A stretch of DNA of 35,665 nucleotides from Acutalibacteraceae bacterium (GTDB lineage Bacteria; Bacillota; Clostridia; Oscillospirales; Acutalibacteraceae): assembly GCA_045122755.1 (NCBI GenBank), contig JBGVHY010000091.1, forward strand, positions 1-35,665. The letters are read 5' to 3'. A program made the position numbers and the translations under genes. The notes under the pieces were generated by a model. It was not told the origin of the DNA, did not search any database, and was given only the letters and a program-made list of their open reading frames with translations. Below, piece after piece: positions 1 through 35,665 of the stretch; position 1 is the stretch's first letter; each line of letters begins with the position of its first letter.

Positions 1-25
1 GAAAATCGCAGAAGAAAGGTGTTTT

Positions 26-1291
26 ATGATATTTGCAGAAATAAAAAACAAAACGGTTGATTTTGCAAAAAAACAATACGAGTTTTTTACAAAAGTATTA
101 TCTAAAAAAACAAAAGATAGAAGAAGCTTTAAAAAGACAGCGGTTATTTCATTAGCAATGGTAGCTGCCGTGTTATTGCCTATATTTCCGTTTTCAACAT
201 TGACTTTGGCTTACGAAGTCAAATATGACAACAACTCTATTGGATATGTATCTAATGAGAGCGAGTATAAAAAAGCTGAGAATATTGTAAGTGATAAGTT
301 GGTCGGAAGTATCGCACAGTCATTTGAGCTTACAGCGATTATTATTCCTTCAAAGTCACTTAATACAGTTAATGAGATTTCAAAAAGTCTTACGGATAAC
401 TTAGCTGAGAATGAGAATATTGTAAACGCTTACGGTATTTATGCAGGTAAAAAATGCATTGCCGCAAGTAATGATAAGTCATTGCTTCTTAATGCTATTG
501 AAAGCTACAAAAGTGAGGTAGAGGCAGAAACTCAGGCTGATATCGTTGTTTTTGATAAAAATGTTCAGGTTAAGGATTGCTTAAGTCTTACTGAAAATCT
601 TACTGGCCTTGATGAAACAGTCGATGTCATTGAGGAAAATGTAGATTGCAAGGTAGGCTATTACAAAACCACTACAAAAACCGTTAAATATAAGGTTGTA
701 AATAAAAAGGACAATACCTTGTACAAAGGTGTTACAAAAGTTAAATCGGGCGGTGTGAACGGTAAGCAGAAGGTGAAAACTGTTACTTTCTATAAAGACG
801 GTAAGAAGCTTTCAACCGAAACTGTTAAAAAAACAACCGTTAAAAAGGCAAAGACAAAGGTTGTGCTTGAGGGCACTAAGAAAAGACCTGAAACCGATAC
901 AAACGGCAAAAAACTTCTATGGCCGGTTGATAAGAGCGCTTCACAGTATGTAAGCAGCGGATTCGGTCAGCGCAGCGGCAGACTTCATAAGGGTATTGAT
1001 ATTATCGCTGATTACGGTACAAATATTCTTGCGGCAGCTGACGGCGTTGTAACACGCGCATCGTGGTTTGACTCTTACGGTTATTGTGTTGATATTAAAC
1101 ACGCTGACGGAACTCTGACCAGATATGCGCATTGCTCAAAAATGCTTGTAAATGTCGGCGATAAAGTGGTTATGGGGCAGACTATCGCAAAGGTAGGCTC
1201 GACAGGTCGTTCAACTGCTAACCATCTTCATTTTGAAGTAAGACCAAACGGCGGCGACCCGGTAAACCCAATGAAATACATTAAAAAATAG
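26..1291 (+). CDS. Membrane-anchored/secreted M23 (LytM-type) metallopeptidase with Lys-rich G5-like linker
   Basis: 421-aa ORF. N-terminal hydrophobic segment AVISLAMVAAVLLPIFPF. The central region KVKSGGVNGKQKVKTVTFYKDGKK looks G5-like. C-terminal M23 signatures are HKGIDI and GSTGRSTANHLHFEV. A strong terminator follows. Confidence 0.85.
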   Translation: MIFAEIKNKTVDFAKKQYEFFTKVLSKKTKDRRSFKKTAVISLAMVAAVLLPIFPFSTLTLAYEVKYDNNSIGYVSNESEYKKAENIVSDKLVGSIAQSFELTAIIIPSKSLNTVNEISKSLTDNLAENENIVNAYGIYAGKKCIAASNDKSLLLNAIESYKSEVEAETQADIVVFDKNVQVKDCLSLTENLTGLDETVDVIEENVDCKVGYYKTTTKTVKYKVVNKKDNTLYKGVTKVKSGGVNGKQKVKTVTFYKDGKKLSTETVKKTTVKKAKTKVVLEGTKKRPETDTNGKKLLWPVDKSASQYVSSGFGQRSGRLHKGIDIIADYGTNILAAADGVVTRASWFDSYGYCVDIKHADGTLTRYAHCSKMLVNVGDKVVMGQTIAKVGSTGRSTANHLHFEVRPNGGDPVNPMKYIKK

Positions 1292-1301
1292 ATTTGAATT
1301 T

Positions 1302-1339
1302 ATGCAACAACTTATTAGTTGTTGCATTTTTCTTTTTTT
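1302..1339 (+). terminator. Intrinsic terminator of the M23 peptidase gene
   Basis: Perfect 11-bp stem, atgcaacaact (1302-1312) with agttgttgcat (1317-1327), loop tatt. A T-rich run ttttcttttttt follows. Confidence 0.85.
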
Positions 1340-1350
1340 CGTGGTAAAAT
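1322..1350 (+). promoter_or_regulatory. Candidate sigma-A promoter (TTGCAT-17-TAAAAT with TGn extended -10)
   Basis: TTGCAT at 1322-1327, a 17-nt spacer, TAAAAT at 1345-1350, and TG at 1342-1343. The -35 lies in the 3' arm of the upstream terminator. Predicted TSS is near 1357. Confidence 0.55.
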
Positions 1351-1354
1351 AATC

Positions 1355-1503
1355 TTGCGACATAGTTTAATATTTTCCAAAATAGGCATCATTTTCAAGA
1401 AATGTATGCTTTGTTTTACATATCCGATTTTGGAATGAACTGTGTCGCAACAAAAAAGCTATACATTTTTTGAGTGCGTGGCTTTTGCTGCGCACTTTTT
1501 TTT
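1355..1503 (+). promoter_or_regulatory. Structured 5' leader with nested stems and an intrinsic terminator (riboswitch/attenuator-like, class unknown)
   Basis: P1 pairs 1355-1365 with 1440-1450 (11 bp, one G-U). P2 pairs 1375-1383 with 1427-1435 (9 bp, perfect). The terminator pairs 1473-1482 with 1487-1496 (10 bp, two G-U, loop tttt) and is followed by T7 at 1497-1503. An alternative pairing of 1442-1459 with 1481-1495 (about 14 bp) excludes both P1 and the terminator. RBS AAGGA at 1510-1514 and the ATG at 1521 follow directly. Confidence 0.5.
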
Positions 1504-1520
1504 ATTTTCAAGGATGTGAA

Positions 1521-1979
1521 ATGATGCCTGATAGAAACGTATATATAATGAATTTAAAAGATACTCGAAAAGAGTCTTTAAATAAAAATTCTTCTAAAAA
1601 GTTTGAAATATGCTATAAAGAAAGGTTTGTGGCAATCGGGTGGGGTACAGAATTTTCAAGAACTGAAGACAATTATAGGCGAGCATTAAAATGCATACAA
1701 GATATGAAAAAAGGAGATATTGTTTGGGTTAGAAATCCCAAAACCAAAGAGAGATATCTTTGCGAGATTTTAGGCAATTTTGAAGATTACGGCGAAAAGT
1801 TTATCGAATATGATATTTCACAGGGAATAAAGTGCAAGTTTTATAAGATAGAGTGTAAAATTGAAGACAAGATAAACCCGAAAAGATTGGTGTCCATTTC
1901 AACAGTGCGTGCAGTTAAACAGGAAGATGTGATAGAATTCACAAAAGAATTATTTGCTAATTCAAAAGAAACTAATTAG
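1521..1979 (+). CDS. Hypothetical small cytoplasmic protein (152 aa) with no family I can name
   Basis: The track ORF at 1470-1979 was trimmed to the ATG at 1521, because 1473-1503 is a terminator hairpin and AAGGA lies 6 nt upstream of 1521. There is no signal peptide. The motifs FVAIGWG and KKGDIVWV recall N-terminal reader-type modules of restriction-associated ATPases, from memory only. The stop is 20 nt before the LRR gene. Confidence 0.6.
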   Translation: MMPDRNVYIMNLKDTRKESLNKNSSKKFEICYKERFVAIGWGTEFSRTEDNYRRALKCIQDMKKGDIVWVRNPKTKERYLCEILGNFEDYGEKFIEYDISQGIKCKFYKIECKIEDKINPKRLVSISTVRAVKQEDVIEFTKELFANSKETN

Positions 1980-1999
1980 TTTATAAGGAGATATAAAAA

Positions 2000-4900
2000 A
2001 TGAAAAAAGTATTGTCTATTTTATTATCATTATTTATGGTAGTATCTATCGTTCCTATTGCTAACATCACCGTTAGCGCTGCCACAAGCGGATATTATAC
2101 ATATACCATATCAAACAGTGAAGCAACAATTACTGATTGCAGCACCTCAATCAGCGGCAATATCACAATCCCATCGTTCCTTGGTGGTTATTCTGTAACA
2201 AGTATTGGTAATAGGGCATTTTATTATTGCACATCATTAACAAGCATAATAATCCCAGATAGTGTAACAAGTATTGGTAATAGTGCATTTTATGATTGCA
2301 CATCATTGATGAGCATAACAATCACTGATAGTGTAACAAGCATTGGTGATTATGCATTTTCTAGTTGCGACTCATTAACAAGCATAACAATCCCGGATAG
2401 TGTAACAAGTATTGGTAGTTATGCATTTTATAATTGTACATCATTAACAAGCATAAATGTATCAGATAACAACACTTCGTATTGTGATATAGACGGAGTT
2501 TTATTTAATAAAGATAAAACTGAACTTGTAACATATCCCGCGGACAAAACTCAAACAATATATACAATCCCTGACAGTGTAACAAGTATTGGTGATGGTG
2601 CATTTGATTATTGCAAATCATTAACAAGCATATATGTATCAGATAACAACACTTCGTATTGTGATATAGACGGAGTTTTATTTAATAAAGATAAAACTGA
2701 ACTTGTAACATATCCCGCGGGCAAAACTCAAACAATATATACAATCCCAGATAGTGTAACAAGTATTGGTAATGATGCATTTTCTAGTTGCGACTCATTA
2801 ACAAGCGTGAGCATAGGAGATAGTGTAACAAGTATTGGTGATTGGGCATTTTATTATTGCAAATCATTAACAAGCATAACAATCCCGGATAGTGTAACAA
2901 GTATTGCTGATGGGGCATTTTATTGTTGCACATCATTAACAAGCATAACAATCCCGGATAGTGTAACAAGTATTGGTAATGGGGCATTTGAAGATTGCGA
3001 ATCATTAACAAGCGTGAGCATAGGAGATAGTGTAACAAGTATTGGTGATTGGGCATTTTATTTTTGCAAATCATTAACAAGCATAACAATCCCTGACAGT
3101 GTAACAAGTATTGGTGAAGAGGCATTTTATTATTGCGAATCATTAACAAGCGTGAGCATAGGAGATAGTGTAACAAGTATTGGTTATAGTGCATTTTCTT
3201 ATTGCAAATCATTAACAAGCGTGAGCATAGGAGATAGTGTAACAAGTATTGGTGATTATGCATTTTCTTATTGCTATTCATTAACAAGCATAACAATCCC
3301 GGATAGTGTAACAAGTATTGGTTATAGTGCATTTGAAGATTGCGCCAATGCAATTTTTTATTGTGCTTGTAATAATAGTTACGCAGAGAATTATTTAAAA
3401 GACGAAGGAAAAAACTATATAATTTCTCATAACTATTCAAATTTAAAATACAACACAACGGGACACTGGCATAAATGTTCTGATTGTGATTCTACAACAA
3501 CAGTAGAATCACACAGTGGCGGTACTGCAACTTGCACAAGCAAAGCAGTTTGTTCAACTTGTAAGCAAAGTTATGGTAGCGCGTTAGGTCATAACTACAA
3601 AGAAAAAGTACTAATTCCGTCCTCGTGCGAAGTAGTCGGAAAAAAACAATTCACTTGTTCAAAATGCAACGATACCTATGAAGAAGAAATTTCTGCTTTA
3701 GGTCACGACCGAGTTGTAGTTGAGCAAGCACCATCTACAATTTTGAGCGATGGTTATGAAGTTATTGAATGCCAAAATGACGGTTGCAATTATAGTGATA
3801 TTATTTATTATGACAGATTGACACTTGAATACAACAAAACTTATTACGAAAACGGAACAGACTATTACAAAATCGTTTTGGATAAATCAGGATTTTTAGT
3901 TTTCGATTTTGTTGGCGATAGCGAAAAATGGGCGATTAATATATATGATGAAGACGGTAAGAAAGTAGATACTTTAAAACCTGTGTATAAGTCATTTTTC
4001 AAAAAATCATATCTTCAAGCAGGTGTCAGTTCTTCTGTACCAAATGAAAATCAGATAACCGCTTTGTATGCAGGTGCTTATTACGTTGAAATCGAAAGAC
4101 AAGATGAAAATTATAATTTCACAGGCGATTATCAATTCTCAATAGGTTATTTTCCGTCAAGCGAAACTTTAGTTGAAACAAAGTATAATTTTTATTACGA
4201 TGCTCCAACTGCAAGAGAAATAACCCTTAATTCTACTTACAACGGATTTTTGGGCAGTAAATTTGCGGCTTATAATTATAGCGGTACTGAAATAGTTACA
4301 ACCGATTCAACCGACGCGTATATCATTGAAATTCCAAAGGGAAGCGGTTGGGCGCAATTAAGTATAACGTTATCTGCTAAATCGTTCCCTCCACTTAATT
4401 CAAGTTGCACTATTAGTATTTACAATGCCGACTTTGATTTGTGCGAAGATTTTACACCTATGACAGTTTCGTCGGACTCAACAAAGAATCAAATAACGTA
4501 TTTATACGAGGGTATTTATTATATTGCCGTTGACTCTAATCAGTCTATCGAATATAGTTTTAAAACGGAATACAAATCTACAGGAACTTTTGTATGCGTA
4601 ACTCATAAAGGAAAGTTGATTGAAACAAAAAATCCAACTTGCACAATCGACGGTTATCAACTTTATGATTGTAATATTTGTCAGACTAAATATAAGGTTG
4701 TAATTCCGGCTCAAGGGCATATTAATGTAATTGATTACGCAAAGCCTGCAACCTATTTGACTTCCGGTTTGACTCAAGGCGCACATTGTTCAGTTTGCGG
4801 TCAAGTTTTAGTTGCTCAAAAAGTAATTCCAAAACTTGTTAAAGTGACTGTTAAAACACCTACCGTTAAATACACAGGTGGTAAGAAAAAGATTACAATT

Positions 4901-5122
4901 AAACACACAAAAGTCACAGGTACTACAAGTTTTGAAGTTCAATACAAAAAAGGCAACGGAAAGTGGCAAAAAGCAACTTACGTTCTAAAGAAAAACGGTT
5001 CAAAGGTAATTAAAAAACTCAAAAAAGGTAATTACAAAATCCGCGTAAGAGCGTTTGTAAAACAAAACGGCAAAACCGTATATTCTAATTGGACAAAACT
5101 TAAAAAAGTTAAAGTAAAATAA
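2000..5122 (+). CDS. Large secreted BspA-type leucine-rich-repeat surface protein with Cys/His-rich modules, two PPC-like beta-sandwich domains and a C-terminal Fn3-like domain
   Basis: 1040-aa ORF with SD AAGGAG at 1985-1990. Signal peptide [27 protein letters not shown]. About 17 repeats of roughly 23 aa, consensus [23 protein letters not shown]. Cys-rich GH..C..C modules are present. PPC-like segments include [25 protein letters not shown] and [26 protein letters not shown]. The C-terminus is Lys-rich and Fn3-like. Confidence 0.85.
2192..3344 (+). repeat. In-frame tandem 69-bp (23-aa) LRR-coding repeats, including a near-identical 177-bp tandem duplication (about 2459-2635 and 2636-2812)
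   Basis: Recurring strings gatagtgtaacaagtattggt and tcattaacaagcataacaatccc. The stretch gtatcagataacaacacttcgtattgtgatatagacggagttttatttaataaagataaaactgaacttgtaacatatcccgcgg occurs at 2459 and again at 2636, an offset of 177 bp. Confidence 0.9.
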
Positions 5123-5128
5123 TTTTTA

Positions 5129-5161
5129 GGGGCGAGAGGACACCTCCCGCCCTTTGTTTTT
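5129..5161 (+). terminator. Intrinsic terminator of the LRR protein gene
   Basis: GC-rich stem gggcgagagg / cctcccgccc with one mismatch and loop aca, followed by tttgttttt. Confidence 0.8.
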
Positions 5162-5252
5162 CTAAAATCGCTACGAATACGGCGAGGCTTTCGGGTATAT
5201 CTTATTAAATATAACGGTATACAAATTAGATATTTTACATATCTAAAAAAGT

Positions 5253-5270
5253 TTGTTAAAATATTAACAG
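5253..5270 (+). promoter_or_regulatory. Candidate Rex operator (TTGTTAA-AATA-TTAACAG) upstream of adhE
   Basis: 18-bp near-palindrome that matches the Clostridial Rex consensus TTGTTAAnnnnTTAACAA at 17 of 18 positions. It lies 68 nt upstream of the adhE ATG. adhE is a classical Rex target. Confidence 0.6.
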
Positions 5271-5337
5271 ACTTGAAAATGAGTCAGAATATCAACCAGT
5301 TAATGCTTAAAAATTATTTATAAAAGGAGAAACAAAA

Positions 5338-7959
5338 ATGCAAACACAGAAGACTTATGAAATTGTTGACAGTGTTGAAACACTTGAAGCAGCCCTCCAG
5401 AGAGTAAGAGAGGCACAGAAGAAATTTGCTACTTACACTCAGGAACAGGTTGACGAGATTTTCAAAGCTGCAGCAATCGCGGCAAACGGCCAGAGAATTC
5501 CTCTTGCAAAAATGGCTGTTGAAGAAACAGGCATGGGTATCGTAGAGGATAAGGTTATTAAAAACCACTATGCTGCTGAGTACATCTACAACGCTTATAA
5601 AAACACAAAAACTTGTGGTGTTATCGAAGAAGATAAGGCTTACGGCACAACAAAAATCGCTGAGCCTATCGGTGTAGTTGGTGCAGTTATTCCTACAACC
5701 AACCCTACTTCAACTGCAATCTTCAAAACACTTATTTCTCTTAAAACAAGAAACGGTATCATTATCAGCCCTCACCCAAGAGCAAAAAATTCAACTATCG
5801 CTGCTGCTAAAGTTGTTCTTGAAGCTGCTGTTAAAGCAGGTGCTCCTGAAGGCATCATTGACTGGATTGACGTTCCGTCACTTGATATGACAAACCTTCT
5901 TATGAAAGAGTCTGATATTATCCTCGCTACAGGCGGTCCTGGTATGGTTAAGGCTGCTTACTCAAGCGGTACTCCGGCGCTCGGCGTTGGTGCAGGTAAC
6001 ACTCCTGCAATCATTGATGAGTCTGCTGATACAGTTCTTGCAGTTAACTCAATTATTCATTCAAAAACATTCGATAATGGTATGATTTGTGCTTCTGAGC
6101 AGTCAGTTATCGTTCTTGATAAAGTTTACAAGAAAGTTAAAGATGAGTTCAAAGCAAGAGGTTGTTACTTCCTTAATGCTGATGAAACAGAAAAGGTAAG
6201 AAAAACAATTATCATCAACGGTGCACTTAATGCTAAAATCGTTGGTCAGAAGGCTCACACAATTGCAGCTCTCGCCGGCGTTGAAGTCCCTGAAGCTACA
6301 AAAATTCTTATCGGTGAAGTTGAATCAGTTGATATTGCTGAAGAATTCGCTCATGAGAAGCTTTCTCCTGTACTTGCTATGTACAAAGCAAAATCATTCG
6401 GTGAGGCACTTGACAAGGCTGAACAGCTCGTTGCTGACGGCGGTTACGGTCATACATCTTCACTCTATGTTAACGAAGTAACAGAAAGAGAAAAAATCGC
6501 TGAGTTCGGCGCAAGAATGAAAACTTGCCGAATTTTAGTTAACACACCTTCTTCACAGGGCGGTATCGGTGACCTTTACAACTTCAAACTTGCTCCGTCA
6601 CTTACACTCGGCTGCGGTTCTTGGGGTGGTAACTCGGTATCTGAAAACGTTGGTGTTAAACACCTTATCAATATTAAAACTGTTGCTGAAAGAAGGGAAA
6701 ATATGCTTTGGTTCAGAGCACCTGAAAAGGTTTATATGAAAAAAGGTTGCTTGCCTGTAGCTCTTGATGAGCTTAAGAATGTTATGGGTAAACAGAGAGC
6801 GTTCATCGTTACTGACAGCTTCCTTTACAATAACGGCTATACAAAAGCTATCACAGATAAGCTTGACGAAATGGGCATCGTACATACTACATTCTTTGAT
6901 GTTGCTCCGGACCCGACACTCGGTTGTGCTACAGAAGGTGCTGCTCAGATGAGAGCATTCCAGCCTGACTGCATTATCGCTCTCGGCGGCGGTTCGGCTA
7001 TGGACGCTGCTAAGATTATGTGGGTAATGTATGAGCATCCTGAAGCAGACTTTATGGATATGGCTATGCGTTTCGTTGATATTCGTAAACGTGTTTACAC
7101 ATTCCCTAAAATGGGCGAAAAAGCTTACTTTATCGCTATTCCTACATCAGCAGGTACAGGTTCAGAGGTTACTCCTTTCGCAGTTATCACTGATGAGAAA
7201 ACAGGTGTTAAATATCCTCTCGCTGACTACGAGCTTATGCCAAATATGGCTATTATTGATGCTGACTTCCATATGTCAGCTCCAAAAGGACTTACTGCGG
7301 CATCAGGTATCGACGCTGTAACTCATGCTCTTGAAGCATACGCTGCAATGCTCGCTACTGACTACACAGACGGTCTTGCTTTACAGTCACTCAAAATTAT
7401 CTTTGAATATCTCCCAAGAGCTTACGACAACGGTCAGAATGACCCAGAGGCAAGAGAGAAAATGGCTAACGCTGCTACTATGGCAGGTATGGCATTTGCA
7501 AACGCATTCTTAGGCGTTTGTCACTCAATGGCTCATAAACTGGGTGCTTTCTATCACTTACCACACGGTGTTGCTAACGCACTTATGATTGACCACGTTC
7601 TTCGTTTCAACGCTGTTGAAGTTCCAAGCAAAATGGGTACATTCTCGCAGTATGACCATCCTCATACATTAGCTAGATATGCTGAAGTAGCTGATTACCT
7701 CGGTATCAAAGGCAAGACAAATGAGGACAAACTCGAAAATCTTATCAAAGCTATTGATGAGCTTAAAGAAAAAGTTGGTATCAAAGCTACAATCAAGGAT
7801 TACGGCGTAGATGAAGCTGAATTCTTAGAGAAGCTTGATGAAATGACAGAGCAGGCATTTGACGACCAGTGTACAGGTGCTAACCCAAGATATCCGCTTA
7901 TGAGCGAAATCAAGCAGATGTACTTAAATGCTTACTACGGCAACAACGAAACAGTTTGA
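5338..7959 (+). CDS. adhE: Bifunctional acetaldehyde-CoA/alcohol dehydrogenase
   Basis: 873-aa ORF with SD AAGGAG upstream. The N-terminal half is an aldehyde dehydrogenase (ICASEQS catalytic Cys region). The C-terminal half is an iron-type ADH (GGGSAMDAAK, HSMAHKLG..HLPHG). Length and architecture are typical of AdhE. Confidence 0.97.
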   Translation: MQTQKTYEIVDSVETLEAALQRVREAQKKFATYTQEQVDEIFKAAAIAANGQRIPLAKMAVEETGMGIVEDKVIKNHYAAEYIYNAYKNTKTCGVIEEDKAYGTTKIAEPIGVVGAVIPTTNPTSTAIFKTLISLKTRNGIIISPHPRAKNSTIAAAKVVLEAAVKAGAPEGIIDWIDVPSLDMTNLLMKESDIILATGGPGMVKAAYSSGTPALGVGAGNTPAIIDESADTVLAVNSIIHSKTFDNGMICASEQSVIVLDKVYKKVKDEFKARGCYFLNADETEKVRKTIIINGALNAKIVGQKAHTIAALAGVEVPEATKILIGEVESVDIAEEFAHEKLSPVLAMYKAKSFGEALDKAEQLVADGGYGHTSSLYVNEVTEREKIAEFGARMKTCRILVNTPSSQGGIGDLYNFKLAPSLTLGCGSWGGNSVSENVGVKHLINIKTVAERRENMLWFRAPEKVYMKKGCLPVALDELKNVMGKQRAFIVTDSFLYNNGYTKAITDKLDEMGIVHTTFFDVAPDPTLGCATEGAAQMRAFQPDCIIALGGGSAMDAAKIMWVMYEHPEADFMDMAMRFVDIRKRVYTFPKMGEKAYFIAIPTSAGTGSEVTPFAVITDEKTGVKYPLADYELMPNMAIIDADFHMSAPKGLTAASGIDAVTHALEAYAAMLATDYTDGLALQSLKIIFEYLPRAYDNGQNDPEAREKMANAATMAGMAFANAFLGVCHSMAHKLGAFYHLPHGVANALMIDHVLRFNAVEVPSKMGTFSQYDHPHTLARYAEVADYLGIKGKTNEDKLENLIKAIDELKEKVGIKATIKDYGVDEAEFLEKLDEMTEQAFDDQCTGANPRYPLMSEIKQMYLNAYYGNNETV

Positions 7960-7973
7960 TTGGAGGTATTATA

Positions 7974-8723
7974 ATGAATTTAGACAGAGTAATTGCAGTT
8001 CGCACAGATAAAACAGTTTATCGTGACGGCGACAAGGCTATTAAGGTTTTCAATGAGGATTTTTCAAAGGCTGATATCCTTAACGAGGCTCTTAATCAGG
8101 CAAGAATTGAGGAAACTGAGCTTAATATTCCAAAAATCTCAGAGGTTACAACAATCGACGGCAAATGGGCAATCGTTTATGACTTTATTAAAGGCAAAAC
8201 CTTGGCTCAGCTTATGGAAGAAAATCCTGAGAAGAAAGACGAGTATCTTGAATTGTTCGTTGATTTACAGATGACAGTTCACGCTCAGAAATGTCCGCTT
8301 CTTAACAAGCTTAAAGATAAAATGACAAGAAAAATCAGCGAGGCTGATTTGGATGCAACAACCCGTTATGAGCTTCATACCCGTCTTGAGGGTATGCCAA
8401 AGCATAACAAGGTTTGCCACGGTGACTTCAACCCTTCAAATATCATCATTGATGATAACGGCACAGCATTTATCCTTGACTGGTCACACGCAACTCAGGG
8501 TAACGCATCTGCTGACGTAGCAAGAACATATCTTCTCTTCTATCTCGCAGGCGATATCGATGGTGCTAACAAGTATCTCAACCTCTTCTGCAAGAAGAGC
8601 GATACTGCTAAGCAGTACATTCAGAAATGGCTTCCTATCGTTGCCGCTTCACAGTCAGTAAAAGGTAATCCGAAGGAAAGAGAATTCTTACTTTCATGGG
8701 TTAACGTAGTAGACTACGAATAA
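7974..8723 (+). CDS. APH/choline-kinase-fold phosphotransferase (putative protein kinase of the hydS cluster)
   Basis: Trimmed to the ATG at 7974, with GGAGG at 7961-7965. Kinase catalytic-loop motif HGDFNPSNIII followed by ILDWSHA. It starts 15 nt after the adhE stop. Confidence 0.75.
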   Translation: MNLDRVIAVRTDKTVYRDGDKAIKVFNEDFSKADILNEALNQARIEETELNIPKISEVTTIDGKWAIVYDFIKGKTLAQLMEENPEKKDEYLELFVDLQMTVHAQKCPLLNKLKDKMTRKISEADLDATTRYELHTRLEGMPKHNKVCHGDFNPSNIIIDDNGTAFILDWSHATQGNASADVARTYLLFYLAGDIDGANKYLNLFCKKSDTAKQYIQKWLPIVAASQSVKGNPKEREFLLSWVNVVDYE

Positions 8724-8732
8724 GAACTTGAA

Positions 8733-8766
8733 TTGAGGATAGCGTGAAATTTCACGCTATCCTCAA
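8733..8766. promoter_or_regulatory. Perfect 34-bp palindrome between the kinase gene and the first ferredoxin gene
   Basis: ttgaggatagcgtgaaa|tttcacgctatcctcaa has 17-nt arms that are perfectly complementary. No T-run follows on either strand, so it is not a canonical intrinsic terminator. Confidence 0.6.
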
Positions 8767-8812
8767 CAGGGATAATAAAGTGTCGGTAATTTCGACAGAA
8801 TGGAGATCAAAA

Positions 8813-9052
8813 ATGAAAATTACAGTATGTATAGGTAGTTCATGTCATTTAAAAGGTTCAAGACAGATTGTTGAAGAGTTACAGTATCTTATTAATCAGA
8901 ATAATTTAAAAGAAAAAGTAGAGCTTGCAGGTACTTTTTGTATGGGTAACTGCAAAAACGGCGTATGTGTAACTTTGGATGATAAAGAGTATTCTTTATC
9001 ACCTGAAACTACAAAAGATTTCTTTGAAAAAGAAGTATTGGCAAAGATTTAG
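8813..9052 (+). CDS. Thioredoxin-like [2Fe-2S] ferredoxin-domain protein (79 aa), copy 1
   Basis: Trimmed to the ATG at 8813, with GGAG at 8802-8805. The longer GTG start at 8744 lies inside the palindrome. Cys pattern CIGSSC...CMGNC (Cx4C...Cx3C). Confidence 0.75.
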   Translation: MKITVCIGSSCHLKGSRQIVEELQYLINQNNLKEKVELAGTFCMGNCKNGVCVTLDDKEYSLSPETTKDFFEKEVLAKI

Positions 9053-9063
9053 TTTAATATTTT

Positions 9064-9095
9064 AAAAAATCCGTGTGATTTACACGGATTTTTTA
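9064..9095 (+). terminator. Intrinsic terminator between the two ferredoxin paralogs
   Basis: 8-bp stem atccgtgt/acacggat with loop gattt. It is flanked by A5 upstream and T5 downstream. Confidence 0.75.
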
Positions 9096-9154
9096 AGGCA
9101 AATATCAGAGAAAGGAGCCTTTTTTCGGGATTTTACCTGAAAAATTTATGGAAT

Positions 9155-9406
9155 ATGATTGTTCAGGTTTGTATTGGCAGTTCCTGCCACTTGAAAGGAT
9201 CACACGATATCGTAGATTTAATGAAAGCGGCGGTTGAGGAACACAATCTTTCTGATGAAGTTGTTCTTGCCGGCTCTTTCTGCTGCGGAATGTGCAGCAA
9301 CAGCGGTGTTACCGTTGTAATTGATGATGAAAAAACAAGCGGAGTTACAAAAGAAAATTTCAAAGAATTTTTTGAAAAGAATATTCTACAAAAAGTTTCA
9401 CGCTAA
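9155..9406 (+). CDS. Thioredoxin-like [2Fe-2S] ferredoxin-domain protein (83 aa), copy 2
   Basis: Paralog of 8813-9052. It shares VCIGSSCHLKGS, LAG.FC.G.C and FKEFFEK/KDFFEK. I see no clear SD within 15 nt of the ATG. It ends 14 nt before hydS. Confidence 0.7.
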   Translation: MIVQVCIGSSCHLKGSHDIVDLMKAAVEEHNLSDEVVLAGSFCCGMCSNSGVTVVIDDEKTSGVTKENFKEFFEKNILQKVSR

Positions 9407-9420
9407 GAGGGTAGAAGATT

Positions 9421-11094
9421 ATGGCTGATGTTTTAAAACTAAAAAAGTCTAATTGTAAAAACTGTTATAAATGTATAAGACATTGTCCTGTAAAATCTAT
9501 AAGATTTTCAGGAAACCAGGCGCATATAGTTAATAATGAATGTATTCTGTGCGGTCAGTGTTTTGTTGTCTGCCCGCAGAATGCTAAAGAGATTACCGAT
9601 GAAACAGAAAAGGTTGAGGTTCTTATCCAAAGCGGTGACCCTGTAATTGTTTCGCTCGCACCTTCGTTCGTTGCAAATTATGAGGGTGTCGGTATCGATG
9701 GTATGACAAAGGCGCTTAAAGAGCTCGGATTCTATGATGTTGAGGAAACTGCTATAGGCGCTACTATTGTTAAAAAAGAATATGAAAAAATGATTCATGA
9801 AAAAAAGCAGGATATTATTATCACTTCCTGTTGTCATTCAGTTAACCTGCTTATTCAGAAATATTATCCATTGCAATTGCCGTATCTGGCTGATATAATG
9901 TCACCAATGCAGGCTCATTGCGAGGATATCAGGAAGCGTTATCCTAATGCGAAAACCGTATTTATCGGTCCTTGTGTTGCTAAAAAGGATGAGGCTGAAT
10001 ATTACAAAAGTGCTGATGCAGTACTTACCTTTGAACAGCTTACTGAATGGCTTAAACGAAAGAATATCACACTCGAGAAGAGTTTCATAAAAAAAGAAAA
10101 ATCAAAAGCGAGATTTTTCCCGACTACAGGCGGCGTGCTTAAATCAATGTCGCTTGACAGCGAGGATTATACATATATGGCGATTGACGGTGTTGAAAAC
10201 TGTATCGCCGCTTTGGCTGAAATTGCTACAGGAAAGCTTAAGAATTGCTTTATTGAAATGTCGGCTTGCCATGGCTCATGTATCGGCGGACCGGTTATGG
10301 AAAAATATCATAACAGCTTGGTTCAGGATTACATAGCTGTTTCAAAGAGCGCAGGCGAAGAAGATTTCGATGTTGAAATGCCGAAGTCTTCCGAACTTAA
10401 AAAGAGCTTCGAGTCTATTCCTAAAAAGCTTACTATGCCTTCGGAAATAGAAGTTAAAGAAATTCTTAAAAAAATGGGTAAACAAAAGGCAGAAGATGAG
10501 CTTAATTGCGGCTCCTGCGGTTACAACACCTGCAGAGAAAAGGCAATTGCTATTTATCAGGGCAAGGCTGACCATTCTATGTGTCTGCCGTTCTTAAAAG
10601 ATAAAGCCGAGAGTTTTTCTGATACAATTATCAACAACACTCCTAACGGAATCGTTGTGCTTAATGACCAACTCGAAGTTCAACAGATTAACCGCTCAGC
10701 GCTTAAGATTATGAATATCGCCAGAGCGTCTGATGTGCTTGGCGAACAGGTTATCAGAATTCTTGACCCGAAAGTGTTTATTGATGTTCAGACCACGGGC
10801 AGAAGTATTCATGATGAGCTTGTTTATCTTGCTGAGTATGACAAGTATGTTGAGCAGACAGTTATTTATGATAAAGAGTATAAGAGCGTTATGTGCTTAA
10901 TGCGTGATGTTACTGACGAGCAGAACGAACGCAAAAAGAAAGAGTCTATAAGTATGCAAACGGTTGAGATTGCCGACAAGGTGGTTGACAAACAGATGCG
11001 TATTGTTCAGGAAATTGCGTCACTCCTTGGTGAAACTGCAGCAGAAACAAAAATTGCGCTTACAAAACTAAAGGAGTCGATTTCTGATGAATAA
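9421..11094 (+). CDS. hydS: Sensory-type [FeFe]-hydrogenase-like protein with C-terminal PAS domain (HydS/HfsB-like, group C)
   Basis: 557 aa. N-terminal 2x[4Fe-4S] motifs CKNCYKCIRHCP and CILCGQCFVVCP. H-cluster motifs TSCCHS, GPCVAKKDE and EMSACHGSCIGGP. An extra Cx2Cx4Cx16C motif (CGSCGYNTC...C). PAS-like region from about aa 398 to 497, then a C-terminal helical tail. Confidence 0.85.
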   Translation: MADVLKLKKSNCKNCYKCIRHCPVKSIRFSGNQAHIVNNECILCGQCFVVCPQNAKEITDETEKVEVLIQSGDPVIVSLAPSFVANYEGVGIDGMTKALKELGFYDVEETAIGATIVKKEYEKMIHEKKQDIIITSCCHSVNLLIQKYYPLQLPYLADIMSPMQAHCEDIRKRYPNAKTVFIGPCVAKKDEAEYYKSADAVLTFEQLTEWLKRKNITLEKSFIKKEKSKARFFPTTGGVLKSMSLDSEDYTYMAIDGVENCIAALAEIATGKLKNCFIEMSACHGSCIGGPVMEKYHNSLVQDYIAVSKSAGEEDFDVEMPKSSELKKSFESIPKKLTMPSEIEVKEILKKMGKQKAEDELNCGSCGYNTCREKAIAIYQGKADHSMCLPFLKDKAESFSDTIINNTPNGIVVLNDQLEVQQINRSALKIMNIARASDVLGEQVIRILDPKVFIDVQTTGRSIHDELVYLAEYDKYVEQTVIYDKEYKSVMCLMRDVTDEQNERKKKESISMQTVEIADKVVDKQMRIVQEIASLLGETAAETKIALTKLKESISDE

Positions 11095-12259
11095 TCTATG
11101 TGCAGATATCGGCTACCACAGCCTTATAAAACATGGCGAGCAGTTGTGCGGCGACCATATTGACGTTATCGAGCAGAATGAAAATTCTACCGTTATCGTT
11201 TTAGCTGACGGCTTGGGAAGCGGTGTTAAGGCGAGCATTTTGTCAACTCTTACTTCAAAAATCATTTCAACAATGGTTGCTGAAGGATTGTCGGTTGAGG
11301 ATTGCGTTAAAACAATTGCCGCTACTCTGCCTGTTTGCTCAGTTAGAGGCGTTGCTTACTCAACCTTTACTATTATTCATCTTATCAATAATGATGAGGC
11401 TGAGATAATTCAGTATGATAACCCGCAGGTAATACTTCTTCGTGACGGAAAAAATTACGATTATCCGAAAACCGAAATGAATATCGACGGCAAGTCGATA
11501 TTCACCAGCCGCATAAAGCTTCAGGAAAATGATATTTTCATTGCAATGAGCGACGGATGTATTCACGCCGGTGTTGGAATGGCGCTTAATTTCGGTTGGG
11601 AAAGAGATAACATCATTGAGTTTATGGAAACTTTCTATGATGTAGGCTTTACCGCTAAAACTCTTTCGACTATATTGCTTGATGAGTGTTACAAGCTTTA
11701 CGGCAACAAGCCGGGTGATGACACTACCGTTTGTACAGTTAAAATCAGAGAGCGCAAACCGCTTAATATGCTTTTTGGTCCGCCTTCTGACAGAAACGAC
11801 GCTAACAAAATGATGTCGCTTTTCTTCTCAAAAGAAGGTAAGCATATAATCAGCGGTGGTACAACTTCTTCAATTGCGGCTTCATTTCTTAAAAAGCCGC
11901 TTGAACCAAGTCTAGAGTTTGTTGACCCTGAGATTCCGCCGATTGCGCATATTGATGGTGTTGACCTTGTAACCGAAGGTGTAATCACTGTAAATAAGGT
12001 TGTCGAATATGCAAAAGATTACCTTGATGATAATGACTCTTATAAGCAGTGGAGCTACAAGCAGGACGGCGCTTCAATGATAAGCCGATTGCTTTTTGAA
12101 GAGGCCACCGACATCAACTTCTTTGTAGGCAGGGCGGTAAACCCAGCGCATCAAAATCCTGATCTGCCGATAAATTTCAATATCAAGATGAATCTTGTTA
12201 CCGAATTGTCCGAGTGCCTTAAAAAGATGGGCAAAAGAATCAAAGTAAGTTATTTCTAA
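11087..12259 (+). CDS. SpoIIE/PP2C-family serine phosphatase with an extra C-terminal domain of about 160 aa
   Basis: 390 aa. It overlaps the hydS stop by 8 nt (ATGAATAA). PP2C motifs VLADGLGSGVKASI, MSDGCIHAG and GDDTTVCTVKI. I cannot assign a family to the C-terminal half. Confidence 0.8.
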   Translation: MNNLCADIGYHSLIKHGEQLCGDHIDVIEQNENSTVIVLADGLGSGVKASILSTLTSKIISTMVAEGLSVEDCVKTIAATLPVCSVRGVAYSTFTIIHLINNDEAEIIQYDNPQVILLRDGKNYDYPKTEMNIDGKSIFTSRIKLQENDIFIAMSDGCIHAGVGMALNFGWERDNIIEFMETFYDVGFTAKTLSTILLDECYKLYGNKPGDDTTVCTVKIRERKPLNMLFGPPSDRNDANKMMSLFFSKEGKHIISGGTTSSIAASFLKKPLEPSLEFVDPEIPPIAHIDGVDLVTEGVITVNKVVEYAKDYLDDNDSYKQWSYKQDGASMISRLLFEEATDINFFVGRAVNPAHQNPDLPINFNIKMNLVTELSECLKKMGKRIKVSYF

Positions 12260-12277
12260 ATAAAAAAGGGGATACCT

Positions 12278-13699
12278 ATGAGAAAATTTGATACTAAAGT
12301 ACAGTATTTAAAATACAAGGTACTTCGTGAAGTAGCACGTCAGGCTTGGAATGATACCTTGCTTGATAAGCTTCTTGAAATACCGAAAATCATTGTTCCG
12401 GGTAATACGCCTACAATGAGATGCTGCGTTTATAAGGAACGCGCTATTCTTGGCGAACGTGTGAAAATTGCTATGGGCGGCGATAAGAATAACCCGAATG
12501 TTATCGAGGTTATCAGCATTGCCTGTGATGAATGTCCTGTTGGCGGTTACGAAGTAACAGGCGCTTGCCGTGGTTGTCTTGCGCACCGTTGTGAAGATGT
12601 TTGCCCGAGAGGTGCTATTTCATTCGACCATAATCACGTTGCGCATATTGATAAATCAAAATGCGTTGAGTGTGGTAGATGTGCTCAGGTTTGTCCGTAC
12701 AGCGCGATTGGTAATAACAAACGTCCTTGCGAACGTGCTTGTAAAATCGGCGCTATTTCAATGGACGAAACAAAGGCTGCAAGCATTGATAACAGCAAAT
12801 GTATCTCTTGCGGTGCTTGCGTTTATCAGTGTCCGTTCGGCGCGATTACCGATAAGTCATTTATTCTTAATGTAATTGATGATATCAAAAAAAGCGAGAA
12901 CAACAAGAAATACAAGGTTTATGCAGTTGTTGCGCCTTCTATTTCTTCACAGTTCCAGTATGCAAATTTAGGTCAGGTTATCACAGGAATAAAAGAGCTT
13001 GGCTTCCACACAGTTATTGAGGCAGCACTCGGCGCTGATATGGTAGCAATGAAAGAGGCTAAGGAGTTAGCTGAAAAAGGCTTTCTTACAAGCTCATGTT
13101 GCCCTGCATTCGTTAAATATATCGAAACTCAGTTCCCACAGATGGTAGAGCATATTTCGCACAACCTCTCACCAATGGCTGAGCTTGCAAAATATATTAA
13201 GGAAACCGACCCTACAGCAAAGGTTATATTTATCGGACCTTGTACTGCTAAAAAGATGGAGTTCCAGAAAGAGAATATTCATGAATATGTTGACAGCGTA
13301 ATTACTTTCGAGGAATTGCAGGCGCTCTTTGACAGCAAGGATTTGGATATTACAACTCTTGAGGAAGGCGTACTTGATAACGCTTCTTACTACGGCAGAA
13401 TTTTTGCCCGCAGCGGCGGTCTTTCTGATTCTGTTGTTCAGGCACTTAAAGAGCAGGAAATCGACTTTGAAGTCAAGGCTGAGGTCTGCGATGGAATTGA
13501 GCAGTGCAAGATGGCACTTCTTAAAGCATCAAAGGGTGTGTTGCCGGCTAACTTTATCGAGGGTATGTCTTGTATCGGCGGTTGTATCGGCGGTGCAGGT
13601 TGCTTAACTCACGGCGCTAAGGATAAGGCTGAGGTTGACAAATACGGCAAAGAGGCTATGGAAAAGACTATCAGCGATGCTATAAGCATTATTCAGTAA
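12278..13699 (+). CDS. hydA: Monomeric [FeFe]-hydrogenase (group B-like, HydA2/HfsD-like)
   Basis: 473 aa with SD GGGGA upstream. Cys-rich N-terminus with several [4Fe-4S] motifs (CVECGRCAQVCP, CISCGACVYQCP). H-cluster motifs TSSCCPAF, GPCTAKKME and EGMSCIGGCIGGAGC. Confidence 0.88.
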   Translation: MRKFDTKVQYLKYKVLREVARQAWNDTLLDKLLEIPKIIVPGNTPTMRCCVYKERAILGERVKIAMGGDKNNPNVIEVISIACDECPVGGYEVTGACRGCLAHRCEDVCPRGAISFDHNHVAHIDKSKCVECGRCAQVCPYSAIGNNKRPCERACKIGAISMDETKAASIDNSKCISCGACVYQCPFGAITDKSFILNVIDDIKKSENNKKYKVYAVVAPSISSQFQYANLGQVITGIKELGFHTVIEAALGADMVAMKEAKELAEKGFLTSSCCPAFVKYIETQFPQMVEHISHNLSPMAELAKYIKETDPTAKVIFIGPCTAKKMEFQKENIHEYVDSVITFEELQALFDSKDLDITTLEEGVLDNASYYGRIFARSGGLSDSVVQALKEQEIDFEVKAEVCDGIEQCKMALLKASKGVLPANFIEGMSCIGGCIGGAGCLTHGAKDKAEVDKYGKEAMEKTISDAISIIQ

Positions 13700-13766
13700 A
13701 AGTTTAATTAATTGTATAAATAGATTAAATTTGCTTTTTTCATTTTATGTTTCTCTATATTATAAA

Positions 13767-13802
13767 AGAAGTACCGCAGTTTGTCTGCGGTACTTCTTTT
13801 TT
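13767..13802 (+). terminator. Intrinsic terminator of hydA (repeat copy 1)
   Basis: Perfect 13-bp stem agaagtaccgcag/ctgcggtacttct with loop tttgt, followed by T-run tttttt. Confidence 0.9.
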
Positions 13803-13816
13803 GTATAATTTTAAAA

Positions 13817-13851
13817 AAATAGGTTGAATTTATCCTATTTTTGTGTATAAT
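13817..13851 (+). promoter_or_regulatory. Candidate phd-doc promoter (TTGAAT-16-TATAAT) with overlapping inverted repeat
   Basis: TTGAAT at 13824-13829 and TATAAT at 13846-13851. The inverted repeat aaatagg (13817-13823) / cctattt (13834-13840) flanks the -35 element, where an antitoxin autoregulation operator would be expected. Confidence 0.5.
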
Positions 13852-13871
13852 AAAATCAGGAGGCGATTATA

Positions 13872-14114
13872 ATGACAATTAATACAAAAAATCTGGTTTC
13901 TATTACAGAAGCAAATCAGAACTTTTCAAAAGTAGCGAGAATGGTGGACGAAAATGGAGCGGCTGTTATTTTGAAAAACAATGTGCCTCGTTATCTTATA
14001 ATTGAATTTGAACAAGCCGAAAAAGAGCAGACTGCTTTAAACGAAGATGTTATGACAATTTCAAAAAGGCTCATTGAAAAAAACAAAGAGGCATATGAGG
14101 TATTATCTAAATGA
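13872..14114 (+). CDS. phd: Phd/YefM-family type II antitoxin
   Basis: 80 aa. The N-terminus LVSITEANQNFSKVARMVDENGAAVILKNNVPRYLIIEF is typical of Phd/YefM. A 4-nt ATGA overlap joins it to the downstream Doc gene. SD AGGAGG is upstream. Confidence 0.85.
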   Translation: MTINTKNLVSITEANQNFSKVARMVDENGAAVILKNNVPRYLIIEFEQAEKEQTALNEDVMTISKRLIEKNKEAYEVLSK

Positions 14115-14488
14115 AAATACTGACAAAAGAGCAGATTTTGTTCCTTCATAGCGAGCTCGTTAAACACACAGGCGGACAGGATGGGTTGCGCGATGAAGCT
14201 CTGCTTGACTCAGCTATAAGTGCACCGTTTCAATCGTTTGACGGAATTGATACGTTTCCGTCAATACAACAAAAAGCAGCAAGATTGGGTTACGGTCTGA
14301 TAAAGAATCACGCTTTTATTGATGGTAACAAGAGAATAGGTGCTCATAGTATGCTTGTGTTTTTGAGTTTGAACGGCATTGAGCTTGAATATACGCAGGT
14401 AGAGTTATATACAATTATACTTGATATTGCATCAGGAAAAAAGAATTTTGAAGATTTGTTAAAATGGATAATTGAACATCAGATATAA
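14111..14488 (+). CDS. doc: Doc (death-on-curing) Fic-fold toxin
   Basis: 125 aa. Fic/Doc active-site motif HAFIDGNKRIG. It is translationally coupled to phd. Confidence 0.9.
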   Translation: MKILTKEQILFLHSELVKHTGGQDGLRDEALLDSAISAPFQSFDGIDTFPSIQQKAARLGYGLIKNHAFIDGNKRIGAHSMLVFLSLNGIELEYTQVELYTIILDIASGKKNFEDLLKWIIEHQI

Positions 14489-14489
14489 G

Positions 14490-14524
14490 AGAAGTACCGC
14501 AGTTTGTCTGCGGTACTTCTTTTT
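14490..14524 (+). terminator. Intrinsic terminator after doc (repeat copy 2, identical to 13767-13801)
   Basis: agaagtaccgcagtttgtctgcggtacttcttttt is identical over 35 nt to the hydA terminator 723 bp upstream. It starts 1 nt after the doc stop codon. Confidence 0.9.
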
Positions 14525-14652
14525 GTAATACTTTTTATGATGTTTGATATGATTTTAAAATAGTTTATTTGAAAAATGACATATTTCAAGCTTATTTTAG
14601 ATAAAAATCATTAGTTTTTATACAACTTGCATAAAATATTTATTGAAATTTC

Positions 14653-14661
14653 TGTTATAAT
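14653..14661 (+). promoter_or_regulatory. Candidate extended -10 promoter (TGTTATAAT), distal S10-operon promoter
   Basis: TGnTATAAT at 14653-14661. There is no good -35 at 17-nt spacing. Confidence 0.35.
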
Positions 14662-14700
14662 GCGCAAAACGTAGAAATTTACGCGCATACAAACTTTTTC

Positions 14701-14729
14701 TTGCAATACTTGACTATTTATGTTATTAT
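14701..14729 (+). promoter_or_regulatory. Candidate sigma-A promoter of the S10 operon (TTGCAA-17-TATTAT with TGn)
   Basis: TTGCAA at 14701-14706, a 17-nt spacer, TATTAT at 14724-14729, preceded by TGT. The same tgttattatatt string recurs in the promoter at 35654-35665. Confidence 0.5.
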
Positions 14730-14735
14730 ATTTAG

Positions 14736-15051
14736 GCGCGAGATATGCGCATACATGCGTTGAAGCAGGAGGTGGCCGCTCTTTGAAGCGGGAAATTTCT
14801 GCCGAGTATGTCCGATTTTAAACCGGGCGAAATTATACTGTTTAAAAGTATTTTCCTTATGTCTTAATACAAGGCAATCGGGCTTTGTTAATGGGGCGTA
14901 AAGGAACTTTAGCCGGACCCGGGAACTGCACGAGGTGTGCTGATTTCCGGTTTTATGTTGGAAAAACGTGAAACACCCGGCTGAGGGTTAACGACAAAAA
15001 CAGTATGTCACTGCCCGCCGCCAGTAAATTTTTATAGGAGGCGTTAAAGCT
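14736..15051 (+). promoter_or_regulatory. Long (about 315 nt) structured 5' leader of rpsJ with a terminator-like hairpin
   Basis: The segment has no ORF and is visibly more G+C-rich than the AT-rich spacer upstream. The hairpin's outer stem pairs 14919-14925 with 14944-14950 (7 bp, one G-U). The inner stem pairs 14928-14931 with 14937-14940. It is followed by tttta at 14951-14955. SD AGGAGG is at 15036-15041. Confidence 0.45.
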
Positions 15052-15360
15052 ATGGCAAAGGAAAAAATCAGAATCAGAATCAAAAGTTACGACCACGTTT
15101 TAGTTGACAAGTCAGCTGAAAAGATCGTCGAAACTGCGAAGCGCACAGGTGCTAGAGTATCAGGCCCTATTCCGCTTCCGACAGAGAGGGAAGTTGTTAC
15201 AATCCTCCGCGCTGTTCATAAATATAAAGACAGCCGTGAGCAGTTCGAAACAAGAACTCATAAGAGATTGATCGACATTCTTCGTCCGTCAAACAAGACA
15301 GTAGAGGCTTTACAGAGCCTTGAATTACCTGCCGGCGTTGATATCGAAATCAACCTTTAA
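15052..15360 (+). CDS. rpsJ: 30S ribosomal protein S10
   Basis: 102 aa, [15 protein letters not shown]... First gene of the canonical S10 operon order. Confidence 0.97.
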
Positions 15361-15453
15361 TCAAAAGTTACTCTTGATTTAAGGTATTCCGATTAAACGC
15401 TTACAAGGTCATGTTGGTGAAAACCAACCAATAACCATAAGGAGGAAAAAGAT

Positions 15454-16086
15454 ATGCAGAAAGCTATCATTGGCAAAAAGATTGGCATGACCCAACTTTT
15501 TGACGAAAAGGGAAATGTTGTTCCCGTTACTGTTGTAGAAGCAGGCCCTTGCGTTGTTTCTCAGAAGAAAACCGTTGAAACCGACGGCTACGAAGCAGTA
15601 CAGATCGGTTACGGCGATCTCAAAGCAAGCAAGGTAAACAAGCCTATGAAAGGACACTTTGAGAAAGCAGACGTTGCTCCGAAGAAATATCTCCGCGAGT
15701 TCAGATTAGCTGATATTTCAGCAATCAACGTTGGCGACATCATCAAAGCTGATACTTTCGCAGAAGGCGATAAGGTTGATGTTGTTGGTACTTCAAAAGG
15801 TAAAGGTACCGCAGGCGTTATCAAACGCTGGAACTTCGGCCGTTTGAAAGAATCACACGGTACAGGTCCTGTGCACAGACACGCAGGTTCGCTCGGTGCT
15901 TGTTCATCACCTTCACGTGTATTCAAAGGTAAAAAGTTAGCAGGTCACCTCGGCTCAGAGAGAGTTACAGTTCAGAATCTCGCTGTAGTTAAGGTTGACG
16001 TAGAGAACAACATCATCGCAATTAAGGGTGCAATCCCTGGACCAAAAGGCGGTATCGTTACTATCGCTGATTCGGTTAAGGCTTAA
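15454..16086 (+). CDS. rplC: 50S ribosomal protein L3
   Basis: 210 aa, [20 protein letters not shown]... SD AGGAGG upstream. Confidence 0.97.
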
Positions 16087-16103
16087 GAAAGGAGAGAAAA
16101 GAT

Positions 16104-16727
16104 ATGCCAACATTAGCAGTTGTAGATATGGCAGGACTTAAGGTTTCTGACATCGAAGTTTCTGATAAAGTATTTGGTATTACACCAAACGCAACAGTTA
16201 TGCATCGTGCAGTTGTAACTTATCTTGCAGCACAGCGTCAGGGCACACAGTCTGCTCTTACTCGTGCAGAGGTTTCCGGTGGCGGTAAAAAGCCTTGGAG
16301 ACAGAAGGGTACAGGCCATGCAAGACAGGGTTCGACACGTGCTCCACAGTGGACACACGGCGGTATCGTATTCGCTCCAAAGCCGCGTGACTATGATAAG
16401 AGCCTCAACAAGAAAGAAAGAGCACTTGCTATTAAATCAGCTCTTTCAGATAAAGTTGCTGAAAAAGCTCTCATCGTTCTCGACAAGATGGATGTAACAG
16501 AATACAAAACAAAAGTTGTTGCTGATATGCTTAAAGCAGTAGGCGCAGGTAAAAAAGCTCTCATCGTTCTCGACGAGAACAATGCTTTTGCAGTAAAGAG
16601 TGCTAACAACATCTGCGGCGTTAAAACAGCACAGACTAACACAATCAACGCTTATGATATTATCAATGCTGATTCATTGATCGTAACATCAGCTGCAATC
16701 AAAGCTATTGACGAGGTGTACGCATAA
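16104..16727 (+). CDS. rplD: 50S ribosomal protein L4
   Basis: 207 aa with GGGKKPWRQKGTGHARQGS motif. Confidence 0.97.
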   Translation: MPTLAVVDMAGLKVSDIEVSDKVFGITPNATVMHRAVVTYLAAQRQGTQSALTRAEVSGGGKKPWRQKGTGHARQGSTRAPQWTHGGIVFAPKPRDYDKSLNKKERALAIKSALSDKVAEKALIVLDKMDVTEYKTKVVADMLKAVGAGKKALIVLDENNAFAVKSANNICGVKTAQTNTINAYDIINADSLIVTSAAIKAIDEVYA

Positions 16728-17020
16728 TGTTCGCTGAGGATATTATTATCGCACCGGTTATCACCGAAAAAAGTATGGCTGCTGCTCGTGAGAAAAAGTA
16801 CACTTTTAAAGTGGCTAAGGGCGCAACTAAAATCGAAATCAAAAAAGCTTGTGAAAAACTTTTTGACGGTATCGTTGTTAAAGATGTTAACACAATCAAC
16901 GTTAGAGGTCAGGAAAGAAGATACGGCAGATACACAGGATACACAGAATCTTGGAAAAAAGCTATCGTAACTCTTACAGAAGCTTCTAAAACAATTGATT
17001 TCTTTGATGGAATGCTCTAA
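16727..17020 (+). CDS. rplW: 50S ribosomal protein L23
   Basis: 97 aa. TAATG overlap with rplD. IIIAPVITEKS motif. Confidence 0.95.
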   Translation: MFAEDIIIAPVITEKSMAAAREKKYTFKVAKGATKIEIKKACEKLFDGIVVKDVNTINVRGQERRYGRYTGYTESWKKAIVTLTEASKTIDFFDGML

Positions 17021-17130
17021 GAGCTAACCCGCTATTCGCAGTAGAATAGCAAAAGCGAAGTATGGGAAACGTGAGGCATTGAAATAAGTCCGTTTCTCGC
17101 AAAGCTAAAATTTACAGGAGAGTGAATATA

Positions 17131-17964
17131 ATGCCAGTTAAACATTATAAACCGACTACCCCAGGTAGACGCGGTATGACAGTTATTGACTATTCTTCAC
17201 TTTCAAAGGTTGCTCCAGAGCGTAGCCTCTTGGCTCCTTTGAACAGTAAGTCAGGCAGAAACAGCTACGGTAGAATTACAGTTCGTCATCGTGGCGGTGC
17301 CAACAGAAGAAAATACAGAATTATTGATTTCAAGAGAAATAAATTTGATGTACCAGCTACTGTACAGACAATCGAATACGATCCAAACAGATCAGCATTC
17401 ATTGCTCTTATTCAGTACGAAGACGGCGAAAAGAGCTACATCTTAGCTCCAGTAGGTCTCAAACCGGGTCATAAAATCGTAAACGGACCTTCAGCTGATA
17501 TCCTTCCGGGTAACGCTTTACCGCTTATTAATATTCCGGTTGGTACATTCATCCACAACATCGAGCTTTACCCAGGTAAAGGCGGTCAGTTAGCAAGAGC
17601 AGCAGGTAACCAGGCTCAGCTTATGGCTAAAGAAAATGGTTATGCACTTCTTCGTTTGCCTTCAGGCGAATTAAGAAATGTTCCTGAAAACTGCATGGCT
17701 ACTGTAGGTCAGGTTTCAAACATTGAACATGAAAACGTTAACTACGGTAAAGCAGGTCGTCGTCGCCACATGGGTTGGAGACCAACAGTTCGTGGTTCTG
17801 TAATGAACCCTTGTGATCACCCACACGGTGGTGGTGAAGGTAAATCACCTATCGGTAGACCGGGTCCTGTTACTCCTTGGGGTAAACCTGCACTCGGACT
17901 TAAAACTCGTAACAAGCATAAAGCGTCTGACAAGCTCATTGTTAAACGCAGAAATGCTAAATAA
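17131..17964 (+). CDS. rplB: 50S ribosomal protein L2
   Basis: Trimmed to the ATG at 17131 ([15 protein letters not shown]). AGGAGA at 17116-17121 would sit directly against the GTG at 17122. HPHGGGEGK motif. Confidence 0.96.
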
Positions 17965-17987
17965 TCGGACGGAAGGAGCGTTTAATT

Positions 17988-18260
17988 ATGTCAAGAAGTT
18001 TGAAAAAAGGACCTTTCGTGCAGCCTAAGCTTTTAGAAAGAGTAAAGGCAATGAACGAGTCCGGTGAAAAAAGAATCCTCAAAACTTGGAGCCGTTCTTC
18101 AACAATTTTCCCTGATTTTGTAGGACACACATTCGCAGTACATGACGGACGCAAACACGTGCCGGTTTATGTAACAGAAGATATGGTTGGTCACAAACTC
18201 GGTGAGTTTGCTCCTACCAGAACATTTAAGGGCCATGCTGGTTCTAAAACAACAAAATAA
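17988..18260 (+). CDS. rpsS: 30S ribosomal protein S19
   Basis: 90 aa, [11 protein letters not shown]... Confidence 0.97.
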
Positions 18261-18282
18261 GAGGCCGAAAGGAGTTTAGATT

Positions 18283-18621
18283 ATGGAAGCAAGGGCAACA
18301 GCGAAATATATTCGCATTTCCCCAAGAAAAGTTCAGATCGTTCTCGATTTGATCAGAAAACAGCCTGCTGATAAAGCTATGGCTATTCTGCGCCATACAC
18401 CTAAGGCCGCTTGTGAGCCTTTGGAAAAATTGCTTAAATCAGCAATGGCTAACGCAGAAAACAATCACAATATGGATGTAAACAACCTCTACGTAGCAGA
18501 GTGTTATGCAGGTGCAGGTCCGATCCTTAAGAGAATTAGACCAAGAGCACACGGCAGAGCATACCATATCTACAAAAGAACATCACACATTACCTTGGTA
18601 CTCAAGGAATATGAAGACTAA
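18283..18621 (+). CDS. rplV: 50S ribosomal protein L22
   Basis: 112 aa, [17 protein letters not shown]... Confidence 0.96.
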
Positions 18622-18639
18622 TAGAAGGAGGTAGAAATA

Positions 18640-19323
18640 ATGGGCCAGAAAGTTAATCCACATGGACTTCGCGTAGGCGTTATCAAAAACTGGAGCAGCC
18701 GTTGGTTTGCTGCTGATAAAGATTTCGGCGATACTTTGGTTGAGGACTACAAATTAAGAAATTATCTTAAAGCTCGTCTTTACAAAGCAGGCGTTCCTAC
18801 AATCGAAATCGAAAGAGATGCTAAACGCGTTAGAATTTTCATTCATTGTGCTAAACCGGGTATGGTTATCGGCCGTAACGGTGCAGAAATTGAAAAATTA
18901 AAAGCAGATTGCCAGAAAATGCTCGGCAAACCTGTTATCATCAACATTGTTGAAGTTAAAAATCCTGACCTTAACGCTCAGTTAGTTGCTGAGAACGTTG
19001 CTTCTCAACTTGAGAACCGTATCTCCTTCCGCCGTGCTTTGAAACAGGCAATGGGCAGAACTATGAAACTTGGTGCTAAAGGTATTAAAACTCAGGTTTC
19101 AGGTCGTTTAGGTGGCGCTGAAATCGCTCGTGCAGAGCATTATCACGAGGGTACAATTCCGCTGCAGACAATTCGTGCAGATATCGACTACGGTTTTGCT
19201 GAGGCTAACACAACCTACGGTAAAATCGGTGTTAAGATCTGGATTTACAGCGGCGAAGTACTCAAGAGTGCTAAGAGAGTTTCTATGGGTAAAAATAACC
19301 GCAGAAAAGGAGGCAGAAAATAA
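18640..19323 (+). CDS. rpsC: 30S ribosomal protein S3
   Basis: 227 aa, [13 protein letters not shown]... Confidence 0.97.
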
Positions 19324-19745
19324 TGTTAATGCCAAAGCGTGTTAAATTCCGTAGAGTTCAGCGCGGTCGTATGAAGGGTAAAGCTACCCGCGGCAATACT
19401 GTAACTTACGGTAAGTTCGGCCTCCAGGCTTTGGAGCCGGCATGGATTACTGCTAATCAGATTGAAGCAGCCCGTATCGCTATGACACGTTACATCAAAC
19501 GTGGCGGTCAGGTATGGATCAAAATATTCCCGGATAAACCGATTACTGAGAAACCGGCTGAAACCCGAATGGGTAAAGGTAAAGGTTCACCTGAGTACTG
19601 GGTTGCAGTTGTAAAACCGGGCAGAGTTATGTTTGAAATCGGAGGCGTTTCAGAAGAGCTTGCAAGAGAAGCTATGCGTCTTGCTATGCACAAACTCCCG
19701 ATCAAATGTAAATTTGTAGTTAAGGAAGAGGACGGTGAGCAATAA
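19323..19745 (+). CDS. rplP: 50S ribosomal protein L16
   Basis: 140 aa, [11 protein letters not shown]... TAATG overlap with rpsC. Confidence 0.96.
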
Positions 19746-19945
19746 TGAAGGCAAGCGAATTAAGAGAAATGACAGTTGCAGAGCTTAACGAAAAGTTAGC
19801 TGATCTTAAAAAAGAACTTTTTAACCTTCGTTTTCAGCTCGCTGTAAACCAGCTCGAAAATCCTATGCGTATAAAAGCTGTTAAAAAAGACATTGCTCGT
19901 ATCAACACAGTTATCACAGCAAAAAGTCTTGAAGAAAAGGCATAA
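19745..19945 (+). CDS. rpmC: 50S ribosomal protein L29
   Basis: 66 aa. [26 protein letters not shown]. Confidence 0.95.
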
Positions 19946-19959
19946 GGAGGAAATAACTG

Positions 19960-20214
19960 ATGGAAAGAAATCTTAGAAAAACCAGAGTTGGTAAAGTAGT
20001 TAGCGATAAGATGGATAAAACTATCGTAGTTGCTATTGAAGATAATGTAAAACACAAACTTTACAATAAAATCGTAAAGAAAACAGTTAAGCTTAAAGCT
20101 CATGATGAAAACAACACCGCTGGCATCGGCGACAGAGTTCTTGTTATGGAAACAAGACCTCTTTCAAAAGATAAGAGATGGCGCTTGGTAGAAATCATCG
20201 AGAAAGCTAAATAA
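19960..20214 (+). CDS. rpsQ: 30S ribosomal protein S17
   Basis: 84 aa. [19 protein letters not shown]. Confidence 0.96.
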
Positions 20215-20229
20215 GAAGGAGGAACCACT

Positions 20230-20598
20230 GTGATACAGCAACAGAGTTATCTTAAGGTAGCTGACAATACCGGTGCTAAAGAATTAATGTGTATCCGTGT
20301 ATTAGGTGGCTCAGGCAGAAGATATGCTAACATTGGTGACGTTGTGGTTGCTTCTGTTAAGAAAGCAGCTCCAGGCGGCACTGTTAAAAAAGGCGATGTT
20401 GTAAAAGCTGTCGTTGTTCGTTCAGTTAAAGGACTTCGCCGTGAAGATGGCACATACATCAGATTTGATGAAAATGCTGCCGTTATCATCAGAGAAGATA
20501 AAACCCCGAGAGGCACCCGTATCTTTGGACCGGTTGCCAGAGAGCTTCGTGATAAAGATTATATGAGAATCTTGTCACTCGCTCCGGAAGTACTTTAA
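20230..20598 (+). CDS. rplN: 50S ribosomal protein L14
   Basis: 122 aa, GTG start. [17 protein letters not shown]. Confidence 0.96.
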
Positions 20599-20612
20599 GG
20601 AGGGGCTTGTAA

Positions 20613-20933
20613 ATGAGTAAGATTCACGTTAAAACCGGTGATGAAGTTATCATCATTTCAGGTAAAGATAAAGGCAAAACAGGTAAAGTTCTCGCTGTAA
20701 GCCCTGAGGAAGGCAAAGTTATCGTTGAGAAATGCAACATGGTAACTAAGCACGTTAAACCTCGTAAAGCAGGCGATCCGTCAGGTATCGTTAAGGCTGA
20801 AGGTGCTTTATATGCTTGTAAAGTACAGCCTGTATGTCCTAAGTGCAAAAAACAGACAAGAGTTGCACACAAATTTGAAAGCGACGGAAAGAAAATCCGC
20901 GTTTGCGCTAAATGCGGCGCTGAACTTAAATAA
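20613..20933 (+). CDS. rplX: 50S ribosomal protein L24 (with CxxC...CxxC C-terminal motif)
   Basis: 106 aa. KOW region VKTGDEVIIISGKDKGKTGKV. C-terminal CPKC...CAKC. Confidence 0.95.
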   Translation: MSKIHVKTGDEVIIISGKDKGKTGKVLAVSPEEGKVIVEKCNMVTKHVKPRKAGDPSGIVKAEGALYACKVQPVCPKCKKQTRVAHKFESDGKKIRVCAKCGAELK

Positions 20934-20949
20934 GGAGGAGTAAATTATT

Positions 20950-21489
20950 ATGTCAAGATTTAAAGATTTGTATAAAAATGACGTTGCTCCTGCTTTAATG
21001 AAAAAGTTCGAGTACAAAAGCGTTATGCAGATTCCTAAGATTGATAAAGTTGTTATCAATGTAGGTGCCGGCGAAGCTAAAGATAACTCAAAAGTTATCG
21101 ATTCTATCGCAAATGACCTCGCTATTATTACAGGTCAGAAACCGGTTGTATGCCGTGCTAAAAAATCAGTAGCGAACTTCAAACTTCGTGAAGGTATGCC
21201 AATCGGTGTTAAAGTTACACTCAGAGGCGAGAAAATGTATGAGTTTATTGACAGACTCTTCTCACTCGCACTTCCACGTGTACGTGACTTCAGAGGAATT
21301 AATCCTAATTCTTTCGACGGCCGCGGCAATTACAGCATGGGCGTTAAAGAGCAGCTTATTTTCCCTGAAATCGAATATGACAAAATCGACAAAGTTCGCG
21401 GTATGGATATCACATTTATCACTACTGCAAATACAGACGAAGAAGCTAGAGAGTTATTAACTCTTATGGGCGCTCCGTTTGCGAAATAA
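20950..21489 (+). CDS. rplE: 50S ribosomal protein L5
   Basis: 179 aa. [20 protein letters not shown]. Confidence 0.96.
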
Positions 21490-21504
21490 GGAGGAGGATT
21501 TATT

Positions 21505-21690
21505 ATGGCTAAAACATCTATGAAAGTTAAGCAGCAGAGAACCCCTAAATTCTCAACTCGCGCTTATAACAGATGTAAAATCTGTGGTAGACCACACGCT
21601 TATCTCCGCAAATACGGAATCTGTCGTATCTGTTTCAGAGAACTCGCTTACAAAGGCGAAATCCCAGGCGTAAAGAAGGCAAGCTGGTAA
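21505..21690 (+). CDS. rpsZ: 30S ribosomal protein S14 type Z (zinc-binding short form)
   Basis: 61 aa. [20 protein letters not shown], ending in W. Confidence 0.95.
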
Positions 21691-21722
21691 TCGGCTGTTA
21701 TTGAATAAAGGAGGTTTATGGC

Positions 21723-22121
21723 ATGCAAGTAACCGATATTATCGCTGATATGCTTACAAGAATCCGTAACGCAAGCTCAGCAAAACATGATTCGGTTGAC
21801 GTACCTGCTTCAAACATGAAGAAAGCAATCGCTCAGATTCTTGTTGATGAAGGTTATGTTAAGAGTTTTTCCGTAGTTGATGACGGAAAACAGGGTATCA
21901 TTCGTATCCAGTTAAAATACGGCGCAAACAAGACCCCTGTTATCCAGGGCTTACGCAGAGTTTCAAAACCTGGTTTGCGTATATATACAGGCGTAGAAGA
22001 TATGCCACAGGTTATGAGAGGACTTGGTATTGCAATCCTTTCAACATCTAAAGGTATTATGACAGATAAGCAGGCACGCCGTGAGAACATCGGCGGCGAA
22101 GTCCTCGCTTTCGTATGGTAA
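21723..22121 (+). CDS. rpsH: 30S ribosomal protein S8
   Basis: 132 aa. [13 protein letters not shown]. Confidence 0.96.
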
Positions 22122-22135
22122 GGAGGTAATGGAAG

Positions 22136-22681
22136 ATGTCACGTATTGGTAAGAAACCAATCGCTATTCCGGCTGGAGTAGAAGTTAAATTGGATGGCAA
22201 TTCCGTTACAGTTAAAGGACCTAAAGGTACCCTTACCCAGGAATTCAATCCTAATATGGAAATCAAAGTTGAGGGTAATGAAATCACAGTTGCTCGTCCT
22301 AACGATGAGAAAGAAAACCGTGCACTTCACGGCTTAACTCGTTCATTACTCGCTAACATGGTTGAAGGCGTTAATAACGGCTTCAAAAAAGTTCTCGATG
22401 TAAACGGTGTTGGTTACCGTGTTCAGAAACAGGGTAAACAGTTAGTTATGAACCTCGGTTTCTCACATCAGGTAATAATGGAAGAAATCGATGGCATCAC
22501 AATCGAGTGCCCAAGTGCTAACCAGATCGTTATCAGCGGTCCTGACAAACAGAAAGTTGGTCAGTTCGCAGCTGAAGTAAGAGAAAAAAGACCGCCTGAG
22601 CCGTATAAAGGCAAAGGTATCAAATATGCCGACGAAGTTATCCGCCGTAAGGAAGGTAAAGCCGGCAAAGGTGCAGGTTGA
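22136..22681 (+). CDS. rplF: 50S ribosomal protein L6
   Basis: 181 aa. [15 protein letters not shown]. Confidence 0.96.
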
Positions 22682-22699
22682 TAAGGGAGGAGTGAAATT

Positions 22700-23059
22700 A
22701 TGGTTAACAGACCAGATAGCAAAGCAGCTCGTCAGAGAAGACATAAGAGAGTCCGTGGTAAGATTTCAGGCACAGCTAGTTGCCCGCGTCTTAGCGTATT
22801 CCGTTCACTCTCAAACATTTACGCACAGGTGATTGATGATTCAACCGGCAAAACTATTGTTTCTGCTTCAACTGTTGAAAAAGATTTCGCAGGTAACGGC
22901 GGTAACAAAGAAGCAGCTCGTAAGGTTGGTCAGACTGTTGCAGAGCGTGCTGTAAAAGCAGGAATTACCGAGGTTGTTTTTGACCGCGGAGGAAATATCT
23001 ATCACGGCCGTGTTAAAGAATTGGCCGAAGGCGCTCGTGAGGGCGGCCTCAAGTTCTAA
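22700..23059 (+). CDS. rplR: 50S ribosomal protein L18
   Basis: 119 aa. [24 protein letters not shown]. Confidence 0.96.
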
Positions 23060-23076
23060 TAAGGAGGAGAAAAACT

Positions 23077-23577
23077 TTGGCTAATATTGACGCATCTGTA
23101 CTTGATTTACAGGAAAGAGTAGTTGCCATTAACCGTGTATCAAAAACGGTTAAAGGTGGCCGTATTATGAAATTCTCAGCCCTCGTGGTTGTTGGTGACG
23201 GCAACGGTATCGTTGGTTTCGGTATCGGTAAAGCCGCTGAGGTTCCGGAAGCAATCCGTAAAGGTATTGAAGACGCTAAAAAGAACCTCATCAAAGTAGC
23301 CCTCAAAGGAACAACAATTCCTCATGAGGTAATCGGTGCATACGGCGCAGGTCGAGTTCTTATGAAACCTGCTGCAACAGGTACCGGTGTTATCGCGGGT
23401 GGTCCTGCTCGTGCTGTTATCGAAACAGTAGGTATCAAGGATATCCGTACAAAAGCATTGCGTTCAAACAATCCTTGCAACGTCGTTCGTGCTACAATTC
23501 AGGGTCTTGCTTCACTCAGAAGCGCTGAAGAAGTTGCAGCAATCCGCGGCAAGTCAGTAAAAGAAATTTTAGGTTAA
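23077..23577 (+). CDS. rpsE: 30S ribosomal protein S5
   Basis: 166 aa, TTG start 8 nt after [23 protein letters not shown]. Confidence 0.95.
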
Positions 23578-23592
23578 TAAGGAGGCAGCAAA

Positions 23593-23790
23593 ATGGCTAC
23601 TAAAAAGACAAAGGCTGCAGGCCTTACAATCACTTTAAAGAAAAGTCTGATCGGTTGCAAAGAAAAACAGATCGCTACAGCAATTTCACTTGGTCTTAAA
23701 AAGCCGGGCGACTCAACAGTTCAGCCTGACAATGCTCAGACTAAAGGTAAAATCGCTAAAATATCCCACCTCGTAGAGGTAACTGAATAA
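23593..23790 (+). CDS. rpmD: 50S ribosomal protein L30
   Basis: 65 aa. LTITLKKSLIGCKEKQIATAISLGLKK. Canonical position between rpsE and rplO. Confidence 0.9.
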   Translation: MATKKTKAAGLTITLKKSLIGCKEKQIATAISLGLKKPGDSTVQPDNAQTKGKIAKISHLVEVTE

Positions 23791-23809
23791 CTAAGGAGGT
23801 GCGACAAAA

Positions 23810-24250
23810 ATGAAACTTCATGATTTAGCTCCGGCTCAGGGTTCTGTTAAAGAATCAAAGAGAATCGGTAGAGGTGCTGCTTCAGGACAGGGCAAAACTG
23901 CAGGCAAAGGTCATAAAGGTCAGAAAGCCCGTTCAGGCGGCGGAGTTCGTCCAGGCTTCGAAGGTGGTCAGATGCCACTCGCTAGACGAGTTCCTAAGAG
24001 AGGTTTTAACAACATTTTCGCAAAGAAAATCGTTGCTATTAATTTATCAGCGCTTAACGCTTTTGAAGATGGCGCAGTTGTAAACGCTGATGCTTTAATC
24101 GAAAAAGGTATCATCAAAAAAGCTTATGACGGTGTTAAAGTTTTAGGCAATGGTAAAATTGAAAAGAAATTAACCGTACAGGCAACTGCTTTTTCAGCTT
24201 CTGCTAAGGAAGCAATCGAAGCAGCAGGAGGAAAGGCAGAGGAGGTTTAA
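23810..24250 (+). CDS. rplO: 50S ribosomal protein L15
   Basis: 146 aa. [36 protein letters not shown]. Confidence 0.96.
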
Positions 24251-24253
24251 ACT

Positions 24254-25567
24254 ATGTTTGAAACACTTCGTAATGCCTGGAGAGTAAAGGAAATTCGTCA
24301 GAAGATTCTTTACACTCTTATGATTGTTCTGGTTTTTAGAATCGGTTCATATCTTCCTGTACCGTTTATCGACGTAGAAGCACTTAAGGGTGTTATTTCA
24401 GGAAGCGGCGCATTCTTCAACTACCTCAATGTATTGACCGGTGGTGCTATGGAATACGGTGCGCTCTTCGCAATGTCTATCACACCTTACATCAACGCTT
24501 CAATTATCATGCAGCTTCTTACTGTTGCTATTCCGCCGCTTGAGAGATTAGCTCAGGAAGGTCAGGAAGGTCAGAAGAAGATTGCTAAGTACACACGTTT
24601 TGCTACAGTTATCCTCGGTCTTATCCAGGGTACAGCTTTCTGGTGGTGGCTCTTCGCTTCAAATCCGGAAAGCAGCACAGCTACAAGCTACATCATGGCT
24701 GAGACTGGCTTTGAAAAAGTATTCTCAGCTATCGTAATCATTCTTTGCTTTACCGCTGGTTCAGCATTGATGATGTGGCTCGGTGAAAGAATAGATGAAA
24801 AAGGTATTGGCAACGGTATCTCAATTCTTCTCTTCGCCGGTATCATTTCAAGATTACCTTCAGGTATTCAGACTCTTTACACTTACCTTACACAGGGTAA
24901 ATGGATTGAGGTTCTCGTAGTTCTCGTTATTCTTATTGCAGTTATTCTGTTTATCGTTTGGATGCAGTTTGCTGAAAGAAGAATTCCGATTCAGTATGCA
25001 AAACGAGTTGTCGGCAGAAAACAGTATGGCGGACAGAACTCACATATGCCTATCAAGGTTAATATGTCAGGCGTTTTGCCTATTATCTTTGCAAGTTCAA
25101 TCCTTATGATTCCTCAGCAGGTTCTTACATTTATGAATCCTAATACAGCTGAGGCAGCTCAAAGCACTTGGTACAGAGTTTTAACTCTCCTTGACTATCA
25201 GAGCTGGACTTATGCAATTATTTACTTCGGTTTAATTATCGCTTTTGCTTATTTCTATACATCAATTCAGTACAATCCTGTTGAGATGGCAAACAACTTA
25301 AGAAAGAACAACGGTGCAATTCCGGGTATCCGTCCGGGTAAACCAACACAGACATTCATCAAGAATATCTTGTCAAGAATTACTCTTATCGGTGCTATCT
25401 TCCTTGGTATAATTGCTGTTCTCCCGATTATCATCGGTCAGTTTGTAAATATTGATGTTTCACTCGGCGGTACTTCAATGCTTATCGTAGTAGGTGTTGC
25501 TATTGACACCGTTCAGTCACTCGAATCTCAGATGATGATGCGTCATTACAAAGGATTCCTTGACTAA
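24254..25567 (+). CDS. secY: Preprotein translocase subunit SecY
   Basis: 437 aa, multi-pass membrane protein. FAMSITPYINASIIMQLL. Canonical position. Confidence 0.97.
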   Translation: MFETLRNAWRVKEIRQKILYTLMIVLVFRIGSYLPVPFIDVEALKGVISGSGAFFNYLNVLTGGAMEYGALFAMSITPYINASIIMQLLTVAIPPLERLAQEGQEGQKKIAKYTRFATVILGLIQGTAFWWWLFASNPESSTATSYIMAETGFEKVFSAIVIILCFTAGSALMMWLGERIDEKGIGNGISILLFAGIISRLPSGIQTLYTYLTQGKWIEVLVVLVILIAVILFIVWMQFAERRIPIQYAKRVVGRKQYGGQNSHMPIKVNMSGVLPIIFASSILMIPQQVLTFMNPNTAEAAQSTWYRVLTLLDYQSWTYAIIYFGLIIAFAYFYTSIQYNPVEMANNLRKNNGAIPGIRPGKPTQTFIKNILSRITLIGAIFLGIIAVLPIIIGQFVNIDVSLGGTSMLIVVGVAIDTVQSLESQMMMRHYKGFLD

Positions 25568-25603
25568 GCATTAACGCCTTAATATAGAAAGGTGGTAAAA
25601 GTT

Positions 25604-26236
25604 ATGAATTTAATTTTTCTCGGAGCTCCTGGTGCCGGTAAAGGCACTCAGGCTGAAAAAGTAAGCGAAAAGTTAGGTATTCCTACAATTTCAACAGGTA
25701 ATATCATTCGCGAAGCTTTGAAAAATGAAACCGAGATGGGACTTAAAGCTAAGTCTTTCATCGAATCAGGTAAATTAGTTCCTGATGAAGTTGTTATCGG
25801 TATCATCAAAGACCGTTTGGCTGAAGATGATTGTCAGAATGGTTTTATTCTTGACGGTTTCCCGAGAACAATTCCACAGGCTGAGGCACTTGATGCAATG
25901 GGTATCAAAATCGACAAGGTTATCGACATCGAAGTTGCTGATGAAAAAATCGTTCAGCGTATGTCAGGTCGTCGAGTTTGCCCAGATTGCGGTGCTTCTT
26001 ACCATACAGAATATAAGAAACCTCAGAAAGACGGCATCTGTAATGCTTGCGGTGCTGAGCTTGTAATCCGCAAGGATGATAAGCCGGAAGTTGTTCTTGA
26101 CAGACTTAACGTTTATCATGAGCAGACTGAGCCGCTTAAAGATTACTATGCAGCTAAGGGTGTCTTAAAAGAAGTTGAAGGTCAGGAAGAAGTTGCAGAT
26201 ACAACTGCATTGACCTTTAAAGCTTTGGAGGATTAA
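25604..26236 (+). CDS. adk: Adenylate kinase (Cys4 zinc lid)
   Basis: Trimmed to the ATG at 25604 (MNLIFLGAPGAGKGTQ). Lid CPDCG...CNACG. Confidence 0.96.
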   Translation: MNLIFLGAPGAGKGTQAEKVSEKLGIPTISTGNIIREALKNETEMGLKAKSFIESGKLVPDEVVIGIIKDRLAEDDCQNGFILDGFPRTIPQAEALDAMGIKIDKVIDIEVADEKIVQRMSGRRVCPDCGASYHTEYKKPQKDGICNACGAELVIRKDDKPEVVLDRLNVYHEQTEPLKDYYAAKGVLKEVEGQEEVADTTALTFKALED

Positions 26237-26238
26237 GC

Positions 26239-27006
26239 ATGGTAGTGCTCAAAACATCCCGTGAGATTGAACTCATGAGGGAAGCCGGAAGAATTTCGGC
26301 TATGGCACTGCGTCTTGTAGGAGAACATGTAAAACCCGGCGTTTCCACTTACGAGTTGGATAAAATCGCTTATGACTATATAATAAGTCAGAATGCCAAG
26401 CCGGGCTTCCTTAACTATAACGGTTTTCCTGCAAGTGCATGCATTTCCATAAATAATCAAGTTATCCACGGCATACCTGATAAAAAAACAATACTTAAAT
26501 CCGGCGACATTGTGAGCGTCGATTTGGGTGCGGTTTACGAAGGGTATAACGGCGATAATGCTGCCACATTTGCTTGCGGGGATGTTTCACCCGAAGCAGA
26601 GCGGCTGATGGAAGTAACCAAGCAGAGCCTTTACGAAGGCATCAAAAAGGCACTTCCCGGCGGCAGACTCGGCGATATATCTTCTGCAATTCAGGAATAT
26701 GTTGAGTCGCGCGGTTACTCGGTGGTACGAGAATTTGTGGGACATGGAGTAGGCGCAAGACTGCACGAAGACCCTGAAGTTCCGAATTTCGGAAAAGCGG
26801 GTCATGGTGTACGATTAGTACCGGGCATGACATTAGCTATTGAGCCTATGATAAATGTAGGCAAACCCGGTGTCAGAACGCTGTCAGATGGTTGGACTGT
26901 GGTAACGCAGGACGGCAGTCTCTCAGCACATTTTGAACACAGTATTGCAATTACAAAAAACGGTCCGATTATTTTAACGGATGCAGATTATTGTAAAGAA
27001 AATTAA
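26239..27006 (+). CDS. map: Type I methionine aminopeptidase
   Basis: 255 aa. Metal-ligand context [34 protein letters not shown]. Confidence 0.96.
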
Positions 27007-27023
27007 AAGGGGAGGTTAAGGTT

Positions 27024-27242
27024 ATGGCCAAAGCGGATAACATTGAGTTACAGGGTACTGTTGTTGAAGCATTACCTAATGCAACATTTAAGGTAGAGCT
27101 TCAGAACGGTCACATTATTTCAGCCCACATATCCGGTAAGTTAAGAATGAATTACATTCGTATTCTTCCGGGCGATAAGGTAACAGTTGAAATGTCACCT
27201 TATGATTTAACAAAAGGACGCATTACATGGCGTTCAAAGTAG
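27024..27242 (+). CDS. infA: Translation initiation factor IF-1
   Basis: 72 aa. [26 protein letters not shown]. Confidence 0.97.
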
Positions 27243-27293
27243 GATAACAAACTAAATCCGAAATTTTATAACAAAAATCGGTCTTTTGTTTAA

Positions 27294-27425
<132 letters not shown>

Positions 27426-27454
27426 GGCGATAATGTTTTCGGAGGTGTAATAAA

Positions 27455-27823
27455 ATGGCACGAATTTCCGGTGTTGACTTGCCTAATAACAAGCGAGTAG
27501 AAATTGGACTTACCTATATTTTTGGTATCGGTCTCACAACATCAAAAAAGATTTTGGCTGAAACAGGCGTAAATCCTGACACAAGATGTAAGGATCTTTC
27601 AGAGGACGATGTAGCAAAACTTCGTGAGTATATCGAGCATAACTGCAACGTAGAGGGTGACCTCAGACGTGATATCGCATTCGATATTAAGAGACTTATC
27701 GAAATCGGCAGCTACAGAGGTACTCGTCACCGTAAGGGACTCCCTGTAAGAGGTCAGAGATCAAAAACAAATGCAAGAACACGCAAAGGTCCTAAGAAGA
27801 CTATTGCTAACAAGAAGAAGTAA
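27455..27823 (+). CDS. rpsM: 30S ribosomal protein S13
   Basis: 122 aa. [26 protein letters not shown]. Confidence 0.97.
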
Positions 27824-27837
27824 GAGAGGGTTAGATT

Positions 27838-28233
27838 ATGGCAACAAAGAAAACAGCATCAACCCGCCGCCGTCGCGAGAAGAAGAATATCGAACGCGGC
27901 AGCGCACATATTCAGTCAACCTTCAACAATACTATTGTAACCATTTCAGATACTCAGGGAAATACACTTTCTTGGGCATCAGCTGGTGAATTAGGCTTCA
28001 GAGGTTCTAAAAAATCAACTCCGTTTGCTGCTCAGTCAGCTGCTGAAACAGCTGCTAAAGCTGCTATGGAGCACGGTTTAAAGACAGTTGAAGTTTTTGT
28101 TAAAGGTCCGGGTGCAGGCCGTGAAGCTGCAATCAGAGCATTGCAGACAGCAGGTTTGGAAGTTAGCCTTATCAAAGACGTAACTCCAATCCCACACAAC
28201 GGTTGCCGCCCACCAAAAAGACGTAGAGTATAA
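27838..28233 (+). CDS. rpsK: 30S ribosomal protein S11
   Basis: 131 aa. [16 protein letters not shown]...[14 protein letters not shown]. Confidence 0.97.
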
Positions 28234-28253
28234 TTATTAGGAGGTGCTAAAAC

Positions 28254-28880
28254 ATGGCAAGATATACAGGTCCTGTATGCAGACTTTGCCGTAGAGAAGG
28301 CGAAAAGCTTTTCTTAAAAGGTGAAAGATGCTATTCAGATAAATGTTCTATTTCTCAGAGAAATTATGCTCCTGGTCAGCATGGTCAGGGTCGTAAAAAG
28401 AACTCAGAGTATGCTACTCAGTTCCGTATGAAGCAGAAAGCTAAACGTTACTACGGTGTATTAGAGGGTCAGTTCCACAAATACTTTGTAGAAGCTGAAA
28501 GAAGACAGGGTATCACCGGTGAAATCCTTCTCCAGATTCTCGAAAGCCGTCTTGATAACATTGTTTACAGACTCGGTTTTGCTAGCAGCAGAAAAGAAGC
28601 TCGCCAGTTGGTTACTCACAACCACTTTACAGTAAACGGTAAAAAGGTAAATATTCCTTCATACCTCGTAAAAGCAGGCGATGTAATCGCAGTTAAATCA
28701 AAGAGCTTAGACAGCGTTAAAATCAAGTCAGTTCTTGAAGCTAACAGCGCACGTCCTGTTCCGGCTTGGTTAGAGCGTGATGCAAATGCAAATTCAGGTA
28801 AGGTTGTAAACCTTCCTTCAAGAGAAGATATTGACACACCTGTTGAGGAGTCACTTATCGTCGAGTTGTATTCAAAATAA
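28254..28880 (+). CDS. rpsD: 30S ribosomal protein S4 (Cys4 form)
   Basis: 208 aa. [31 protein letters not shown]. Confidence 0.96.
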
Positions 28881-28968
28881 TTCGTCTTTCCGGATATTTA
28901 TTTTCAAATTACCGGCAGTTTTACTGCCTACAAAGCAGCAGTTTTTACTGCTAAAAGGAGGATTTTGA

Positions 28969-29916
28969 ATGATTGAAATCGAGAAGCCAAGAATAGAAGC
29001 TGAAGAGTTAGCTGAAGATGGTTCTTATGGTAGATTTTCCATTGAACCGCTTGAAAGAGGATTTGGTATCACACTTGGCAACAGCCTTCGTCGCGTACTG
29101 CTTTCTTCCCTCCCGGGCGTTGCAGTTACTTCGATAAAGATTGATGGCGTTGTGCATGAATTTTCAATAATTCCGGATGTTAAAGAGGATGTTACTGAAA
29201 TAGTTCTCAACATTAAAGGTGTTACCGCAAAGATTCACGGGGAAGCTCCTAAGGTTTGCTATATTGAAGCCGAGGGCCCTTGTGAGGTTACTGCCGGTGA
29301 CATCAAGAGCGATTCCGAAGTAGAGATTCTTAATCCTGATTTGCATATTGCAACAATTTCAGAAGGTGGCAAGCTCTTTATGGAGCTTACCTTTGATAAA
29401 GGCCGCGGATACGTTCCGGCTGAGAAAAACAAACAGGCACAACCGGTTATCGGAGTTCTTCCGGTAGACTCGATTTACACACCTGTTACTAAAGTGAATT
29501 TCAACGTTTCAAACACACGTGTTGGTCAGGTAACTGATTTTGACAAACTTACTATTGATGTATGGACTAACGGCACAATCTCCGCTCAGGAGGCTGTTGC
29601 GTTAGCTGCCAAGGTGCTCACTGAACATCTTAACTTGTTCGTTGACCTTTCTGCTGAGGCAACTCAGAGCGATATTATGGTTGAAAAAGACGATAATGCT
29701 AAGGAAAAGGTACTTGAGATGACCATTGAGGAGCTTGACCTTTCAGTTCGTAGCTTTAACTGCTTGAAGAGAGCAGGCATCAACACTGTTGAAGACTTGA
29801 CTCAGAAATCTGAAGAAGATATGATGAAAGTCAGAAACTTAGGTAGAAAATCACTTGAAGAAGTTATTCATAAGCTTGAATCTTTGGGCTTTGGACTTCG
29901 CAAAGAGGAAGAATAA
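28969..29916 (+). CDS. rpoA: DNA-directed RNA polymerase subunit alpha
   Basis: 315 aa. [21 protein letters not shown]-terminal domain motif [16 protein letters not shown]. Confidence 0.97.
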
Positions 29917-29953
29917 AATTCTTATAACCACAAACTGAAAAGGAGTGAGTTAA

Positions 29954-30298
29954 ATGCCAGGTACAAGAAAACTCGGCAGAACTAGCGATCAGCGTAAAGC
30001 AAGGCTCAGAGCTATGGTTACTTTTCTTTATGAAAACGGCAAAATCGAAACAACCGTAACTCGTGCGAAAGAAGTTCGCAACATGGCTGAAAAATATATT
30101 ACTATTGCTAAAACTAACGACTTAAATGCTCGTCGTAAGGTTATGGCTTTTGTAACAAAAGAAGACGTTGTTACAAAACTCTTTAACGAAATTGCACCAT
30201 CTTACAGTGATAAAAACGGTGGTTACACCAGAATTACTAAGATTGGTCCTCGTAGAGGAGATGCCGCTGAAATGGCAATTATCGAACTTATTAAATAA
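29954..30298 (+). CDS. rplQ: 50S ribosomal protein L17
   Basis: 114 aa. [17 protein letters not shown]...[15 protein letters not shown]. Confidence 0.96.
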
Positions 30299-30313
30299 GT
30301 TTAAAGTAAGCTT

Positions 30314-30347
30314 AAATCCCCGAAGTATAAAACTTCGGGGATTTTTA
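30314..30347 (+). terminator. Intrinsic terminator ending the S10-spc-alpha cluster
   Basis: Perfect 13-bp stem aaatccccgaagt/acttcggggattt with loop ataaa, followed by a T-run. It lies between convergent rplQ and the SLOG gene. Confidence 0.88.
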
Positions 30348-30355
30348 TTGTTTAA

Positions 30356-30871
30356 TCAATGCACCGAGATATCAGCTGTATCGATTATAGTAATTTGAAT
30401 TTCATGTTTCTTTGAGAATTTAATACTTTCAATATTTGCATCTGATGCGTTATTCCAAAAAGCAATTGCGTAATCCGCACTTTTAAGCATATAGTAGCTA
30501 AGTTTTAGTATACATTTTTTTGTATAATGCTTTTGAATAAGTGTTTCTTTATCACACGCAGCTGCAATATTAAAGTATTGTTCTCTGTTTGCTTCAGACC
30601 AGTAGGCAGCCTGATTTTCAAAGGGGATTGCACATTCCAACGTTATTTGCGGATATTTCTTTTTTAAATCGAGTACAATTTGTGCAGCAAGTATATCTGT
30701 GCCGATTGACATACCGCTGATGAAATGAGTGACATTGTTTTTTACTATTTTGTTTTCTATTTCTTTTTGTAAAGTTTTTTTCAGATTAATACATTTTTCG
30801 TCCTGTTCATTGAAAAAACGGACTGTTTTCTGATTAAAATCGAAAAAACAACAAGTTTTTCCCTCTTTCAT
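30356..30871 (-). CDS. SLOG-superfamily protein, YpsA/DUF1273-like
   Basis: 171 aa. ISGMSIGTDILAAQIVLDLKKKYPQITLECAIPFENQAAYWSEANREQY aligns by eye with B. subtilis YpsA [48 protein letters not shown], recalled from memory. Confidence 0.75.
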   Translation of the reverse strand: MKEGKTCCFFDFNQKTVRFFNEQDEKCINLKKTLQKEIENKIVKNNVTHFISGMSIGTDILAAQIVLDLKKKYPQITLECAIPFENQAAYWSEANREQYFNIAAACDKETLIQKHYTKKCILKLSYYMLKSADYAIAFWNNASDANIESIKFSKKHEIQITIIDTADISVH

Positions 30872-30884
30872 TTTTATACCTCGT

Positions 30885-30929
30885 TTATTATGTATTTACG
30901 ATTGAGATTAAATCGTAAATACATAATAA
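30885..30929. promoter_or_regulatory. Perfect 19-bp inverted repeat (7-nt spacer) immediately upstream of the SLOG gene
   Basis: ttattatgtatttacgatt (30885-30903), spacer gagatta, aatcgtaaatacataataa (30911-30929). It sits 14 nt upstream of the minus-strand start codon at 30871. Confidence 0.7.
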
Positions 30930-30970
30930 CACTATTAGAATGAAAAATATGTCGAAAATTGAGAACATTT

Positions 30971-31004
30971 AAAAAAACTGCGTGAATTTTCACGCAGTTT
31001 TTTG
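30971..31004 (-). terminator. Intrinsic (bidirectional) terminator of the lipoprotein gene
   Basis: Stem ctgcgtgaa/ttcacgcag, flanked by A7 and T6. Confidence 0.8.
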
Positions 31005-31050
31005 GTTTTTTGTATTAATTGTTGTTTTTTGCTTGCTTAATCATATTCAA

Positions 31051-32232
31051 TCAGATTGTAGCTGAAACGGTTTTTGACCATTTACCGAAAACTTTCTTGC
31101 CGTCAACGCCCTTGCAGTATGCTCTTACTTTGAAGTAATACTTGCCTGATGAAGCTTTGATAGTTTTCGGGAGTTTTTTAACATTTAATGTTTTTGCACC
31201 TTTAAGATTTGAGTTTTTAGAATACTTAATCTGATAACCTGCAACATTTTTAATCGCTTTTTTCAAGGATACTGTTGAATTTTTTACCTTTACAACAGGA
31301 GTTGATTTAAAATTAGCAGTAGTTATCTTTTTAGCCGCCGAGTAAACACCTTCAACTGTGAATTTTGCATCAGAATAATAAGCTTTTACTCTGTATGAAT
31401 ATTTCTTGTTTGCAGAAATCTTCTTGTCTGTGCAGAAAAGATTAAGCGAACCATCGTAATTTTTAAGATTTTGAACAGCTACGGTTTTAAATGCTTTCCA
31501 TTTGCCGTTGCCGATTTTCTTTTCAACCTTATAGCCTGTTACGAAAGAGCTCTCTAACGGTGTCCAGCTGATTTTAAGAGTTTTTGTATTCTTATAAGCA
31601 ACTTTTAAACCTTTTACCTTTTTCGGAGTGTACTGAACTTTTGCAAGCTCTGTTATTGCGGCGTCTTTATCAGCTGCCTTTGTCCAAGCCGCAGTTGATT
31701 TCTCTGTGATGGCGTAAACAATTGTTTTGCCTTCGTTATAAGTAATTGTATAATCATCTTTTTTCTCACAGTTTGTATCGACAACTTTGTAAGGGAATTT
31801 TACAGTCATATCAGCAGTAATTTCAATTTCTGCCGCCTTAAACACTTCCTGATAATCTTCAGAGCTACTTATTGCGCCGTTGCCGTAAGCCCAGAAATCA
31901 GTTGTGGTAAATTCGCCTGCTGAGCCTAATGACTCATTAATTTCATCAAGACTGTTGGTTTTAGTTTCAACGCTGGAATAATACTTAACACCATCGATTG
32001 TTTCGGTAAGCCCATTTTTGTCAGACTCTTTTTTAAATTCATCAAACGAAGTAGTATCACCTGTTGAAGCCGCAAGCTTTTCAAGCTCTTTTTCGCTGAT
32101 TGACATTTTCATTGTAACAGCAGCTTTTCCGTCGGTTTTGATTTCAACTGTCTGAGCATAATTACAGCCCACAAGTGCTAAACACATTACAACTGCAAGT
32201 ACAAGTGCTGTTAATTTTTTAATACTTTTCAT
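31051..32232 (-). CDS. Lipoprotein with two C-terminal Fn3-like Lys-rich domains
   Basis: 393 aa. Signal peptide plus lipobox LALVGC. C-terminal repeats VKGLKVAYKNTKTLKISWTP..GYKVEKKIGNGKWKAF and GYQIKYSKNSNLKGAKT..YYFKVRAYCKGVDGKKVFGKWSK. Confidence 0.8.
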   Translation of the reverse strand: MKSIKKLTALVLAVVMCLALVGCNYAQTVEIKTDGKAAVTMKMSISEKELEKLAASTGDTTSFDEFKKESDKNGLTETIDGVKYYSSVETKTNSLDEINESLGSAGEFTTTDFWAYGNGAISSSEDYQEVFKAAEIEITADMTVKFPYKVVDTNCEKKDDYTITYNEGKTIVYAITEKSTAAWTKAADKDAAITELAKVQYTPKKVKGLKVAYKNTKTLKISWTPLESSFVTGYKVEKKIGNGKWKAFKTVAVQNLKNYDGSLNLFCTDKKISANKKYSYRVKAYYSDAKFTVEGVYSAAKKITTANFKSTPVVKVKNSTVSLKKAIKNVAGYQIKYSKNSNLKGAKTLNVKKLPKTIKASSGKYYFKVRAYCKGVDGKKVFGKWSKTVSATI

Positions 32233-32375
32233 AAATAACCTCCGTAATATAGATTTGATTTATGCTAAGTACACTTTAGCATATTATCGCGTTTTTGTCA
32301 ATGAATTTCACCGATTTTTGGCTTTTTCGGGCTTTCAGACATATAATAATAAAAAACAGATATAAGGTGATAAAT

Positions 32376-34208
32376 ATGTGTTCAATTTGCGGATTGATTA
32401 ATTTTCATGAACAGATAGAAGAAAAACTCAAACGTACAGAAACTATGGGCAGGACTATGAAACACAGAGGAATGGACGACGACGGCAGTTTTGAATTTGC
32501 TTACGGCGCTTTACAGCACAACCGTCTATCAGTAATGGACCCTGAAAACGGCAGACAGCCAATGAGCGCAAAAAAAGACGGTAAAACCTACACAATTGTC
32601 TATAACGGCGAGGTTTACAATTGCGATGAGCTTCGCAAACAGCTAAATGAAGAGGGAATAAATTTTAAAACAAATTGCGATACCGAGGTAGTACTTTATA
32701 CTTATATGTTGTACGGCGAGAAGTGCGTCGAAATGCTTAACGGCATTTTTGCATTTGCAATTTATGACGAGAAACAAGAACATATATTTTTAGCTCGTGA
32801 CAGATTCGGTATAAAGCCGTTTTTCTATTCGGTTTTTGGAAGTACATTCGCTTTTGCGTCTGAAATAAAAGCATTACTAACACTGCCTGAAATAAAGCCG
32901 ATTGTAGACGAAAAGGGAATATGGCAGCTGCTTTTCTTAGCGCCGATTACGCTTGAGGGATATACGGTTTTCAAAGATATTTTGGAGATAAAACCAGGCT
33001 ATTGCGGTACTTTTTCAAAAGAAGGGCTCTCTTTATATAAATACTTTGAATTAATACCCGAGCGGCTTGATGTCACCCCGAGCGAGGCGGCTGACGAAGT
33101 AAAACGTCTGCTCGAAGATACGGTGAAAAGACAGGTTATATCCGATGTACCGCTCTGCACATTTCTTTCAGGTGGTCTTGATTCCTCTGCGCTTTCAGCA
33201 CTTGCCGCAAGGGAATATGTGAAAAAAGGCAGGATTCTTTCAACCTATTCATTTGAGTATGAGGATAATAAAAAGAATTTTAAACAGTCGTTATTTCAGC
33301 CTCAGGGCGATGATGATTTTGCGATTTATCTGGCTGAAGTGCTCGGCACAGACCATACTGTGTTGACAGTTCCAACTCAAACCGTCGCAGATTATCTCAC
33401 AAAAGCAGTTCATTACCGCGATTTTCCCGGTCAGGCTGATATCGATTCCTCATTGCTGTATTTTTGCGCACAGGTAAAGAAAAATCATACCGTTGCAATG
33501 TCAGGGGAGTGTTCCGATGAGATTTTCGGTGGTTATCCTTGGTTTTATCGCGAAGAAATGCTTTATTCCGACTTTTTCCCGTTTGTTCACGACCCGTTTG
33601 CGAGAATAAATCTCTTTAATAAGAATAAGGTAAAGCCTGATGAGGGCTATAAATATATGTCGGGAGTTTACAGAAATGATATCGACTCGGTGCGTGTGCT
33701 TGAAAGCGATTCCGAGGCTTCTAAAACTGCGCGAGTTGCTACTATCCTTTCGGTAAAATACTTTATGACAAATCTGCTTGAACGAAAAGACCGAATGAGT
33801 ATGGCTTCGTCACTTGAGGTGCGCGTGCCGTTTGCCGATCATAGGCTTGCTCAGTTCGTTTACAATGTACCTTGGGAGATAAAATTTGAAAATGCGCAAG
33901 AAAAGGCGCTGCTCAGAAACGCTATGCGAGATTATCTGCCTGATAAGATTTTATGGCGCAAAAAGTCGCCTTACCCGAAAACCCACAACCCGAAATACGA
34001 GCAGCTTGTTACCGAAATGCTTGAAAACAGGCTTAAAAACGGCATCGACCGTTTAGCGGAAATTCTCGATTTCGATGTTTACAAAGCGCTGAAGGAGAAG
34101 GATAATATAACCTGGTTCGGTCAGCTTATGGCGAAACCTCAGCTTTTTGCGTGGCTTTTACAGCTTGATTATTTCTTAGAAAATTATAATTGTATAATAA
34201 ATTGTTAA
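32376..34208 (+). CDS. asnB: Asparagine synthase (glutamine-hydrolysing)
   Basis: Trimmed to the ATG at 32376 so that the product begins MCSICG, as required for the Ntn-amidotransferase Cys2 nucleophile. PP-loop FLSGGLDSSA. About 610 aa. Confidence 0.9.
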   Translation: MCSICGLINFHEQIEEKLKRTETMGRTMKHRGMDDDGSFEFAYGALQHNRLSVMDPENGRQPMSAKKDGKTYTIVYNGEVYNCDELRKQLNEEGINFKTNCDTEVVLYTYMLYGEKCVEMLNGIFAFAIYDEKQEHIFLARDRFGIKPFFYSVFGSTFAFASEIKALLTLPEIKPIVDEKGIWQLLFLAPITLEGYTVFKDILEIKPGYCGTFSKEGLSLYKYFELIPERLDVTPSEAADEVKRLLEDTVKRQVISDVPLCTFLSGGLDSSALSALAAREYVKKGRILSTYSFEYEDNKKNFKQSLFQPQGDDDFAIYLAEVLGTDHTVLTVPTQTVADYLTKAVHYRDFPGQADIDSSLLYFCAQVKKNHTVAMSGECSDEIFGGYPWFYREEMLYSDFFPFVHDPFARINLFNKNKVKPDEGYKYMSGVYRNDIDSVRVLESDSEASKTARVATILSVKYFMTNLLERKDRMSMASSLEVRVPFADHRLAQFVYNVPWEIKFENAQEKALLRNAMRDYLPDKILWRKKSPYPKTHNPKYEQLVTEMLENRLKNGIDRLAEILDFDVYKALKEKDNITWFGQLMAKPQLFAWLLQLDYFLENYNCIINC

Positions 34209-34326
34209 CTTTTGCTTGGCAATTTTCATAAACTCGCTTGCTTATATTTGTATTATCTCATAATTGTAAAAAAATCAAAATCATGTTATCATATATTATA
34301 GGATAATTCTGTTAGGAGCGAATATT

Positions 34327-35619
34327 ATGAAGAAAATTATTTGTTTATGTTTATCATTTTTGATGGTATTTTCTGTGTTTACAACATTTTCGGTTGTAAA
34401 TGCTGCTGAAGTTATCTACGGAGATGTCAATTCCGACGGCGTTGTGGATATGAGGGATTTGCTTTTTTTCAGAAAATATCTTGCTAAAATGACAGGATAT
34501 AACAATAAGACTATCAACTCCGTTAATGCGGATATCAACTGCAACGGCAAGATTAACGATTTGTTAGATGTAAAATATCTTATAATGCATCTTTCAAAAG
34601 AAAAACTGATTACAAATGCTAAAACCTATACAATGGATGCTTTTGAAAATTGTATTACCCTCTGCGGAAGAGCAGTTTCAGAAGACGGTGCAATTAAGCT
34701 TTCGCAGTCTGCAAGTGGTTTCAAATTTAAAGCCAACTGTGAAGGTGATATTCAGATACTTCTTACTACTGCAAGCAACGGAAAGCTTGTTGTAACAGTT
34801 GATGAGGATTATGATAATGCTGTAACTGTTGATGTCAGCGCAAATACAGGTAAATATTATGTTGAGCTTGGGCTTGAAAAAGGCGAGCATACAATTATGA
34901 TTCAGAAGGCTACCGAGTGGTCAGTAAACAGTTTATTTACTATCAACGGTCTTGCTTTCTCGGGTGAATTCGGCGCTGAACCGCCTGAGGCAAAAACACG
35001 TAGAATTGAATTTTACGGTGACTCTATCACAAGCGGCTACGGTAACCTTACCTACAACGGTCAGTCAAGAGCAGGCAGTTGGGAATATCAGGACGGTTGT
35101 AAAACTTATGCTGCATTCACAGCAAACGCTTTGAACGCTGATTACGCGGTAGCATCTGCAAGCGGTCACGGTGTTATTACTGGTCTTGGTAGCGCTACTC
35201 AGACTTATGATAAATTCTTTGATTATTCATTGATTGATACAAAAACTGCTTGGTCTAGAGCAGATTATGATGCTGATTTAATCGTAATAAATTATGGCTC
35301 GAATGATAACACAAAAAAAGGCTATGACCTTGATACCGCGGCTTTTGAGGCTGAGTGTTCAAAGATTATCGAGGGTATGAGAGAAGAAAATCCTGATGTG
35401 CAAATTCTTTGGGTAATCGGTATGAACACTGTTGAAGATTCTGCGCCGGTTATAACAAGCCTTAAGAATATTGATGAAAAATATGATTATGTGAATTTTT
35501 ATAAAGCAACTGCAAAACACAGCGGCGGTGACTCACACCCGACAGTAGCGGAGCATAAATTCCATGCTGAAGGTCTTGTTGCTAAGATAAAGGCGCTTTA
35601 TCCTGATATGTTTGAATAA
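34327..35619 (+). CDS. Secreted N-terminal-dockerin SGNH/GDSL hydrolase (CE2-like carbohydrate esterase architecture)
   Basis: 430 aa. Signal peptide. Dockerin type I Ca-binding repeats DVNSDGVVDMRD and DINCNGKINDLLD. A beta-sandwich-like middle region. SGNH blocks FYGDSITSGYG, NYGSNDN and GGDSHP. Confidence 0.8.
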   Translation: MKKIICLCLSFLMVFSVFTTFSVVNAAEVIYGDVNSDGVVDMRDLLFFRKYLAKMTGYNNKTINSVNADINCNGKINDLLDVKYLIMHLSKEKLITNAKTYTMDAFENCITLCGRAVSEDGAIKLSQSASGFKFKANCEGDIQILLTTASNGKLVVTVDEDYDNAVTVDVSANTGKYYVELGLEKGEHTIMIQKATEWSVNSLFTINGLAFSGEFGAEPPEAKTRRIEFYGDSITSGYGNLTYNGQSRAGSWEYQDGCKTYAAFTANALNADYAVASASGHGVITGLGSATQTYDKFFDYSLIDTKTAWSRADYDADLIVINYGSNDNTKKGYDLDTAAFEAECSKIIEGMREENPDVQILWVIGMNTVEDSAPVITSLKNIDEKYDYVNFYKATAKHSGGDSHPTVAEHKFHAEGLVAKIKALYPDMFE

Positions 35620-35633
35620 ATTTAAAAAAATAC

Positions 35634-35662
35634 TTGACAAATCTTTAGTGTTGTGTTATTAT
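35634..35662 (+). promoter_or_regulatory. Strong candidate sigma-A promoter (TTGACA-17-TATTAT with TGn) firing out of the window
   Basis: TTGACA at 35634-35639, a 17-nt spacer, TATTAT at 35657-35662, preceded by TGT. The downstream gene is not in the window. Confidence 0.6.
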
Positions 35663-35665
35663 ATT

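Follow-up and report, generated by a model that had tools for sequence, protein, structure and literature searches.

What is the function of a long, foldable stretch of RNA placed between a promoter and an intrinsic terminator, ahead of two genes of uncertain role? This question is raised by a locus near one end of a 35,665-nucleotide stretch of DNA from an Acutalibacteraceae bacterium (contig JBGVHY010000091.1; the whole stretch is referred to here as the window), where the transcript of a two-gene unit would have to pass both a long hairpin and a terminator before reaching the first start codon.

The leader and its surroundings in the window

The locus begins where a gene for an M23/G5 peptidase ends. 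The terminator of that gene, identified by a terminator scan and from the sequence, lies at 1302-1340 on the + strand (a hairpin at 1302-1327 and a T-rich run) and is identical in locus L031, whose DNA downstream differs. A search of genome contigs with the M23 peptidase yielded nothing closer than distant M23 domains in unrelated phyla, and exact-protein look-ups of the M23 and AdhE proteins of the window gave no record. The first-pass annotation had placed a near-consensus promoter, TTGCAT-17-TAAAAT, here. Its -10 part is convincing as the extended element TGgTAAAAT (1342-1350, + strand), and a TGnTAnnnT element stands 5-6 nt ahead of the UGCGACA of P1 in the family members tabulated, a spacing that is fixed family-wide. 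The proposed -35 part is weak; TTGCAT (1322-1327) fits TTGACA at only three of six positions and sits in the 3' arm of the peptidase gene terminator. Transcription probably begins at about 1356-1357, within the first pairs of P1.

The structured leader RNA is assigned to 1354-1503 on the + strand from a covariance model match and from folding. The segment 1352-1510 has a predicted folding energy of -55 kcal/mol on the + strand (z = -8.4, with 0 of 200 shuffles as good) and of -37 kcal/mol on the - strand (z = -3.7), an asymmetry that fits a function at the RNA level. Its outermost helix, P1, had been described as 11 bp pairing 1355-1365 with 1440-1450; it is real, and with RNAfold it extends to 15 bp, including two G-U pairs, between UUGCGACAUAGUUUA at 1355-1369 and UGAACUGUGUCGCAA at 1436-1450 (both + strand). 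A 5' bulge, J12 (AUAUU, 1370-1374, + strand; family consensus AUAUaUUU), was delimited by a structural parse of 27 representatives and leads to P2, in which UUCCAAAAU (1375-1383, + strand) pairs with AUUUUGGAA (1427-1435, + strand) in the perfect 9-bp helix that had been noticed from the start, and which both the fold and a cognate-arm test support. What had been taken for a 43-nt apical region is in fact a 12-bp hairpin, P3, followed by a conserved 15-nt internal loop on the 3' side, J32. P3 (1384-1411, + strand; from the fold, the parse and covarying pairs of helix 2) consists of a 5' strand at 1384-1395 (segment a), a CAA loop at 1396-1398 and a 3' strand at 1399-1411 (segment b). J32 (UGUUUUACAUAUCCG, 1412-1426, + strand) was recognized in the family alignment and parse; its family consensus is UCUCUUUACUcAUg, with the core UGCUUUGUUUUAC in the window, GCUCU in L063-L100 and CUCUUUAC elsewhere.

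A linker at 1451-1471 (+ strand; segment a'), defined by the pre-terminator fold, duplex energies and family-wide comparison, connects P1 to the intrinsic terminator at 1472-1503 (+ strand), which was found by terminator scan and has RNAfold pair probabilities of 0.995-1.0. The terminator has a 5' arm at 1472-1482 (segment b'), a loop at 1483-1486, a 3' arm at 1487-1497 (segment c) and a U-tract at 1496-1503 (U8), so that the strong hairpin originally drawn at 1473-1496 becomes a stem of 1472-1497 with a T8 run behind it. As also recognized at the outset, the ribosome binding site (AGGA, 1511-1514) and the ATG at 1521, 18 nt past the U-tract, both lie beyond the terminator.

The first gene past the terminator (RBS and gene 1511-1979, coding region 1521-1979, + strand) encodes a 152-aa protein that had been called an orphan. 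This label does not hold, as the protein is homologous to PDC-S02, a defence candidate, over the N-terminal half of the latter (PADLOC, E 3.7e-13), and has 94 relatives by HMMER, beside which a word-indexed homology search that found just the protein itself is misleading. There is no sequence-level match to Pfam. An AlphaFold2 model reaches a pLDDT of 93 with an alignment (41 from the single sequence), and Foldseek places it closest to VcaM4I (E 4e-4, TM 0.52-0.58), then to the MRB1 YTH domain and Atu2648; judged by this model, it is a candidate EVE/YTH-like protein with a PUA-type fold. The second gene of the unit (2000-5122, + strand) encodes a 1040-aa secreted BspA-type LRR_5 protein (Pfam LRR_5, E 1.8e-111), and the same gene pair is present in locus L061. 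A terminator-like hairpin read from the sequence at 5130-5161 (+ strand), formed by GGGCGAGAGG and CCTCCCGCCC with one mismatch and followed by TTTGTTTTT, closes the unit; it was not listed by the terminator scan. The adhE promoter region common to the window and L033 begins near 5215, and the inverted repeat 1355-1450 coincides with the joint of a variable island.

Relatives of the leader and conservation of its helices

A covariance model, R1, was constructed from 24 related sequences with the window left out. It matches the window at 1354-1501 on the + strand with 92.1 bits (E 2.4e-21) over model positions 1-160 of 160, and the next-best match in the window is the opposite strand of the leader locus at 20.7 bits. 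On the + strand R1 matches the window and 80 further loci once each, 81 sources in all. Beyond the window there are at least 78 copies in IMG/VR phage contigs and two in GenBank 'Bacteriophage sp.' scaffolds, and the DNA pattern search returned 81 viral contigs where a hand estimate predicts about 14 by chance; these copies, at least 80 in number, come from one narrow search pattern, and the members beyond the GenBank scaffolds were drawn from one viral-contig collection. Only L063, L064 and L065 were found by routes other than the search pattern, and the blastn matches there covered part of P1. The window parses as P1 of 15 bp, J12 AUAUU, P2 of 9 bp, P3 of 12 bp and J32 of 15 nt, like 26 other representatives, and the P1 core UGCGACA...UGUCGCA is shared across the family.

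No family in Rfam 15 reaches its gathering threshold at the leader, the best match within 1200-1650 scoring 23 bits against a threshold of 141. The classes covered include purine, preQ1, c-di-GMP, ZTP, guanidine, fluoride and T-box RNAs, none of which had been recognized in the aptamer-like part at the outset. Elsewhere in the window a single match reaches gathering level, that of the S10-Clostridia leader (14752-14830), and an Rfam search of eleven family loci yielded only a tRNA. Comparison of main-family members with GenBank phages and PLSDB plasmids by blastn gave no match. Used as a probe in viral contigs, the terminator 16-mer TTTTTCGGTGCGTGGC was uninformative, with 15 of 17 matches being chance occurrences inside genes, and a putative second copy of the leader at 9050-9084 (repeat D14) proved to be an AT-rich chance similarity once the sequence was read. 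As judged from sequence and predicted fold, the leader is an intact member of a widespread structured RNA family that is absent from Rfam. The family is sampled largely from human gut or faecal material, in phages, integrative elements and genomic islands, and its gene content suggests that the hosts are Clostridia. Surveys of human-gut and IMG/VR phage sequence describe many candidate RNAs that lie upstream of genes or contain intrinsic terminators (Fremin and Bhatt 2021, PMC8040213; Fremin et al. 2023, PMC10690425), and this family may be among their unnamed candidates; the supplementary files searched for PMC8040213 contain no sequence match, the main text searched for PMC10690425 names no such motif, and family sequence strings gave nothing relevant in the literature and catalogue supplements searched.

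The covariation that the first-pass annotation had proposed to look for is present, with phage and GenBank relatives keeping P1, P2, P3 and the terminator through compensatory changes. Helix cells are paired in 94.9% of cases, against 32-55% when the partners are slid, and 16 pairs carry double changes where shuffles give 7.8 +/- 1.5. Inner P1 contributes four pairs with double changes across the family and P3 pairs covary too, while in the terminator 97% of cells are paired across the family, with 10 compensatory cells. P1 ranges from 13 to 16 bp, and its outer 9 bp are identical in every recovered member, an invariance that is partly an artefact of the search pattern. RNAalifold on MAFFT alignments recovers P1 and the terminator only, missing P2 because P2 cannot be aligned by sequence; P2 and P3 were assessed by per-sequence parsing and by tests of cognate against non-cognate arms. 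The P2 arms are unrelated in sequence among members, yet cognate arms pair with -17.1 kcal/mol and non-cognate arms with -4.7 kcal/mol, and the cognate 3' arm ranks first of 27 in 23 of the 27 members. The P3 loops vary by subfamily (CAA, UACG, and GCAA or GUAA).

A same-strand gene with a ribosome binding site follows at a median of 30 nt past the U-tract (within 50 nt in 66 of 74 loci), so close that there is no room for a separate promoter, and the encoded proteins are mutually unrelated, including membrane proteins, PASTA-domain proteins, lipoproteins, a 345-aa family and an EVE-like protein. The leader precedes unrelated genes outside phage context too, in the window and L063, and the regions upstream of homologues of the 152-aa gene (in metagenomes, in viral contigs and among closer homologues) have short 5' UTRs with no such leader. 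The RNA is thus not tied to that gene family or to the 152-aa/LRR pair. In phage loci L113 and L086 the order is RNA, variable first gene, a phrog_4291 protein and the terminase large subunit, all on the same strand, and in 47 of 55 phage loci the first gene has no terminator after it, suggesting that what lies behind the gate in these loci may be a long operon instead of a single cargo gene. Upstream, a small phrog_34912 gene of 60-73 aa ends 53-94 nt before the RNA in about 27 of the tabulated loci as counted by eye (12 of 81 by a stricter motif search); a gene of this type is missing beside the window, L063, L064, L065, L069, L100 and the L076 type.

Proposed strand exchange at the terminator and what may control it

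An antiterminator had been proposed between 1442-1459 and 1481-1495, with opening of P1 as the switch. These segments pair only when taken alone, as a duplex of -12.3 kcal/mol, and in the leader they would first require P1 to melt; moreover, blocking the 5' arms of P1 and P2 does not displace the terminator from the minimum-free-energy fold. What competes with the terminator across the family is a hairpin of the linker with the terminator 5' arm, which is predicted in 27 of 27 representatives with -7 to -22 kcal/mol, even in L097 and L141 despite their entirely different sequences (GGAAGG/CCUUCC), and which is the minimum-free-energy fold in L072, L098 and L119; P1 is a helix of 13-16 bp. In the window, linker positions 1454-1468 pair with 1472-1486, and the pre-terminator fold (-10.8 kcal/mol) has 89% of the terminator 5' arm paired. 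Antiterminator cells are 82% paired, against 40-66% when slid. The broader claim of a structured + strand leader running from promoter to terminator, with mutually exclusive antiterminator and terminator pairings, survives with this change of partners.

The linker is in each lineage a sequence mimic of the P3 5' strand, and the antiterminator hairpin duplicates P3. In the window, linker positions 1456-1469 can in addition pair with the P3 3' strand (1399-1411), over 13 bp with one bulge. Duplex energies in the window are -12.6 kcal/mol for the antiterminator, -11.8 for the linker with the P3 3' strand and -9.3 for P3, and the terminator, followed by U8, reaches -14.3. Complementarity of the linker to the P3 3' strand plus J32 extends over 13-19 bp in a block pattern by subfamily, with a cognate energy of -14.1 kcal/mol against -5.8 +/- 2.7 for shuffled linkers; a pseudoknot of J32 with the linker alone gave moderate discrimination only, and this longer pairing replaced it. 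The linker:P3 3' strand pairing is supported at the subfamily level only, and in cis it would be a sterically demanding pseudoknot, since P1 and P2 form a stable duplex of about 24-30 bp around P3. With no factor added, the terminated state in the window is favoured by 8.4 kcal/mol, which points to a default that is off or low. Two other candidates for the linker region were set aside: a leader peptide, as the linker AUG is missing from the window, L063, L065 and L069, and regulation by CsrA, as its GGA motifs are missing from the window and several subfamilies.

We favour, with a probability of about two in three, the interpretation that the leader is a cis-acting transcription attenuator of a phage-type family that gates a terminator ahead of accessory genes. 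A terminator lies between the promoter and the first gene, and a conserved helix is mutually exclusive with it. A host-type extended -10 promoter is placed to start the RNA at the foot of P1, and the predicted fold of the transcript is a long irregular hairpin of P1, bulge J12, P2 and P3 with J32 on its 3' side. Two mutually exclusive folds are then open to the linker region: joined to the terminator 5' arm, the linker forms the antiterminator, which would allow read-through, while pairing of the two terminator arms would release an RNA of about 150 nt. A linker engaged by the P3 3' strand and J32 would free the terminator arm. The attenuator would set the share of polymerases from 1357 that reach the EVE-like and LRR surface-protein genes, and the candidate triggers are a small molecule, an RNA-binding protein of phage or host, and the leader RNA itself, acting in trans after its release. 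Start site, terminated product and read-through are all predictions from sequence.

The alternatives differ mostly in what would operate this switch. It is possible, although we doubt it, that the RNA is an antitermination gate for a phage factor in the style of lambda N/nut or of Q at PR'-tR', with a short terminated RNA made constitutively until a phage protein binds P3-type hairpins (P3 and the antiterminator), or Nus factors bind a boxA-like J32, so that the antiterminator is stabilized or polymerase is modified and the operon opens; on this view the copy in the window would be an orphan gate that stays silent until a resident phage provides the factor. The phage loci with phrog_4291 and terminase genes behind the RNA, the long operon implied by 47 of 55 unterminated first genes, and the phrog_34912 gene 53-94 nt upstream in some 27 loci by eye (12 of 81 more strictly) all fit such a gate, as do the duplication of P3 as an antiterminator hairpin in every lineage and the position of the J32 core (CUCUUUAC or GCUCU) after a GNRA-capped hairpin, this core being a 7-nt pyrimidine-rich motif that presumably resembles boxA. 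However, the leader in the window and in the six other loci or types named above has no such small gene upstream, no N-, Q- or LoaP-like protein was identified, and any binding protein would have to co-vary with the RNA because the P3 loops differ by subfamily; moreover, the proposal overlaps the attenuator that we favour, adding a protein as its trigger. We consider it unlikely that the RNA is a metabolite or second-messenger riboswitch in which J12, J32 and P3 form a ligand pocket, the ligand fixing or releasing the P3 3' strand and J32 and thereby choosing antiterminator or terminator, which would let prophages and islands adjust accessory surface and defence genes to the physiological state of the host. 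Conserved unpaired nucleotides in J12 and J32 between helices that covary strongly, an expression platform with a conserved terminator and antiterminator, the lack of a constant neighbouring protein gene, occurrence outside phages and the absence of a match to any known class in Rfam are as expected of a riboswitch, but the downstream genes have no common metabolic theme, which is unusual for metabolite riboswitches and offers no clue to a ligand, P1 at 13-16 bp is very stable and atypical of a ligand-gated helix, and the aptamer-like part is mostly regular duplex. Still less probable, in our estimate, is the specific form of this proposal, a new phage-borne riboswitch class in which a small molecule or nucleotide messenger flips the strand exchange among P3, linker and terminator.

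Two further explanations move the function away from the nascent leader. The released RNA of about 150 nt might itself be the product, a trans-acting regulatory or immunity RNA in the manner of P4 CI or P1 c4, whose exposed J32 and P3 3' strand would pair with linkers in nascent copies of the RNA, whether from its own locus or from a superinfecting relative, blocking the antiterminator and enforcing termination, with subfamily-specific pairing defining immunity types. This would account for the co-variation by subfamily of the 13-19 bp of complementarity and avoid the steric problem of a cis pseudoknot, and a small RNA that is both stable and abundant would be well served by the predicted features of this one, namely a strong promoter, an efficient terminator and a 5' end enclosed in P1. 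We regard this idea, inferential throughout, as improbable: the loci examined carry a single copy each and no second target site, chromosomal copies persist without phage genes in the window and L063, and the Rfam C4 family does not match. Hardly credible is the notion that the locus has no RNA function and acts at the level of DNA, whether as a miniature inverted-repeat element, a recombination site or an invertible switch, or that it is no more than a chance palindrome. The segment 1355-1450 is indeed a long inverted repeat at an island joint, and the outer P1 sequence is the same in every recovered member, but there is one copy per locus with none elsewhere in the 35.7 kb of the window, P2 and P3 change sequence and yet pair, including through G-U pairs that are valid on the + strand only, the + strand folds far better than the - strand, and the position is fixed relative to the promoter, the terminator and the downstream RBS. 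The 66-bp interval between the repeats is also, to our knowledge, too short for known invertible switches.

If the attenuator interpretation is correct, the family would be a common, uncatalogued control element of phages and islands, largely from the human gut and with at least 80 copies, that fronts variable cargo genes and in phages also lies upstream of the block leading to the packaging genes. It would offer a handle on the timing of prophage accessory, and possibly late, gene expression in Firmicutes, for which we know of no defined counterpart of N, Q or put. Its five segments with internal mimicry make an unusually clear experimental platform, and for the window the prediction is an EVE-like/LRR operon that is off or low by default and conditionally opened. 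Were it instead a new riboswitch, temperate phages, elements and islands of gut Clostridia would be switching surface, exclusion or defence genes by host physiology, and in phages perhaps the whole operon toward the packaging genes.

Comparison with known systems

Several characterized systems share parts of this organization. Type III toxin-antitoxin RNAs and the abiF motif RNA (RCd22; bioRxiv 10.1101/2025.04.15.648962) have the order promoter, structured RNA, terminator and gene in prophages of Clostridia, a layout that the present family shares; in this layout, how much RNA is made relative to downstream message depends on the terminator. However, type III and abiF RNAs bind one toxin family, whereas the present RNAs precede unrelated proteins and occur as a single unit per locus; tandem repeats were not seen on reading the family alignments, and the abiF and ToxI models of Rfam have no match at the window or at family loci. 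The P4 CI and P1/P7 c4 RNAs are likewise small phage RNAs from the 5' part of an operon with complementary duplicated segments, the pairing of which causes premature termination downstream, as the trans-acting alternative would have it for this family. Those RNAs are processed, whereas the family RNA has its own terminator, and there is neither a sequence nor an Rfam match between them.

The lambdoid gates (PR'-6S RNA-tR' with Q, N with nut boxA/boxB, and HK022 put) have in common with the family a constitutive promoter giving a short terminated transcript, here a predicted one, a structured RNA directly after the promoter, placement at a phage module boundary upstream of packaging genes, and a hairpin followed by a CUCUUUA-like motif, a putative likeness to boxA. 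They modify polymerase processively and need no local antiterminator hairpin, whereas the family keeps one in 27 of 27 representatives, and the family hosts are apparently Firmicutes.

Riboswitch expression platforms and attenuators of the T-box, trp and pyr types also have promoter-proximal structure and a terminator just before the ribosome binding site. In attenuators too, the alternative hairpin uses the terminator 5' arm, and a third segment can sequester the antiterminator strand. The family differs in having no conserved leader peptide and no tRNA-binding features, and the genes behind it are phage accessory genes with no common pathway. Two features set its architecture apart from known attenuators: the sensor is a long, near-continuous hairpin with two asymmetric loops, and the antiterminator is a sequence duplicate of its internal helix, P3.

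A structured leader RNA and its family

From about position 1356, the + strand of the window folds into a long, irregular hairpin spanning 1355-1450, then a weak hairpin of A6 with U6, and finally an 11-bp terminator with U8, with an overall folding energy of −55 kcal/mol (z = −8.4) versus only −37 (z = −3.7) for the − strand, and four G-U pairs within P1-P3 function on the + strand only. The first-pass annotation had described a riboswitch-like leader at 1322-1520 in which P1, antiterminator and terminator pairings compete; this observation is real and largely accurate, and the general kind of element was correctly identified, though details of the interpretation are wrong. P1 is present and is in fact longer than described, at 15 bp (1355-1369/1436-1450), and the 9-bp P2 (1375-1383/1427-1435) matches the description, but the supposed 43-nt apical region consists of a 12-bp hairpin, P3 (1384-1411), and a 15-nt 3' internal loop, J32 (1412-1426). 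The near-consensus promoter stands in part: the extended −10 element TGgTAAAAT (1342-1350) is good, but the proposed −35 element TTGCAT (1322-1327) is the 3' arm of the terminator of the upstream M23/G5 peptidase gene (26-1291; hairpin 1302-1327 plus T-run), and was omitted by a consensus promoter scan because it agrees with TTGACA at only three of six positions.

A blastn search of GenBank phages with window 1340-1520 recovered MT835845, which has the same layout before a lipoprotein gene and two compensatory changes in P1 relative to the window. Further members were found by a terminator pattern (L064), by blastn (L065), and by the P1 3' arm plus terminator pattern (L069), and a two-P1-arm pattern yielded 81 IMG/VR contigs, three of which are chance matches (a hand estimate had predicted about 14). 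A covariance model, R1, trained on 24 non-redundant members (alignment A3) with the window excluded, matches the window at 1354-1501(+) over its full length (92.1 bits, E 2.4e-21), and finds exactly one + strand copy there and one per locus in 80 loci. The leader has relatives whose helices covary, which is the comparative evidence that the annotation called for.

Family members share an extended −10 element (TGnTAnnnT) 5-6 nt before P1, which is 13-16 bp with the core UGCGACAC/GUGUCGCA. The 5' bulge J12, AUAUaUUU in the family, is AUAUU in the window (1370-1374); P2 is 9-17 bp and variable in sequence, and P3 is capped by GCAA/GUAA, UACG or other loops. J32 is 14-16 nt (UCUCUUUACUcAUg; UGUUUUACAUAUCCG in the window), the linker follows a 'CAA' behind P1 (window 1451-1471), and the terminator is a hairpin plus U5-8 (window 1472-1503). 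In the model alignment 94.9% of cells are paired versus 32-55% with slid partners, and 16 pairs show double-sided changes versus 7.8 ± 1.5 in shuffles. P2 cannot be aligned by sequence and was tested by exchanging arms between members: cognate arms average −17.1 kcal/mol versus −4.7 for non-cognate ones, and in 23 of the 27 members the cognate 3' arm is the best of all 27. For the terminator the paired fraction is 97%, and 10 cells carry compensatory changes. The annotation was right to see a structured leader with predicted terminator control. The invariance of the outer 9 bp of P1 is partly a product of the search pattern; a P1-independent pattern returned one truncated copy along with 27 members already known, of which one has an uncompensated change at a single P1 position, and these sequences are close relatives of each other.

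An Rfam 15 search gave no match at the leader in the window, where the sole gathering-level match is the S10-Clostridia ribosomal leader at 14752-14830, and in eleven family loci no family matched apart from a tRNA; relaxed thresholds still gave no match to the leader. The annotation's view that it belongs to no known riboswitch class is therefore upheld in these sequences. Searches of literature text and supplementary files found no description of the family, which may nevertheless be one of the unnamed candidates in two large catalogues (PMC8040213, PMC10690425).

Genes and phage context around the RNA

The next gene, on the same strand and with a ribosome binding site, starts a median of 30 nt past the U-tract (within 50 nt in 66 of 74 cases), leaving no space for a separate promoter. 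These first genes are very diverse, and include a 173-aa family with a C-terminal membrane segment, membrane-anchored PASTA-domain proteins, a 345-aa family, lipoproteins including DUF6591, a zinc-ribbon membrane protein, small membrane proteins and the EVE-like protein of the window. The phage copies of the RNA sit at the boundary between modules: early-type genes lie upstream, and a variable gene, a ~900-aa phrog_4291 protein and, further on, the terminase large subunit follow. Only 8 of 55 first genes have a terminator behind them, so that in phages the RNA may gate a long operon. A phrog_34912 gene (60-73 aa) has its 3' end 53-94 nt before the RNA in about 27 of the listed loci, as counted by eye, and its product, with the C-terminus ...LVYFxDGxxMVYDYMEQRGxLITA (for example L086 7345-7527), is a candidate partner of the RNA; the gene is absent beside the window copy. 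Two members, L064 and L065, are small elements bearing an integrase, and no phage genes were seen near the RNA in the window or in MT835845.

The phrog_4291 protein (L086 9916-12618; L113 6021-8711 (−)) is annotated as an 'RNA-dependent RNA polymerase' or HTH DNA-binding protein and has a sigma-70 region-4-like C-terminus; Arthrobacter phages have relatives ~51% identical to it, and phages of Gordonia, Streptomyces, Lactococcus and Faecalibacterium give further matches below 60%. L076 (− strand) has, about 400 nt before the RNA, a non-coding stretch with AAAGTGGGC / GCCCACTTT repeated in both orientations, iteron- or operator-like, and in the commonest type of phage (~20 loci) such a stretch directly precedes the promoter of the RNA.

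The variable island in the window

Contigs with M23 orthologues continue in three different ways past the gene. In L033 (7267-7631) M23 runs directly into adhE, whose promoter region is conserved with window 5215-5337; in L032 it is followed by a small bacterial SRP RNA (2794-2892, 73 bits) and dnaX; and in L029 (1560-1786) an M23 protein 99% identical to the window's is followed by a different terminator and different DNA. The L031 protein is 72% identical overall, but its last codons, terminator and TGGTAAAAT are common with the window, as is the −10 element (L031 1420-1500; window 1270-1351), after which L031 passes straight into a gene that has a short 5' UTR and encodes a signal peptide, without the leader or the 152-aa gene. 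The 3' end of M23 is a recombination joint, and the differing continuations argue that 1292-5214 is an inserted unit, which carries the promoter and leader, the 152-aa and LRR genes and, at 5130-5161, a hairpin resembling a terminator; the leader sits in a variable island. The order found in L032, M23-SRP RNA-dnaX, is the one classically seen in Firmicutes; the window lacks it.

The 152-aa protein had been called an orphan, and a word-indexed search returned only its self match, but a full HMMER search finds 94 relatives, some standing alone at 140-175 aa and others forming the N-terminal domain of proteins of ~260-650 aa. In PADLOC it matches the defence candidate PDC-S02 over that protein's N-terminal half (E 3.7e-13), and an AlphaFold2 model made with alignment A1 (pLDDT 93) has the VcaM4I EVE domain, YTH domains and EVE proteins as Foldseek neighbours (TM ~0.5). 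The orphan label is wrong, and the predicted fold is EVE/YTH-like. Stand-alone homologues elsewhere adjoin large surface-protein genes downstream, encoding LRR_5 in L061 and an MBG/fn3 protein in L054. The small gene lies directly upstream of, or overlapping, these genes (window 1521-1979 and 2000-5122; L061 3001-5954; L054 157-1951), an arrangement that would pair a candidate modified-base reader with adhesin-like genes. In the homologues the 5' UTRs are short, and nothing comparable to the leader was found upstream of the gene; the leader is therefore not tied to this gene family, contrary to its earlier assignment to the 152-aa/LRR gene pair. Perfect palindromes, TTGCAACAGAATACGGATTCTGTTGCAA and CATGTTTTGCATGCAAAACATG, lie just upstream of distant homologues (~60 nt before the EVE-like gene in L034 and L035; L061 2945-2966), and may be operators; they have no relation to the leader family.

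Other repeats in the window include a 52-nt direct repeat (13761-13812 and 14484-14535, 90% identical), each copy holding a terminator-like hairpin, GAAGTACCGCAG...CTGCGGTACTTC, and T-run; the copies flank an ORF (14111-14488) just upstream of the S10-Clostridia leader. At 30885-30929, between ORFs near 30871 and 31051 that are convergent or divergent, lies a perfect inverted repeat of 19 nt, TTATTATGTATTTACGATT / AATCGTAAATACATAATAA, whose arms are 7 nt apart.

The proposed switch and its possible inputs

When the RNA is folded up to the terminator 3' arm, the linker is predicted to pair with the terminator 5' arm as a hairpin in all 27 representatives (−7 to −22 kcal/mol, 62-100% of the arm engaged), including L097 and L141 despite their quite different sequences. 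For L072, L098 and L119 the minimum-free-energy fold of the whole RNA is this antiterminator, and on A3 it is 82% paired versus 40-66% when slid, with modest covariation. In the window it pairs 1454-1468 with 1472-1486, and the state of the RNA with the antiterminator is at −46.6 kcal/mol versus −55.0 for the terminator-formed state. The antiterminator first proposed (1442-1459 with 1481-1495) involves the wrong strands: it would need a melted P1, and folding with the P1 and P2 5' arms blocked leaves the terminator in place.

Lineage by lineage, the linker is similar in sequence to the P3 5' strand, which makes it complementary to the P3 3' strand and the beginning of J32 over 13-19 bp. The mean for cognate pairs is −14.1 kcal/mol versus −5.8 ± 2.7 for shuffled linkers, the energy matrix falls into blocks by subfamily, and in the window 1399-1411 pairs with 1456-1469 (13 bp, one bulge). 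Five segments would then make up the switch: the P3 5' strand (a), the P3 3' strand plus J32 start (b), the linker (a'), the terminator 5' arm and loop (b') and the terminator 3' arm (c). Pairing of a with b and a' with b' would give read-through, whereas b with a' and b' with c would give termination. The b:a' duplex might form in cis, as a pseudoknot for which the RNA must fold back at J12, or between two molecules in trans; alternatively, the duplication of P3 in the antiterminator could provide two binding sites for one factor.

The best-supported mechanism, on these predicted folds, is a cis-acting transcription attenuator with the linker hairpin as antiterminator. Its candidate inputs are a small molecule, as for a riboswitch; a phage or host RNA-binding factor, which would make it a lambda-like gate; or the released leader itself acting in trans, in the manner of the P4/P1-like immunity RNAs.

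Follow-up and report, generated by a model that had tools for sequence, protein, structure and literature searches.

In Ruminococcus albus 7, pRUMAL01 carries rex-adhE-phosphotransferase-fdx-fdx-hydS-SpoIIE-hydA2 (Zheng et al. 2014; Greening et al. 2019). Expression of this eight-gene cluster was 111-fold lower in H2-consuming co-culture, and co-transcription as well as induction at high H2 are known for R. albus 7 only (PMC6776011). In Thermoanaerobacterium saccharolyticum and T. thermosaccharolyticum, the hfsABCD genes include those encoding a PAS-containing hydrogenase (HfsB), a serine phosphatase (HfsC), and a ferredoxin-linked hydrogenase (HfsD). Deletion of hfsA or hfsB raised the adhE transcript two- to threefold, but deletion of hfsC or hfsD did not (PMC5707799). 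Both systems had been named in an earlier, sequence-only reading of the DNA analyzed here, and the literature bears out what was said there on the gene content of the R. albus unit and the link of hfsABCD to ethanol yield (PMC5707799). In agreement with that reading, publications as late as 2026 describe the signaling mechanism as unknown.

Judged from its sequence, the cluster in the window (the whole 35.7-kb stretch of Acutalibacteraceae DNA) is a further copy or ortholog of the published pRUMAL01 H2-sensor/ethanol cluster. We consider it fairly probable that the locus is the Acutalibacteraceae ortholog of the H2/redox-responsive ethanol-or-hydrogen switch of R. albus 7, and that it consists of two separable modules: (i) adhE with a dedicated APH-fold kinase, and (ii) fdx-fdx-hydS-PP2C-hydA, which is of the hfsABCD type.

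Gene content of the locus

All seven same-strand genes claimed for positions 5338-13,699 were found with Pfam and NCBIfam profiles (Table 1). The H2-sensing module is linked to adhE, not physically fused to it as had been stated, and its proposed homology to the R. albus and hfs systems is supported. The description of the genes as tightly packed holds in part: the 8-nt overlap of hydS and the PP2C gene is real, but gaps of 89 nt and 102 nt follow the kinase gene and fdx1, respectively. An overlap of 8 nt is also the median in 54 related loci. Through this overlap, hydS and the PP2C gene are translationally coupled.

Table 1. Features of the adhE-hydA locus and its flanks (positions in the window)
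Position	Strand	Feature	Evidence
5128..5154	+	Terminator hairpin of upstream BspA-like LRR gene	Fold -17.2 kcal/mol, then TTTGTTTTT
5195..5214	+	LysR-type (LTTR-like) dyad, predicted	GTATATCTTATTAAATATAA
5234..5262	+	Best sigma-70-like promoter	TTTACA, 17-nt spacer, TG-extended TAAAAT; 10/12 consensus positions
5253..5270	+	Predicted Rex operator, overlapping the adhE -10 element	TTGTTAAAATATTAACAG; 17/18 vs TTGTTAANNNNTTAACAA
5338..7959	+	adhE, bifunctional acetaldehyde-CoA/alcohol dehydrogenase	NF010378, 1410 bits vs cutoff 951
7974..8723	+	APH-fold kinase, 249 aa	PF01636, 48 bits vs cutoff 23.2
8733..8766	+	34-nt perfect palindrome, hairpin without U-run	-35.9 kcal/mol, z = -8.2
8813..9052	+	fdx1, thioredoxin-like [2Fe-2S] ferredoxin	PF01257; CX4C...CX3C motif
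9060..9098	+	Terminator-like hairpin with U-run, fdx1/fdx2 gap	-18.7 kcal/mol, z = -6.2
9155..9406	+	fdx2, second thioredoxin-like [2Fe-2S] ferredoxin	PF01257
9421..11094	+	HydS, sensory-type (group C) [FeFe]-hydrogenase	Fer4, Fe_hyd_lg_C, PF04060 (Pfam)
11087..12259	+	SpoIIE-type PP2C phosphatase	PF07228, 52.6 bits
12278..13699	+	HydA, monomeric group B [FeFe]-hydrogenase, HydA2/HfsD type	TIGR04105 (group B1), 577.9 bits vs cutoff 450
13767..13802	+	Intrinsic terminator after hydA	GC-rich hairpin, then TTTTTT

A kinase start at TTG 7956 was rejected. The most likely start is ATG 7974, which stands behind a GGAGG ribosome-binding site, so the kinase gene does not overlap adhE. The protein has the APH domain, Lys-Glu pair, HxDxxxxN loop, and metal-binding Asp of the APH/eukaryotic-like kinase superfamily, with K24, E38, H149-G150-D151, N156, and D169 intact and the catalytic loop HGDFNPSN. 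Its structure model (pLDDT 77.5) has APH(3′) enzymes as top structural matches (TM 0.67), and the best sequence match in the PDB is the choline kinase LicA. The Hanks-type Ser/Thr kinase profile PF00069 scored 22 bits, under the Pfam cutoff of 31.7. Because the enzyme is of the APH/choline-kinase type and PF00069 stays below its cutoff, protein phosphorylation can be regarded only as a putative activity; the modeled fold does not discriminate between a protein and a small-molecule substrate. Among the sampled representatives of the kinase family, about 20% have no catalytic Asp. Distant homologs with HGE, HGS, or HAE replacing HGD are encoded directly after rex; some are translationally coupled to it, and one overlaps rex by 11 nt.

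HydS combines H-cluster Cys motifs with non-canonical residues at the positions of CpI M353 and M497, as in group C: alignment to CpI gave the motifs TSCCH, GPC (M353 to G), and EMSAC (M497 to S). Its C-terminal 4-Cys domain PF04060 was clearly recognized (39.6 bits vs cutoff 23), and the PAS-like region is borderline (PF00989, 21.6 bits, just below the cutoff of 22.6). In the PP2C protein, the phosphatase domain (residues 1-224; fold match to 5mqh, E = 1e-13) is followed by a conserved alpha/beta domain (residues 225-390) with no match in Pfam. The metal-binding residues D23, D41, G42, D156, D211, and D212 are invariant. For fdx1, the most likely start is ATG 8813, giving a protein of 79 aa.

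Module co-occurrence and neighboring regulators

Kinase loci were de-replicated at 90% kinase identity, which left 71 lineages with kinases 42-100% identical to that of the window. The adhE-kinase pair occurred together with the HydS module in 44 lineages and alone in 19, and eight had the kinase and the HydS module without adhE. In none of the 71 lineages was the kinase found away from both adhE and the HydS module, which speaks against a kinase unrelated to the cluster, one of the outcomes that the sequence-only reading had named as refuting it. adhE is the near-invariant 5′ neighbor of the kinase gene. The two enzymes, which had been presented as a kinase/phosphatase pair, do not depend on each other's presence: adhE-kinase without the HydS module was seen in Collinsella, Lachnospiraceae, and Clostridium sp. 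CAG:245, and Monoglobus has a four-gene fdx-hydS-PP2C-hydA locus from which the kinase is absent. In one Lachnospiraceae lineage the order is permuted to fdx-hydS-PP2C-hydA-adhE-kinase, and adhE overlaps the kinase gene by 4 nt.

The usual layout among approximately 180 related loci is lysR-(rex)-(adhE)-kinase-fdx-(fdx)-hydS-PP2C-hydrogenase. lysR is the commonest upstream neighbor, with an ortholog in 65 fetched loci, and a genome scan placed rex upstream of adhE in 28 of 80 loci. Neither gene adjoins the adhE-kinase pairs of Lachnospiraceae, Clostridium sp. CAG:245, and Collinsella. The remark that the cluster encodes no STAS protein, sigma factor, response regulator, or DNA-binding protein is correct for positions 5338-13,699, where we likewise found no open reading frame for a STAS substrate or a GHKL anti-sigma kinase, but it does not describe the system, since relatives have lysR and/or rex directly upstream. 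Searches of the 35.7-kb window with tblastn returned no match to rex or to the lysR ortholog. The cluster looks regulator-less because these two neighbors are missing here, while their likely DNA-binding sites are kept.

Promoter region and transcription unit

The terminator of the BspA-like LRR gene marks the 5′ boundary of the locus, which by comparison of architectures is where relatives have lysR and/or rex. The consensus TTGTTAANNNNTTAACAA used to score the predicted Rex operator is that used for Clostridia (PMC9600882), and 0.01 matches as good as the one found are expected by chance per window. Of 74 loci lacking rex, 41 conserve the 16-nt core of this box ahead of adhE, compared with 2.4% of random windows. 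The LysR-type dyad, predicted to bind a LysR-family regulator whose gene would lie outside the window, has the same position as the dyad GGTTATATC-N6-GATATAACC of lysR-containing relatives and differs from it at 2 of 14 positions; matches with at most two mismatches occurred in 0.67% of shuffled upstream regions. The motif is AT-rich, its spacing differs from locus to locus, and only 57% of the lysR-containing loci have a match with at most three mismatches. As Rex box and dyad are kept without lysR and rex, the genes for the DNA-binding output, assumed to be rex and lysR, probably lie at another place in the genome.

Two hairpins lie within the gene cluster. The perfect palindrome, present once in the window, is inside the 89-nt gap between the kinase gene and fdx1, i.e. 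at the junction of the adhE-kinase and HydS modules. In 22 of 66 loci this gap is longer than 60 nt, and most of those that were folded have a strong hairpin there. Across 47 loci, fdx1 and fdx2 are separated by a median of 5 nt, and by more than 60 nt in the window only, to which the terminator-like hairpin at 9060-9098 is specific. Possibly, the two hairpins subdivide the transcription unit.

Proposed mechanism and comparison with known systems

In the two-module reading that we favor, the adhE promoter would be gated by Rex, which senses the NADH/NAD+ ratio, and by a LysR-type regulator, both encoded elsewhere in the genome. At high H2, an NADH-linked hydrogenase could not dispose of NADH, Rex repression would be lifted, and AdhE and the ferredoxin-only HydA would be made. 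The hairpins after the kinase gene and fdx1 would cut read-through and keep expression of the sensor genes below the adhE level. HydS, its state set by H2, by the small ferredoxins, or by both, would alter the activity of bound PP2C via its C-terminal cluster and PAS region, and the PP2C would act on a substrate encoded outside the cluster. The kinase would act primarily with AdhE, or on regulators, and not as a strict antagonist of PP2C. Given the eight lineages with kinase and HydS module but without adhE, and the rex-coupled distant homologs, an AdhE-centered role of the kinase is not the exclusive reading.

A rival model follows the sequence-only reading, which had named AdhE and HydA as possible direct targets: the APH-like kinase and PP2C would work as an antagonistic pair under the control of HydS and set the phosphorylation of AdhE or HydA directly and post-translationally, with no transcription factor needed. 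The catalytic residues of both enzymes are intact in the window, all four genes occur together in 44 of 71 lineages, the association recurs in permuted gene order, and changes of ADH/ALDH activity in hfs mutants are not fully explained by the adhE transcript (PMC5707799). We nevertheless regard such a pair as unlikely, for each enzyme is widely found without the other (Collinsella, 19 of 71 lineages, Monoglobus, and hfsABCD as described), SpoIIE-type PP2Cs are best known with STAS-domain partners as targets, and the kinase is APH/choline-kinase-like, with PF00069 below its cutoff and the catalytic Asp lost in about a fifth of family representatives. Alternatively, the enzyme would be a small-molecule kinase, or in some lineages a nucleotide-binding pseudokinase, whose product or protein modulates the LysR-type regulator or Rex while HydS-PP2C has a different, unlinked substrate. 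Small co-inducers are the classical ligands of LysR-type regulators, and both the frequency of lysR upstream and the HGE/HGS/HAE homologs directly after rex point in this direction, as do the structural and sequence matches to APH(3′) and LicA. Yet this reading lacks a candidate metabolite, the adhE-kinase pairs of Lachnospiraceae, Clostridium sp. CAG:245, and Collinsella have no adjacent lysR or rex, and some APH-fold enzymes phosphorylate proteins, so that this explanation appears decidedly unlikely.

Very improbable, in our assessment, is a single multi-subunit Hfs-type hydrogenase formed by the ferredoxins, HydS, PP2C, and HydA, in which HydS is mainly catalytic or electron-transferring and regulation runs wholly via Rex and the LysR-type regulator. 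Low-activity sensory enzymes typically show what is seen in HydS, namely the substitutions at M353 and M497, an additional C-terminal cluster, and a PAS-like region. Catalysis offers no obvious reason for coupling a phosphatase to a hydrogenase, and deletion of hfsB increased both hydrogenase activity and adhE expression (PMC5707799). On the other side, Hfs counts as a hydrogenase in the work of the Lynd group, who suggest that HfsD may be dispensable for the function of HfsABC (PMC13277313), the proton-relay Cys (TSCCH) is kept in HydS, and Rex control by itself could account for a response to H2 in which HydS plays no part, a point that also counts against the two-module reading.

In Clostridia, Rex represses adhE and hydrogenase genes when NADH/NAD+ is low; the window shares with this regulon the predicted operator over the adhE -10 element but not the rex gene. 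The PP2C has the fold and metal ligands of the SpoIIE/RsbU partner-switching phosphatases, its top structural matches being the SpoIIE phosphatase domain and the RsbU of Rv1364c. Unlike those systems, the locus has no STAS substrate, anti-sigma kinase, or sigma factor, and its PP2C carries the extra conserved 165-aa C-terminal domain. TmHydS of Thermotoga maritima, also of group C, has G177 and S267 where the window HydS has Gly and Ser (PMC10055695), and both proteins have a C-terminal 4-Cys cluster domain, followed by a PAS region in TmHydS and by a borderline PAS-like region in the window (just below the Pfam cutoff); they differ at the position of CpI C299, which is Cys in the window and Ala131 in TmHydS. 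hfsABCD, compared by description only, corresponds to the fdx-hydS-PP2C-hydA module, with HfsA a small ferredoxin if the four-gene Monoglobus locus is a guide, and genetics tie the operon to adhE expression and ethanol yield, but it is described as four genes with neither an adjacent adhE nor an APH-like kinase. In R. albus 7, rex is the first gene of the cluster and is preceded by lysR, both absent from the window; conversely, the clostridial Rex consensus had no match upstream of R. albus rex, and the terminator-like hairpin between the ferredoxin genes is a feature of the window. The R. albus cluster resides on a megaplasmid, and that of the window adjoins an S10 ribosomal-protein operon. 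The seven shared genes are in identical order, each cluster has the hydS/PP2C overlap, and the kinases and phosphatases are 71% and 73% identical, respectively.

Gene content and surroundings of the cluster

Seven genes on the same strand, as proposed by the sequence-only reading, were recovered at positions 5338-13699 by the ORF listing and by Pfam and NCBIfam scans (see table). The start codons of the kinase gene and of fdx1 were revised from the DNA and are likely ATG at 7974, preceded by a GGAGG site, and ATG at 8813, respectively. A fusion of adhE to the sensing module, as worded earlier, was not found; the genes are linked only. Their description as tightly packed holds apart from two gaps of 89 nt after the kinase gene and 102 nt after fdx1. 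The first gap contains a perfect palindrome of 34 nt (TTGAGGATAGCGTGAAATTTCACGCTATCCTCAA; −35.9 kcal/mol) without a U-run, which occurs once within the window and might act as a hairpin in RNA processing or stability, or else bind a protein. The corresponding gap exceeds 60 nt in 22 of 66 related loci, and non-homologous hairpins are present there in most of those that were folded. In the second gap, a terminator-like hairpin is followed by a U-run.

Features of the cluster and its flanks (window positions)
Feature	Position	Description
BspA-like leucine-rich-repeat (LRR) gene	2000-5122	1040 aa; directly upstream of the cluster
LRR-gene terminator	5128-5154
Predicted LysR-type dyad	5195-5214	upstream of adhE
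Candidate Rex box	5253-5270	upstream of adhE
adhE	5338-7959	NF010378, 1410 bits
APH-fold kinase	7974-8723	PF01636
Palindrome	8733-8766	3′ of kinase gene
fdx1	8813-9052	thioredoxin-like [2Fe-2S], PF01257
Terminator-like hairpin	9060-9098	3′ of fdx1
fdx2	9155-9406	thioredoxin-like [2Fe-2S], PF01257
hydS	9421-11094	Fer4, H-domain, PF04060 4-Cys domain, borderline PAS
SpoIIE-type PP2C	11087-12259	PF07228; 8-nt overlap with hydS
PP2C C-terminal domain	11759-12259	residues 225-390
hydA	12278-13699	group B, TIGR04105, 578 bits
52-nt direct repeat	13761-13812 and 14484-14535	copies 90% identical
Clean terminator	13767-13802	3′ of hydA
Phd/YefM-Doc toxin-antitoxin pair	13872-14488	between the repeat copies
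S10-Clostridia leader RF03136	14752-14830	39 bits (gathering score 35.1); just upstream of rpsJ
CE2/GDSL esterase	34327-35619	dockerin-bearing; near the window end

On its downstream side the cluster is followed by the toxin-antitoxin pair and then by the S10 operon, i.e. the main ribosomal-protein operon directly adjoins the hydrogenase cluster. Both copies of the repeat carry the same terminator hairpin, and it appears that either the toxin-antitoxin cassette was inserted between hydA and the S10 operon or the terminator was duplicated there. The S10 leader was the sole element above threshold in an Rfam scan of 4900-15100, with no riboswitch or leader detected for adhE or hydS. The BspA-type LRR protein and the dockerin esterase suggest a cellulosome-type, fibre-degrading gut bacterium. 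Homologs of the kinase and of PP2C assign it to the Acutalibacteraceae (Oscillospirales).

Genomic neighbourhoods and catalytic motifs of the kinase

All loci were sampled through the kinase, and their neighbourhood and motif statistics underlie the comparative results. A kinase scan of species-representative genomes matched at least 598 stretches, of which the closest 80 loci were annotated. A further 80, more diverse loci came from metagenomes, which were scanned with another motif, and single look-ups added to the diversity; a homolog search with a diverse kinase alignment yielded nothing beyond close relatives (76-85% identity). De-replication at a kinase identity of 90% left 71 lineages with informative flanks. 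The adhE-kinase pair occurred together with the HydS module (fdx-(fdx)-hydS-PP2C-hydA) in 23 lineages with rex and in 21 without it, the latter being the type of the window. In 19 lineages, adhE-kinase was found alone; these include Collinsella aerofaciens (an actinobacterium), Lachnospiraceae and Clostridium sp. CAG:245, which is very common in the human gut. Neighbourhoods lacking adhE consisted of rex, kinase and HydS module (five lineages) or of kinase and HydS module without rex (three).

Whether the kinase belongs to the cluster at all had been raised as a possible objection. None of the 71 lineages carried it away from both adhE and the HydS module; the kinase is therefore dedicated to the adhE/HydS system, which answers this objection. 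Among the sampled loci, from Clostridia and Coriobacteriia, kinases 42-100% identical to that of the window always adjoined adhE, rex or the HydS cassette, and in 61 of the 63 close loci the kinase had adhE as its immediate upstream neighbour. Near the limits of the family, single look-ups found one member alone and one after an ArsR-type gene. APH homologs below 33% identity (C. estertheticum, M. extorquens plasmids) had unrelated contexts and were assigned to the APH family at large rather than to the kinase subfamily.

The kinase and the phosphatase had been treated as one pair, which the comparison did not support: they are separable, as seen from the 19 lineages with adhE-kinase alone and from Monoglobus pectinilyticus, where a bare fdx-hydS-PP2C-hydA module (locus L182, 6068-10684) is without kinase, adhE, rex and lysR. 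Gene order and overlap tie PP2C to HydS and, in most cases, the kinase to adhE. A stricter statement, that the kinase tracks adhE rather than hydS, was softened, as rex-kinase-fdx-hydS-PP2C loci without adhE exist. Locus L169 (6364-14762) has the order NAD kinase-rex-kinase(HGE)-fdx-fdx-hydS-PP2C-hydCBA with an 11-nt rex/kinase overlap, and two distant look-ups gave rex-lysR-kinase(HGS)-fdx-hydS-PP2C-hydCBA and, without hydS and PP2C, lysR-FeADH-x-rex-kinase(HAE)-fdx-x-hydCBA. Such cassettes with HGE, HGS or HAE kinases are located directly upstream of electron-bifurcating HydCBA hydrogenases (L169; L171, 2661-12113; L174, 6315-12624), and these kinase homologs may be pseudokinases. A permuted order, fdx-hydS-PP2C-hydA-(Fe-ADH fragment)-adhE-kinase-Fe-ADH, was observed in a Lachnospiraceae lineage (L166 and L167, 1970-12330). 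Here, adhE and the kinase gene overlap by 4 nt, and tungsten-type aldehyde:ferredoxin oxidoreductase genes and molybdopterin-related genes follow.

The predicted model of the 249-aa kinase (pLDDT 77.5) was closest to APH(3′) enzymes (TM 0.67) and YtaA. Because its best PDB sequence match was a choline kinase and its PF00069 score in the Pfam scan was below threshold, the label "Ser/Thr protein kinase" is an assumption. The kinase of the window has K24, E38, HGD, N156 and D169 all present; among 110 family representatives, about one in five has the catalytic Asp replaced (HGN, HGE, HGS, HGH or HGG). The family comprises 335 clusters (50% identity, E < 1e-30). Tentatively, and with considerable doubt, its members, of roughly 250 aa, may be seen as uncharacterised dedicated regulators of fermentative redox balance, which would act on AdhE and/or on LysR-type regulators or Rex, as kinases or, in Asp-less lineages, as pseudokinases, and would link HydS-PP2C to gene expression or enzyme activity in clusters like that of the window. 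A literature search on AdhE phosphorylation returned nothing relevant.

The HydS-PP2C unit and the missing regulators

Aligned to CpI, HydS displays the motifs TSCCH, GPC and EMSAC; it retains the Cys of the proton relay, with Gly in place of M353 and Ser in place of M497. TmHydS likewise has Gly and Ser at these positions, but Ala at the position of the Cys (PMC10055695). By sequence, the HydS of the window is of the sensory type. The predicted model of PP2C (pLDDT 79) matched 5mqh, the phosphatase domain of SpoIIE (E = 1e-13). The Asp residues of PP2C that bind metal did not vary across 30 homologs, and the predicted active site is intact. The 8-nt overlap of hydS and PP2C noted earlier recurs in the relatives (median −8 nt among 54 loci), and the two are predicted to be translationally coupled. 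The C-terminal part of PP2C forms a very conserved alpha/beta domain with motifs GGTTSS and NPAHQNP (mean column identity ~86% across species), which could be assigned neither to a Pfam family nor, convincingly, to a PDB relative. A SIS domain was rejected as unsupported: a PDB profile search gave only a weak GmhA match (E = 0.033), Pfam gave nothing even at E = 10, and hhalign against a GlmS returned a probability of 0.6%.

The cluster encodes no DNA-binding protein, as had been pointed out. This is correct for the window and does not hold as a feature of the system. The usual layout in the architecture table is lysR-(rex)-(adhE)-kinase-fdx1-(fdx2)-hydS-PP2C-hydrogenase. With R. albus queries, tblastn placed rex immediately 5′ of adhE in 28 of the closest 80 loci; in 65 fetched loci it detected a clear lysR ortholog (42-68% identity) ahead of the cluster. 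The LysR-family gene (RUMAL_RS17345 in R. albus) precedes rex, adhE or the kinase in most related clusters, e.g. at 7556-8488 of L081, and is not one of the eight R. albus genes for which co-regulation was reported (PMC6776011). Among loci with complete flanks and the HydS module through hydA, both regulator genes were missing only in the window and in L013.

Putative binding sites for both regulators are kept in the window. The candidate Rex box TTGTTAAAATATTAACAG shares 17 of 18 positions with the clostridial Rex consensus employed in PMC9600882 (0.01 expected per window) and overlaps the −10 element of the site that most resembles a promoter; between the kinase gene and hydA, the window contains no Rex box. 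The 16-nt Rex core (at most two mismatches) was present upstream of adhE in 41 of 74 loci without rex, compared to 2.4% of random windows. When promoters were aligned on the box, lysR-containing loci shared a dyad, GGTTATATC-N6-GATATAACC, ~55-60 nt upstream of it. At the same position, the window has the predicted dyad GTATATCTTATTAAATATAA, with 2 of 14 positions mismatched; matches of this quality or better occurred in 0.67% of shuffled upstream regions. With up to three mismatches allowed, the dyad was found in 57% of the loci that carry lysR and in 14% of those that lack it, against 5.8% of shuffles. The window is predicted to depart from the usual layout at a point between the LRR-gene terminator and ~5190. 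Since the relatives carry lysR, rex or both and the window retains the predicted sites, the absence of regulators from the cluster is a local accident of genome rearrangement.

Proposed mechanism and relation to known systems

The picture we moderately favour is an ortholog of the R. albus H2-responsive switch, under control of Rex and a LysR-type regulator in trans and with HydS acting through PP2C; this preference derives mostly from orthology and modular architecture, and little from the PP2C substrate or the kinase target. At high H2, the bifurcating hydrogenase would fail to dispose of NADH, and the NADH/NAD+ ratio would rise. Rex, presumably encoded elsewhere, would then release the adhE promoter, with the LysR-type regulator as a second input, and AdhE and the ferredoxin-only HydA would be made. 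Owing to the hairpins 3′ of the kinase gene and of fdx1, less transcription would reach the sensor genes. The state of HydS would depend on H2, perhaps also on the small ferredoxins, and HydS would in turn alter the activity of bound PP2C, whose substrate would be encoded outside the cluster. The partners of the kinase would be AdhE or the regulators. The genetics of Thermoanaerobacterium (PMC5707799) fit a repressing role of HfsA/B upstream of adhE transcription.

In gut and rumen fermenters, the choice between acetate plus H2 and ethanol is set by H2 partial pressure, bears on methane emissions and biofuel yields, and is thought to be controlled by the sensory [FeFe]-hydrogenase pathway. The window itself adds no new kind of system and is no more testable than R. 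albus 7 regarding the sensor output, but the comparison it prompted narrows the search for that output: (i) the usual cassette includes a conserved LysR-type regulator and Rex; (ii) the sensor is predicted to be physically coupled to PP2C, not to the kinase; (iii) the kinase belongs with AdhE and is widespread by itself in common human gut bacteria; and (iv) electron-bifurcating HydABC hydrogenases are also preceded by the same cassette. Each of these points is directly testable in R. albus 7 or Thermoanaerobacterium. Useful by-products are the LysR partner, the separability of kinase and PP2C, the gut adhE-kinase pair, the Asp-less rex-coupled kinases and the cassette before HydABC.

On plasmid pRUMAL01 of R. 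albus 7, the kinase and PP2C are 71% and 73% identical to those of the window (tblastn, plasmid collection), and the annotated order is LysR regulator, rex, adhE, phosphotransferase, two (2Fe-2S) ferredoxins, HydS, SpoIIE phosphatase and HydA2. This transcription unit was reportedly described by Zheng et al. 2014. Expression of this putative eight-gene R. albus cluster falls 111-fold when Wolinella removes H2 (Greening et al. 2019; PMC6776011), and hfsABCD has been tied to adhE expression and ethanol yield (PMC5707799, PMC11837493). What the sequence-only reading had stated of the R. albus unit and of the link between hfsABCD and ethanol yield agrees with the pRUMAL01 annotation and these papers; it was therefore correct, and the system was already known. 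Its view of the signalling route likewise agrees with papers from 2023-2026, which describe mechanism and physiological role as unknown. The four-gene layout of M. pectinilyticus is that described for hfsABCD. By its sequence relationships, the cluster of the window is an ortholog of the H2-regulated cluster of R. albus, a known system that is unusual here in the loss of both regulator genes.
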